Shown: one piece after another, positions 1 to 61,452 of the stretch
How the letters are laid out: each line of letters begins with the position of its first letter
Numbering within the stretch: the stretch's first letter is position 1
Assembly (NCBI GenBank): GCA_963697165.1
Contig: CAVOMX010000019.1
Coordinates: 1 to 61,452 of the forward strand
Reading direction: 5' to 3'
Source of the DNA: Candidatus Bathyarchaeota archaeon
GTDB lineage: Archaea > Thermoproteota > Bathyarchaeia > Bathyarchaeales > Bathyarchaeaceae
Length of the DNA stretch: 61,452 nt
Program-made: the position numbers and the translations under genes
The notes under the pieces: model-generated
What the model saw: the letters and a program-made list of their open reading frames with translations, nothing else
What the model was told of the DNA's origin: nothing
The model's database searches: none

Positions 1-1
1 A

Positions 2-583
2 CATGAAAATCCATCCATCAACCTTCACAAGGAAACCATTCGACCTGACAATATTGTCAGTTTATTTGAGAAGTATGGTGTACCGAAACAGCCAGACTAT
101 CTATCGGAGGATACAGACATGTCGGACTATTGGGTTTGGAGGGCAATTTTGGAGGGTGGGTATCGACCTCGTCTTCTCGTCAGTGAAAAGAATGCCCACT
201 TTTACAACAATGAGAGCGCCACTGTCCATCCTCCTCTCCCTGGTCAAGTGCGATTCTGGAAGGATGGAAATACATATTATGGCGTCAGCGCTTTAGCATT
301 GAAGCGCATTTGGAACAAGCATGGCTATACAATGGTGTATTGCGAAGTAAAGGAGGTCAACTGCTTCGCCGTACGCACAGACTTGCTGAATCTCAAGGAC
401 CCAGAGGCAGTGCAAGAGTGTCTATGGAATAAGCCTATTGCCAAGTATCGCTACACGCACAGAGTCGATACGTCCAATGAAGCTTATCTATGGGTGGACG
501 AAAACGGGGATGTTACCGACCGCGAGTATGTTCGGAATTCCTTCACGTTTTGCAATCCAACCTCGATTGAAGAAGCGCGGTGA
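2..583 (+). CDS. Eukaryotic FkbM/Methyltransf_21-like protein, 5'-truncated by the window edge
   Basis: Frame is open from position 2 (HENPSINLHKETIRPDNIVSLFEKYGVPKQPDYLSEDTD-MSDYWVWRAIL...YRPRLLVSE...YYGVSALAL...GYTMVYCE). The D-x-D-x-x-D-Y-W-V-W, RPR and G-x-S-x-x-A-L motifs are typical of this family. Confidence 0.6.
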   Translation, partial: HENPSINLHKETIRPDNIVSLFEKYGVPKQPDYLSEDTDMSDYWVWRAILEGGYRPRLLVSEKNAHFYNNESATVHPPLPGQVRFWKDGNTYYGVSALALKRIWNKHGYTMVYCEVKEVNCFAVRTDLLNLKDPEAVQECLWNKPIAKYRYTHRVDTSNEAYLWVDENGDVTDREYVRNSFTFCNPTSIEEAR

Positions 584-658
584 ATGCTTTGCTTGGCAGG
601 GTGTGGTAAAAGTGCAAATCTGAATTTCTTAGCTACTATTTGATAGTATATGTCTTTC

Positions 659-2620
659 CTACTGGTTTGACTCGGCAAGATCATCAGATAGTTGTCGAAT
701 ATCACGCGCATACAAAACCAGCGTATCTTCGTACTTTCCACCCGACTCTACTCGATCGAGGACTGCTCTCGCTCTTTCGCCACATATCACAGTAGCTACT
801 GCAGCCACATGCTTGCCTACGACCAAGGTTGATTCACGAATGGCCTTGTCTTCTTTTGAATCGGTGCCGTCTTGTAGACAACGACTGGTGTGGCCGAGAC
901 ATGCCAGCAACTCGCACATGATTTTTCCTCCATGATGCGGCATGATCGGGTACGCCCCAAAGAAAAGGTATCGGAGTGCGGTTAAACAAGCAATCTGAAT
1001 ACGTGGCACTCCATCCCATCTCAACAATGGCAAAAGTGCGTCCAAGCCCCCTCTCCCTAGTTCTAGCCCATCGGCATTTGGCTCGTTCGCATGCTGTATT
1101 AGCAGGGGAATAACGCCACACAGCAGCAACCCAGTTATGGTGCCTTCTGGATCTCGTTCATCCATGAGTCTGCGACGAACATTCGTAAGAACCAGCAAGC
1201 TATTGGTGGCCTTGCGTCGCCATTCTTTTTGTTGAGAAGAGAACAGTTCCAACGCAAGACTCTGCGCCAAGGCGACAAAGATAACACCCCGCCCCTTTCG
1301 AACCATAATGTCCCCTAAAATCAGCACCAACGTTTCCTGTAGATTATCCCATTGTCGTATATCTTGTTGCATTGTCAGTAAATGAACGACTGCCGCAGCT
1401 CCGACTGCTTCATAAGAGGCTGTCTCCATCAATTCATAGCAAACAGGCAGCACTTCACTTAAAATCTCACGAGATGGCTTCTCCAACAACGACACAAACT
1501 GCAATACTGCATGAACCAGGGATGGCTTTTCCTTGTAGGCCTTGACGCGTTCCACGGGTCGGGGTGGAAGAGGGTACGTGATCGGTTGTCGTTTCGCAAC
1601 AGTCGTCTCGTTGGGAGAGCGACCAAAAAAGTCGGCTCGCAGCAGTTTGACCAGTTCCAGGGTCCCCAGAGCTTCAACCGCCTGCCGCTTCTGTGGTTGG
1701 ATTGTAATTCTTGTTGTTTCAATGACATCTCCATTATCCACATCTATCCCAAGACACTCCAACAATGCCTCCCAGCATTTCTGTGCGGCTCTTGTAGCAA
1801 CCTCCGTGACTGGATCATCCCATGCCGTGCCGTCGAGTGCCACTTTCGTCCAGTCGAACCATGTTGATGTTTCGCCGAGATGAATCTTGTGACAACGGGA
1901 GTTATCATTAGAACTGTCGCCAACACTGAGTGGACATACGAGCTCCTGCAGTGTCTCCTCAACTGCAACAGAGACATGTCGAGGGTCGAGACGAGGTGCG
2001 CCAAAGGCCAACAACGTAACGGCGCATTTTCGAAGTGCCTGCTCAGCATTGTACGAATTTTTGTACAGTGTCAGTGCATGAAACAGAATCCTCAGTAATA
2101 ACGGAAGCAGCTGGTTGCTGACAAGCCTCTTGGTGGTTTCTGACTTTTCATCGTCCTCTCGTCGAGGCGTGGTCCAGAGCGAAATATCGTGTGCCAAGAG
2201 CTGAATGGTGTCTGACAGTGAAGTTTGCGGTTCTTTGTCAACTAAAACAATCACCCATTCTGTTTGATTCAGCTTCTCCTGACAGAGTCTCGCCAGGATT
2301 AACTCAAAGTGCTCCAAAACGGTAGTCGCATTCGAAACGTCGTTCCAAGCAGGGCGCTCGCCATCTCGCAAGAGCGGTCGAATGTGGTCTCCATATCCAC
2401 ATACCCATGCTATTCTGACACTCTGCGAGTCAATGTGAACTAGTCTGTCATAGAATTGCTGTAAAACGGGCGAAAATGGCTCCATGGGACGCTCATCAAA
2501 GTAGAGCGCGCTTTCGCCGCGCGTATCGGCATGAATGGGCTGCGAAAAATGCTTCACCAATTCAATCAGGGTCTTTTCGACTGAATTTTCTGTACCATCA
2601 TCTATCAATGGATCACTCAT
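659..2620 (-). CDS. ARM/HEAT-repeat protein, Tti2 (TELO2-interacting protein 2)-like
   Basis: Uninterrupted 653-aa helical, Leu-rich ORF. The C-terminal segment CLTALRYLFFGAYPIMPHHGGKIMCELLACL resembles the conserved Tti2 C-terminal region. Confidence 0.5.
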   Translation of the reverse strand: MSDPLIDDGTENSVEKTLIELVKHFSQPIHADTRGESALYFDERPMEPFSPVLQQFYDRLVHIDSQSVRIAWVCGYGDHIRPLLRDGERPAWNDVSNATTVLEHFELILARLCQEKLNQTEWVIVLVDKEPQTSLSDTIQLLAHDISLWTTPRREDDEKSETTKRLVSNQLLPLLLRILFHALTLYKNSYNAEQALRKCAVTLLAFGAPRLDPRHVSVAVEETLQELVCPLSVGDSSNDNSRCHKIHLGETSTWFDWTKVALDGTAWDDPVTEVATRAAQKCWEALLECLGIDVDNGDVIETTRITIQPQKRQAVEALGTLELVKLLRADFFGRSPNETTVAKRQPITYPLPPRPVERVKAYKEKPSLVHAVLQFVSLLEKPSREILSEVLPVCYELMETASYEAVGAAAVVHLLTMQQDIRQWDNLQETLVLILGDIMVRKGRGVIFVALAQSLALELFSSQQKEWRRKATNSLLVLTNVRRRLMDERDPEGTITGLLLCGVIPLLIQHANEPNADGLELGRGGLDALLPLLRWDGVPRIQIACLTALRYLFFGAYPIMPHHGGKIMCELLACLGHTSRCLQDGTDSKEDKAIRESTLVVGKHVAAVATVICGERARAVLDRVESGGKYEDTLVLYARDIRQLSDDLAESNQ

Positions 2621-2810
2621 GGTGGAGATGCAAGAAGAAAAGCACCGAGAAAGAACACAACATAAGGAGCAAGAGGGGCCCGCTTGCTTCTGAAAAGGCC
2701 GCAGACGAGAAGAAGTTCGCGCTCCCGGAGCTCGTAAAGGAGCGCACGCCGACCAGCGCTTTGTGACGTTGGGCTCCTCTTCATCGAAACTCGAAGTTTG
2801 TACAGTATTT

Positions 2811-2864
2811 CACTTTCTTTCTAAGTATGATCCATGACCCACTTTCTTTCTATGATCCATGACC
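2811..2864. repeat. Short imperfect tandem duplication
   Basis: CACTTTCTTTCTAAGTATGATCCATGACC is followed by CACTTTCTTTC-TATGATCCATGACC. Confidence 0.7.
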
Positions 2865-3004
2865 AAGACCAATTCAAACAGATGATGGAGTCTACGTACG
2901 GGCAGGATTTTCAGTGGAACAGGCGCCAACGGAATCTGGCTGCAAAATTTACACGCAAAACTCTTTCCCTATCGTTCACTCAGTAGCCCTAGCTAACCAA
3001 CCTG

Positions 3005-5799
3005 TCAGCTTCGCTTCTTCTCCTTGGCAAGCTTGGCACATTCCTTCTTGTGACGCTTCCAATCTTCAACTTGGCAATCACGGCCACAGTAGACAACAAC
3101 GTGGCACTTTGAACAAGCACGTAGCTGTCCCTTCTTGCCCTCCATCTTCCCACACTTTTCACATGTACGCAATTTCCCAGTCGGTTTAGCACACCCTTCG
3201 TGGATTCCCCGCTGTTCTAGCGTTCCCATAGCACGAGGAGCAGGCTGAGGTTTACCTGCAACCTCCCTCGTCATGAAGCGTGGCAATATCTGTTCAATGA
3301 AAAACTTGGCCTCGTCATCTCGTTTTGCAAGATTGTCAAACACAGGTGCCCAGTCCGACTCCCGACGAAGAAACGTCAAAAGCTGAGCAATGATCGCGGC
3401 TTGCTGATTCCCTAGCTGTTGATCAGCGTATTGATTCATTCGTGAAATCAGAGAATGCAACACATGGTCTGGATCTGGAAACAACAAGGTAGAAAGAGTG
3501 GCGAAGACGCTAAAATTGCGTAAGAACGTGGCTGCGCCCGAATGTGTATCCTCAATGGGAATGTCCAGACAAGCAGCCGCCAGGGCAACAGAGTTGACAG
3601 ACATCAGACGCGCTGGAGCATCCTTGTTGTGCAGCATAGTGTTGAGGAGCATTATGCTTCGAGAAATGGCTGAGTTCGCCGGATTGCCTCGGGCTTTCTC
3701 AGTTTCTAGCTCGAACCACTTGACCTCATTTTCCAATGCAGCCTTGACTTCGTTCATCTCAAGCTCCAGCCTTTCCTTTTCCAGAGAGCCATCCGGAAGG
3801 CTGTACCTTTTCATGAACTTTATGTCGTTCTCCTTGCTCTTTCTATCAGATTCTTCGCGGATCCTGACAGCTTCCGCTCGAAGCAGTTTCATGCCGTACC
3901 CAGCCCACTTGACAGCGATCGTTTCAATCCTTGGCTGGATTGACAAAAGTGGCTCACGCCATTCCTCGTCCCACAGCAAGTGGACTGCTAAAAGCATGGC
4001 ATTCGAAACTTTTTCGCCATTGCTCGAGGCCAGCATGTCCTGGACGAGCTGGACTCCGCCAGGCTCCTGAAAAAGAATCTGGCGACAATCCTTCACGCGA
4101 GAGATCTGGCCAAGGCCGGTGATAGCTTCTGTGCCCACGCGATCGATGGGCGACCGGGACAAGGACATTAGGATAGGGACGATTCCTCTTTGGATCATCT
4201 TGCGAGCCAGATGACCTGGGACTACCGGCGTTTTGGCTCCAGGAGATTTGTCGAGCGTCATTCCACGACCACAGAGCCCAGTCAAAAGACGGGTGGCTTC
4301 TCTCGCAGCACGCGGTGCGAAGCAATCTTCTCGCATCTGAGCATATGGCGACCCTTCCGTGACACATGGTGGTAAGCTGCAGGCAGCCTCGAGTACTTTC
4401 CATTTCGCCTTGTCTCGAACTAGACTGATCGAGCGGTCTCGAGGAACACCACAGGCCGCTCGACAGAGGGCCTTTAGCGAAGGCCCACGCTCTGCCGCCA
4501 AAGGAGATGCCGCTGATTCCAGAAGAGCAGGTGCCACCGTACTTTCAAAAAACTCACCAGCAAGCAGGTCGTCGGGGGTATTGCTGTCTTCAAAGTGATT
4601 TTCATCCCAGAGACTTGTTAGAGTGCCGATGATATCACCAGCTAGCTCGGTCAGAATCCCAAACACCTTCCACCAGCTATCAGCAGCGTAGGAAGAGCGA
4701 GACGGGTCTGCATCTGCAGATTTTGCAAACTCTAAACTGCGCTCCCGCAGGCGAAGAATGAATTTCCCGTCACTTTCTCGTGCAAAGGCTCGAGCGACGT
4801 CGGGATCAGCACTCACAGCCGCCAACCACAAGTCGAACGAATTCATAAAGGAAATGTGCAGACGGAATGGTTGGCGTTGTGAAATGCTTTTCAAGAGCTA
4901 AGCAGAGATCGTGAAGGTGACCTGTGATGGTTTCCGCATGAAGATCTTTCTTGTTCTTCTTGCGGCTCTTCTTCTTGTTGGCGGACGACGAGCGTGGCTC
5001 ATCTGGCATGGCTCCAGGCAAGGGTCGTCCTTGACTCATATAGCGATCGTAAAGCTCTCGGCATTGGTCAATGATGACCCCTCCATCGATTTCAAATTTC
5101 TGATATCTCGTGCTGCCGGTACCCTGTAAAGACCCAGTAATTCCTTCGGCTAGTCCTGCTTTGATTTTGTCAAAGTTGCAGTAAGAGTAATATCCGTTCG
5201 TGAAGCTCATGATGAGAGCTTCCAACTGGTCGCGTCGTCAGATCGTCGTCAGCGATGCCGCTCGTGTCCTTGCGATAATCCTCGTTGTCGTCATTTACCC
5301 GCAAAGCGTAATAGCTTTCTTCAACGTAATCATTTTCAAACTTGCAGTGCTCGTCCAACACGAGCCCCTTGGCTTCCTGTTGCTCGAGAAACTCTCCATA
5401 TCGAATCAGGCGCACTTCTGCTTCATGCTTTTCCGTCTGGGCCCGCCAAAATTCTGCTGAGTCCTCTCCCGTCGGACCCAGATAAAAGATATTGTACCTG
5501 CTATCCTTGACGAGAGGATCAGTAGAAGATAGCTTGGCTCCGAGTTTCTCCATCAACGAGATGTAGCTGCCATGAAAGTAGGGTTTACCGCCTCCGTATT
5601 CAAAATGATGCCGAAGGGCCTTCACGGCCACGGGATTCACAGGAATGCTAATATCCTCCCCTTCCTTCAGCAATTGCTTGCGACGAGCGATTTCCGTCTT
5701 TACGACTGGAGGCAGTTCCACAAAGCCATGATCGTCTTCGTAATCCTCGTCGTCGTCGCTGTAGCTCTCCTCGTCGTCGTCGGTTTCGTGTGCTTGCAT
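3005..5799 (-). CDS. ARM-repeat protein with C-terminal MYND zinc finger (one gene split by two apparent 1-nt insertions near 5235 and 4848)
   Basis: C-terminus CEKCGK...LRACSKCHVVVYCGRDCQVEDWKRHKKEC is a canonical MYND finger. ORFs 5170-5799, 4806-5225 and 3005-4894 join if one base is removed at each break (DDDLT-RDQLEAL; AHFL-MNSFDLW). Confidence 0.75.
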
Positions 5800-6272
5800 T
5801 ACTTATCGCGTTTTCTGATGAATCCGCAGAGACTTTTCGATCAAAAATAAACTCCCCTCTTATCAAGGATGACACAGAGAGCTAATTGTATGGTAGGTGA
5901 AAGGACAAGAAACAAGAAAAGCACTCCAAACAAGACAACACAAGTTGTGGCATGTACCGTATGTTGTGTGGCTGTCGGCAGTCGAAGCGAGGCATGCGCT
6001 TGAAGTGCGCGCATTGGCCACTCTTCGCGAGTGGATGATGGATCAAAGCGGGCTCTCTACTCTAGCTACTAGCTCTACTTAGCTCTAGCTCTCTCTTCTA
6101 TCTTTGCGACATAGACTGCTTGTGTTGCGATGGAGGACCTCCCATTGAAGCACAGTGCGTGGTTGCTTGCCTGTCCCTTTGCAGCAGCGGCCGTTACAGG
6201 CCGTCCTTATTCTGATCGATTGGTCTCAAGGTACATCCACCCATGGACTAGGATATTCATAGAATCTCGTAC

Positions 6273-6821
6273 TTAGCGACGAGGAAGTCTTCCATTGTAA
6301 ACTCCAACACGAGCCGTAACGGCCTGAATCCAAGCATCAAGCTGATCTTCCGTCGTCGGTTCTTCAGGATGAGGACGTCGCCAGCACCCCCACGCTTCGA
6401 CAGCTTCTCCCTGCATCATGGGGACCATGACGACAACACCATACTGGGCGTTTTGGGGAATCAAAAAGTTTCGCTTCAAGGATCTCTTCTTGAGGCGCCC
6501 TCTGGTGAAGACACGAGCCGCAAAGCGGAATTCGGGATCGTCATCCGAACGGCTTCTCCGCTAGAATCTCCAGGTTGGGCGGAACGTAACCCGACTCTTC
6601 GTAGTTGGAAACGATCGCGCTGCAGTATACCATAAGAAGCTGTTCGGCAGGGGTATCTAGAAAGAGAAACTCGGGACGACCTGGGCGGTTTGGTCCGTTG
6701 AAAAGACAAATCCGCGGTGAGTACTGGGATCTACGACGAGTTCACGCGGTCCAGACGCATGAATTCCAGCGCATCCTGGAATTCCACAGGAGGGGCAGGA
6801 GTTGGTGTTGGGAGCAACCAT
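6273..6821 (-). CDS. Small hypothetical protein, frameshifted
   Basis: ATG at 6821 (MVAPNTNSCPSCGIPGC...), then protein-like segments in shifted frames (PEFLFLDTPAEQLLMVYC...; DDPEFRFAARV...GVVVMVPMMQGEAVEAWG). Confidence 0.35.
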
Positions 6822-7101
6822 GATAAAAAGAGATCAAACGTGAGCGGAAGGATTAGAGCAGGATATGTAGGAACGCAGCAGAGGTGCGACGATCGAGAAT
6901 GAATCGAATCTTGCGATCTGCGCGCGGTGCCGTCGAGAGGTGCGCGAGAGCGCGGTTCGACGTGAGAGCGCTTTGCTGCTCAACCCGCTATTCATTCCTC
7001 TTTCTGATGCTAGGGTGCCATCAAGATGACCAGAAGTTTGTTGATGATATCTAAAGCGCTCTAAGTTTCCATCTACTAAGGCTCAATCGCTCTTCGTACC
7101 A

Positions 7102-9806
7102 CTACAAACAGCTTAGGCCAGCATGGTCACACCGGACCACCCAAAGAATTAGCTCGATAGGGATGGTGGATCTTCCGGAGTCAAATGTAATTTCAGCATC
7201 TTCGATCGGAGCGGGTCGTGAGACACAAGCTTCGTCCAGTCGACGATGAGCGCTAGCAATAGCATTCGAAAACGGTCCTCGTCCAGCCGGAGTTGGTGCT
7301 ATTGGCGTCGACTGAGCTGCCGTTGTCAATGCATCTCGATCCTCAAGGCGCTTCACAAGGCGGTCGAGCTCTGAGAAGGTTTCTTCATCAAAGTCTGATA
7401 GAAGGCCATCAGCGCTTCCATCAGTGATGAGACAGACCGATTGTGGGATCACTACTGCGTCCACTAGATCCCCAGCCAAACTTGGGGCCAAGGAATACGG
7501 GTCAATAAGATACCCTTCACTTGGTGTCAAGGAAGCCTCATTGATGCGCGTTAGCATTGCAACTCGCGCTTTTATGGCCGAATTTCGCATGTCCGTTACC
7601 TTCCTTTGTGCTACTTCGAATGCCATATAGCTTGCTTCATCTTCAAGGTCCTCCCTGAGACACCGACGACGAAGAGGACTCAGTTCTGTGACAGCCTCGG
7701 CATAGGACTTGACGCTTTTGGCCATGACAGCCAGCGTGTTGGCCACATTGTCTTTTGCTTTCGAGGGACAAGTGTACATCATGGCAATTACAAGGGCACC
7801 GGAAGCTAGCGTCCAGCAGCATCTATAAAGTGTAGTCAATCCTAATGGGGCGCCCGTTCCAACGGTGGTCTGTGGTCAAAGGAAGTAGTTTGCATGGTGA
7901 GACACCCAAAAAAGCAGGGAGAGCATGCTCATCAACAGCTCTCTCTCTCTTTCTGGAAGAGCGCTGGATTCTGCTTAGACTTACGACAAAAACCCATCCT
8001 GTAATGAAAAATGTGCCTAATGTATAATTTGCAGCAACAAAAAGGATAATGGCGAAGGTGTTAAGACCCAACAAGAGAATGAGGGCCGGCTGAAAATTGT
8101 AAAGAGGCGTCATAGCAGCGCCAAGCCCCACACCAAAAAATGTGCCCACGAGGCGATGGGCGACTTTCTCGTAAGTCGAAGCGCTACTAGGACCCATCAG
8201 TAAGGCAACCGTCATTGGGAACCAATTGGAATTCGCCCTCCCTTTCATGACGACCACCGGGATTGTAGCCAGTGTGAAAGTGATAGCGAGCCGCAATGCA
8301 TAACTTGTTACCGCAAGCGAGAAAATGTCGTTGGGCCTTGGCCTTGTAGATGGAAATGCAGCGGCAATTCTTCGGTGCAGGTTCCTTATAGATGAGTATC
8401 GAGGCCACGAGCTGCCGTCCAACACAGGCTCTGAGACAGAGTGGATACTGGATCGGACGAGTTCCACAATTGATGGAAGCAAGCGTATGAAGCCATCCCC
8501 AATTTCTCCTTCTTGAGTGTAGTAAGCTGAATCATAAGAGATGGCCGTCTCGTCAACTGCTTTGATGGCCCGTCGTGCCCTTTTGTTGAGGAGGGGTACA
8601 TATCTGATCAGCCAAGGAAACTGCAGCGCCAATGCTATGTGGGAACATGCCCGCCCTACCGAGACAAAGAAAGCATCAAAATCTTCGTCCCTTTTGTCTG
8701 ATTCTGTCTTGTGACAAGAATCATTTCTCAGAATCTTGTAGACGTTAGACAAACACAGCGAGCCGACACGAATGGAATCAGCATTGTCCATGACACTCAG
8801 AAGCCACTTTTTCGCCTTCGATGCATCTGTTCCGTCACCTGCAAACATGGATTTCATAGCTTCGATAGACAATGTCACTGTTGGCACTGGCTTTACCTTC
8901 AAATGAGTTTCGGTCCCCCAGTTCTTGCCCCAGCGACGCAGATCCATTCCAAAGCCGTGCCAGACATTGAACAGGCTACATCTGATCGCATCGTGGTTGC
9001 CAATGATTTCGGGCAGTAGTGAAACAGCAAGCGATATACCACCTCCGACAAAAGTCCAAAACACGGAATAACCCAATCCTCCATAGCCATTGGTCGTCCG
9101 GTTTACGCCCCCGTTAATCGCGAATAACGCCATTCCAAGCTTCATTGCCTGATACAAAGCGGGACTCTCAAAGGAAAGAGACAATCCGGTTGCTAAAGCA
9201 ACAAAAAATGTAACAACCAGAGTCGCCGCAGAGGAACTCCACGTTAATCCTGGCAACAACGCTCCAAACACAACGACAGTCACTAGCGTCAAACCCATAA
9301 ACCGCAGTCTCAGGCTTAGCGAGCCATTGGGCTCCGTGAGACCGACGTAGAGAGCTCCCAGTCGAAAGGCGGTCGACAAATTACTGTTCACTCCAACAAT
9401 ACACATTTCGACTAGCATAATCAGAGCCGTCCGTATTGCAGGAACGATATTGATCTTGGTGTGATCAATAGAAAGGACTGATCTCAGGTAGGCCTTTAGA
9501 ACAGGCACACGCTGCTTCTTCTTTGTTGTTCTTGTCGTCCTCGGTGACGAAACATTACTACGATCGCAGTCCTTCGCTGTTTGACCAGAATCTGTTCTAG
9601 TAGATTCACAGGCTCCGTCTTGAGGCTCTGATTCACATTGATTCGTCTCGTCAATGTGCATCATTTTCCGTCGCAGCAGCATCGGCTGTTATTTCTTCAT
9701 TGTCCCGCGTCGTCGTCGTCGGCGCCACGTCGTTGTTTGCTGGGAGGGCTCCGCCATCTTGCCTCGCTTCTTCTTTGTCGGTTATTGAGCTTTCTGTTGT
9801 GCTCAT
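7102..9806 (-). CDS. FUSC/aromatic-acid-exporter family membrane protein, two exons (intron 7870-7984)
   Basis: Two TM clusters with FUSC-like motifs (YALRLAI...WFPMTVALLMGP...EKVAHRLVGTFFGVGLG). Splicing GTAAGT...CACAG joins GWVFV to TTVGTGAPLGLTTLYRC in frame with ORF 7102-7839. The N-terminus probably starts at ATG 9806, with one indel near 9655. Confidence 0.75.
7870..7984 (-). other. Spliceosomal intron (115 nt, phase 0)
   Basis: The minus strand reads GTAAGT at the donor and ...CTTCCTTTGACCACAG at the acceptor. Removing it restores the reading frame. Confidence 0.8.
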
Positions 9807-10414
9807 TCTTATCGAGCCACTTTTCTGTGAGACAGCCAAAGATAAGCAGCTCTGGCATTGCATTTGTTACCGGGATAAGGGTCTCAATAATACAAAAGCA
9901 ACACTGTACCAGTTTAGGGCGTAATTTCAGCGCTACGTGGATTTCTACGTGAGTTGTACCACAAAATTTTTTTGTCAAAATCGCGCGCGACTTTTAAATC
10001 CAGCGCGCGACCGTACCTCGACCGTCACTCGAGCACTTTTGGCGATGAAGATGACTTTTCACTTCGGAACCCCTCTTTCACCTGTATTTGATCAGCCCAT
10101 GGCGAAAGTTAGGCTGAAATCGACAGATTTGAAGTGTAAGGATCGATAAGGCTTGAAATTTTCAACTGACCCACCAACTGACCCACTTTGCTAATTTCAC
10201 TTGAGACGGTTGTTGGAGACGCCGAAACTGGTGTTGGATTTTCAGGTACTGGACCTACGTATCCCTACGCAAAACGTCATAACGTGCACCGGTACTGCCC
10301 CGATGCGTCCGGACGGGCACTTGCCCACGCCGACTTTTGGAGGGGTATTGGAGATATATATACACTGAAGATTGTATAGCCGACATGAGCAATACGTAAA
10401 CGCGTCAAGTGTAG

Positions 10415-11489
10415 ACGACATAGCAGATACCCCTTCGAGACTCTTCGTAAGCTTGCCAAACCATTAGCTGCAAAGAACGTGAAAGGATAAACAAGCATCA
10501 GCATCCATCTTGCCCACAAAAACAAAGCAGCAAAAGGCACAACCAAACAACCTAAACCGCCAACCAACAAAAGAAAAGTCCAAACACCAAACACTCTATC
10601 CTTAAAGTAGCCAACACCAATCAACGGCAACAACACAGCATACAAAAGAACAAAAAGAGAACCAACATCAAAAAACAACTCAAAATAGGAACCGTAAGAC
10701 TCAATCGGAGTACTAACACTAAGATAATCAGTCAAAAAGAACAAACCACCTGGATGAGCATAAACACTATCATCTAACCGAACCAAATTAGTGTTCATTG
10801 GAACCGCAAAAGGAGAAATCCAAAAGAAATTCCCCATAAACAATAAACACAGCAGGAAGAATCGCCACGAAGAGTCTATAGGGTATCTTCTCTTTTCTCA
10901 AAACACTCAGCACCAACATTCCAAAAACAATAAAGAATAATGAAGCCATAGCCAATTCGTGACCCCAAACAGTAAACAAACGCCAAAACAGACAAAGCAA
11001 CCATACCCTTCCAGCCAATATCATTTTTAATTAATGGAATAGCAAAAAGAAGAACCATAACACCAAACACGTTCCGATAAAACTGCCAACTAATAGCCAA
11101 AGCTGCCAACTGAAAAGCAAAGAACACAGAAACCAGTAGACTCTTCGTAACACTCCAATCTAGCTTCTTCCATGCAACAAAAAACATTCCAGCACAGCTT
11201 CCACCATAAAGAAGAGGCGCAAATATCTTCAAAATCATAAAAGGATCTAATCTAGTTACGTTACCTAAGAAAGATCAATATCCCATAAACTAACCAAGAA
11301 TTGACAAGATCACTTCCAACAGTAAAAACAGCACCCCATCCTGTATCCTAGAAGCATAATAGATTGTGTCCCATCCAATAGGATAAGGAAAACTCAGCAA
11401 CTCAGGAATTAAACGAACAACAAAACCAACAGCAAAAGCTAACAATATGCCCTGCTTATAGCTTAAGTTAGAAAGCCTTACTCAAACAT
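10415..11489 (-). CDS. Archaeal multi-pass membrane protein, GT-C-like, frameshifted and 3'-truncated at the junction
   Basis: Fragments VRLIPELLSFPYPIGWDTIYY..., MILKIFAPLLYG...ISWQFYRNVFG..., ...WARWMLMLVYPFTFFAANG lie across several frames. It sits directly downstream of a GT2 gene. Confidence 0.6.
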
Positions 11490-11490
11490 G

Positions 11491-12755
11491 CTATTTGTCT
11501 ATCTTTCCAGTTTTTTTGGTTTTATACCAGTTGCGAGGACGCCTAAACACCATCTGCAGCAAAGCATAGGCTGCAATAAAATTCTGAACAAACCAGTAAG
11601 AGTAAACAAAGGGCAACCACAAAACACTCCTCAAACGTCTAGGCTTACTCGCATAAATCATAACACCACCAGCTAAAGCCAACAAAACAAAAGTCAAAAC
11701 CGAAGTCAAATTCGCTAACAACAATGAACCAAAATCAACCTGATAAGGCCAAACCAAAGCCAACACAGGAATCAAATAACCCATAACAAAAGACAAGAAA
11801 ACAAAAGGCCCAGCCATGGTAACCTCAGCATCCAAACTCATAACATTCGGATGCCTCAACAACTTACCATACTTAAGACCAGCCTCCATGGTTCCACGGA
11901 ACCAACGTACCCTCTGCCTAAAGAACCCACCAACACTAGAGGGATACTCCTGCCAGACTCCTAACATCAGACGCATACCTGTATCTTATGACCCATCATG
12001 AACAAGACGAGCAGCCAACTCCATATCCTCAGACAAAGCATCAACATTCCAGCCCCCCACACTATCAAGAACATCCTTTCGGACAAAGTAGCAGCTGCCA
12101 TTTAGGGGCACAAACAACCCAAGCTCCTCTTTTCCCCTCATAAAACCATCATAACGAACAGCCTCTTCCTGAGCAACAAACCGGGTCAACATATTCTCTC
12201 CACGATTAATCGCACAGACCCTGCCCTGCAAAGCAGCTAATCTTCTCATCCCGGAAATACTCAGCAACACGCAACAAAACATCATGCTCAGGAACACTGT
12301 CTGCATCAAAAACCCCCACAATCTCTCCACGAACATGCGGCAAAGCCTCCATCAAAGCAGAAGGCTTACCAGCACTCCTGCTCACTACAAACCAACTCTA
12401 ACATCAGAATGTCTCCTCACTAAATCTTCTGACAAATCTCTCGAGAACAATCAACTGACCCATCCTCAACAACAATAAACTCTCTTCTATCCTTGGGATA
12501 ATCCAAATCCTCTAAAGCATTCAACAATCTGCCAACAACACGCGCCTCATTCTTCACAGGAACAATAACACTAACAAAAGGCAACTCACCATCTAGCACT
12601 GACCTGCCTCTTCTTATCTCTACGAAGACTTCTGAATACCCACCAACAATATTGGCAGATTATAGAATGTCCACAGATAAACCAACGAAATAACCATCAA
12701 CGCAGCAATATTCAGCAAAGCAAATCTACACTAAACTCTTCACGACTAATAGACC
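11491..12755 (-). CDS. Processive GT2 glycosyltransferase (cellulose synthase/PgaC-like), frameshifted
   Basis: Motifs VSVIVPVKNE, VEDGS, GKPSAL, FDADS, LSEDMEL and RQRVRW (the D,D,D,QxxRW signature), plus C-terminal TMs, reconstructed across frames. Confidence 0.85.
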
Positions 12756-12777
12756 AAACCGCAATACTACCAGTCAA

Positions 12778-13151
12778 CTACCTGCCAAGCACATCCCAAA
12801 TTGTTTACTACCAGAAACTGCATAAACCCGCAGATCAGAAGCCCAACTTCTTGCAGCCCGATAACCCCAAGCCTCACCAATCTCTGAGAGCCTCTTCGCC
12901 ATCGCCTGTCCTTCTGTACGGATCAAGACGGACTATTCGGCTCTCCATGTGCTTCACACAATCTACTTACTAGTCGGGAAACAACTTTAGCCAACATGAA
13001 GCTGCGAACACGCTCGACTACACTGATCGTCAAATCCAGAAGCTTACGCTCATTTTGCTTCAAATCCCTAAACCATGCGCCACTTCGCCTAGCCTTCAGC
13101 CTCAACTTAGCCAAAGCTTCCCTAGTAAGAGGAAACCGACCTTGCAGCCAT
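12778..13151 (-). CDS. Small basic conserved hypothetical protein, frameshifted
   Basis: ATG overlaps the stop of the AbrB-like gene (TGATG). Reads LAKLRLKARRSGAWFRDL...LSEIGEAWGYRAARSWASD. Confidence 0.55.
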
Positions 13152-13294
13152 CACTTAATCTTTCTGATTTTGCACTCAACCAGATCGCCCACCTTAATGT
13201 CATATGCGTCTCTTAGTTCCTTAGGAACAGTAACTCTGCCCTCATTACGGACATAGCTGGTGAATACAATCTCAGTTCCATTATCCGTCTTCAA
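13151..13294 (-). CDS. AbrB/MazE/SpoVT-family DNA-binding protein
   Basis: FTSYVRNEGRVTVPKELRDAYDIKVGDLVE is the swapped-hairpin AbrB signature. A GGTGGGGG RBS-like sequence precedes the TTG start. Confidence 0.85.
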   Translation of the reverse strand: MKTDNGTEIVFTSYVRNEGRVTVPKELRDAYDIKVGDLVECKIRKIK

Positions 13295-13701
13295 GACCTG
13301 ACCCCCACCAAATTCTACAATTAGCGCCAATATTCCCCAAAAAACATATAACCTTTGTGAATTTGGGATAACCAAAATCCAAACCCAAAATCAGTAACTT
13401 CGATCAGAGTGTACAGTTATCTCCCTCGACGGCCAGCCAATACACATACTATAAACGCCAAATATCGACATTGTACGCCACTCATTGACGTGAATAGCAT
13501 ATAAGATTTTCCAAACACAAAAAACATAAACCTATTCAGAATCCAAAAATAAACAAAAAAAACACCTACACAAACATGCCAAAAGAAAAATAACAACACA
13601 AAAACCAAAAACTAATCTCCATCTAAAATAACAATACATCAAACTTATTCAACTTAAATTTGTTAATTGATAAATAATCAGACCACCCAAAGTCCCCTTT
13701 T

Positions 13702-14263
13702 TTAGTACAACAGTTTTTCTACTCTTCGATAGATCTTGTATCCTATGAAACTTCCCGCTAGGGCTTCAATTATCATTACTGGAAGCATCACAGACATTAC
13801 TGGAACAAAGCAATTGTTTATGAAGCACTCAAAAGGAAAGAATAGAGCAGTGGCAAGAAGTAGAATCCAAAAAGTGTATGCTATCCAATAGTATAGTTGA
13901 AGAATAATAGTTAACGATAACAATTTGTTTTTTTGTCAAATCAACTGTAAAAACTGTTGAAGACTATATCAACACTAAAGTAATTTAGCAGTATAGCCAT
14001 TTCATTAGCACGAAGAGTGGGATTGATGAAAATCATGAAAAGCAATGTTGAAAGTACGCCTAGTGCAAAGAACCTCCATCGTCTTCCTTTAAACATGAAG
14101 GAAAGCTCACGCATTGAATCACGGAGAAAAAAATAGATAAAACATAAATAAATCCTGGAAATGTAATTAGACATCATCAAAACAGCTGACCAATTAAAAA
14201 TCTGAAAATAATCATTATGACGGAAAACATTATTATTAACGTAATATCTCTGCTATTATTCAT
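13702..14263 (-). CDS. Membrane protein, ECF S-component-like, frameshifted
   Basis: MNNNSRDITLIIMFSV..., FMFKGRRWRFFALG..., PVMIIEALAGSFIGYKIYRRVEK: about six hydrophobic segments spread across frames. Confidence 0.45.
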
Positions 14264-14341
14264 ATCATCCTTACATCCCTTTTGAACTAAATACTGTTTG
14301 CAACTAATTATAATATAATTTAGTATTTAGTTCTTTATTTC

Positions 14342-17300
14342 TCAAGTATCTATGAATCTATCTAGTATTTCATTAAACTTGTTGGTTGCCTTCATGTTTA
14401 GAAAACATAATCCTAAACCCTTGAAAATAATCGCTTTAGATTTCGGAATATTTTCTTTTAGATATTTGGCATTTCCGCAAGCATAAGGTGTTTTGTCGCC
14501 GTTTATGAATCAAAGTTGGGATCCCAATCTTTCTCAACAATGGACGCACATCCGCTTTCGAAAAGTTATATAAGCTTTTAACAAAAATCTCGGGAGGCGT
14601 TTTCTCAGAAGATTTCAACCCCCACTCTATCAAAGGCTCAAACTTAGGCTCCGGGACAAGTTGTTCCCAAAAGCGTTTAACAGCCAATGAAGGAGATTTC
14701 AACATTCTTTCATGGTTCTCCTCAATTTTCTTTTCATCAAAACCTGGTCTAGCACTTGCAGGTCCTGGATGGGTGCTTAACAACACCAATTTGGAGATTT
14801 TTCCCGGATAGCTGGTTACGTATTTGATGGCTATTTTTCCCCCAACGAAAGCCCCTACAAAAACAATATTCTTGTCCTGTAGATCATCAATCACTGACTT
14901 CAAATCATCCACAAACATATCAACTGAGTATTCGCTTGGAGGCTTGTCCGATTCACCCGTACCTCTGATATCCATCGTGACTACTTTGCATTTCTGAGAA
15001 AAATATGTTACTTGAGGAATCCACAATTCCGCAGTAGCAGTCCAAGAAAGCAAAAATATCGTAGGTTCTCCCTCACCATATACATAATATGCAAGTTTAA
15101 CTCCATCTTTTTCAACAATCTTTTTCCTGCGAATTTTCCTTTGCATTCTATTCTTAATGGCTTCATCATCTGTGCTGGCTATCCCTTTTTTGTAAAATTC
15201 ATTTGCTAATTCATGCTCAGCAGCTAATGCATAAAGACCTCCAAGTGCTTCTAGAGTTTCTGTACGTTCTCTGTTCCATTTTTCGTTATCCTTCATTACC
15301 TCTAGAGCCTGAGAAAGATATTGTATCGTTTCAAAAATTGCCCATTCTTTTCTTGATCTTTCAGCTGCATCTAGAAGATAAGGAACTGATTTCTCAGCAT
15401 TTCCGGAGAGGTAATAATGATGCGCAAGTTTGTTTACAGCTTCTCCAAGATTTTCTTTGAATTCTTCTTCCAACTGCTCTCCAATTAGTGAATGGTATTC
15501 CTTTCGCAATACAGGTGTCATCTCTTGATACAGAACTTCTCGAATCTTTGAGTGATCAAAGCTATACTTGTCATCAAAAGAGCGCACAAGTTGATACTTT
15601 CTTTCAACGTCATTCAATATCTTAAGAACTCGCAGGCGACTAAGACCTGTAACTTTCTCAATCACATCTGAAGAGAATTCTTCTCCCACAACTGAGGCAC
15701 AATCTAAAATATCACGTTCTTCTTCTCTCAGAATATGGATTCTACGAGATATAATATCGTGAATTGTAGGAGGAATTTCTATTTTATCTATGTCTTTGTC
15801 AAGTTTCCATTTGTTACCTTTTCTTTTCAGAAATTCTTTATTTATCAAAAATTTTAGTGTTTCAAGGATAAAGAATGGGTTTCCGTCGGTTTCCTTATAG
15901 ATTCTTTTTGCCAACAAATAATCATCTATACCCAAAACATTATTGATTAGAATTGAACTTTCATTTTTTTGTTAATCTCTTTAACTCAATATTTTGGCAT
16001 AAACCATCTCTTTTTATTCTTTGTACGAAATCAAGAAACGGACGATTTGTCTCATTCAGCAGTTTTGGTTAGGGCTTCTTTACGATATATCCCAACTAAA
16101 AAGAAACGTGATTCTTGAATTATCTTGCTAAGTGTGGAATGAGTTTCAAAGTGGAGCTATCGGCAAAGTGTAGATCATCAACAAATAACATTATGGGTTG
16201 TTTTTCTGAAAGTGCAGCTAAAAACCGAGACAAAGCTTACAAGTTCTTCTGTGCTCTCAAAGAGATGATTTCAGATTACTCAAGTCTATCCTTAATTTAT
16301 CTTGCGCGAAAGTAGAAGGAATTATAGACAGACCTGCAATAATATTATCAATAACCGGAATCAGCTGCACAAATTCTGGGGTAGACTCTTCAATCGTTTT
16401 GCCAATTTTTTTTCGACGCACCTCAGCAGTATCTTGCCTCGATATATTGAAAGAGATCAGCTAGGACTTTTCTAACAGGCCACAAAGGAATTGAAGATTC
16501 TTGATTACAATGATATTTAAGAACCTCGAAATTCTGGGATTTCGCATAGAGTAGCAAGTTCATTAGCAAGCCTTGTCTTTCCGATTCCTGCTTCTCCAGA
16601 AATCAAGATAGTACTACCATTTCCTCGAAGAGCTTTCTCCGTTGACTCTTCAAGTTGCCACAGCTCTTTTTCTCGACCTACTAAATTAGGCAGAGAATTT
16701 TCTATCCGTTCTAGATGAGCCGCCAATAGTGGAAGTTGTCTTGCATATTCCTTAACATGAATAAAAGCTTCATCATAATCCGTGGCAGTCGTTATCGTCT
16801 GGGTAAGTGATGGTTTTAGCTGAAGTTTGCCTGTTTCAATCTCAGAAATTTTCTTTTCTACATCTGTTGAACCTTGCCATAAATCCATAAAGATTCCGGT
16901 TAATGCTCGTATTAGAGACACATTATTTGTTAAGATACATGCCTCATTTTGTCCTGTGCTAAAAATGTCACTCTTTGGCGAGATAAAGAACAAAGCCTCT
17001 TCATTGTCTCTTATCACCATTCTAGGAAGAAAGGCAAAGCTTGAGCTAAGGTTTCTTCCTTTTAAAGGAAATCCTTCTTTTAGTTTTGTTTTAAGAAGGC
17101 GCATTGCCTTCAGATTCTGATTAGATAATTCTGTGAGAAATTGAAACTTGACCTCAGATTTGTTGGGGTGAATGTAAATTGCGTCAAAAATGCCAAATTG
17201 TTCACTACGTGCCAATTCGGGAACTGTTAATGATGCATAAAATTGTCGTCTTGTTTCGTTTATCATCTGAGAAATCTTGGAATAGATTTTCCGATTTCCC

Positions 17301-17671
17301 TCAATTACAACAAACTTTCCTACATCAGGTTCAATTTTTGTACCATAGATTTGCTTCCAACCATTAAGTAAACTATTTTTTGCCTTTTCTAATAAAACTG
17401 CTTCCTCTTGTTTGATCCTTATGTTTTCATCTAACACTTTTTCAAAGGAGACAGAAGAGAACCGCGTTGGAGACTCAAGGGTTGATTCCACTACACCCTT
17501 TTTTTGAAGACTTTTAAGTACACGATATACTATTGGTCTATGCATTTTTGCTTGTTTTGAGATTTCTCCTCCGGTTAGAACACCATGTTTTGCCAAGAAA
17601 ATATAGATCTCTGCCTCTTTTTCGGTTAAACCAAAATCTTTTAGAGCGTTTTTTATAATTTCTCTGCTCAC
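14342..17671 (-). CDS. Multidomain regulator: TrmB HTH + effector domain + STAND (AAA_16) ATPase + TPR-like helices + alpha/beta-hydrolase fold (frameshifted ~15940-16520 and ~14480)
   Basis: TrmB N-terminus (LKDFGLTEKEAEIYIFL...VYRVLKSLQKKGVV); LVGREKEL; Walker A GEAGIGKT; Walker B MLFVDDLHFAD; TDGNPFFILE; YSFDHSKIREVLY; helical repeats; then VYGEGEPTIFL...MDIRGTGESDKP hydrolase fold. Confidence 0.8.
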
Positions 17672-17804
17672 CCTGCATGCTCCCCCGGTCCAAGTGTCTC
17701 TAACAAATGAGACAAGTACAATCTTAATACAAAAAACAAACTTAACTCTTTTTCGATAATGGGAAATTAAAACTCCGATTTAACCATCAGGGGGAGGTGA
17801 AAAA

Positions 17805-18311
17805 ATGAACAAGAAAATATTCGGTCTTTTAGTTGGTCTGTTAGTTCTAGTCATGCTTTCTGTTCCAGTGTTAGCAAAAACATCAGAAACGGAAATCACA
17901 TACACAAAAGTTCGTGTAGGCCCTATGGCAGTAGAATGGAAGCAAGCGGGTCCGATATTTCATGTTGTGAAGAGCGAGCAATCAGGGGTAATTTATTTGG
18001 GTGATCAAGATTTGGGAGATCCTGAATTGGCTTCATTTACTTATACGGCAACAGGTAAAATGCACAACAATCCTGCTATCCTAAGACAGGTATGGCATTT
18101 CGATTATGTGTGGACAAGTATTGCAGTTGCAGATAGTGGCTTCAAAGGAAGATTAAACGGAGATGCTGTGGGTAATGGACTCTTTACTATTCAAGGTATA
18201 TTGCAAGGCTTTGGTGAATTTAAGGGACAAAAACTAGTGGTTGTAGCTGAGAGACAAACACCTACATCAGCAGGTATCGCAATAGTTACAGGATCCTTGT
18301 ACACAAATTAA
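17805..18311 (+). CDS. Secreted hypothetical protein, divergent from the TrmB-STAND gene
   Basis: GGAGGTGA RBS, signal peptide MNKKIFGLLVGLLVLVMLSVPVLA, and a beta-rich mature part. Confidence 0.75.
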   Translation: MNKKIFGLLVGLLVLVMLSVPVLAKTSETEITYTKVRVGPMAVEWKQAGPIFHVVKSEQSGVIYLGDQDLGDPELASFTYTATGKMHNNPAILRQVWHFDYVWTSIAVADSGFKGRLNGDAVGNGLFTIQGILQGFGEFKGQKLVVVAERQTPTSAGIAIVTGSLYTN

Positions 18312-18421
18312 ATTAACTCTGACCAGAAATTGTCTATTCGCATAATTTAACAGATTAACAATACCCACATAATCATTTAACCTCCTTTTTTTAATTTTAT
18401 CAATTTAGAAAGGTAGATGAA

Positions 18422-18769
18422 TTGAGCAAAGTACAAATAATTAGGGTCTTGAAAGGGCTTGGACTTTCGAGTGTTGATGTTCAGGTTTATGTTTTTTTGG
18501 CCAGTAAGGGACAGCATAGAATAAGAGAAATCGAAACAGCACTGAATCTGAATGAGGAAATGGCCCATAGAAGTCTTAAAGATTTACAAAGTATAAGTAT
18601 CGTTAAAGCATCTATCCAACATCCTCTGGAGTTTAATGCAATGCCTTTCGAAGAGCTGATAGATCTCTTTATAGACGTAAAGAAGGAACAAGCAAAAAAC
18701 ATACAGGAAAATAAGAAGGAACTTCTTTCTAATTGGTTAACTATCATGAAGAAAAATTCTATAAAATAA
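18422..18769 (+). CDS. Stand-alone TrmB-family HTH protein
   Basis: LKGLGLSSVDVQVYVFLA...HRSLKDLQSISIV...FNAMPFEELID is homologous to the N-terminus of the 17671 gene. Confidence 0.75.
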   Translation: MSKVQIIRVLKGLGLSSVDVQVYVFLASKGQHRIREIETALNLNEEMAHRSLKDLQSISIVKASIQHPLEFNAMPFEELIDLFIDVKKEQAKNIQENKKELLSNWLTIMKKNSIK

Positions 18770-18913
18770 AGAAAAACTGGAACTTGATAACAGCCAGATA
18801 GGAATAAAACCTTAATAAATGTCAAAAGTTACTCTGCGAACTATTAATTTAATCATAAGGCTGTTTAGGTCCAGCAGATCAACAAGTAACCTATTGTGCC
18901 CATTTAAGACTGA

Positions 18914-19342
18914 TTATGCGGAGCCTATTGCAGAGAATTTATTTCCTCTGCTTGTAAGCAGCTCGACCTGATAAGTGTAGCCTGAATTCCAACCAACATC
19001 GCTCAGATTTAAATTAATTAATTCTCCTCCGCCGACAGTGATATCCAAGAAATCTATGATTTTATCGACGTTATATCCAGTCACTTTTGCTTTTAAAAGA
19101 GTAACATCTTCAGCTCCAGAATTTTGTATAATTACAATAATCTGATTATCCAACGCTCCGGAGGTTCCTTGACTCACCACTTTCGTAATCACTAGCTCTT
19201 CTGTTTCCATCTGCTGAAAAGTTAAAGCTCCAACCCAACCCGAAACTGCTAAAGTCACAGCAACAGTAACCCCGATAAGGATCACCGCAGCAATTGTCAC
19301 GCTCATTCCTAAATTATTCATGCACTTTCTCAAAAAAATCAC
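18914..19342 (-). CDS. Archaeal type IV pilin-like protein (class III signal peptide)
   Basis: Basic N-terminus, then G|MSVTIAAVILIGVTVAVTLAVSGWVG hydrophobic helix, IQNSG motif and Y-x-V-x-L-L-T-x-R-G-N C-terminus. Confidence 0.75.
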   Translation of the reverse strand: MIFLRKCMNNLGMSVTIAAVILIGVTVAVTLAVSGWVGALTFQQMETEELVITKVVSQGTSGALDNQIIVIIQNSGAEDVTLLKAKVTGYNVDKIIDFLDITVGGGELINLNLSDVGWNSGYTYQVELLTSRGNKFSAIGSA

Positions 19343-19627
19343 CTCTTTTGAAGAACCTCAATGCACATGTTAGTTGATTTAATTTCGGAAACTAATATAT
19401 TATATATTACTATTCAATATAAATCTTTTTTGTATTTAAAAAATAGATGAAGTGAAGACTCCGTGATATCAGATGACCACAATTTAACAGACAGAGCACA
19501 ACAACAGAAAGAAAATTAAATTTTCAGCCTGAGCTTAATCTGTAGTCTTCATCCAATAACTGTTTACTAGGCACCTATTGAAAAGAACAAATTCTGCCTT
19601 TACAAGCTGTAACGTTATATTTTGCAT

Positions 19628-20080
19628 CTATAATTCTAACTTTGGAGTCAACCAAGAAAAATCGCAAAATATAGACATGTTTGGATTCTTTTCAGCTATT
19701 TATTCCATAAAATAAACAACATAAAAGAGCACTTTTAAAACATTTTTCCCACTTAGCATTAATAAATAAAATAAATATTTTAGAATTTATAATAAAAATT
19801 ATTAACAAAAAATTGACATTTATTACAATAATATTTTTTTATGACATCATTTTCTAGCAAATGTTAAATACATTTTTTGTCATAATTAGAAGATGTTGGG
19901 TAAAAAATGATTTTTGGGCAATTTTTACCCACCAAAAAAATAGAAAAAGAAAAAAACAATAAAAAGGAGAAAAAATTTCAAATGCAAATAAATAAAACCA
20001 AATTAAGTGCAACAATCATCATAACGATATTAATGATTTCTGCTTTTACGCTAATGCTAAATGTTTCGGTTCAAGCTCAA
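19628..20080 (+). repeat. Duplicated 5' leader/promoter plus signal-peptide region of surface-protein genes (second copy 28464-~28905; partial copies ~23021-23100 and ~32611-32650)
   Basis: CTATAATT(C/T)TAACTTTGGAGTCAA...ATAGACATGTTTGGATT...ACATCATTT.CTAGCAAA.GTTAAATA...CAATTTTTACCC..AAAAAA...AAAAAGGAGAAAAA.TTCAAATG is shared by both copies. Confidence 0.9.
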
Positions 20081-22738
20081 CTTGCATCAGAACAACCAAT
20101 TAGTGGACCCCTACCAACCGGAGTTACTCCTGACAACACAGTACCTTTAACGGCTTACATGAGCATTAGACCTACCGTCGTAGGCCTTAACCAGATTTTC
20201 CTAGTTAACCTGTTTCCGATACCAGCACCACACGCGAACCGAATATTCAAAGACTTTAAGATTACAATCAACAAACCTAGCGGACAACAACACGTTGTTA
20301 CGATGGATTCCTATATTGCTGACGGAACAGCATGGTTTGAATGGATCGCAGACGAAATAGGCACATGGACATTCAAGTTTGATGTACCCGGGCAATATTT
20401 CCCAGCAGGACGATACGTTAACGGCGAGATTGTAACGGCCACTTCAGGGGGCTCAAACTATCCTGAATCAGCATACTACCAGAGCTCCTCTACTCGAGAG
20501 ATGACAATTACTGTGCAAGAAGAAATAGTGTACTCTTGGCCTGAAATGCAACTTCCAACAGACTACTGGACAAGACCAGTACCCTATGAATACAGAGAGT
20601 GGGCGCAGATCGCAGGAGACTTTCCATGGCGTGGTCCAGGAGGCGGTGCCTTATGGGATCAACTCTATCCTGATACTGACCCTCTATGGGGTGGATACTC
20701 GGTATCCGGCTTGGGTGGACCATATAGAGGGCACTTCACTCCATGGGTTCAAGCGCCAAACAGTGCACACGTAGCATGGAAACTACAGTATGGAATAGGC
20801 GGTATAGTTGGAGGAGATTTTGGGACTGGAATCGCGGACACAAGCATGTTCGCTGGCAGTGGCGTGTCTCGTTATCCCGAAATAGTATATGCTGGAAGAG
20901 CTTACATGTCTGTAACTTATGATGGATATTCTAGGAAAGATCAGTCACAACCAGGAAGCGGCAAAACGGCGTTACCTTATTGGAAGTGCTATGACTGGCG
21001 TACGGGAGAATTAATCTGGGAAAGACCACTAGAGGAGGGTGAATCGACACCCGACGTTATTGAATACTTTAACCAAGGTCTGTTACCTGGAGGTCAGGTT
21101 ACCCTTGAGAGCGACGAATTGACATTAATTACTTTCTTGTCGATAAGCGATGGGTATTTGAGAAAGTACGATCCATGGACAGGGGCTATGGTCGCCAACA
21201 TTTCGATTGCACCTATGACAGGCAGCGGAGGCACTTACTTCAGGAACGGTTACGTCTTGGGTGTTCAAAACCTTGGCAACTCTCTACCCGTTGAGGAACG
21301 ATATCGTCTAATCAACTGGACCACATTTGGAACAAGCGACTTCGCTTCAAGGATACAAAGCAACATAACATGGCCATGGAGTAGCTTACCAGACACCACC
21401 GACTACGATGTGGGCATATCTGCACGGACATCTAAAAGCTTTGTAGGCGGAGCACCCTACCAAACAACAGTATTTGCAGCCAGCCTGAAAACAGGACAGG
21501 AACTATGGAGCGTCGCACTTGACGAATGGCAGTATAGCTCAAGCACCGACTACGCTGACCACGGAAAATACGCCATGTTGACCGAGCAGGGATATTACAT
21601 AGCTTTAGATTTGTATACAGGACAAGTAGCATGGAAAAGCGATTACTTTGATTATCCTTGGGATGAACCTGGCTTTGGCGGTTACAATGCGCTCTCAGCT
21701 TACGGATTACTCTACCGAAATGCATACACTGGAGTCTACGCCTTTAACTGGGACGATGGAAGTCTAGCTTGGAAATACACGTCGCCAGCAGCTGCAGTAT
21801 ACGAAACTCCATACGTTAACGCGGATGGTCTAACAGTATACTCTACAAACATTGGTGGCGCAATAGCTGACGGAAAATACTACATTTACAATACTGAGCA
21901 CTCAGCCACTGTGCCAATCACTAGAGGGTGGCAACTCCACTGCATTAACGCTATTACAGGCGAAGGCATCTGGAAAGTAGGCCTACCTGGTGCAGGATCA
22001 AAGCACACTACCGACATAGGTCCTATAGCAGACGGTTACATGTCAGTCGCCAGCAGTGACGGTTATACATACGTCTACGGCATGGGCAAAAGCACAACAA
22101 CAGTTACAGCATCACCAAAAACCATTGCAAAGGGCGCACCGGTATTGATTGAGGGCACAGTATTAGATCTGTCTCCAGGTCAGCCAAATACCCCATGTGT
22201 ATCCCAAGAATCAATGGCCTTACAAATGGAGTACATACACAAACAGATGCCAATCGCTGGAATATGGGGCAATGAAACGATAACCGGGGTTCCAGTAACA
22301 TTAACTGCAATAAATTCAGAAGGTACTGTAATTAATATCGGCACAGTAACAACCAACGGATATTACGGCACATTTGCACATGCATGGACCCCGCCAGACG
22401 AAGACACATACGAGATAATAGCCTCTTTTGCGGCAGACGACTCCTACGGCAGCTCATCAGCGGCAACCGCTATTGCTGTGGGTCCAGCACCATCACCTGC
22501 AGGCCCAATAGAGCCTGAACCAACACCCGAACCTACACCTGAGCCAACACCTACACCTGAACCAACACCCGAACCTACACCCGAGCCAACACCTACACCT
22601 GAACCAACACCCGAACCTACACCAGAACCAACACCTGAAACAGGTTTGATCACAACTGAAGTAGCAATAGCAATAGCTGTGATTGCAGTCGCAATCATAG
22701 GCGCAGTCAGCTTCTGGGCACTCAGAAAACGAAAATAA
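19982..22738 (+). CDS. Secreted, membrane-anchored PQQ-like beta-propeller surface protein, paralogue 1 (intact)
   Basis: Signal peptide, Ig-like N-domain (WFEWIADEIGTWTFKF), PTDYWTRP, repeated D-x-x-T-G-x-x-x-W blades, IADGK, C-terminal Ig-like domain, (PEPT)n linker, TM helix and WALRKRK tail. Confidence 0.85.
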   Translation: MQINKTKLSATIIITILMISAFTLMLNVSVQAQLASEQPISGPLPTGVTPDNTVPLTAYMSIRPTVVGLNQIFLVNLFPIPAPHANRIFKDFKITINKPSGQQHVVTMDSYIADGTAWFEWIADEIGTWTFKFDVPGQYFPAGRYVNGEIVTATSGGSNYPESAYYQSSSTREMTITVQEEIVYSWPEMQLPTDYWTRPVPYEYREWAQIAGDFPWRGPGGGALWDQLYPDTDPLWGGYSVSGLGGPYRGHFTPWVQAPNSAHVAWKLQYGIGGIVGGDFGTGIADTSMFAGSGVSRYPEIVYAGRAYMSVTYDGYSRKDQSQPGSGKTALPYWKCYDWRTGELIWERPLEEGESTPDVIEYFNQGLLPGGQVTLESDELTLITFLSISDGYLRKYDPWTGAMVANISIAPMTGSGGTYFRNGYVLGVQNLGNSLPVEERYRLINWTTFGTSDFASRIQSNITWPWSSLPDTTDYDVGISARTSKSFVGGAPYQTTVFAASLKTGQELWSVALDEWQYSSSTDYADHGKYAMLTEQGYYIALDLYTGQVAWKSDYFDYPWDEPGFGGYNALSAYGLLYRNAYTGVYAFNWDDGSLAWKYTSPAAAVYETPYVNADGLTVYSTNIGGAIADGKYYIYNTEHSATVPITRGWQLHCINAITGEGIWKVGLPGAGSKHTTDIGPIADGYMSVASSDGYTYVYGMGKSTTTVTASPKTIAKGAPVLIEGTVLDLSPGQPNTPCVSQESMALQMEYIHKQMPIAGIWGNETITGVPVTLTAINSEGTVINIGTVTTNGYYGTFAHAWTPPDEDTYEIIASFAADDSYGSSSAATAIAVGPAPSPAGPIEPEPTPEPTPEPTPTPEPTPEPTPEPTPTPEPTPEPTPEPTPETGLITTEVAIAIAVIAVAIIGAVSFWALRKRK

Positions 22739-22751
22739 ACCAAAAATTTCC

Positions 22752-22771
22752 CTCCCCCTTTTTTGTGGGAG
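22752..22771 (+). terminator. Hairpin immediately after the stop codon of surface-protein genes (also 25966-25985 and 31470-31489)
   Basis: CTCCC(C)...T-rich loop...GGGAG stem, about 13 nt after TAA in all three anchored paralogues. Confidence 0.55.
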
Positions 22772-22783
22772 TAAAAGATTAGA

Positions 22784-22897
22784 GGAAGGGATTGAAAAGG
22801 CTAAAACACAGAAGAATGAAATCTTCCCCTTTTAAAGAAGTTGGAGATGACCATTACTCATCAACAACTGTGTAAAAAAACCTCAGCAAACCCTTCC
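22784..22897. ncRNA. Candidate structured RNA/DNA element, divergent copy 1
   Basis: Nested pairings GGAAGGG/CCCTTCC, TTGA/TCAG, ACACAG/CTGTGT and ATCTTC/GGAGAT. Shares TGAAAAGGCT, ACTCATCAACAA and AACCTCAG with copies 2 and 3. Confidence 0.5.
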
Positions 22898-22937
22898 TTA
22901 AATTAACACTACTACCTTCCTTAAATTAACACTACTA
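22892..22937. repeat. Perfect 23-bp tandem duplication
   Basis: CCTTCCTTAAATTAACACTACTA x2, beginning inside the 3' arm of the hairpin element. Confidence 0.9.
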
Positions 22938-23218
22938 AAAAAATATATTGTTTGTAAACGAGGATAACCAAAATCCAAATGCCAAATCAATAACTTCGAC
23001 AAATAATGTTGGCTTTTTTAGTTACATTACCTTTGCAACTAAATTCATTACTTTGAAATCAACCAAGTAAAATCGCAAACTCTAGAAATGCGTAATCTTT
23101 CAGGAATTTCTTTCCATTAAATTGCTTTTATTGTTTTGATCCACAGCATTATTTTATCAAAAAATATAAATATAAAAAAAAGTAAAGCAGACAAGTCAAA
23201 AATTTACGAGATGAAAAA

Positions 23219-25953
23219 ATGAAAAACCCACAAAATAAAACAAAATTAACAACAATATTCGTTATTACTATTCTAATGACTTCTGCTTTCATACTGCTTA
23301 CAAACAGTCCAGTTCAAGCTCAAACTTACGAGAATAAGTACATTAACAAATTATCAGAACCACTCCCTCCAGGAGTTACTCCTGACTATACAAGTGAATC
23401 AAAATCCTATATCAGCTTCAGACCTAACCCTGTCGGACTCAACCAAATCTTCCTAGTCAACTTTTGGATCCACCCACCAATCCATAACACTCGACGACTA
23501 GCAGATCTCACCGTAACAATCACAAAGCCCAGCGGGCAACAGCACGTCGTTAAAGTAGATTCTTATCCCGGCGATGGAACAGGCTGGTTTGAATGGTTAG
23601 CTGACGAAATAGGTACTTGGACACTCAAATTCGATTTCCCAGGAGGTTACTATCCACCAGGAAACTATACCTTAAACCGGATAGGATATGCAGACTCTAA
23701 CACAGAATTTGAAGAATCGGTTTACTATTTGCCCAGCAGTGATGGACCCTACGACCTGGTAGGTACAAGAAGATATTGTACCATCTTGGCCAGCAGCCGA
23801 ACTTCCAACAGACTACTGGACAAGACCAGTACCATTAGAAAACAGAGAATGGTGGCCAATCTTGGGAAACTATCCTTGGTATGGAGACGGCACCCAACAT
23901 GGCAGCGAAATATGGGATGAACTATACCCTAACACCAACAAATACGGACAATCTAAGTATAGCTTTACACCATGGGTTCAGGCACCAAACACTGCTCATG
24001 TAGCATGGAAACGACAAGAATCAATAAAAGGTATTATCGGAGGAGACATGGAACAAACATCTCACTATGATTCTACCGGCTTCTATCCAAACATTCCAGA
24101 CATAATCTATGAAGGAAGAGGCTATCAAGCTCATCAAAGACTCGTCGATGGCGAAACAGTTTACATGTGGCAGAGCTTTGATATTCGCACTGGAGAAATC
24201 TACTGGGAGAGACCTTTACCAGCAACAACGACCTTTAACATGTTCTTTGGAGAACAAACTACACCAGTAAAACCCACATTGATCACTTATACTAGAAGAA
24301 CTCTACAAGCGGTAGCCGGCGAAGAAGCTCATCAACGAGGTCAGAGTGTCGGTCTCTTATACGTAGGTCTAGGAAAGTACGTAACATATGATCCATTCAC
24401 CGGAATAATTACCATGAATCAATCAATTGCCCCACTAGATTCAGGTACACTATACAAAGATCCATATCTATTGAGCGTTCAAAACCTTGGCGGCGGAAAC
24501 CGAAGACTCATCAATTGGACTGTAGGTCGAGACCCAAACACTGGAGTAACAGGAATGATGGTAATGAACAACATCACATGGCCATGGAGCAATTTAGGTA
24601 CAGCACAAGATTTCGAATCTATGATAGCAGTTAGCGCATACTCTGTATCTAATCCGGCTACAGGCGTAGCCATAGGAGTAGGAATGAGAGCAGCTAACCT
24701 GCTGACAGGTCAACAATTATGGGATGTAACAACCGATCTAAGCAGCGGCCTCGAAAGTACCTTTAGCTCAGGTAGTACAATCGCTGATCACGGAAAAGTC
24801 GCTATACGAATGCAAACCGGTCAATTAAAGTGTTGGAACCTGTTTACCGGAGCAGAACTTTGGGAATCAGAGATATCTAGTCATCCATGGGGAACCTTTG
24901 GAGCTTATCATCAACAATCGGCATACGGTTATTATTTCCTGAGTGGCTACGATGGTGTACACGCAATTGATTGGGACACTGGTGAAACAGTATGGTCGTT
25001 CCAAGCACCGACTCCATACGCATATGAAACGCCATATCATGTTGATGGTACAGAAGTTTATACCTTCCATGGTGGTGGCCTAGTAGCTGATGGAAAGCTT
25101 TACGTTGGTGCTACCGAGCATACGCCAAGCATGCCCTTAACCCGAGGATGGAAACTTTACTGCCTCGACGTCTTTACTGGCAAAGAGATATGGAACTTCA
25201 CTGCATCTCCAATCTATTACTCACGATCATTTTCAGGATCAGTAGCGGATGGATATCTAACGTTCAGCAGCGAGAATGACGGATACATGTATGTCTTCGG
25301 AAAAGGCAAGAGCGAGACAACTGTTACTGCACCACAAACCAACATACCCAAAGGCACAGCAGTGATGATTACAGGTTCAGCATTGGATATGTCTCCAGCT
25401 CAACCTGGAACTGCATGCATTTCTGATGAGAGCATGAACGAATGGATGGATTACATCCACATGCAGCAGCCAATGCCAGAAAACGTAAAAGGAGCAACAG
25501 TAGTGTTGACTGCCACTGACTCAAACGGTCAGACTTATACAATAGGTGAAACTACAACCGACATAGCAGGCAACTTTGGAAAAAGTTGGATACCTCCAAG
25601 TGAAGGCGATTACACGATTATGGCCAATTTCCCAGCAACCGAATCCTACGGCAGCTCGTATGACACAACCTACATTACCGTAGGTCCAGCAGCTTCAAGC
25701 GGCGGACCAATAGAACCTGAACCTACACCATCACCTTCACCTTCGCCATCCCCTTCGCCATCCCCTTCACCAGAACCTTCACCAGAACCTTCACCAGAAC
25801 CTTCACCAGACACCAGAACCTTCTCCATCACCTTCACCAGAGCCAACACCTGAAACACCTTTGATCACCACTGAAGTAGCAATCATCGCAGCAGTCGCAA
25901 TCGCCAGCATCATTGGCGCAGTCAGTTTCTGGGCACTCAGAAAACGAAAATAA
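23219..25953 (+). CDS. PQQ-like beta-propeller surface protein, paralogue 2 (indels near 23760 and in the Pro/Ser linker)
   Basis: Same architecture as paralogue 1. The linker is (PS)n/(PEPS)n. The TM and WALRKRK* tail are encoded at 25860-25953 in a shifted frame. Confidence 0.8.
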
Positions 25954-26344
25954 ACCACATTTTCCCTCCCCTTTTTTATGGGGAGTAATACGTTTAAGGA
26001 ATAGAAGGGACTGAAAAGGCTTGACCACAGGAAGTGTGAAACATTATTCTCATCTATTGTGGTTAGAAACGTTTCATGCACTCATCAACAAACGCCTGTG
26101 TGAGAACCTCAGATATCCCTTCTTCCTTTAAATTATCCAAAAGTGCCTCTTTTTTGGGGAGTATTAGGTTACTAAGTTGTAGATTTGAAGGAGTTCGGAT
26201 TAGCTAAAGTGGAAAAGAGAATCGATAATATGATTTGGGGTTTTGGGGGGTTTGAGGATGGGGGATCAAAAGCGTAAGAGCGTGATCAAAAGAACAGATA
26301 AAAACACAAAACTCCGAAAACTAACTTTGCAAAAAAATAGATAA
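25680..26344 (+). repeat. Near-identical duplication of C-terminal anchor coding sequence plus ~390 bp downstream DNA (second copy ~31188-31848)
   Basis: From GTAGGTCCAGCAGCTTCAAGCGGCGGACCAATAGA through ...AAAACTCCGAAAACTAACTTT..GCAAAAAAATAGATAA. The copies differ mainly in the linker and in scattered substitutions. Confidence 0.95.
25993..26132. ncRNA. Candidate structured RNA/DNA element, copy 2
   Basis: Nested pairings AAGGAA-TAGAAGGGA/TCCCTTC-TTCCTT, CTGA..GG/CCTCAG, CACAGG/CCTGTG and AGTG-TGAAAC/GTTTCA-TG-CACT. Confidence 0.55.
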
Positions 26345-28463
26345 TTTTAATGACTAGTGCTTTTATGGTATTATCCAATAATTCAGTACAAGCTCAACTT
26401 GCCACAGAGCAACCAATTAGTGGACCTTTGCCTACTGGTGTAACTCCTGATGCTACAGCCAGTCCCAAAACATACCTTAGCTTTAGACCTAACCCAGTAG
26501 GACAAGGCCAAGTATTCTTGGTTAACATATGGACAACACCCGCACCTGGAGCAAATCGAAGACATCTAGAATACACAGTAACAATCACGAAGCCTGATGG
26601 AACAAACATTGTTGTTGGTCCCATGCCATCATTTGTAGATGACGGAACCAACTGGTTTGAATGGATTGCTGATCAGGTTGGTACATGGAAACTAAAGTTT
26701 GATTTCGCTGGAACATATTTCCCCGCTGGTCGATATCTAGAAGGCTACATTGTAACAAATACAACCGGCACACTTTACACCGAATCAGTCTACTATAATC
26801 CAACTCTACTCAAGAACAAATACTTGTAGTTCAAGAAGACATAGTTTATTCTTGGCCTCCAGCAGAACTACCTACAGATTACTGGACACGCCCAGTAAAT
26901 CCCAACAACAGAGAATGGTGGCCAATTCTAGGAAACTACCCTTGGCCATTTGACAACCCAGACTACGACTACGCTGGTCCATACGTCATTGCCCCAAACA
27001 CTCCACATGTTGTGTGGAAACGACAAGGAGACGTCGTGGGTCTAATGGGAGGGGAACTGGGCATCAATACCGCATTTGAGGCGGGCATTGGCACAAACTC
27101 AGCCGGTTTTCCTGCCATGATCTTTGAGGGAAGGGCATACGAGACTGTTACAAAGCCAGGGATCGGAAGTGTTGCAACGTGCTATGACATACGTACAGGA
27201 GAAGTCTTCTATGAAATCCCGACAGCAGAAGGAGGAGTTACGCCCGAAGTAATTGGTTACTCCAGTGTCGCCTTGACATCAAGTAATCGTTGGGAGCTTC
27301 TGGATATAGGTTCAAATCTGATAAAAATTGATCCCTTCACAGGAGCCGTAACAACCAACGTGACAGGCATGTCAGGCACCTTCCACAACGGCGCATACGT
27401 CTTAAGCATGCAGAATCTTGGCGGAGGAAACCGCCAATTGATTAACTGGACCACCGCCGGAAACACAAACAACTTTGAAAGCAGAATAGTAAGTAACATC
27501 ACTTGGCCATGGAGCAACTTGGGAACTACCCAAGACTACGATGCCGGCGTAGCAGTTACGGTATCTGGTATCACTGGAGGAGGAGCTTTTCTAGGACAAG
27601 AGGTGACAGCTGTTAGCCTGAAGACAGGGGTAGAACTGTGGACTAAAACAATCAATGAAGGAGTATACAGCAGTTCATGCAATGTTGCTGACAACGGAAA
27701 AGTAGCTGTTCTAGGAGATCGCGGACACTACTACGCATTCAATTTACAGACGGGAAACTTAGAATGGACAAGCCCAACAATGGATTATCCTTGGGATGAA
27801 CCTGGATTCGGAGCATATGATGTAGGATCAGCATACGGAATGATTTATCACAATGGCTATGGTGGAGTCTATGCTTTCAACTGGGATGATGGTTCAATTG
27901 CTTGGAAGTATGAAGCTCCTACAAACACCTACGAGACGCCATATGTGACCCCAGATGGCACTACTGTCAATTCATGGAATGGAGGTATGCTCATTGCCGA
28001 CGGAAAAATCTACAATTCCAACACCGAAAATTCACCCGTTAACCCACTCCCAAGAAGCGGAAACTTCATTGTATAAATGCAATTACAGGTGAGGGAATAT
28101 GGAATGTGACTGGATTCGCTGGTTCAAGGAACTTTAGAGGAGCTGTAGCAGACGGTTACTTAGCAATCGAAAATATCTATGATGCTTACATGTATATTAT
28201 CGGCAAAGGCAAAAGCACTACAACAGTTACAGCCCCTGATGTTGCAGTACCAAAAGGAACCGCTTTATCAATAAAAGGCACCGGTACTCGATATGTCTCC
28301 TGCTCAGCCAGGAACCCCATGTGTATCTATAGAATCAAGACTTTACAAGTGGAAGATCAACATCTGAGCAACCAATCGACGGAATTTGGCACGATCAAAA
28401 AATATTGGAGTTCAGTGACATTAACAGCTATTTGTTCAGACATGTTACATCGATTTGGCACAG
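26341..28463 (+). pseudogene. PQQ-like beta-propeller surface protein, paralogue 3, truncated at both ends
   Basis: Starts mid-signal-peptide (IILMTSAFMV) directly after the duplicated 3' block. Has several frameshifts, degrades after ~28270, and lacks the linker, TM and tail. It abuts the leader repeat of paralogue 4. Confidence 0.7.
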
Positions 28464-28807
28464 CTATAATTTTTAACTTTGGAGTCAATCAACTAAAATC
28501 GCAAACTATAGACATGTTTGGATTATTTTCGGCTGTTTTTTCCACAAAAAAATAAGCAACATAATAGATCCCTTTTAAAACATTTTTCCTATTTAGAATT
28601 AATAAGTAAAATAAAAATTATTAACCAAAAATACATAATCGTTCAATAATCTTATGCCATAACATCATTTCCTAGCAAACGTTAAATAGATTTTTTACTA
28701 AAATAGTATGCTGTGGGGGAAAAATTAGATTTTTTGCACAATTTTTACCCACAAAAAAAGTATAAAATAAAAAAGGAAAAAACAAAATAAAAAGGAGAAA
28801 AATTCAA

Positions 28808-31456
28808 ATGTTAATAAACAAAACCAAATTAACTGCAACAATAGTTATAACAATATTAATAATTTCTGCTTTTACACTAATGCTAAATTTTCCAGTGCAA
28901 GCTCAATCTAGCTATGAGAATATGCAAGAAGGAGGCTCAATGCCTCTACCGCCGGGCGTTACCCCTGATTATTCAGTTGAAACTCGCACATATCTCAGCT
29001 TCCGTCCTGAACTCTTGGGAGTTGGCCAAATCTTCTTGGTTAACTTCTGGACTCAACCCGCAACTCATGTAAGCCGATATTTATCTGACTTTGCAATAAC
29101 AATCACAAAACCCAGTGGAGAACAACAAGTCGTAACAATAGATTCATTGCGCGGAGATACATCAGGATGGTTTGAATGGATTGCTGATGAGATTGGCACA
29201 TGGACAATAAAAATTGACTTCCCCGGAGGCTACTTCCCAGCAGGAAACTACACTGTATATCCAGGTGCATTCATAGGTCCTCAGGTCGTGGAATTTGAGG
29301 AATCAAGTTACTATGAACCTAGCTCAGATGGACCATATGAACTAGTAGTTCAACAAGATATCGTGCCTTCTTGGCCTGCATCAGAACTACCCACAGACTA
29401 CTGGGAACGACCAGTATCTCCAGAACATAGAGAATGGTGGCCAATTCTAGGAAGCTTCCCATCAGATGGAATTGTAGGAGGAGGATCCTACTGGCCAGCT
29501 GACACAAACATCTACATGAATGACGACTATGATTTCGTTCCCTATGTCCAAGCACCAAACACCGCTCATATAGTATGGAGAAGACAGGACGCCATGGCAG
29601 GACTCATCGGAGGAACAATGGGACAACTTTCGTTAACCGGAAGCGGCAACACTCCAAGCATAATCTATGCTGGAAGATGCTACGACACAATCACAAAAAA
29701 TGTTAATGGAGAGTTGACTAGCGTTTGGCAGTGCTACGATTTACGTACCGGAGAAGTATATTGGGAAAAAACAGATGTGAGCCAAATACCCACTGATCTT
29801 TACTATGGAACATTAGCTAGGGCTACTGTGCCTGGTGGAGGAGCCTACCCAGGGCTAGTAGAGTGCGAGCTTATGTACATAGGTCAAGGAAGGCTGATAA
29901 GATATGATCCATGGGACGGAGATGTAACCTTTGACATGTCGATTGCCCCATTAAGCAGCGCAACCGCCTACTACGATACTTATCCATTCTTCTTGTCAAT
30001 TCAGAACTTAGGTGGCGGAAACTACAGACTAATCAATTGGACAATAGCAGCAGAACATGTAGCTAGCGGCTATAGATATGATTTTTCGCTTGGTGTATTA
30101 AGCAACATATCTTGGCCTTGGAGTAATTTAGGTGACTCCCAAGATTTCGAGTCAATGATCGCATTTGATGTTGCTGGCCTTAATCCTTCTCCGCTGGGAG
30201 CGGGTTTTGGATTAGAAATAAGTTCAGCAGACATGGTAACTGGTCAAGAGCTTTATAGAAAAACAATTGAAGACGATAATATTTTCAGCACCAGCACGGT
30301 AGTCGCTGACCATGGAAAAGGCGCAACAGCTATGAGGGATGGGTACTGGAAGGCATGGGATCTAAGAACAGGAAACTTGGCATGGCAAAGCGAGACAGTA
30401 GACCTTCCTTGGGGACAGTGGTGGCCATACAGTGTAGCTTCAGCTTACGGCATGATTTTCGACGGCAGCTACGCTGGAGTATACGCCTTTGACTGGGATG
30501 ATGGACACATAGTCTGGAACTACAAACACCTAAGCAACCCATGGGAAACTCCATATTCCGGCGAATATTCTTTCCGTGGCAGTAACATTATTGCTGATGG
30601 AAAAGTTTACACCTATAACACTGAACACACACAAACTCAACCTATAACCAGAGGGTGGAGACTTCACTGCATCGACGCATATACAGGAGAAGGCATATGG
30701 AACATTACAGGAGAAATGGTCCCTGGCGCTGTAGCCGATGGCTATCTCACAGCAGGTAGCTCATATGACGGATACTTGAACGTCTTTGGCAAGGGAAAAA
30801 GCGCCACAACAGCTATGGTCTCACCGAAAACTATTGCAAAAGGCGCACCAGTGTTAATTGAGGGCACAGTTTTGGACCAGTCTCCTGCTCAACCAGGAAC
30901 TCCATGTGTGTCCAAAGAATCGATGACCACACAAATGGAATATTTGCACATGCAGCATCCAATTGACGGCATTCTACATGATGAAACGATTACTGGTGTT
31001 CCAGTAACATTGACCGCTATAGCCTCAGATGGTTCATACGTTGACATTGGAACAGTTACAACAGACGGATACTCTGGTACCTTTGGTCATGCGTGGACTC
31101 CAACAGCAGAAGGAACATACAAGATCATTGCATCTTTTGCAAGTGACGAGTCTTATGGGAGCTCATCAGCTACAACATGGGTAACAGTAGGTCCAGCAGC
31201 TTCAAGCGGCGGACCAATAGAGCCTGAACCCTCACCATCACCTTCGCCATCACCATCAGCCATCACCTTCACCTGAACCATCACCATCGCCATCACCTTC
31301 ACCTGAACCATCACCTTCACCTGACACCCGTCACCTTCACCAGAGCCAACACCTGAAACACCTCTGATCACCACCGAAGTAGCAATCATCGCAGCAGTCG
31401 CAGTAGCCAGCATAATCGGCGCAGTCAGCTTCTGGGCACTCAGAAAACGAAAATAA
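28808..31456 (+). CDS. PQQ-like beta-propeller surface protein, paralogue 4 (indels in the Pro/Ser linker)
   Basis: 822-aa ORF with the same motifs. The anchor PETPLITTEVAIIAAVAVASIIGAVSFWALRKRK* is in a shifted frame ending at 31456. Confidence 0.85.
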
Positions 31457-31495
31457 ACCACAAATTTCCCTCCCCTTTTTTATGGGGAGTAACAG

Positions 31496-31633
31496 TTTAA
31501 GGAATAGAAGGGACTGAAAAGGCTCGACCACAGGAAGTGTGAAACATGATTCTCCCCTATTGTGGTTGGAAACGTTTCATGCACTCATCAACAAACGCCT
31601 GTGTGAGAACCTCAGATATCCCTTCTTCCTTTA
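31496..31633. ncRNA. Candidate structured RNA/DNA element, copy 3
   Basis: Same nested stems as copy 2. The differences from copy 2 fall mostly in loop regions. Confidence 0.55.
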
Positions 31634-31866
31634 GATTATCCAAAAGAGCCTCTTTTTTGGGAGTATTAGGTTACTAAGTTGTAGATTTGAAGAAGTTTGG
31701 ATTGGCTAAAGTAGAAAAGAGAATCGATAATATGATTTGGGTTTTTGGGGGGTTTGAGGATGGGGGATCGAAAGCGTAAGAGCGTTATCAAAAGAACAGA
31801 TAAAAACACAAAACTCCGAAAACTAACTTTATGCAAAAAAATAGATAAAAACTGTAGGGCCTAAGC

Positions 31867-32514
31867 TTATTTTCCCATCATGAACAAAGCCATTTCAATG
31901 TCTGCTATACTAAATGGATATCCTTCAGAGTGCAAATAATCCCGGATCACTTCTAATGTCCATATTAATCTTTGATAATTTTCTCCCCATCGAGAATCGG
32001 AACAAATATCTCCTGCTTGAGGACGTCTAGATAGACAGTCTAGAACCGGCTTTTCAGCAAATTGCAGAGTCTTAAGAGTTTGTCCAACTCTACTATCATA
32101 GATACAAAATCTTTCTTGATCAAAAAGACCAATAATTTTTGAAGCCTGATCAATTTTAAAACCCTTAAGTGACAAAAGACTTTCAACCGCCTCAGATATT
32201 TTGCCTTTATCAACAAAATCGAAAAGCCTACGAGTAAACTCCAAAACCATAGCTTCATCACGCAAAGGAAATTGATTAAAACCACCCCAAGACATGACCA
32301 TATCAAGAGTCTCAAGATCAACACCTCCCGTATTTCGTATCCGAGACAAAATAATGGCCTTTGAAATTTCGTTACGTTCTGCAAGACATGCCTTGGGCTC
32401 TTTATCATCCCAAGAATAATTCTTCCTACTCTCAATAAGCCGAAACTTGTTATCTTTAGCCCAATCCAAAATAACTTGCTTATATTTTGCTATAAACGAG
32501 TCCTTATCTATCAC
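31867..32514 (-). CDS. Hypothetical protein, possibly a helix-hairpin-helix/8-oxoG glycosylase-like fold
   Basis: Motif pattern VMSWGG...LLSLKGFKIDQASKII...FCIYDSRVG...IADIEMALF. Confidence 0.4.
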   Translation of the reverse strand: MIDKDSFIAKYKQVILDWAKDNKFRLIESRKNYSWDDKEPKACLAERNEISKAIILSRIRNTGGVDLETLDMVMSWGGFNQFPLRDEAMVLEFTRRLFDFVDKGKISEAVESLLSLKGFKIDQASKIIGLFDQERFCIYDSRVGQTLKTLQFAEKPVLDCLSRRPQAGDICSDSRWGENYQRLIWTLEVIRDYLHSEGYPFSIADIEMALFMMGK

Positions 32515-32769
32515 TGACTATTCTCCTAAACAAGACTTTAGTGTAATATCAACAGTCTGAAAAACCTTTTTGAGTTAAAGATCAAAATTTTCTTTGACAT
32601 TATTTGTTATGTTATATTTTGGAGCTATATTTTTAACTTTGGAGTTAAAAGATGAGCAAAATTCCGCAGACAGCAAAACCCAACAACCAAAGAAAAATAA
32701 TTAACACTTTGGAACGCTGTCAAATAACAAAAAACCTGAAAACTCATAAAAAATAAAAAGATAGGGAGG

Positions 32770-33835
32770 TTATCGGCCGCCTCCGTAGCCCATTTGGCCG
32801 GAACCGCTGCCGCTTCCTCCATAACCACCAGCGTTTTGTCCATAGCCACTATCCACTACCACTGCCTTCTTGTCCAGAACCAGTACCTGCTGCCTGTTGT
32901 CCATGGCGTGCTCGATACTGACCCACCTCATATGTTAGGTTTCCGTCCATTTCTCGGATGGTTCTACCAATTTCATCCAAGTCCTCAAGAACATCATCAA
33001 GGTCCTCTGTTCCTTTCGCATTTTCTATCATTTCTTGGAATCTTGCATCAAAGTCTTCTTCGTTCTGGTAGCCATAGGTTTGAAGGAACCCATTAACATC
33101 GAAGCCCTCGGTTCCTGCTTGTCCAAATCTTCCCATAAACCTGTACCTGTATTGTTCAGCTTCATCACAGTAATCTCTGATTCTTTGGGGGTTAAGGTCT
33201 TGAGCCACTTCTTTTAGGTACTGGCACACTTCGCTGATTAGCCTGTTTGCTTCTCGCAAGTTATCCTTAGCTTCTTCTATAGAATCGGGCAAGAATTCAT
33301 TCTTTGCTTCATTCAACAAATCTTCAGCTTTTGTAAGGTTGCTGTATATGGGCGCTTCCGTTGAAATTAATGCTTTAAGTTCCTCCACTCTCGCTAGTGA
33401 GCGATCTATTGCTTCTTCCAGTTCATCAACATCAACCAATTGTCCGATCTTGACATCAGAATTGTATAGCATGATTTGTATGGACTTGTAGACTTCCCTG
33501 AATATGCTCAAAGCTTCTGTGGCATTGGCAATCGCTCCTTCATAATCATCATTTTCTAGAGCCACATTAGCCTTTTTTACGGTTTCATTTCCTTCATCAT
33601 AAAGTGTGACGTTGCCCAAAAATTCGTCAGTCTTTATTATTTCTGAAGCATCGAGATTTGCATAAACAAGATCAATAAAATCGCCAACTTTCTCTGCGGC
33701 GTTCTCAGCAATCTCAACGATCCGATTTGCTCTATTCTCTGGATCTTGTCCACTAAAAATAGCTGATACAGAACCGGCTGAAACTAACAGTAACACCAAC
33801 GAGGCTATTGTTGCGATTCGAATTCTTTTATTCAT
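32770..33835 (-). CDS. Secreted alpha-helical protein with Gly-rich C-terminal tail (indel near 32850)
   Basis: Signal peptide and acidic helical-bundle repeats. The tail GYGQNAGGYGGGSGSGSGQMGYGGGR* continues in a shifted frame. Confidence 0.7.
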
Positions 33836-33981
33836 TTAACTCACCATCAAAGATAAGGACCAAAGTCCAAATTAAGGGACACGGCGGTATAAGCGTTCCA
33901 TTTTTTGGAACGCTCGTTTCACAGTGTACCTTATCACCAACACATGTATTATATATTAAGATAGCTGATGAGGTGAAATGA

Positions 33982-34722
33982 ATGAAAAAACAAAAAACAA
34001 ACATCTTAACCGTCACCTTGCTGGCAATCTTGATGCTAACAGCTTTTTCCATTACAACCCTAGCCCAACCTGGAGAACCAAACTCTGAAAGCAAGATACC
34101 ACCAGACATGCCCGTAGACGCTCTACAATACAATAGAACAAACGTAACTCCCCATGGCTACATGGAATCAATACAAGCAATGGAAACAAACGTCTTCTTC
34201 TACAGAAACTTCACTCTAATGATGAACTGCACCCAAAACTGCGAATTAAACATGACCTTAGACCCCCAGGTTAGGAACCGACTACTTACCCTATCTGTTG
34301 AACCAAACCAGACAATGACACTCACAATGAACGTGAGTGCATCTCCACCCCAAGGCGAAGCAGTAATGCAAAACACCCTAAACTTCTACATGGGACTAGA
34401 ACCCAACGCTGAACTCCAACTACAGAGCCAATTAAGGCTACACATAAACCAAACAGAACTCAGCGAAGAACTAGGTCGAGAAGTCAACGAATCAAGACTA
34501 ACATGGATGTACTATAACCAAACCCAAAACCAATGGACCCCAGTTGAAAGCCACATAGACCAAAACCAATACTTGGTATGCAACACAACACACTTCTCAA
34601 CATGGACCGTCGCAGAATTCGACCCAGAGTTAGTCCCAGAAAACATACACCTATACACAGTGGTCGCCATGGCAACCATAGTAGCAGTTGCTTCAATCTG
34701 TTGGAAACGAAAAAAACGATAA
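33982..34722 (+). CDS. Secreted surface glycoprotein with C-terminal VPE-TM-basic sorting-like signal
   Basis: Signal peptide, many N-x-S/T sequons, TTHFSTWTV strand motif, and ending LVPENIHLYTVVAMATIVAVASICWKRKKR. Confidence 0.75.
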   Translation: MKKQKTNILTVTLLAILMLTAFSITTLAQPGEPNSESKIPPDMPVDALQYNRTNVTPHGYMESIQAMETNVFFYRNFTLMMNCTQNCELNMTLDPQVRNRLLTLSVEPNQTMTLTMNVSASPPQGEAVMQNTLNFYMGLEPNAELQLQSQLRLHINQTELSEELGREVNESRLTWMYYNQTQNQWTPVESHIDQNQYLVCNTTHFSTWTVAEFDPELVPENIHLYTVVAMATIVAVASICWKRKKR

Positions 34723-34926
34723 ACGCCCAACAGTAAAACCCTTTTTTTATTTTTTAGAAAATATTACTAACAAAACATTCTTTATGGTTTTTCTAACAAC
34801 CCAATAATTCGTTATTACTCACACATGATTACATACCCGTGATTGTGCTTGGTGCGTGTTTCCTACACGTGATTATACATAAGAAAAAGAAAAATGGAAA
34901 AATATGTGAATAAATATGGATTTACC

Positions 34927-34958
34927 TTAAATTTTATCCCCAAACCCACACACCATAT
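34927..34958 (+). repeat. Degenerate copy of the palindromic intergenic repeat family
   Basis: TTAAATTTTATCCCCAAACCCACACACCATAT. Confidence 0.55.
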
Positions 34959-34995
34959 CCTCAAATTGTATTAAAATTGAGAAAAAAGAGACAAA

Positions 34996-35140
34996 ATGCA
35001 CACCATAACGATTCAAGGCGAAATCAAAAAACATAAAGTTTTGTTGTATGCTATTAGCACCTGCCCTTGGTGTAAAAAAGCGAAGGAACTTCTGAAAGAT
35101 AATAAAATCGAAGTTAAGTATGTTGATGCGGACTTGTGCA
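34996..35140 (+). pseudogene. Glutaredoxin/NrdH-like gene, 3'-truncated
   Basis: KVLLYAISTCPWCKKAKELLKDNKIEVKYVDADLC (CPWC active site); similarity ends at ~35140. Confidence 0.75.
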
Positions 35141-35247
35141 AGAGAATCAATCATAATTACAAAACTAACAGCAATAAAATACCCCTTGATATTGATAAAA
35201 CGCCTAGATTTACGTCTTCTAATCTCTTTTATCGCATAATCAAACAT
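35134..35247 (-). pseudogene. ABC transporter permease (MacB/FtsX-like) N-terminal fragment
   Basis: MFDYAIKEIRRRKSRRFINIKGYFIAVSFVIMIDSLAQ matches the A-x-x-E/N-x-x-R-R-K-x-R...G-x-x-I-A/G-V start of such permeases. Confidence 0.55.
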
Positions 35248-35364
35248 TTAGGAACAACAGTATTTTATTTTCTTAAATTATTTAATAGTATGAGCCTTCG
35301 AAAATTGGTTACAACTTGAATTCAAATCAAACAGTTACTGGATATTTCTATACAGATTCTACAG

Positions 35365-36864
35365 CTAATTTTTATCAGCACTATTCGATGTGCTATTATA
35401 GGCCCTTTTTCTGATTAAGAAGAAGATTCCTAGTAGAATTGTAGCCAATATTGCACCTAAAGCTGCCAAATAGATGTATGGAAAACCAGTTGGTTCAGTG
35501 GCAATGGACCATATCCTCATATCAGGGTCACATAAGGCGTCTAGAGTCATGCAACCAACTGATACTATTTCATGTTTCCCATCATTATCCAAATCTCCTG
35601 CACCTACATTCATAACTGCTAAACCATCTGCAAGGGTCCAATCTTCTTTCTGTTTTAGAGTTAATACCTCACCATTCCAACCAAAAACCCTAAGCTGAGC
35701 AGCATCTCTTGTAGCCTCAGCATTTTTGAAGCTTCCATAAACAGATGTTAAACCACCGGTCACAATATCTAAAATTCCATCGTCATCAACATCATTCAAC
35801 GATACAACTTTTACTGCGGTTATATCTTCTGTGATCCATTCATGGCTCTCCTCCAAAGAAAGAGCTTCATCAAAATGCCAAACTCTAAGTTGAGCATTAA
35901 TTTTTTCTCCATCATAAGTAAAGCCTCCAGTAATAATTTCTACAGAACCATCTCCATCAACATCACCCACTTTCAGATTCTCAACCAAAGTGTTACCCAT
36001 TACACCTCCGGCATTAGTCAATCCATAACATCCCTCAACCATACGCCATTCCTGATTTATTTGTAGCATAAGATTTTCTCCATCCCAATGCCAAATCCGA
36101 AGTTGTCCACTGCTATTTTCTAGACCATTATCATAACCAACAGTAATAATTTCGATTTCATTATCCCTATTCAAGTCATAGGCAAAGACCGAGTTTGCCC
36201 TAGCATCATTTGAAGCACACCATTCCACGTTTTCTTTTAAGCTAAGTGTATCTCCGTCCCACTTCCATATCTGAAGTTGAGCGGTAGATTGGACATCATA
36301 TGATGACCTTGATGTTGTGAGAATTTCTTTTTCACCATCTTTGTCTAGGTCGCTTACAAAAATTGAATTTACCGAAAACCCTTCATGACTACCCTTAAGA
36401 ACCACATTTTCTCCATCATAATTCCATATTCTAATTGAGGAAGAAATCCCAGCTGGACCCAAAACATTTCCTCCAGTTATGATTTCCATAACATTATCGC
36501 CATCTAGATCTTCACAATAGATACAACGAATATTTCCTTCCCAATGATGACTTTTTTCAAGAACAATTTCATTTCCAATCCAGTTCCAAAATTTTAATGG
36601 TGCCTCACTTGTTGAACGTTCCCCATTCACGATATTATACAATGAACCGCCTGTTATTATTTCTAAAACGCCATCATTGTCAACATCAGCTATGAACAGG
36701 TTATGTGAACCCGAAATACAGGTTCCACCTTTACCATATGTCTCCCAATGCTGTTCTCCTTCTAAAAATAATCCACTAGATTGTGCTCTTACAGTTATAC
36801 TAAAAACCAAAACTGAAACAATACTAAAAAACAACAAAATTCTGACACGAGTAGAACAAACCAT
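35365..36864 (-). CDS. FG-GAP/VCBS-repeat (integrin-like beta-propeller) membrane-anchored protein
   Basis: Seven D-x-D/N-x-D-G-x-x-E/D-I repeats (e.g. DVDNDGVLEII, DLDGDNVMEII, DVDGDGSVEII), signal peptide and C-terminal TM. Confidence 0.85.
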   Translation of the reverse strand: MVCSTRVRILLFFSIVSVLVFSITVRAQSSGLFLEGEQHWETYGKGGTCISGSHNLFIADVDNDGVLEIITGGSLYNIVNGERSTSEAPLKFWNWIGNEIVLEKSHHWEGNIRCIYCEDLDGDNVMEIITGGNVLGPAGISSSIRIWNYDGENVVLKGSHEGFSVNSIFVSDLDKDGEKEILTTSRSSYDVQSTAQLQIWKWDGDTLSLKENVEWCASNDARANSVFAYDLNRDNEIEIITVGYDNGLENSSGQLRIWHWDGENLMLQINQEWRMVEGCYGLTNAGGVMGNTLVENLKVGDVDGDGSVEIITGGFTYDGEKINAQLRVWHFDEALSLEESHEWITEDITAVKVVSLNDVDDDGILDIVTGGLTSVYGSFKNAEATRDAAQLRVFGWNGEVLTLKQKEDWTLADGLAVMNVGAGDLDNDGKHEIVSVGCMTLDALCDPDMRIWSIATEPTGFPYIYLAALGAILATILLGIFFLIRKRAYNSTSNSADKN

Positions 36865-37024
36865 ATTAGAATTACCTACTCAAATAAGAAATTAGTTTTA
36901 CCGTTAAGCAAATAAACTTTTCTTAATAATCAAATCCTAGAAATCCCCCAGTGGTAACCTTTTTGCATATTGATTTTAACTTACATTATTCACCATAATG
37001 TTTGATCAAAAATATAGTTTCGAT

Positions 37025-37060
37025 TTTGGGGTTAAATTTTAACCCCAAACCCAAACATAT
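37025..37060 (+). repeat. Best-preserved copy of the palindromic intergenic repeat family
   Basis: TTTGGGGTTAAA-T-TTTAACCCCAAA (perfect 12-bp inverted repeat, 37025-37049) followed by CCCAAACATAT. Confidence 0.9.
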
Positions 37061-37215
37061 GTACTTGTTTGCGTACCCCCGCGTGTGCGTGTGTGCCCGT
37101 CCACCCCTGTCCACTCACGCTCGCTCTCGCTCGCTCACGCTCAACCTATATAAATTCAATAAAACAAAAAAAGAGAAGAAATTGGAGGATAATCTACATT
37201 CTCCAATCTTTTAGG

Positions 37216-37734
37216 TTATGCCGTCTTCCCCATTTCTCTGAAACGAACAACTTTGCTCTTGTCTTTGTCCAAAAACATTTTTCCTTTCTCAACGCTCAGA
37301 TACGCAGCAAGAGTCCCAATAGTAGCCATCCCAGGAACCACCTTTGCATCTGGAAGTGCACTCTTTATTCCTCCAAAACCAGCCATACAACTCAAGGCAA
37401 TAGCTGCATCAGAATTTTTGAAAGCTTTAACAATAGAACTTCGACCTTTCTGATTTAATTGACAGAAGGGCGGATTCGGAAGATTAAAGTACTTAAGGCT
37501 AACTGTTTTTCCCTTGCTTTCTAACAATCGCCTAATTCGGTTAGCCTCTTGCCCCATCGGGTAAGGATTAAAATGGAAACCAAAAAACGATACCTTACCA
37601 AGTTCTAATATATCCTTCGCATACCCAAGGCTTTGATTAGCACAGTAAGGACATTCAAAGATAGTAATAGAGCTTGCATCTCCAACTTCCCGCAAAAGAT
37701 ACTCATCGGTTGCAATTTCAGAATAACTCCCCAT
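37216..37734 (-). CDS. Cys-containing protein similar to MetV/MTHFR-C-terminal-domain family N-region
   Basis: ITIFECPYCAN...PFCQL...DAAIALSCMAG cysteine spacing. Confidence 0.45.
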   Translation of the reverse strand: MGSYSEIATDEYLLREVGDASSITIFECPYCANQSLGYAKDILELGKVSFFGFHFNPYPMGQEANRIRRLLESKGKTVSLKYFNLPNPPFCQLNQKGRSSIVKAFKNSDAAIALSCMAGFGGIKSALPDAKVVPGMATIGTLAAYLSVEKGKMFLDKDKSKVVRFREMGKTA

Positions 37735-38108
37735 AAAATTCCCCCCTTTCCTTTAAGTCACTATGCACGTGCCCATTCAAATCACGAGCACATACAGATT
37801 AACATGGTACACATAACCTGCTTATACGCCTTTAATTTTAAAAAATAAACCCAAACCTATAAGCGTTATATCAAATTTTAGAACATTGCTGTATATGGAA
37901 CTTCATTTTTTAGGTCCAGCTTAAGATTGATTAATTGATACGAATGATACATCTGTTAATTTTCATATTTTTATCAATTCTTTTAACATCTTTTCCTTTT
38001 ATTTCAACCACTAAGCAAAAACATAATGGCTTTTTAACAAATTTTCAATCACTAAGACAAATCAATTTTTTTAAGTTACAAAAAGTAGTCCCAAATTTGA
38101 TCTTCCTC

Positions 38109-38489
38109 ATGAACCAGTTCGATTACATGATTCAAAACAACTTACGCGTTTGGTTTTTGTGGACAGGAGGGTTCATTTCTTGGATTTTAGGATGTTGCTT
38201 TTGGGTTCTACAAGCAGATATTGCCTCATTAACTTTTATAACAACTTCAATTATTTTCTGTTTGCTAGCAATAGTTACTATTTCTAAAAGAAATATAATT
38301 GAAGCATCCAATCGGAAAAGAGTTAACCTTAGACTATCAGTTTATGTTTTAATTATTTCAATTTCTGTTGTAACTATGGTTGCATTCAAATCCTTCGCTG
38401 CCGGAATAACTACGATTACCCTTTTACTGCTTTTCTTGTACGATTGGACAGTGATTAAAAAAAGGTTAAAGTTTAACCCCCAAAACTAG
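38109..38489 (+). CDS. Small four-TM membrane protein
   Basis: Hydrophobic ORF from ATG 38109. Its last codons and stop lie inside a repeat-family copy. Confidence 0.55.
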   Translation: MNQFDYMIQNNLRVWFLWTGGFISWILGCCFWVLQADIASLTFITTSIIFCLLAIVTISKRNIIEASNRKRVNLRLSVYVLIISISVVTMVAFKSFAAGITTITLLLLFLYDWTVIKKRLKFNPQN

Positions 38490-38612
38490 CCCAAACGTGT
38501 TTGTCCACGCCAATCTACATATTTTTTCTTCCTAACTCATGCTCATATTAGTTTTCTCTTATTCTTTCTTACCTACCCTCACACGCAAAAACCACACGAA
38601 CGCGCACACACA
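38464..38612 (+). repeat. Long (~150 bp) copy of the palindromic repeat family
   Basis: GGTTAAA-G-TTTAACC CCCAAAACTAGCCCAAAC...TCTACAT...CCTAA...TTTCTCTT...ACCTACCCT...CACACGAACGCGCACAC aligns with 44150-44292. Confidence 0.8.
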
Positions 38613-38675
38613 AAAAATAATGAAAGGATAATTGGAAAACTTCTTGTATTCTAAGTAATGTTCTGAATTTTTGAA

Positions 38676-39803
38676 TTATCGATTTTTGAGGGAAATAAAT
38701 TTGGTTCCGTATGCACCAATATATCTTGATGTTGGACGAAGCAAAACCGCATCTGAATACTGTTCTAGAATGTGAGCTACCCATCCTGTTACTCGACTTG
38801 AGGCAAAAAATAACGTAAAGAATTCTTTGGGAACATCTAATGCATTCAGAACTGTGGCAGCATAGAAATCAACATTCGGATAGATTTTTTTCTCTTTGTG
38901 AACAACTGCTTGAATCTTTCTACATTTCTGATATAATTCCATTCGATCAATGCGTTGACATAAAGATTTGCTCACTTTTCTAAGATGTCTTGATCGAGGG
39001 TCATCTACCACGTAAATTCTGTGACCAAATCCCATTATCTTCTTTTGGTCAAATAAGATTCCTTGTATGTAAGCTTCTACTTCTCCAACGTTGTTAACGT
39101 CAAGCAGCATATTCATCACTCTCTCGCTAGCTCCACCATGCAGTTTTCCTTTGAGTGTTCCTATTGCAGAGGTTATAGCCGAGTACATATCTGACAAGGT
39201 GCTAGCTGTAACGCGTGCAGCGAAAGCAGAAGCATTTAGTCCATGATCAGCATGCAGAATCATGTACCGTTCAATCGATTCTTTTTCTTCTTCATCTGCA
39301 GGTTTTCCCCGAAACATGTATAGAAAGTTCTCAGAAAAACCATATTCTTTCTTTGGATCTACAATCTCCTGTTTAGTTCTCACTCGATGGATGATTGCAA
39401 CTAACGTTGGGACTTTAGCTATCAAACCAAGGGCTCTTTTGTTGTTAGCTGATTCAGAAGTGTCATTTGGGTTAGAGTCATATTGTCCTAGGTGCGATAT
39501 TTCGGTTCGTAATATTTCCATTGGATGGCTGCTTTTTGGTGCATTCTTAATGCTTTGGATTATTTGTTCGGGTAATTTCATTTCGGAAGTGAGTGCTGCT
39601 TTTAGGGTATTTAGTTCACTTTCGTCAGGGAGTTTTTTGTTCAATATAAGGTGAATCACTTCTTCATAGCACACTCTACCCAAGAGACGGTCAATGTCAT
39701 AACCAACATAATAAAGCGCACCAAGAGGATCAACAAAACTAATTTGAGTTTCGCAAGCTGCAACATCCCTTAAGCCGCGAACATATTTTTTTTCAGAGGA
39801 CAT
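38676..39803 (-). CDS. Citrate/2-methylcitrate synthase
   Basis: GLRDVAACETQIS, HADHGLNASAF, LKGKLHGGA, IMGFGHRIY, YPNVDFY and LLRP motifs. Confidence 0.95.
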   Translation of the reverse strand: MSSEKKYVRGLRDVAACETQISFVDPLGALYYVGYDIDRLLGRVCYEEVIHLILNKKLPDESELNTLKAALTSEMKLPEQIIQSIKNAPKSSHPMEILRTEISHLGQYDSNPNDTSESANNKRALGLIAKVPTLVAIIHRVRTKQEIVDPKKEYGFSENFLYMFRGKPADEEEKESIERYMILHADHGLNASAFAARVTASTLSDMYSAITSAIGTLKGKLHGGASERVMNMLLDVNNVGEVEAYIQGILFDQKKIMGFGHRIYVVDDPRSRHLRKVSKSLCQRIDRMELYQKCRKIQAVVHKEKKIYPNVDFYAATVLNALDVPKEFFTLFFASSRVTGWVAHILEQYSDAVLLRPTSRYIGAYGTKFISLKNR

Positions 39804-40117
39804 TTTCAAATTCAACTCTCAATTTTTAGTAAGTTTATGCTACCACATGCACTGAAAACGCATTCAATTTTGATAAGGTAATCAAGAACAACCTAAAGCT
39901 TAACTTCTTCTAAAATACCCTTTAGTTAACAGATTATGGGAAACACTAGACTAAATAAGAATAGTAAATAAAGTCTTATTAATGCTTCTAAAATCTACTG
40001 GGCAATTTGTTTATTGTGCTGGGTTTGTTTTAACTATAGGTAAAGCTAGATTTATTAAAGCAAATTATCCGACATGTCTTTTTACGAATCGTTTTAGTAT
40101 CTCTTGTAAAAATTTCT

Positions 40118-40182
40118 GCTTCTTCTATCTCTTACTCACTCCCCCTCACGTGTGAAACCCGCACGCACTCGCACACAAACAC
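40118..40182 (+). repeat. 3' half of the long repeat family unit
   Basis: GCTTCTTCTATCTCTTACTCACTCCCCCTCACGTGTGAAACCCGCACGCACTCGCACAC resembles 38551-38612 and 44231-44292. Confidence 0.6.
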
Positions 40183-40407
40183 AAAATCAAAACATAATTT
40201 CTATTTCTGATTGGTTCGCCAACTGGAAAGTAGTTCATTTCTTCCTTTTTTTGGATAGTTTAAGGTTTCTATTCTTTGTGTTTTGAGTTTTTAGAAAAGA
40301 TGAATTCTACGGTGTTATGAAGTTTCTTTCTGCAGACTGAAAATTAGAGGTATTGCTAAAAGCATTACCCCTAAATCGATGATAAAAAATCGGGGATTAT
40401 TGCAGTT

Positions 40408-40948
40408 TTATCGGCGCGCGCTTTTCTTTTTAACCATGAATAGCCCTAAAGCCAATGCGATCGCTGCAACTGCTCCTATGGTTCCCAATGGTGTTTCTGG
40501 AACAACGAATATTGGAAAATTCTGGCGTATATCTAGTGGGAGCGAAAAATCAGCCACATTACTTCCTCCTTTTGCATTATGGAAGATGACTTTAACGTTC
40601 CATTCACCGTGCACATTTGGAGTATATGTACCTTTGAGCATACTTTACTAGAGCAGTGGTACCGTCAGCATATTGTCCGACCGTGCCATTTGTATATACA
40701 GAGGGCATATCCTCATGAAATACTTCACCGTCGGGTCCATACCATCTGATGGTTATTAATTCTACATCAGGGTCTAGGGTTCCAGCGGTTATTGTCACAG
40801 GTGTTCCTTGTGGCGAAACTGGTCCGCTTATGTTTGAAGTTACAGCAAAACCTGTTCCCAAAGTTTCCCATGAAGCATAGGCTACATTCATAAGAAGAAG
40901 CGTTATAACAACTGTCGAAATCCCAAAAGTTAACAATTTAGTTTTCAT
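40408..40948 (-). CDS. Small secreted Ig-like protein with VPE-TM-basic (PEF-CTERM-like) sorting signal; one indel near 40635
   Basis: Signal peptide MKTKLLTFG...AYA, and C-terminus FVVPETPLGTIGAVAAIALALGLFMVKKKSARR. Confidence 0.75.
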
Positions 40949-41364
40949 TAATCTCCTTCTCCTAACTAAAATTGGTTAGCAAATACTGCCATATAAATTA
41001 CTCTGGAACTTTTTTCTATATTTGAATAATACATCAGCTAATCCTTTTTTCTTAGAATAATCATACACGCGCATTAAAAATTGAATAAATCATGTTTTTA
41101 TTCTCGAAAAAAAACATGAGATGTATCACGTTTCAGAAGAGCTCTATTTTTATGATATTTGAGTCTTCCAACCATTTATCGGCTGGTAATTCTTACTGAT
41201 CATTACCTTTTTCAACAATCCTATTTTCTGTAAGGTTGATAGATCTTTCATTAGTTGTACTTTGTCGATCAGGATTTCAGTCATTTTCTGATAAGTGAGT
41301 GAAATATTATTGTGCGTTGGCAAAGTCGTTTTTTCAGTTTGGAGTGTATTATCGAATAATTGTT

Positions 41365-41515
41365 TATTTCACTTGTTAGAGCCATTAAAAAATATTTCGA
41401 GATCCGGGTAAAATACTGCAAATGTTGCGGTAATTATTGTTGTGATTTTTGGCATCAGTGGTAAAATATCTGTGGTAAAAGAGAGGAACCCTGATTTATC
41501 ACCAGATTTTTCCAT
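41365..41515 (-). pseudogene. Possible N-terminal remnant of an exosortase/archaeosortase-family gene
   Basis: Reads MEKSGDKSGFLSFTTDILPLMPKITTIITATFAVFYPDLEIFFN-ALTSE, resembling from memory the first TM of archaeal exosortase-like proteins. It lies upstream of a VPE-CTERM gene. Confidence 0.3.
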
Positions 41516-41668
41516 GACTTTTAATCCAATATCATCTCCTAAAAAGTTAGAGTACTAAAGATTGGATTATTTAATCTGGTGTATGATACCTTTTCAAACA
41601 GAAAAAAATAGACCTACTCACTTTTTCCTTTATTTTATAATACCCTAAACATTAAGCGCAAAAACGGT

Positions 41669-42610
41669 ATGCATAAACTTTTTATAGAGTCCCAATCGAG
41701 AAAGGATATGCTCCATAGAGTAAAGGGATTTCTAACGTTCATTTCCTTTGAAAGAGGGATAATGCTTTTCATGATAACTATGGGAGCAACATTTCTGATG
41801 GCAGAGAAACCCACATTCTTTGGAGCGATTTACTTAGGCATTGTCGCCTTTTGTGGATGGAGTGGAGTAGATGCAATAAACAACGTTTATGATGTTGATT
41901 TGGACGTAAAATCTGACCCGCTTAGAGCAGATTATACAAAGAATCTTGGGAAAATGGGACTTTTAATATCCTTAATCTTCTTTGCATTGTCTATGAGCCT
42001 AGGCGCAATCACTGGAATCCAGCTAGTAACTGTTTTTGTTTTTATCGGGATTCTTGCAGGAGTCGCATATTCAATGCCGCCATTTAGACTCAGACAAACA
42101 ATATACAAACCAGTAGTGAACTTATCTGTTGGCGCCGTTCCTGTTCTAATCGTAGCTGCCTTCTTCAACGTTTTTTCTGTTCAAATACTGGCCTTAATGC
42201 TTCTCATGGGCATATCCACTGCAGTCAACAGTTTATGGGAAGACTTGGCAGACTACAAATCAGACCTTAATGCCCATGCACGAACCATACTAGTCACATT
42301 AGGGATTAAACGCGGACTTTATCTCACAATAATAATGGGTTACAGTCTTATCCCACTCATGATTCTAGTTGGAGTCCTATTCAACCTGAGTCCACTTTAC
42401 TTTGTTGTCCTCAGTGGACTCATAACGTATCTATCCATTCGTCTAATTCAAAACCGTCACGTCCTCGTAGGAGGCACCCAAAACGATACAAAATCAATGC
42501 TCAAGCTAGGCGAAGCATTCGCAAAAGATTTCGTTATAATCGCATTGGTGCATACAACAAACTTGATGATAAACGGCTACCTAATATACAACCAAGTTTT
42601 CTTGATTTAA
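41669..42610 (+). CDS. UbiA-family prenyltransferase
   Basis: Asp-rich motifs INNVYDVDLD and EDLADYKSD, YSMPPFRL, multiple TMs. Confidence 0.9.
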   Translation: MHKLFIESQSRKDMLHRVKGFLTFISFERGIMLFMITMGATFLMAEKPTFFGAIYLGIVAFCGWSGVDAINNVYDVDLDVKSDPLRADYTKNLGKMGLLISLIFFALSMSLGAITGIQLVTVFVFIGILAGVAYSMPPFRLRQTIYKPVVNLSVGAVPVLIVAAFFNVFSVQILALMLLMGISTAVNSLWEDLADYKSDLNAHARTILVTLGIKRGLYLTIIMGYSLIPLMILVGVLFNLSPLYFVVLSGLITYLSIRLIQNRHVLVGGTQNDTKSMLKLGEAFAKDFVIIALVHTTNLMINGYLIYNQVFLI

Positions 42611-42960
42611 AAAAATCTCTTGAAAACAAGCCGTTCCCTATTTTGACAAGAAAAACTTTAACCCACAAAGCCATAGAGACTCGTCGTAAAATGTGTCAAG
42701 AATTAACACCCAAAACAAATCAACAAACGTAACGAATAGTTAACAGAACCTGAAAGTTAATGAAGAGTCTACTTGGGATTGACTCTTCGCTGCATTTGTT
42801 TTTTGGTGGACTTGTTTTTGATAAGTGGTTAGTTAGTGGTTTCAGATTGATGCAATTGGAAATAGTTTTTGATGATCTTTGTTTTATTATTCTTCCAGGG
42901 AGAATTCTATCCAGAGGATAATGGTCTGAGATTCGCCTTGAAATTTGGTTTAGGTTGGTC

Positions 42961-42990
42961 GGGTTAAAATTTAGCCCCCTAACCCAAATA
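42961..42990 (+). repeat. Copy of the palindromic repeat family
   Basis: GGGTTAAA-A-TTTAGCCCCCTAACCCAAATA. Confidence 0.75.
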
Positions 42991-43064
42991 CGTCCATTTC
43001 TGTTCATTCATACAAACATAACTAAATCGAGTATGTATGTCATCTCCATACAATTAATTGGGAC

Positions 43065-43601
43065 TTAATTTTTAGGTTTATTAAACAAAAAATATGCTAA
43101 TCGGGAAAAAAGGGAAATTGCAGTTGAAACTACAATTCCAATAGTAACTATATCGTAGACTAGTTTTTCAGGAAAGAGTAACGTTAATCCTATGCCACCA
43201 AAAAGAAGACTACCCAAATATCTCCCAATTGGATCATAGATGACCCGCTCCGAGTAGAGACTTGTTAATATGAATTGCTCAAAAACAAAGACTAACAAAA
43301 TAAAAATCCATGCAGGATAAAAACCTTTTACAATGAAAGCCATGAACAACCCATAAATAAAAATAAAATCAACGATTGTATCAAAGAAGGCTCCCGACTT
43401 TGAAGAAACTCCCAGTTTTCTAGCGATAAAGCCATCCACAAGATCAGTCCCAATCGAGAAAACAAACAAGAAATATACAACAAATTTCATATCAAGAAAA
43501 AATGTGTAAATAAGAAAAGGTAAAACAACTAGTCTGAGACTGGTTAAAATATGTGGAATGATTTGTTTTTGTCCAGAGAGTTTAATTTTCAAACAAATCA
43601 T
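43065..43601 (-). CDS. CDP-alcohol phosphatidyltransferase family protein
   Basis: IPHILTSLR and TDLVDGFIARKLGVSSKSGAFFDTIVD (D-x-x-D-G-x-x-A-R...G-x-x-x-D-x-x-x-D). Confidence 0.92.
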   Translation of the reverse strand: MICLKIKLSGQKQIIPHILTSLRLVVLPFLIYTFFLDMKFVVYFLFVFSIGTDLVDGFIARKLGVSSKSGAFFDTIVDFIFIYGLFMAFIVKGFYPAWIFILLVFVFEQFILTSLYSERVIYDPIGRYLGSLLFGGIGLTLLFPEKLVYDIVTIGIVVSTAISLFSRLAYFLFNKPKN

Positions 43602-43667
43602 CCTTCAGTAAATGTATCAAATTCGAGATAGAAAAGCATTTATAAATTTTGAAATGTATGACTAAAC

Positions 43668-44018
43668 ATGACAGATAGAAATTATAAGATTTTAATGATC
43701 TCACTAGCATTAACAATCATCGGCGAAATCGCTTCAATTGCTATATGGTATTCACAACCAGATATGCGGATGACGTTAATGGTTGATTATACAACAGCAA
43801 GTGTTGCAGCTGCAGTTGCTACAGTATTGAATATTGTAGCTTTAATCGGGGTTCGTAGAAAAAGCAAATGGGGTTCTCTTCTGGTAATTGCAGTTTCGAT
43901 ACCTAATAGAATCTTAGGATTGTTCCTTTTTGAATCGCCTATTTCTACGGGAGTCTTCGCAATATGGACCGCCTTATTGGTGATCTTCGCATACATGAAT
44001 TATCGAGATATAAAGTAA
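43668..44018 (+). CDS. Small four-TM membrane protein
   Basis: 116-aa hydrophobic ORF preceded by TTTATAAA. Confidence 0.7.
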   Translation: MTDRNYKILMISLALTIIGEIASIAIWYSQPDMRMTLMVDYTTASVAAAVATVLNIVALIGVRRKSKWGSLLVIAVSIPNRILGLFLFESPISTGVFAIWTALLVIFAYMNYRDIK

Positions 44019-44140
44019 TAAAATCATGACTGAATGCTAGTTTCAATTAGACACTGCGCTCAGTGTCCTCTTAATTTCCTATTTTTTGCATTAACTCTAT
44101 TAGTCATTGGATTGCAGCTCAAAAAGCGAAAGTGTCATTG

Positions 44141-44292
44141 TTTTTGGGAGGTTAAATGTTAATCCCCCAAACTTAACCCCAAACTTTCTTACGTGTCTAC
44201 ATTTTTACTCCCTAATTCTTTTTCACAATCGCTTTCTCTTTCTCTCTCACCTACCCTATCCTAACGTGCAAACGCCACGCACACGCACGCGC
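44141..44292 (+). repeat. Long copy of the palindromic repeat family
   Basis: TTTTTGGGAGGTTAAATGTTAATCCCCCAAACTTAACCCCAAAC...TCTACAT...CACCTACCCT...CACGCACACGCACGCGC. Confidence 0.8.
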
Positions 44293-44416
44293 TGGAAGGG
44301 GAAAGGAATGAAATAAGAGGGCTTCATTGGCACATGTGCACAGGTACTATTTAATATTCAAATAAGACAATTGGAATTGGGTAAATTAAGCAGCGATTTG
44401 AGGGAGGAGGTATATT

Positions 44417-45679
44417 ATGGGAAGTGAATCGTTTGATGTTGAGAAAACTGCAATCGAATTGGTTATGAACGATAATGTGACAAAAAAGAGGCAATTGGCA
44501 AAAAAGATCTTTGACGTTGCATATGAAGAGGGAATTTATTCCTCGAGCATCCATGATTTTTATATGGCTCGCGGCAGGGGTGAATTCGGGGGTTTCACAG
44601 TCCCTGCTATAAACTTGAGGAGCATGACTTACGATCTGGCTCGTGCAATATTTAGAGTGGGGGAGAAAAATGGTTCTGGCGCTTTTATCTTTGAGATTGC
44701 CAGGTCTGAGATCGGTTATACCGATCAGGCGCCGATTGAATATGCAAGTATGGTTCTGGCAGCAGCGATAAGGGAAAGCTATTCCGGTCCAGTCTTTATC
44801 CAAGGAGACCATTTTCAGGTCAACGCCGCCAAGTTTAAAGAGAATCCGGATAAGGAAATTGAAAGTTTGCAGGCTTTAATGGGGGATGCGATTGGTTCGG
44901 GCTTCTATAACATTGATATTGACTCGTCAACCCTTGTTGATGTTTCCAAACCGGATTTGAAAGAACAGCAACGTCTGAATTATGAGGTCTGTGCAAGGCT
45001 CACGCAGTTTATCCGCCGTGTTGAGCCGAAAGGGATTACGATTTCGGTGGGTGGAGAGATTGGCGAGATTGGGCATCAGAATTCGACGCCTGAAGACCTG
45101 CAAGCATTTATGACCGGTCTCGAAGAAAGCTGGAAAAGGGTTTGGCTGGCATAAGTAAGATTTCAGTTCAGACGGGGACAACTCATGGCGGCGTTGTTCT
45201 GCCTAACGGGTCAATAGCGCAAATCAAGCTTGACTTTAACACGTTGAAAACTCTTTCTGAGATTGCCCGCAGAGAATATGGGTTGGCTGGAGCTGTGCAA
45301 CATGGAGCATCAACCCTGCCTCCTGAGGCTTTCCACAAGTTTGTCGAATGTGAGACCGCTGAAGTGCATTTGGCCACGGCAGTTCCAGAACATGATTTAT
45401 GAATCAGAGCACTTTCCGGTTGATCTGAAGAAGAGAATTTACGAATGGCTAAAAGTCAATGTCGCAAGCGAGGCAAAAAAAGACGAAACTGAAGAACAAT
45501 TCCTTTACAAGACCCGAAAAAAAGCGTTGGGACCATTCAAGAAAGAAATTATGGGACTGCCACAACAGACGCGTGATGCGATTGCAGCTGAAATCGAAAC
45601 AAAATTTGACTTCCTCTTCAAGCAGCTCAACGTCGTAAACAAGAGAGCCTTAGTGAATAAATACTGCACCCACGAGTAA
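44417..45679 (+). CDS. Class II fructose-bisphosphate aldolase family protein (indels near 45130 and 45380)
   Basis: [51 protein letters not shown] and VQHGASTLP motifs. Confidence 0.9.
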
Positions 45680-45894
45680 ACTAAAGTCTCTTAATATCGA
45701 TGAAAAAAAGCATGAAAAATGTGTGTCTCTCTGCATCAATTGTCTTTATATAGGATGGCCTTTGAACCTTTAGGGTAGTTTTTGATTTTTCAAAAGTTCC
45801 ATTTGGAAGTCTAGTGCATATGGAGCTAAACAATTGCGCCGTTCGAAATAAATCGAACGCGCACGTTTTACGAAGAGTCTTTAGGTGTTTGATT

Positions 45895-45945
45895 GAGTGG
45901 GGCTTGGGGATTAAAATTTAACACTTCCACAAAAAACACACATCA
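45895..45945 (-). repeat. Copy of the palindromic repeat family, inverted orientation
   Basis: Reverse complement reads TGTGTTTTTTGTGGAAGTGTTAAATTTTAATCCCCAAGCCCCAC. Confidence 0.7.
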
Positions 45946-46059
45946 CAAACATTTTATTTTGATTTTGAAGTTCACTTTTTTGATGTAACAATAATGACAT
46001 TTTGTTCATAGAAAACCAATTAAGTTGCAAATACTCAAGAAAACTGCAGGTTAATACTT

Positions 46060-47409
46060 TTGTTTTTTAATGAAGAAATTGAAACAATGAAACGAGAAAA
46101 CCTTGACTCGATGGTTGAAGATCGTATACGCTACACAGTGAGATATGCAAATGAAAACTCACCATTCTACCGGATGTGGTTTCGAAAAAATGGAGTGAAA
46201 CCCAGAGAAATCCGCACACACACTGACCTCTTAAATCTTCCAATCGTGACTAGTAAGACAATTCTAGAAAACCAGCCACCTATGAGTCAAGATTTTCAGT
46301 TTAAAAGTATTGACTGGAGTGAAGTTTTCACAATCCATGAAACCAGTGGCACAAGCGGTTCTCCAAAAACATTTTTTCTCACATGGAATGACTGGGAAAG
46401 ATATGCTGAAAAATATGCAAGAGCCTTTGTGTCTCAGGGGTTTGGCACAGGTGATCGTGTTGTGATTTGTGCTTCATATGGCATGAACGTAGGCGCCAAT
46501 ACTATGACTCTAGCTGCCAGAAAAGTTGGCATGACTATAATACCGGAGGGTAGGTGCACTTTTCCTCTTCGCGTCATTATGAATTACAACCCTACAGGTC
46601 TTGTGGGAAGTGTTTTTAAATTTCTAAGACTCGCCAGACAAATGTTTAAAGAAAAAATTTCCCCTAGCGAATTGGGTGTAAAACGTTTAGTAGTTGGTGG
46701 GGAAAGTTTTGCTGAAGAATCCCGTTCGTATCTTTCTGAAGTTTGGGGATGTGACGTTTTTAATACTTATGGAAGCACAGAGGGTACAATGTGTGGGGAA
46801 TGCAGCCAGACAAATGGACTTCATGTTCCAGAAGATTTGGTGCATCTGGACGTTTATGATCCAAGTCTTCATGATTTTGTTGGAGATGGAGAATGTGGTA
46901 GAATAATTCTTAGTACATTGTTGCCAGTGGGCGAAAAAAGTGGTAATTTGTTACTTAACTATGATACAGAAGACACATCCGTGGTGCTTTCTAGAGATAG
47001 ATGCGTCTGCGGTAGAACTCATATGAGAATAGTTAATCCCCAGCGTGAAAAGGAGACTTTTTGGATACATGGATCTCCTTTTAATCGTGTGGATGTGGAA
47101 CAAGGCGTTTTTCAGCGGGAGAATATGGAGTATCTTACAGGGGAATATGAGGCGTTTTTGTATGGAGATCAACTGGGTGAAGTAGCAACTCTTAGCGTGA
47201 ATCTTGAGTGCTCAGATTACAAAAAATGTAATATTCCAGTTGTCGAAGAGAATTTTCTCAAAGGATTTCTTAAATTCAAACCACAACTTAGGAAAGAACA
47301 CTTAGAAGACAAATTAGTAATTGAAATTAATTTCGTGAGACAAAACGAACTTGAAATTTACAAGTTTAAAGGCAGACCCAAAAGAGTGGTAGATAGAAGG
47401 CAACATTGA
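46060..47409 (+). CDS. ftsA: Coenzyme F390 synthetase (adenylate-forming, phenylacetate-CoA-ligase superfamily)
   Basis: IHETSGTSG, FFLTWNDWERYAEKYAR, CASYGMNVGANTMTLAA, GGESFA, NTYGSTEGTMCGEC and LLNYDTED are motifs I recognise from methanogen F390 synthetases. This is not the cell-division FtsA. Confidence 0.8.
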   Translation: MFFNEEIETMKRENLDSMVEDRIRYTVRYANENSPFYRMWFRKNGVKPREIRTHTDLLNLPIVTSKTILENQPPMSQDFQFKSIDWSEVFTIHETSGTSGSPKTFFLTWNDWERYAEKYARAFVSQGFGTGDRVVICASYGMNVGANTMTLAARKVGMTIIPEGRCTFPLRVIMNYNPTGLVGSVFKFLRLARQMFKEKISPSELGVKRLVVGGESFAEESRSYLSEVWGCDVFNTYGSTEGTMCGECSQTNGLHVPEDLVHLDVYDPSLHDFVGDGECGRIILSTLLPVGEKSGNLLLNYDTEDTSVVLSRDRCVCGRTHMRIVNPQREKETFWIHGSPFNRVDVEQGVFQRENMEYLTGEYEAFLYGDQLGEVATLSVNLECSDYKKCNIPVVEENFLKGFLKFKPQLRKEHLEDKLVIEINFVRQNELEIYKFKGRPKRVVDRRQH

Positions 47410-47412
47410 AAG

Positions 47413-47462
47413 ATATGTTTGGGTTTGGGTTTAAATTTTAGCATCTCTCAACAAAAACACGC
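47413..47462 (-). repeat. Copy of the palindromic repeat family, inverted orientation, 4 bp after the F390 synthetase stop
   Basis: Reverse complement GTGTTTTTGTTGAGAGATGCTAAAATTTAAACCCAAACCCAAACATAT matches 37031-37060. Confidence 0.8.
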
Positions 47463-47578
47463 ATTCATCTGATCATGCAAAATATCCAGCTATGCACTCG
47501 AATAAGAAATGAAATTGTAATATTATTTTGAAGTTCATAAAATGTAATAAGTCTAACAAATAAAATTCAATTAAGAAA

Positions 47579-48340
47579 ATGTCCAATACAAATGATTTAT
47601 TATTGTCAACATCACCCTTGACAAAAGACGAACGAACATTTAAGAAACCACTGAAAAGCCTGCTTTTAGTACATAAAATCTCTAAAGATTACAAAACAAT
47701 AAAGGATATTATTGAAAAAAATATGGTTGAAGCCTTTTCAAAAATGTACTTCCTGAAGCCAAAAGCCAACGAAATAGATTGCGAATCAATCACGCTTTGT
47801 TATGATTCATTCTTACTTGTAAATACAAAATATAGTATTGAATATTATAAAAATAAAAAATATAACATAAAATTAGATGAAAATGTTAAGGAGGCAATAA
47901 TTTTTGATCATAGCTTAAAACCTAAAGTCATTAATGAAAAGAAACATGGGATTCTGAAAGGAACAAAAAAAGAAATTGTCATTGAAAGCAAAGAAAGAGT
48001 GTTTTATGAAACCACAAAACAATTGGCATTAAATAGAAAAGGACGAAAAATAAATCGCCAAAAATTGCCCTCAGCCCCATCTGAACCTGAACCTGTAAAG
48101 TTTCTGAAAAATTACGCGACAAATGTAAGACACCCCGAGGGATCTATGTGGGAAATTCTAAACAAAAATATTATTAACAGACCTCCAGATGTTGCTCAGG
48201 TTATCAACGAAAATGTTGAAGTAACAGAACAAGTCTTGATTTATACCCCAATTTATGAAGCTAGATGCAGAAACCTCAAATCATGGGAAATAAAAATTAT
48301 ACCAGTAAGCGGCATTACAGGAAAAATCCTTTCTCTTTAA
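47579..48340 (+). CDS. Basic hypothetical protein
   Basis: 253-aa very AT-rich ORF ending LIYTPIYEAR...IPVSGITGKI. Confidence 0.65.
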   Translation: MSNTNDLLLSTSPLTKDERTFKKPLKSLLLVHKISKDYKTIKDIIEKNMVEAFSKMYFLKPKANEIDCESITLCYDSFLLVNTKYSIEYYKNKKYNIKLDENVKEAIIFDHSLKPKVINEKKHGILKGTKKEIVIESKERVFYETTKQLALNRKGRKINRQKLPSAPSEPEPVKFLKNYATNVRHPEGSMWEILNKNIINRPPDVAQVINENVEVTEQVLIYTPIYEARCRNLKSWEIKIIPVSGITGKILSL

Positions 48341-48776
48341 CAAAAATCAACTATCAAAACATTCCCTGTAGAAATAATGCAAGTCTTATTCATAAATCTG
48401 CATTTTTGAACTTAAATTATGCCCAACAAAGAAGAAAATACAAACTATAGATACTGAAGACTCAAAAAATAAAAGGTATTGAACTGCGTTAAATAGAACA
48501 ATCATTTCACACAATACTGTCACAAATAGTCCATTTAATAGGAATAAAAGTTACATTTTAAGTGACCAAGAATAAAAATGAAAATATCCCGTTTCTTCCA
48601 TGTTAAACCAAGTAACAATTAATGTGACCAAACATTCAAGAATTTAATTTCTTAACACCAAAGGATAACTCAAAGGATAACAATAAAATATTCTAATAAA
48701 CAGTTGGGCGACCATCAACTGAGCAATACCCACAACCATGAAACATGTCTGATTAAAAATAGAGGAAAACAAAAAA

Positions 48777-49952
48777 ATGAAACATACTTTCGCCTTTTTC
48801 TTGAACATGCTAATACTGTCCGCTGCAATTTTTGTTCAATACAAGCCCATACCCCAAAACGAAGAAGAAGCCCCATTCTACTTAGGCGTCACTTTTTGTG
48901 GGAACACAACTGTGGAAGCCAAACTGCTTATTGACAGAATAAAAACTTACTCCAACCTTTTCATTCTGCAATCTGGACCCATAAGCAAAAACGAAACTGT
49001 AATAAACGAAATCTGCGATTACGCGGTTGCCTCTGGATTGAACATTATAGTGTATTTTGGCTGGTTTGACACCGATCATCAATGGCAGATTCCATGGCTC
49101 GACTATGCTAAACAAAGATGGGCAAACCATTTCTTAGGAGTCTATTACTATGACGAACCAGGCGGAATTCAAATAGACTACAATTGGCCACACTTCTTTA
49201 ACAAAATAAAGCAGCAGAACTCAACGCTGTATCAGACATTGGCTCCTACAATAGAAAGTTACCTTGAAGGTACCTTACCGCGGGATTATGATGCAGCAGC
49301 AGACCATTTCACCAGTTTCCTCCAGAATAACCCAGACCTTAAAGAATTAAAAAGCCGCTCGATTACAACATTCACTTCCGACTATGCGCTTTACTGGTTC
49401 GACTATCTAGGAGGATATGACGTCGTGTTTGCAGAGTTTGGATGGAACAACAGCATAGTTCAAGAAACCGCTTTAGTAAGGGGCGCTGCGCAGATACAAA
49501 ACAAAAGCTGGGGCGCAATCATAACTTGGAAATATATGGATTCGCCCTACTTGGACAGCGGAGACAACATATATGATCAGATGTGCACAGCTTACGAGGC
49601 AGGAGCCAAATATGTGGTGATCTTCAATTACCCGCAGATTGACGATAACCCCTATGGAATAATGCGTGACGAACATTTTGAAGCCCTAGAAAGATTATGG
49701 AAGGACATAACACCAACACAGAAAATAACACAAGGTTCAACAAAAGCCGAAAACATACTAGTCTTACCCAAAAACTACGGATGGGGAATGAGGCATCCTG
49801 ATGACAAAATTTGGTACTGGGGACCAGATGAAGAAACACCCCAAATCTGGGAGTTTACACGCAAACTTCTCTTGCAGTATGGACTCAAATTAGACATAGC
49901 ATACGAAGACACCGAATTTCCAATAACAAACCAATATGTACTAACATTCTAA
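48777..49952 (+). CDS. Secreted hypothetical protein, possible glycoside-hydrolase-like TIM barrel
   Basis: Signal anchor, FLGVYYYDEPGG, FTSDYALYWFDY and RGAA...WGAIITW motifs. Confidence 0.7.
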   Translation: MKHTFAFFLNMLILSAAIFVQYKPIPQNEEEAPFYLGVTFCGNTTVEAKLLIDRIKTYSNLFILQSGPISKNETVINEICDYAVASGLNIIVYFGWFDTDHQWQIPWLDYAKQRWANHFLGVYYYDEPGGIQIDYNWPHFFNKIKQQNSTLYQTLAPTIESYLEGTLPRDYDAAADHFTSFLQNNPDLKELKSRSITTFTSDYALYWFDYLGGYDVVFAEFGWNNSIVQETALVRGAAQIQNKSWGAIITWKYMDSPYLDSGDNIYDQMCTAYEAGAKYVVIFNYPQIDDNPYGIMRDEHFEALERLWKDITPTQKITQGSTKAENILVLPKNYGWGMRHPDDKIWYWGPDEETPQIWEFTRKLLLQYGLKLDIAYEDTEFPITNQYVLTF

Positions 49953-50080
49953 AAGGCAAAAACAAGTTATAGCCAATATAAAAGAAAAATAACCCCCATG
50001 TTGAGGCATTTACCCAAATGTTGGAAAGCACCAACTCCATAGACAAAAAAGGAATCTGTCGAATTGGCTTTTGTACAACT

Positions 50081-50839
50081 TTACGCTTTGATCTTCTCTT
50101 TCTTGATTACATTTCTGAACGTTTTGTTGCAGTTTCCGCATTTGTACAAGGCTATTGTTAGTTGTGATCTTTCACCAGTCTTACTAGGTCTTCCAGCCAT
50201 CTGCCACGTCTTAACTGGCTTTGACAGGGTTTCACATTCAGGGCACTCGGCCACTTCAGGGTTACCTAAAGCGTTAAGCAGTTCTAACCTGAGGGCTTCA
50301 CCGGCGCTACACATTTTTGTGATTCGTTCAGCCAACTGAGTTTCTTTGAAAACCTCGTTTATCCAACGAGCAAAGTCGCCTCTGTTCTGGTGAAACTCCA
50401 AAGAAACAACAGGAACTTTTCCTATCTTCTTCTTAAGATCGTCCAGATTGAAGGCAGCCTCAAATAATGGTTTGTTGAAAGATTCGTAAAAGTAGAATCC
50501 CCATTCGGGAGTGACTTTTTCTTCCTTTTTTAAAATATTATTCAATTTAGGTATGTCCCCAAAACCTTGTTTATATTCGTTTAGAAGATTCTTAACTGTT
50601 TCTTCCCAGTTAACGATGCCCATTCTTCGATAGTACACGGTCTCGCGTTTGCGAGGATCATCAGAAAAGTTTGTCGCATTGTAGCGGGTGAATGTTTCGC
50701 GAAGGTTGGGACTTCCGCCAATATAGAGCATATGTCGGTTTTTGTCGTAAAAAGCGTAGACACCGCTCTCTTCTGGAACACCTTTGGCTTTTTCGCCCCA
50801 CAGGTACAGTTTACCTTGAATCGGCATCTTATCTCCCAA
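50081..50839 (-). CDS. Fusion of GIY-YIG-like domain, DUF5752-like domain and Cren7-like zinc ribbon
   Basis: VPEESGVYAFYD...LYIGGSPNLR; FYFY...SLEFHQNRGDFARWI; CPEC...KTWQMAGRPSKTG...IALYKCGNCNKTFR. Confidence 0.7.
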   Translation of the reverse strand: MGDKMPIQGKLYLWGEKAKGVPEESGVYAFYDKNRHMLYIGGSPNLRETFTRYNATNFSDDPRKRETVYYRRMGIVNWEETVKNLLNEYKQGFGDIPKLNNILKKEEKVTPEWGFYFYESFNKPLFEAAFNLDDLKKKIGKVPVVSLEFHQNRGDFARWINEVFKETQLAERITKMCSAGEALRLELLNALGNPEVAECPECETLSKPVKTWQMAGRPSKTGERSQLTIALYKCGNCNKTFRNVIKKEKIKA

Positions 50840-51099
50840 TACAAATAATATGTTAAGGCATATTTATGAAGTCTTTGGAGCTTTCCCAGAAAACTGATCT
50901 TCTAAAACAAGAAATCATATTTCGCAACTAGAAGGGATAATGGTTCCAGCTAAATATGTTTTTGAGACCCATTCTTGGGAACATTTGGTAATCAATCTTG
51001 GTCAAGCCAGTATTTTATGGCACCATCTGATACTGGCTCCACTACGGGATTTTCTGCGAGACAACTTACCAATTAACAATCCTTCCAGCGTCTAAGTTA

Positions 51100-51651
51100 T
51101 CAAACTATACAATCAACTATCTTGTCGGTAACAATACTGTGAAGGCTTGCTCGGTTCTCGCGCGTTACGACAATAATTTCTGTGTCCTCCCTCATTTTGA
51201 TGCCTTCAATTATTGAGTTACTTAATTTGTAATGAATTGTCCCAAACAAGGGTTTACTGCTTTCCACCGCCTGGAGTATTGCGTTGCTGAAGGCTGTTGA
51301 CAAAAGCTCCATTGGACCTATCTCGTCTATTGCTATTATATCCGCGTTTTGAACAGCATCAATGATAGAACCCGCGCCGATTACATCAAGATCAGTCAAG
51401 TTAATATGATACTTGCCAACTACGGGACCTTTTGACTCATTTATATGAGCTAACCATCCCCTCTGCCCAGTGGACAAATCCTTGAGCTCAAAACCCACAC
51501 GTAATCCTCCTTCACGAACCTCACGACAAATAATTCCACCGACAGCATATCCCCTATTCTTAAGTTCCTTCACTGTTCGACGCATTATGCTTGTTTTACC
51601 AATTCCTGGAGGACCAGTAACAAGTATTATTCGCTTCAGCTCAATCACCAC
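51100..51651 (-). CDS. Nucleoside-triphosphatase THEP1/NTPase_1
   Basis: TGPPGIGKT, EVREGGLRVGF and IAIDEIGPMEL motifs. Confidence 0.92.
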   Translation of the reverse strand: MVIELKRIILVTGPPGIGKTSIMRRTVKELKNRGYAVGGIICREVREGGLRVGFELKDLSTGQRGWLAHINESKGPVVGKYHINLTDLDVIGAGSIIDAVQNADIIAIDEIGPMELLSTAFSNAILQAVESSKPLFGTIHYKLSNSIIEGIKMREDTEIIVVTRENRASLHSIVTDKIVDCIV

Positions 51652-51725
51652 GCTTCTGGCTAGACTAACTCTAATATCTAGTTGTTGTAATAAAAGATTC
51701 AGTGCGCATGTAGGAGCTATAAAGT

Positions 51726-52934
51726 TTGAGCTTTGGTTTCCCGACTGAAATAATAACCGAGGGAAAAGTCAAGGTAGTGGTACCTAGACATGCTGCTTAC
51801 AAAAAAAAGCCGTCAGATTACGCACCATCTATGGCACCCGTATTCTACAACCCCACAATGGAACTAAACAGAGACTTGGCAGTTTTAGCACTGCAGACGC
51901 ATCAGAAGCTTTTGGGGAGAGAAATCTCGGTTTCTGAACCATTGACAGGATGTGGGCTACGGGGCGCAAGATTTGCTGTGGAAGTAGAGGGCGTCCGAAA
52001 GGTGTCTGTGAATGACATCAAACCAGAAGCGACAGAGGTTGCAACCTTTAATGGTAAACTGAATGATGTCGAGGACATTGTTGAGGTGACTAACGAGGAC
52101 GCTAACCTTTTTCTCAGCAGACACGCAGCGCCAAGAAAAAGGTTCGACTACGTTGATGTTGACCCATTTGGACCTCCCGTGACATTCATGGATTCTGCCA
52201 TACGATCTCTACGTAACGGCGGCTTGCTCGCGTTAACCGCCACGGACATGGCTCCCCTATGTGGGGTTCATCCACGAGCGTGCCTTCGAAAGTATGGCGG
52301 AACCCCGTTGCGCACAGAGTATTGCCATGAGCTGGCTGTTCGCCTCGTTGCCGGATGCCTAACCATGATGGCTGCAAAACATGAAATAGGAATCGAAGTC
52401 GTGTTCAGCCACAGCATAGACCATTACGTTCGATCCTACGCAGTTGTCAACTATGGCGCTAAAGTGGCGGACAATAGCGTACAGCAGATGGGCTACATTC
52501 TCCACTGCTTCTCATGCTTTCACAGAGAAACAGTCACGGGAATAACTTCTCCCCTAAAGCGGGTTTGCCCGAGTTGCGGAGCAAAGTTGAGTGTTGCTGG
52601 TCCCCTGTGGCTAAGCAAGATAGCGGACAAAAACTTTTGCTCAATGATGGAAAGGGAGATGGAGGGAAGAGGCTTTAGACAGGCGAAGAAACTTCAGAAG
52701 ATACTCTCTCTTGTCCAGAAGGAGGCTGAAGCGCCAGTCACCTATTATGCAGTGGACAAAATCTGTGACAAGCTGAATCTGCCTGTTCCGCCCCAAAAGA
52801 AAGTTCTTGACAGAATAAGAGAAGCGGGCTTCCGTGCTGTTCTTACGCATTTTAACAGCAGAGGCTTCAAAACCGATACCCCAATCAACACAATAAAAGA
52901 GATAATCACAGACTTGGCAAATAAGAATGGTTAG
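51726..52934 (+). CDS. trm1: tRNA (guanine-26-N2)-dimethyltransferase
   Basis: VFYNPTMELNRD, DVDPFG, TATDMAPLCG, CFSC...CPSC and GPLW motifs. Confidence 0.95.
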   Translation: MSFGFPTEIITEGKVKVVVPRHAAYKKKPSDYAPSMAPVFYNPTMELNRDLAVLALQTHQKLLGREISVSEPLTGCGLRGARFAVEVEGVRKVSVNDIKPEATEVATFNGKLNDVEDIVEVTNEDANLFLSRHAAPRKRFDYVDVDPFGPPVTFMDSAIRSLRNGGLLALTATDMAPLCGVHPRACLRKYGGTPLRTEYCHELAVRLVAGCLTMMAAKHEIGIEVVFSHSIDHYVRSYAVVNYGAKVADNSVQQMGYILHCFSCFHRETVTGITSPLKRVCPSCGAKLSVAGPLWLSKIADKNFCSMMEREMEGRGFRQAKKLQKILSLVQKEAEAPVTYYAVDKICDKLNLPVPPQKKVLDRIREAGFRAVLTHFNSRGFKTDTPINTIKEIITDLANKNG

Positions 52935-52935
52935 T

Positions 52936-53547
52936 TTATTGTATGCCCAGTTTTCTGTAGATTCTCGGTTTCTCTTTTTCAGCTTTGGTTTGGATGGTTT
53001 CGAAAAGGTTGTTTCCGTGGCAGTCGATTGCTACAGTTAAGGGTCCAAAATCCTCAACTTCCAGTATCCACATGGCTTCGGGCATTCCCAAGTCACTCCA
53101 TTCTACGCCCTTGACATGTTTTATGGCTTTGGCTGCCAGAACCGCTGCTCCTCCAGTAAAGGCTCCATAAACTACTCCATACTGTTTCATGGCATCAACG
53201 GTCTTCTTGCCCATACCTCCCTTCCCCACCACAACGCGAACCTTGAAGTTCTTGATGAATTCGTCCTCGAATATATCCATACGTGCGCTTGTTGTTGGGC
53301 CAGCAGCCACCACATTCCAGTCGCCACCATCCTCTTTTACTATTGGACCACAATGAAAAACCGCCAACCCCTCTAGGTTGATGGGCAACAGTTTTCCCTC
53401 TTGATGGAAATCTAGTGCTCTTCTGTGTGCGGCATCTCGTGCAGTAACAATTGTGCCGGTAATGTAGAGGGTGTCATTTACTCCAAGTTTTCTAACTTCG
53501 GTCTCCGAAATTGGTGTTCTAAGCCTGTAGATGGTCATACCTTTCAC
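52936..53547 (-). CDS. Fe-S fumarate hydratase/tartrate dehydratase beta subunit
   Basis: TARDAAH, HCGP, GPTTSARM, GKGGM and LGMPEAMW motifs. Confidence 0.93.
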   Translation of the reverse strand: MKGMTIYRLRTPISETEVRKLGVNDTLYITGTIVTARDAAHRRALDFHQEGKLLPINLEGLAVFHCGPIVKEDGGDWNVVAAGPTTSARMDIFEDEFIKNFKVRVVVGKGGMGKKTVDAMKQYGVVYGAFTGGAAVLAAKAIKHVKGVEWSDLGMPEAMWILEVEDFGPLTVAIDCHGNNLFETIQTKAEKEKPRIYRKLGIQ

Positions 53548-54425
53548 ATCACCTTATGAGACAGATACTCCACTTTTCCGTCAGAATAAATGCGAGCTGA
53601 GGCTCTTCTGGCAGCCCAGCACTGAGCCACCACAGCCACAGGATATGATGCGGGGTGTCTGTAAGCGTAATCAACCTTTACATCCAAAACTGTTATTTTG
53701 CCGCCCAATCCCATGGGTCCGATTCCCGTCGAGTTCGCAGCTTCACGCAGCTCCTGTTCAAGTTTTGCCAGTTCAGGTTTGGGGTTAGGATAATTTAATG
53801 GTTTTAGCAGAGCCTCTTTTGCTAGTTTCATTGCTATGTCAGCGCCTCCCCCAACTGCGACGCCTAAGATTGTTGGGGGACAAGGTTTTGCGCCAGCCTT
53901 GATTATGGTGTCGATGACAAATTTTTTGAGTCCGTTGATTCCTTGGCTTGGGCTGAGCATTCCTAGGGCCGAAACGTTTTCTGAGCCTCCTCCCTTTGGC
54001 ATAACCGTGATTTCAAGGCCGTCTCCGGGCACGATTTCCCAGTGTATGTAGGGAACATGTCTTCCTGTGTTGTCTCCCGTGTTTTTTTGGGTGAATGGGT
54101 CAACTGCGTTAGGACGAAGAGGCACCTCCTTAGTTGCCCGTACTGTGGCTTTGCGTAGAGCATCCTCAATTTTGTCCAGTCCATCTAGTTTGCTGCCTGC
54201 CTTCACATAGAAGATGACCACGCCCGTATCTTGACACATAGGAGTACACGTTTTCTGGGCTAAAGCCACGTTATCTAAGATGACTTTCAGTTGAGACTTT
54301 CCAACAGGATTTTCCTCTTGGCGATACGCCCGCTGGAGAGCATCCTTCACGTCTTGCGGTAGCTCTGTGACCGCCAGTTGTAGAAGTTTTACCGCCACAT
54401 TCTCCACAACTTGCTCAGATACCAA
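53544..54425 (-). CDS. Fe-S fumarate hydratase/tartrate dehydratase alpha subunit
   Basis: PMCQDTG, PLRPN, KGGGSEN, PCPP, GIGPMGLGG, HPAS and CWAAR motifs. Confidence 0.93.
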   Translation of the reverse strand: MVSEQVVENVAVKLLQLAVTELPQDVKDALQRAYRQEENPVGKSQLKVILDNVALAQKTCTPMCQDTGVVIFYVKAGSKLDGLDKIEDALRKATVRATKEVPLRPNAVDPFTQKNTGDNTGRHVPYIHWEIVPGDGLEITVMPKGGGSENVSALGMLSPSQGINGLKKFVIDTIIKAGAKPCPPTILGVAVGGGADIAMKLAKEALLKPLNYPNPKPELAKLEQELREAANSTGIGPMGLGGKITVLDVKVDYAYRHPASYPVAVVAQCWAARRASARIYSDGKVEYLSHKVM

Positions 54426-54591
54426 AATGTTGTCCTCTCCGTAAAGAGCAGAGTTATAGGATATGTCTTATACTTTTTGCTACAGACCTGTTTTGCTTTC
54501 ATCGGTTGTTGATCGAACGTTTTATTTGCGATATGGTCTAACTTAAATACGCACAAGCTATTGCGTTTAAATCTGGAACTGAGGCACCAAG

Positions 54592-55578
54592 ATGAGTGAA
54601 GGGGCAGCCCTAGAAAAGAAGAGATACGAGTGCCTGGAAGACCTTGAGATAGGGTCTGCCATGTCCAAAAAGCTCCGGGAGCTAGGATTCCACACAGTCG
54701 AGAATCTTGCCATGGCTACAGCCAAGGAGCTAGAGCAGACAGGCATGAATAAAAAAAATGCCGAAAAGCTGATTCGCAAAGCTCGTTTAAGCATGCCTCT
54801 CCAGTTCATCAGAGGAGACGAACTGGTGAAGATGCGCCAAAACGTTCTACGTTTGACTACGGGAAGTAGCATGCTAGATAAACTGTTGGGTGGAGGCGTC
54901 GAATCACAGTCAATCACGGAATTTTATGGCGAGTATGGGAGTGGAAAAAGCCAGATTTGCCATCAGTTGTGTGTTAATGTGCAGTTGCCTCCTGAGCAGG
55001 GCGGTTTGGGTGGCGCAGCTCTTTATATAGACACAGAGAATACGTTCCGAACTGAGCGAATTTTTCAGATGTCAAAGAATGTGGGTTTAGACCCGGAAGA
55101 TGCACTTAAGAACATAATTTTTGCTGAGGCATACACGTCTGATCATCAAATGTTTCTTTTAGAGAATTCAGATAAAGTAATTAAAGAAAATCAAGTCCGC
55201 TTAATCATTGTAGATTCCTTGACTTCTCACTTCAGAAGCGAATATATGGGCAGAGAGATGCTAGCAGAGAGACAACAGAAACTCAACAAACACATGCACA
55301 TGCTGATTCGGCTTTCCAGAGCATTCAATGCCGTAGCAGTTGTCACAAATCAGGTTATGTCCAAGCCGGATGTGTTCTTTGGCGATGTCATACATCCGGT
55401 TGGTGGTCATATAGTGGCGCATACTAGTCATACCCGTGTATTTCTTCGAAAGTCTGCTCGTGGACCAGTGAGAATTGCACGTCTTGTTTCTAGTCCATAC
55501 CTAGCTGAGGGGGAAGGAGTTTTTAGGGTTTCCGAAAGAGGAATAGAGGATGTTAACGAAAATGAGAGGGAGAGTTAA
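54592..55578 (+). CDS. radA: DNA repair and recombination protein RadA
   Basis: GEYGSGKSQ, YIDTENTFR, IVDSLTSHFRSEY, LAERQQKL and GGHIVAH motifs. Confidence 0.97.
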   Translation: MSEGAALEKKRYECLEDLEIGSAMSKKLRELGFHTVENLAMATAKELEQTGMNKKNAEKLIRKARLSMPLQFIRGDELVKMRQNVLRLTTGSSMLDKLLGGGVESQSITEFYGEYGSGKSQICHQLCVNVQLPPEQGGLGGAALYIDTENTFRTERIFQMSKNVGLDPEDALKNIIFAEAYTSDHQMFLLENSDKVIKENQVRLIIVDSLTSHFRSEYMGREMLAERQQKLNKHMHMLIRLSRAFNAVAVVTNQVMSKPDVFFGDVIHPVGGHIVAHTSHTRVFLRKSARGPVRIARLVSSPYLAEGEGVFRVSERGIEDVNENERES

Positions 55579-55583
55579 GTAGG

Positions 55584-56000
55584 ATGCCAATTTCGAAGAT
55601 TCATGTAGTTAGATTCTTCCAGCTTTTGAAGGGAAGACGGTTTGCTGAAGCGGAACGTGTGCTTGAACGAATTAGACAAAAGACAAACCAGACAGAATGG
55701 AACAGTGGATACCTTCACGCTCTAGATGGAATAATTCTTGCCCAGAAATCAAATGACTCCTACGCGTTCGTTAGGAACGTGAACTTCGAGGACGAAAAAG
55801 AGCTAAAAAAGAGCAGAAAAGAGTTCTTGAAGGAATACAAAAATAAGATTCACTCAGATAACGATCGCGGTTTCTTTGCAGCATGGGCAGATTACATGCT
55901 CATAACAGTAAAGGAAATGCCAAACACAGAAACAGACAAGACACCTATCGAAACAAACCAAGAAGAAGACAGCACTCTACAAACTGAACCAACAGAGTAA
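55584..56000 (+). CDS. Conserved hypothetical protein downstream of radA
   Basis: 138-aa ORF 5 bp after radA, with RRFAEAERVL, GYLHALDG and RGFFAAW motifs. Confidence 0.75.
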   Translation: MPISKIHVVRFFQLLKGRRFAEAERVLERIRQKTNQTEWNSGYLHALDGIILAQKSNDSYAFVRNVNFEDEKELKKSRKEFLKEYKNKIHSDNDRGFFAAWADYMLITVKEMPNTETDKTPIETNQEEDSTLQTEPTE

Positions 56001-56263
56001 ATGATATCACCAGTTAATATTATTATAATAAAGTAACTTTCAATTTTTGTATCTATCTTTGAAAGTTTCTTACCTAAAGGACGAAAATCCCAGTAAACAC
56101 TACAAACGAACAGGTGTCTAAACGGGTACTGACACAAGTAACACGAACATATTAGGAGACTAATAACAGCTTATTTCTTAAAACAGCCTTTTTTAAGGAA
56201 AAACTGCAGTTTACACCAGATTTTCATAAATGTCGTGAAAGAACTCTGCCCTTTTGTTTGCTT

Positions 56264-56797
56264 TTAGGAGGGCGCAAACACTGTCAAAGGTTTCGAAGTG
56301 AAGCTGCTTATTCCGTTGTCATCTACGACGGTCAGACTAACTATGTAATCTCCAGCTAATGTATATGTGTGAGTGGGGGTCTCTCCTTCAATGGTGGTTT
56401 CGTCTCCAAAATTCCAAACCCATTTAACTATGTCTCCATCTGTGTCAACACTGGTCGATTTAAAAGCAACAGCATCTCCAACTATTGGGTTTTCTGGATT
56501 TACAGTGAATGTGGCGATTGGAGCCGCGAGAAATGGAGTGATAAAAAGCACCCAGCACAGAATGAACGTAAGAAAGTACACGCCTATTCCCATTGTGAAA
56601 AGCTTGGTCGGCTTGTCAACCTTGTTCATAAAGCGCCATTTAATAACATAATATGTGACAAGGTAGACGGCTAACGCGACACTTATGCCGTTTATTAGCG
56701 GGGTACCCACTTTGAGGTCCACCACTACGGCAGCCAATAGCGCGGCGAGGATGCCAAATCCGATTCTGGAACAGTAAATAATATTTAAAGTCTTCAA
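56264..56797 (-). CDS. Membrane protein with C-terminal PKD domain
   Basis: Three TMs, then APIATF...DGDIVKWVWNFGD...THTY...GDYIVSLTVVDDNG. Confidence 0.85.
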   Translation of the reverse strand: MKTLNIIYCSRIGFGILAALLAAVVVDLKVGTPLINGISVALAVYLVTYYVIKWRFMNKVDKPTKLFTMGIGVYFLTFILCWVLFITPFLAAPIATFTVNPENPIVGDAVAFKSTSVDTDGDIVKWVWNFGDETTIEGETPTHTYTLAGDYIVSLTVVDDNGISSFTSKPLTVFAPS

Positions 56798-57151
56798 TTT
56801 GAATCCCGTGTTTTAGTGAACACCATAACTTTCCACTTGTGGTTTATCTTACTTTCGCTTCCTAAAGCTTCTCTACTCGCTTTTAATTGACTCTCGCTTA
56901 TTTATATCCTCTCAAAATCTTGGCTAACAGAAGCGCCGCATCACAGCGAATTGTCCGTCCCCAACAATGAGCCGTACCTCTGGTTAAAATTAGTGTTTTG
57001 GTTGCTCAGCAGAAATGGGAAAAAGGAGCAAAAGTTTAACGCGTTCAGGGCGGCACCTTTTTTATGCGGTGACATAACACAGAAGAGTAGTAGAGAGGAG
57101 CCTTTTCTCCGTTGAAGTTGGAAAGCCTGTTCTTTGTCTATTGAGGGAAAA

Positions 57152-59167
57152 ATGTTGAAAGACGTAATGACAAGCTTCGATGTAGCAGCAGTCACTCATG
57201 AAATCAATACTTTAGTTGAAGGCGCTCATGTATCCAAAATTTATCAAATAGGCACCCAAACATTGCTCCTCAAGCTACGCAAACCAAACATGCCCAGAAT
57301 CCAACTGCTAATCGAAGCAAGAAAACGGATACACTTAACATCCTACGTTCATGAAACCCCAAAAAAGCCATCTGCATTCTGCATGTCTCTCAGGAAATAT
57401 CTTGACAATGGCGTAATCAAAACTGTCAGGCAACACGAATTCGAGCGAATAGCAATCATAGAAATCAGCACACGTCAAGGCGACTTCCAGTTGGTTTCAG
57501 AGCTTTTTGGCGGAGGAAACATAATCCTAGTTGATCCCGAAGGCAAGATTCTGCAGGCCATGACCTATAAGCGAATGCGAGACAGAAACATTTTGCGGGG
57601 TGAACCATTCCAGCATCCGCCTGCAAGAGGAAAAAACCCTATAACTATTACATTTCAAGAGTTTATGGAAATCAAAACTTTGGGAGAAACAGAAACTGTA
57701 AGAGCATTAACAAAGGTTTTGAGTATCAGCGGAACCTACGCCGAAGAAGTCCTTCTTCGCGCAGACGTCAACAAAAAGACGAAAAGTGCTGCTTTAACAG
57801 AACAAGAACTTGAGAGCATATTTAGTCAGCTACAGCAACTTCTTTCGGTTATTGAGTCAGGAAAACTGGATCCCAGCATCGTAAGCGACAAAGAGAATGG
57901 GTGGGTTGACGTGACTCCTGTGCCGCTAAAAAAGCATAACATGTTTGGTCAAAAGAAGTTTGAACGATTCAACAGTGCCCTTGATGAATACTACACAAAG
58001 ATAGGCGATACGGAGAGGGGTGACGAGGCAACAGGAGATGTAAAGAGCGAAGTTGCACGACAGCAGCGGATTATTCAGAATCAAGAGAAAGCGTTAGAGA
58101 ATTTGAAGGAGCCAATAATAGAAAACAAGACTATCGGAGATTTGATTTACCTTCACTTTGGAGACCTCCAGTCTCTCATCCAGAAAGTAATGGAACAGAA
58201 AAAAAACGGAAAAACTTGGGAACAAATAACAGCAATACTTGAAGAGGGAAAAAAAGAACAGAAGCATCCAGACGTGTATTTTCACTCTTTGGAGCCCGCA
58301 AACCAAGTTCTCCATGTTTCAGTTGAAAACAAAAAATTTTCTCTTAGCATTCGAGATTCCATCCAAACCAGTGCAGACAATTATTACTCGCGGTCAAAGA
58401 AAGCTCAAAAAAAGCTCAAGGGAGCCGAGAAGCAGTTGCAGGAGACCAGAACCAAAATTGAGGAGGCAAAAAATCAGGTTAGCATCACAAAAGCGAATCA
58501 GCAACCCCTTGCCAAGAGAAAAAAGAAGGAATGGTTCGAGAAATTCAGGTGGTTCCGCTCCTCTGACGGGTTACTTGTTATTGGAGGCAGAGACGCAACA
58601 ACAAACGAGATTCTTGTCAAAAAACACATGGAACCACAAGACATTATTTTTCACGCCGAAATTGTGGGAGCACCATTCGTTTTGATTAAAACGGATGGAA
58701 AAACTGCGCCAGAGCAGACCATCAGCGAAGCAGCCCAGCTTGCAGCCTCCTATTCGCGGGCATGGAGAGAAATGTTGAGTGTAATGAATGTTTACTGGGT
58801 AACTCCAGAACAGGTGAGCAAGACTCCTCCTTCTGGACAATTCCTAACGAAGGGGTCATTCATGATTAGGGGTTCCAAAAACTTTATTCGTGGTGTTCCT
58901 TTGTGTGTTGCTATTGGCGTCAAAATCGATGATGAAGAACTAGTGGTTGTTGGGGGACCTGTAGAGGCTATTGCCAGTCAGGCGGATGCGTTCGTGGAGG
59001 TTGTTCCGGGAGACCAGAAAAGCAGTCAGATCGCCAAACAGATACGGCATCAGCTGTCCACTAAGGTTTCGGAAGATTTGAAAAGAAGTATTACAGCGAT
59101 TCCCATAGAGGAGTTTCAGCATTTTATTCCTTTAGGCAGAGGAAAAATGAAAGAGACACGGGGTTAA
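57152..59167 (+). CDS. rqcH: Ribosome quality-control protein Rqc2/NEMF/RqcH (NFACT)
   Basis: MTSFDV, FCMSLRKYL, ELFGGGNIIL, WFEKFRWF, IGGRDATTNE, FHAE and QVSKTPPSG...GSFMIRG motifs. Confidence 0.95.
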   Translation: MLKDVMTSFDVAAVTHEINTLVEGAHVSKIYQIGTQTLLLKLRKPNMPRIQLLIEARKRIHLTSYVHETPKKPSAFCMSLRKYLDNGVIKTVRQHEFERIAIIEISTRQGDFQLVSELFGGGNIILVDPEGKILQAMTYKRMRDRNILRGEPFQHPPARGKNPITITFQEFMEIKTLGETETVRALTKVLSISGTYAEEVLLRADVNKKTKSAALTEQELESIFSQLQQLLSVIESGKLDPSIVSDKENGWVDVTPVPLKKHNMFGQKKFERFNSALDEYYTKIGDTERGDEATGDVKSEVARQQRIIQNQEKALENLKEPIIENKTIGDLIYLHFGDLQSLIQKVMEQKKNGKTWEQITAILEEGKKEQKHPDVYFHSLEPANQVLHVSVENKKFSLSIRDSIQTSADNYYSRSKKAQKKLKGAEKQLQETRTKIEEAKNQVSITKANQQPLAKRKKKEWFEKFRWFRSSDGLLVIGGRDATTNEILVKKHMEPQDIIFHAEIVGAPFVLIKTDGKTAPEQTISEAAQLAASYSRAWREMLSVMNVYWVTPEQVSKTPPSGQFLTKGSFMIRGSKNFIRGVPLCVAIGVKIDDEELVVVGGPVEAIASQADAFVEVVPGDQKSSQIAKQIRHQLSTKVSEDLKRSITAIPIEEFQHFIPLGRGKMKETRG

Positions 59168-59186
59168 CCCAAAAAAAGGCTTTGAG

Positions 59187-60722
59187 CTAGAACCCGTAAA
59201 GCTTTGAATATTTCTTGTATAGGTAATTGAGGTATGGGTCTACGGCGAGTTCTCTTCCAGCAATTATCTTGATAAGTTCAGGCGGGTTGTAGAGATTTCC
59301 GTAGCTATGAACATTCTTGACCAGCCACTGTTTCAATTCTCTGAAGTCACCAATGGCTATCTGGCTTCGCCAATCCTGCAGGTCATTCTCCATACGGGAT
59401 AGTATCTGTCCGCTGTAGATGTTTCCCAGAGCGTAGCTTGGAAAATAGCCGTATAATCCACTTGCCCAGTGAGTGTCCTGCATCACGCCCTCAGAGTCAT
59501 CTTTTACATTTACACCCAGATACTCGCTATAGCTTTCGTTCCAGACCTGCGGAAGCTCATCTATGGATATTTTGTCTGCGAACAGGTCTCTTTCAAGGTT
59601 GAACCGTATTATTACATGAAGCCCATAGGTAACCTCGTCTGCCTCGATCCTAATCTTCGACGGCTCAACATGATTGATTGCATGGACAAAATCATCCAAA
59701 GTTACATCAGAAAGCACGTTGCCTGTCATCTTTTTCAACTGGGGCAAGAAGTATGTCCAGAACTCGTGGGATCTTCCCATAATATTTTCTACGAAACGTG
59801 ACTGGGACTCATGGAATCCCATGGAGCATGCGTCTCCCACGGGCTGGAACATCCATTCCTCTTTCAGGTTCTGCTCATAGAGGGCATGTCCTCCCTCATG
59901 AAGAATAGAGAATACAGATGAGGCGAACCTGTTTGGGTAGTAATGGGTTGTGATTCGCACATCGTCATAATATCCTGTTGTGAAGGGATGCTCTGTCTCG
60001 TCGATTCTGCCTCCCGACTTGGCTGAAGTTACGTCGTAGCCGATGAATTCAGCGAGTAGCTTACCAATTTTCTGCTGCATTTCTGTTGTAACTGCGCGAT
60101 TAAGGATTGATGTGTCTGGCTGATTCGGTGACGCTTCACACTTCTTTAGCAGAATTGTTAAGCCTTCTCTTAGTTCTTTGAATACATTGCTGATGGCTTC
60201 TGCGGTAATTTTTGGTTCAAAAATGTCAAGTAACGCATCGTATGGCGTAGCGGTTTCCTTGACTGCCATCAAAATTTCTGCCGCCTGCTTCTTTAGGTTG
60301 AACAGCTTTTCGAGTTCAGGCTTGAACTTCCTGAAGTTTTTGGCGGCTTTGGATTTTTTCCATGTGTCGATTGTAAGGGCTTTCTGTTTTGAGATTTCAA
60401 CTACAAGTTCTTCGGGAAGCTTTGTCTGTTCATCATAGCTCTTCTTTATTAGGTACAGGTTTCTTTTGTGAACAGGGTCAAGGCTACCGTATTCTGAATG
60501 CTTGAGGGTTGCTTCCAGTAACCGCCCAATTTCTGGGTCTGTGCCCATTTGGTGTCCGATTCTGCTGAGCATTGCAAGCTGCAGGCTTCGCATTTTGATT
60601 CCTTTTGGAGGCATCTTTGTTTCCATGTCCCAGCTGAGAATCGCAGCTGCGGAATGAAGAGAAACTATGTTTTTGGTTTTTTCAAGCAGCTTTTTGTAAT
60701 TTGAAATCAATGTTTTTGTCAT
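59187..60722 (-). CDS. Thermostable carboxypeptidase (M32 family)
   Basis: WDMETKMP, HPF, DVRITT, HEGGH, HESQS, IRIEADE, QDTHW and GYFPSYALG motifs. The start is likely ATG 60722. Confidence 0.95.
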   Translation of the reverse strand: MTKTLISNYKKLLEKTKNIVSLHSAAAILSWDMETKMPPKGIKMRSLQLAMLSRIGHQMGTDPEIGRLLEATLKHSEYGSLDPVHKRNLYLIKKSYDEQTKLPEELVVEISKQKALTIDTWKKSKAAKNFRKFKPELEKLFNLKKQAAEILMAVKETATPYDALLDIFEPKITAEAISNVFKELREGLTILLKKCEASPNQPDTSILNRAVTTEMQQKIGKLLAEFIGYDVTSAKSGGRIDETEHPFTTGYYDDVRITTHYYPNRFASSVFSILHEGGHALYEQNLKEEWMFQPVGDACSMGFHESQSRFVENIMGRSHEFWTYFLPQLKKMTGNVLSDVTLDDFVHAINHVEPSKIRIEADEVTYGLHVIIRFNLERDLFADKISIDELPQVWNESYSEYLGVNVKDDSEGVMQDTHWASGLYGYFPSYALGNIYSGQILSRMENDLQDWRSQIAIGDFRELKQWLVKNVHSYGNLYNPPELIKIIAGRELAVDPYLNYLYKKYSKLYGF

Positions 60723-60817
60723 CTTTAACAAGCTTCCAGATTTTGTCCTTTTTAGTGAGGTTACATCATCTATTTGAGCGGAATCACCTTTTAATATCTC
60801 TATTCTTTTCGTTAGAA

Positions 60818-61396
60818 ATGAACCGAATACCATGTGAGGGGAACCTGTTGAAAAACTGGAAACTTGTTGATACAAAGCTTCTCTGTAGTTCAAAATTTTT
60901 ATCCGTCTTCGATGATACGGTTGTTTTACCCAGTGGCAAAGAAATAACATACACAAAAATTGAATTGAAGGACTTCGTTTCTGTTCTACCCATAACCGAA
61001 GGCAACGTTGTTATGATTGAGATTCTGCGGTATCCACGAAATTGTTTGAGTCTTGAGATTCCAAGTGGACATATAGAAGAGGGCGAAGCACCAAAGGAAA
61101 GTGCTTTTCGTGAACTTATAGAGGAAACAGGTTACAGGGCTGGGCAACTTGTAAGCATGGGCAGTTTTAATCCTTTGTCAAGGAGCACACAGCGGGCATA
61201 TCTGTTTCTCGCCAAGGACCTAAAGAAAGGGGTCCAGAAGCTAGAGGAGACAGAGCAGATAAACGTGAAACTTGTGCCCGTCAGCGATCTGGAAAAAATT
61301 TTGACGGAGGGCAAGGTAACTCATGCTCCAACGTTACTGGCTCTGCAAAGGTATCTGCTGATGAAGCAGACGGAATTACAGTTTTCTGTTCCATAA
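60818..61396 (+). CDS. NUDIX hydrolase (ADP-ribose pyrophosphatase-like)
   Basis: Nudix box GHIEEGEAPKESAFRELIEETGY. Confidence 0.9.
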   Translation: MNRIPCEGNLLKNWKLVDTKLLCSSKFLSVFDDTVVLPSGKEITYTKIELKDFVSVLPITEGNVVMIEILRYPRNCLSLEIPSGHIEEGEAPKESAFRELIEETGYRAGQLVSMGSFNPLSRSTQRAYLFLAKDLKKGVQKLEETEQINVKLVPVSDLEKILTEGKVTHAPTLLALQRYLLMKQTELQFSVP

Positions 61397-61452
61397 TTTT
61401 TTGGGAACTCTTTTTTGGCTGATTCTTTTTTTGCGGATACTGTTTTCCTGAA

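Follow-up and report, generated by a model that had tools for sequence, protein, structure and literature searches.

Casposon families and the repeat under study

The type of element considered here had already been proposed in 2022, when Salgado et al. put forward the family 5 casposases and casposons (PMC9755687). As portrayed in the relevant passages of that paper, these share with our elements a stand-alone Cas1 near type I-A that keeps its catalytic residues, has no C-terminal HTH and mostly has no PolB beside it, with TIRs in some contigs. The main text contains neither "TSD" nor "primase", mentions target duplication only within a reference title, and in those passages describes no 13-bp palindromic target, no AEP-like gene and no load of about 90 scars per genome. 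Family 2 casposons, found in Methanosarcina and Aciduliprofundum, are likewise Cas1 transposons with TIRs in the passages of the papers concerned (PMC4046053, PMC4779613, PMC5137440, PMC10359463), with a target duplication of 14-15 bp, tandem insertion into the duplicated target, and decay that leaves solo TIRs. They differ in encoding PolB, in possessing a Cas1 with a C-terminal HTH and in using few loci (tRNA or intergenic); those passages mention no more than three solo TIRs for a single strain, in contrast to the dozens of scars here, and the elements studied here are without PolB (17/17) and have a target that is itself palindromic. The family 1 casposase of Ca. Nitrosopumilus koreensis also lacks an HTH, makes a 13-bp duplication in vitro and tolerates varied end sequences, according to passages of PMC8464041, but its target, mostly in the aEF-2 gene, is a non-palindromic 13-mer, and family 1 has a protein-primed PolB in the passage of PMC6563490 that bears on it. 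The self-synthesizing families 1-4 include a family B DNA polymerase gene within the element, whereas 0 of the 17 elements examined here do. A search of the literature outside subscription journals retrieved no paper that deals with the present repeat or with the targets of casposons in Bathyarchaeia.

The window analyzed here, a 61,452-nucleotide stretch of a Candidatus Bathyarchaeota archaeon (contig CAVOMX010000019.1), contains a repeat family that a preliminary description had presented as at least seven palindromes with an asymmetric flank. That anatomy has to be revised, because the sites can be read by comparison with elements of relatives as composites: the 13-bp core GTTAAAWTTTAAC is a target-site duplication, and the TIR of a putative polymerase-B-less casposon makes up the CCCAAACCCAAAC flank together with the ~130-bp tail behind it. 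What had looked like one palindrome consists of a 13-bp target, duplicated on insertion, and the transposon end next to it.

Sites in the window and in the genome

A 41-bp profile recovered all seven sites (centers 34932+, 37037+, 38471+, 42969+, 44157+, 45916- and 47436-), five of which fit a 19-bp pattern with at most 3 mismatches (0.02 expected from shuffles), and the seven are confirmed as real. With a cut-off score of at least 17, the same profile found 88 sites in the 1.99-Mb source genome (G000), as against 0-1 in shuffled DNA at a score of at least 16. Their median nearest-neighbor distance is 2.0 kb, 81 of the 88 copies lie outside called ORFs, and the sites are abundant only in this genus. 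An Rfam search of the window gave no match, and viral contigs contained neither the site nor a relative of the Cas1 studied here. The features of the window are as follows.

34926..34951, + strand: degenerate 13-bp target (34926-34938) with a short TIR end; profile score 31
37031..37126, + strand: consensus 13-bp target (37031-37043) with TIR end and tail; score 49
38465..38621, + strand: 13-bp target (38465-38477) with a near-full TIR; score 30
40123..40193, + strand: inner half of a TIR, outer end and target lost; TIR-tail profile E 4.2e-8
42950..42990, + strand: 13-bp target (42963-42975) between two TIR-like arms; score 29
44151..44303, + strand: 13-bp target (44151-44163) with a near-full TIR, upstream of the aldolase; score 28
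45892..45922, - strand: 13-bp target (45910-45922) with a short TIR end towards the aldolase; score 36
47413..47442, - strand: 13-bp target (47430-47442) with a 17-nt TIR end; score 37
34996..47409, no strand: accessory genes between scars (Pfam/NCBIfam)

Most of what the preliminary description had seen in the letters was found again. The perfect 12-bp arms are present at 37025-37049, in what is the best-scoring copy of the genome, and over 70 nt the tail of this site (37059-37126) shares 90% identity with that of a site in locus L103. The copies reported at 38464 and 44141 do have a common tail, and its partial recurrence, reported at 40118, lies near 40120. A TIR-tail profile made without the palindrome matches all three tails: 38514-38621 (E 3.9e-11, with 0 matches in a reversed-genome control), 44190-44303 (E 1.1e-6; 73% identical to the L077 TIR across 122 nt) and 40123-40193, in which 52 nt are 90% identical to the TIR of a cas1+AEP element with its ends in L076/L077. 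The last site begins 4 bp past the stop codon of the F390 synthetase gene (47409), as had been noted, and its arm begins like the L187 TIR. The block beyond 50 kb, said to be free of sites, is indeed so: from 47600 onwards the profile scores at most -0.7. Two supposed half-sites near 26230 and 31730 did not hold up: they score -9.5 and -7.1, are without the 13-bp core and belong to a 187-bp segment duplicated between beta-propeller paralogues.

The genes between the scars encode glutaredoxin-like and FG-GAP proteins, two unknowns, citrate synthase, a UbiA-like protein, CDP-alcohol transferase, a class II aldolase split in two parts (44417-45154 and 45263-45679) and F390 synthetase. The labels given earlier agree with Pfam and NCBIfam except for "MetV-like" (37216-37734), an ORF with no match in either. 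In relatives, homologues of these genes are scattered over contigs, while the 50-61 kb region is largely collinear. The aldolase of genome G019 is likewise flanked by one + and one - site, and the F390 synthetase orthologue of that genome (85% identical) is without a site.

Anatomy of the elements

Intact counterparts of the scars were found in relatives. In four genomes of the genus, six intact elements have TIRs of 116-206 nt that are 93-99% complementary, and matched TIRs of such length are rare except around cas1. Among 15 cas1 elements with paired ends, with junction centers placed by hand at the longest direct repeat, 12 have the 13-mer as a perfect direct repeat and one has it with a single mismatch. 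Informative positions 0-6 from the center are direct in 38/41 cases and positions 7-10 inverted in 72/77, which sets the boundary of the duplication at 13 bp; a 15-bp duplication was ruled out because position 7 is inverted in 8 of 10 informative cases. Non-palindromic variants of the 13-mer are also directly duplicated (L191, L208, L226, L230 and L239). The 13-mer is inverted in 2 of the 15 elements, an observation that goes against the casposon origin. Left out of this tally were the inverted-repeat pairs around cas1 in L214, L216, L217 and L218, in which a direct 13-mer repeat is absent. A cas1-free element of 677 bp (L051) has TIRs and a perfect 13-bp repeat.

Cas1 and its companion genes

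Cas1 formed the largest cluster of proteins beside the sites, with 9 ORFs, among 267 clusters from 80 metagenome and 4 genome loci. In relatives it is a stand-alone Cas1 identified by PF01867 and TIGR00287. The partner expected earlier, a tyrosine recombinase or HUH/TnpA enzyme, gives way to a putative Cas1 casposase. The catalytic residues are kept (E162 in 37/37 Cas1, H227 in 36/37, D239 in 36/37 and D/E242 in 37/37), their equivalence to E. coli E141/H208/D218/D221 being taken from motifs rather than computed. Eight aligned Cas1 proteins are ~330-350 aa long and end shortly past the catalytic domain, without a C-terminal HTH, and the best solved relative is 4n06. Elements ending in CCCAAACCC fall mostly in one clade (6 rows, support 100/100). 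To the eye, this Cas1 appears to resemble the proposed family 5, in that N-terminal and C-terminal motifs are common to Cas1_938 and Cas1_1200 of the family 5 listing, a likeness judged without a computed alignment or tree. A related cas1 in L188 adjoins PolB, and no TIR pair was found there within 19 kb. A simple k-mer scan detected no CRISPR array near 24 cas1 loci or in G000, and the 55 ORFs scanned near cas1 included no other cas family.

A small AEP-like gene may take the place of PolB. PF24387 matches 8 of 10 members of its group with a best E of 7.5e-5, short of the curated cut-off for the member shown, and 1 of 14 members of a second AEP-like group that is related to the first with an HH probability of 96.6. 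In an atlas search, the rank-20 match of the protein was a PF24387 cluster at 0.94, and its longest structural matches were AEPs, yet at a Z of only 4.5-5.5; Foldseek returned nothing at E<=0.001.

Origin of the sites and gene-order changes

The sites are very probably junctions left by polymerase-B-less, family 5-like casposons. Cas1 would make a staggered cut at the palindromic target GTTAAAWTTTAAC, variants of which would be tolerated, and would join to it the element ends, which begin with CCCAAACCCAAAC in this subfamily; the strands would be cut at the edges of the 13-mer, not at the palindrome center, where breakpoints had been expected. Repair would then duplicate the 13-mer on both sides of the element, and every copy would serve as a fresh target, so that later elements land on old scars, while decay would leave solo ends and hybrids. 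The outcome would be islands of accessory genes punctuated by target-plus-TIR scars, and this may also have been the route that brought the window genes between theirs.

As had been supposed, the sites form a mobile-element family of accessory regions, and they coincide with gene-order breakpoints. In metagenome contigs of at least 90% identity, 11 of 20 non-redundant internal alignment ends fall on a site in each of the two contigs; with duplicate loci included, the count is 15 of 27. At one gene end, genome G011 has an intact element, and a different, CCCAAA-type end occupies 3 of 11 orthologous positions, showing that one site is re-used by different elements. No clean pair of empty and filled alleles was found among relatives, which are 70-85% identical. 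Contig joints between sites were rejected as breakpoints, their sides being only 20-37 letters long and probably the repeat itself. In the contig comparison no single run covers even half of the window. Contigs from close strains bridge three window sites unchanged, and the window junctions are therefore old. The gene at 47579 has only 27-35% identical full-length paralogues in relatives (and one 47-52% match in two pieces), and no breakpoint was obtained from it.

The source genome, whose assembly is 81% complete, has no intact Cas1; since only cas1 fragments occur in it, its sites are considered relics. Three of its four casposon gene relics lie within 1.3 kb of a site, 10% of the genome being within 1.5 kb of one. 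Against the casposon origin stands this lack of an intact Cas1; four core-gene relics for 88 sites are also too few to be expected if whole elements had simply decayed, and among ORFs near the sites of this genome 0/180 match the interiors of 16 elements, as against 5/1794 of other ORFs. Neighboring sites mostly point in the same direction (27/38 in one tally and 114/161 in another), which two-ended elements alone do not predict.

Alternative explanations

That prevalence of same-direction neighbors is what would follow if the casposase also mobilized cas1-free, single-gene units with a pair of direct 13-mers but a single strong TIR end, arrays growing cassette-wise in an integron- or CRISPR-like manner with gene-sized spacers. 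We regard this as a tentative extension, and rather unlikely, and cassette-wise assembly of the window genes as possible. It gains from the central base, which is common to same-direction neighbors in 45/58 cases versus 36.1 shuffled (p 0.0015) and, in a second set, in 36/56 versus 31.2 (p 0.09), although this signal may be a genome-specific bias and rare variants are not enriched as shared between neighbors. A 266-bp unit with sites at both ends recurs in two neighborhoods (L060/L146, 91%), L051 offers a cas1-free precedent, and a 0.6-kb unit is 99% identical between two neighborhoods; however, homology of the last ends ~40 nt before the second site, and a TFIIB unit stops 50-100 nt away from sites that are not homologous. 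According to PMC10359463, a single empty target remains once the M. mazei casposon has excised; its authors proposed a circular intermediate but did not detect one. Different elements landing on either side of fixed genes would paint the same picture, and such re-use was observed.

In CRISPR, integron and pdif arrays, a short, often palindromic repeat that is copied or re-used at insertion separates unrelated units of the same direction. The present sites likewise split unrelated units in one direction, but these are 0.3-12 kb long rather than 30-40 bp, there is no array near the 24 cas1 loci or in G000, and the 2.0-kb median spacing replaces the regular 55-90-bp period with Cas1-Cas2; in contrast to integrons and pdif, the geometry is neither that of attC nor that of dif, and a resident tyrosine recombinase is absent from the window and from element interiors. 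The sites could nevertheless be pdif-, attC- or lox-like substrates of a tyrosine recombinase with cas1 as cargo, because the conserved 7-bp center fits a spacer, G000 has 10 integrase-family matches, and members or fragments of a zinc-ribbon integrase family occur in 5 of 125 metagenome loci, in two of them right next to a site. We consider this improbable: none of the ten adjoins a window site, no G000 integrase matches the interiors of the 16 elements, Pfam finds none in ORFs scanned from five intact elements, and the integrase family is present in 23 of 24 genomes of the genus whatever their site count. Moreover, variants extend over 13 bp, including an unrelated spacer (L226), and appear at both ends, as staggered cutting predicts, and long matched TIRs are nearly confined to cas1. 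A host recombinase might still act secondarily on old scars. Assembly mis-joins at a shared repeat of 25-40 bp could have produced breakpoint pairs in metagenome assemblies, but they could only inflate the breakpoint count and leave unexplained the matched 116-206-nt TIRs around cas1 and the directly duplicated variant 13-mers in independent genomes, so that they are a very unlikely source of the whole pattern. Least probable of all is a transcription-factor operator, despite the position of 81/88 copies outside called ORFs and a palindrome whose AT-rich center is Lrp-like: distances to starts vary widely with no promoter bias, and convergent genes flank 20 of 80 intergenic copies with an ORF called on both sides, compared with 233 of all 1302 gaps. 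The flanking sequence also changes at the site, which adjoins transposon ends.

Implications

Given that family 5 had been proposed, what is new here is the 13-bp boundary, the ~90 scars per genome and the same-direction, single-gene arrays. Known casposons, in the passages cited, use few loci and leave few relics, whereas here a palindromic target has multiplied to ~90 copies in a 2-Mb genome. CRISPR repeats have been proposed, in a passage of PMC6452270, to derive from casposon TIRs or from the duplicated casposon target. A ~345-aa Cas1 without HTH, a 13-bp target and a short end make a compact, defined substrate on which to examine the conversion of a palindromic target into a repeat array and the question whether Cas1 can shuffle genes by itself. 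It is conceivable, though doubtful, that the casposase acts in this genus as a general gene-capture integrase, inserting and removing cas1-free units at a self-copying palindromic 13-bp repeat to give same-direction arrays; if true, this would be a living intermediate between casposon and CRISPR array, with a repeat arising from target duplication and an integron-like job. The scars mark gene-order changes between relatives and explain the accessory islands of a widespread sediment archaeon.

Results

The repeat, a 13-bp palindromic core with an arm or tail on one side, has AAAWTTT as its best-conserved stretch, which is bordered by GTT/AAC and usually accompanied on one side by CCCAAACCCAAAC. 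A pattern search allowing up to 3 mismatches gave five window matches to GGGGTTAAANTTTAACCCC, against 0.02 expected, and a 41-bp profile iterated on the source genome (G000) found 88 sites at a score of ≥17, seven of them in the window, while shuffled DNA gave 0–1 at ≥16. The repeat family of the preliminary description is therefore real, but its additional half-sites fell away because nothing in the window outside the seven sites scored >7 with this profile. The sites are clustered, 59 of 88 having a neighbor within 3 kb (random intergenic placement: mean 24, maximum 38), and are without promoter bias; convergent-gene gaps, which make up 233 of all 1302 gaps, hold 20 of the 80 intergenic sites that are flanked on each side by a called ORF. 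Among other genomes, a 25-bp site pattern matched 16 of 24 within the genus and 0 of 16 from other genera; a 17-bp pattern, applied to 301 genomes of the class, found 25, 23, 15, 14, and 9 sites in five members of the genus and 0–3 in all the rest.

G000 also contains 24 copies of a second repeat family (contigs C10:2350-24740, C24:137000-148800, and elsewhere; none in the window), in which a short palindrome (TGGAGATATCTCC-like) is followed by CCCGCAAA-C-run-T-run. It often lies beside tRNA 3'-end copies, often abuts the short side of a 13-bp site, and possibly represents the ends of tRNA-targeting elements. G000 further carries a multicopy family of ~400-aa tyrosine recombinases with an N-terminal zinc ribbon (C20:7074-8258, C25:156088-157485, C6, C1, C17, C10, and C14), fragments of which abut tRNA-Glu and tRNA-Pro.

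The preliminary description had suggested a tyrosine recombinase or HUH partner; the largest protein cluster beside the sites is instead Cas1, with 9 of 343 ORFs from 80 metagenome loci (among those listed) and 4 genome loci. Full-length relatives occur in 4 of 24 genus genomes, and G000 has broken fragments only. Six genus cas1 genes are enclosed by inverted repeats of 116–206 nt, and further such pairs were found among 38 cas1 loci from a species-genome search, which partly duplicate the genus ones. Likely catalytic residues are retained in 36–37 of 37 Cas1 proteins, and no CRISPR array was found near any of 24 cas1 loci. The type of terminal inverted repeat (TIR) mostly tracks the Cas1 tree: six rows with CCCAAACCC ends form one 100/100 clade, two more fall in other clades, and for the most part CT-rich ends characterize a separate clade. 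Family B DNA polymerase (PolB) was found in 0 of 17 elements, and 13 of 17 contain a 150–220-aa gene resembling archaeo-eukaryotic primase (AEP), a weakly supported label. At the locus L188:9361-12325, PolB comes immediately after a related cas1 and an AEP-like gene before it; 19 kb of sequence yielded no TIR pair. The cargo of the elements at L190, L187, L077, L097, and L191 includes defense-type domains (TIR domain, Schlafen AlbA_2, HEPN AbiV, Mrr, AbiJ, and Fic).

Both junctions were compared in 15 elements. In 12 of them the central 13-mer repeats perfectly in direct orientation, in 1 it does so with a single mismatch, and in 2 it is inverted; centers were set by hand, and four pairs of inverted repeats lacking a direct repeat of this kind (L214, L216, L217, and L218) were omitted. 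Counting only cases that distinguish the two readings, 38 of 41 are direct at positions 0–6 and 72 of 77 are inverted at positions 7–10, and both ends of an element carry the same non-palindromic 13-mer variants, including an unrelated center in L226. The 13-mer is therefore a target-site duplication, and the TIR begins at +7. A sixteenth element, whose ends lie in L076 and L077, has a perfect 13-bp direct repeat. The joined 3' end of these elements is G-rich; known casposon ends may finish in C. In the L186, L189, L208, L228, L230, and L241 elements, one strand of the TIR ends is poor in G, and the ends consist of short repeats (AAACCC, AACC, CT, CTT, or poly-A) whose number differs between the two ends, reminiscent of telomere-like slippage. 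At L210:1143-13609 and L199:6397-8111, the junctions are duplicated in inverted orientation along with 10–20 nt of outer flank, which suggests intramolecular inversion events.

A TIR-tail profile was built, without the palindrome and the AAACCCAAAC arm, from 11 tails: six from elements with both ends found, and five from ends beside cas1 or AEP modules (L062, L050, L067, L085, and L076/L077, the last unpaired at that time and confirmed as a pair afterwards). It matched the window at three places, with E values of 4e-11 to 1e-6:

38514-38621, match to the TIR-tail profile
40123-40193, match to the TIR-tail profile
44190-44303, match to the TIR-tail profile

The profile has 16 matches in G000 and 0 in the reversed genome, and the window piece near 40130 is 90% identical to the L076 TIR over 52 nt. 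G000 has four casposon gene relics, and three of them are no more than 1.3 kb away from a site. One gene end is re-used by different elements: an intact CT-type element sits there in the relative G011, and a CCCAAA-type end is present at 3 of 11 orthologous positions, with none at 8; in the relative G013 that end is followed by a cas1 fragment. Half of the target is supplied by the gene's last codons.

In relatives, homologs of the 34–50 kb window genes are scattered, and the 50–61 kb region is mostly collinear. The UbiA-like gene of the relative G019 is immediately next to the ortholog of the 50081 gene, and 42.7–50 kb is therefore extra DNA in G000 relative to G019. Breakpoints were sought in at least 125 site-bearing loci from a metagenome scan (alignments ≥90% identity, ≥150 nt). 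Among the loci listed, which were selected for having a site, 45 being short and site-centered, 15 of 27 internal alignment ends are no more than 35 nt from a site in each partner; once duplicate loci are removed, the count is 11 of 20, representing seven junction groups. Only ~4% of bases are as near to a site as this, and mis-joins by assemblers are possible at repeats. Example alignments of 97–99% identity part exactly at the site, and the 11 of 20 ends bear out the proposed coincidence of gene-order breakpoints with sites. Close-strain contigs span the 42969, 44157, and 45916 sites without change, which argues against present activity in this lineage.

Beta-propeller (PQQ-like) paralogs with Pro-Glu/Pro-Thr repeats lie in tandem at 19907-31461 of the window, several in pieces, with 187–300-bp duplications downstream. 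Frameshifts break a class II aldolase gene at 44417-45679, where aligned contigs have indels at 45126 and 45378-45382; these may reflect errors of assembly or differences between strains.

Discussion

Simple decay of elements fits poorly with the presence of 88 sites against four core-gene relics in G000. The cargo of 16 elements was matched by 0 of 180 near-site ORFs. Neighboring sites, spaced 0.3–3.5 kb apart, have the same direction in 27 of 38 cases in G000 and 114 of 161 overall, and such neighbors agree in the central base more frequently than partners assigned by shuffling (p 0.0015 and 0.09); rare 13-mer variants are common to neighbors no more than expected. In a set of 200 inter-site units, a single cas1-free unit is bounded on both sides by sites in two neighborhoods, a second is nearly so, and a third loosely. 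The scarcity of relics, the unmatched cargo, the same-direction neighbors with their shared central base, and the recurring units led us to consider, tentatively, that the casposase might also move cas1-free, gene-sized units between direct 13-mers. Of the preliminary interpretation, the mobile-element family stands, and cassette-wise assembly is a possible but less likely reading. An extra TFIIB paralog lies among sites in three neighborhoods (L066:2811-3746, L099:3047-3982, and L022:12960-13895; ~91% identity) and also at C3:6407-7512 of G000.

Beyond the observed anatomy, boundary, homology, re-use, and breakpoints, the mechanism we propose follows established casposase chemistry (PMC5137440, PMC6977970, and PMC8464041). 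Cas1 would join the element 3' ends to positions staggered by 13 bp, after which repair of the gaps would duplicate the target. Every 13-mer copy would be a fresh target, so that islands would grow, and the palindromic target would permit both insertion orientations. Decay would leave solo ends, like those described for M. mazei (PMC4779613), and hybrids such as L098.

With its Cas1, TIRs, and target duplication, the element works like a casposon, and the duplicated target is already known, from the casposon literature, as a site of tandem insertion. Casposons were defined with PolB (PMC4046053, PMC6563490, and PMC9939771), and families 1–4 require it, whereas the elements here do not have it. 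They probably belong to the proposed family 5, which is mostly without PolB and has a Cas1 that looks similar by eye; the main text of PMC9755687, where the family was proposed, does not describe a target duplication. The element type is already known in outline, and a search of the open-access literature found no description of this repeat or its 13-bp target. The target-to-repeat idea of how CRISPR originated becomes testable through the 13-bp boundary, the scale of scarring, and the arrays of sites in one direction.
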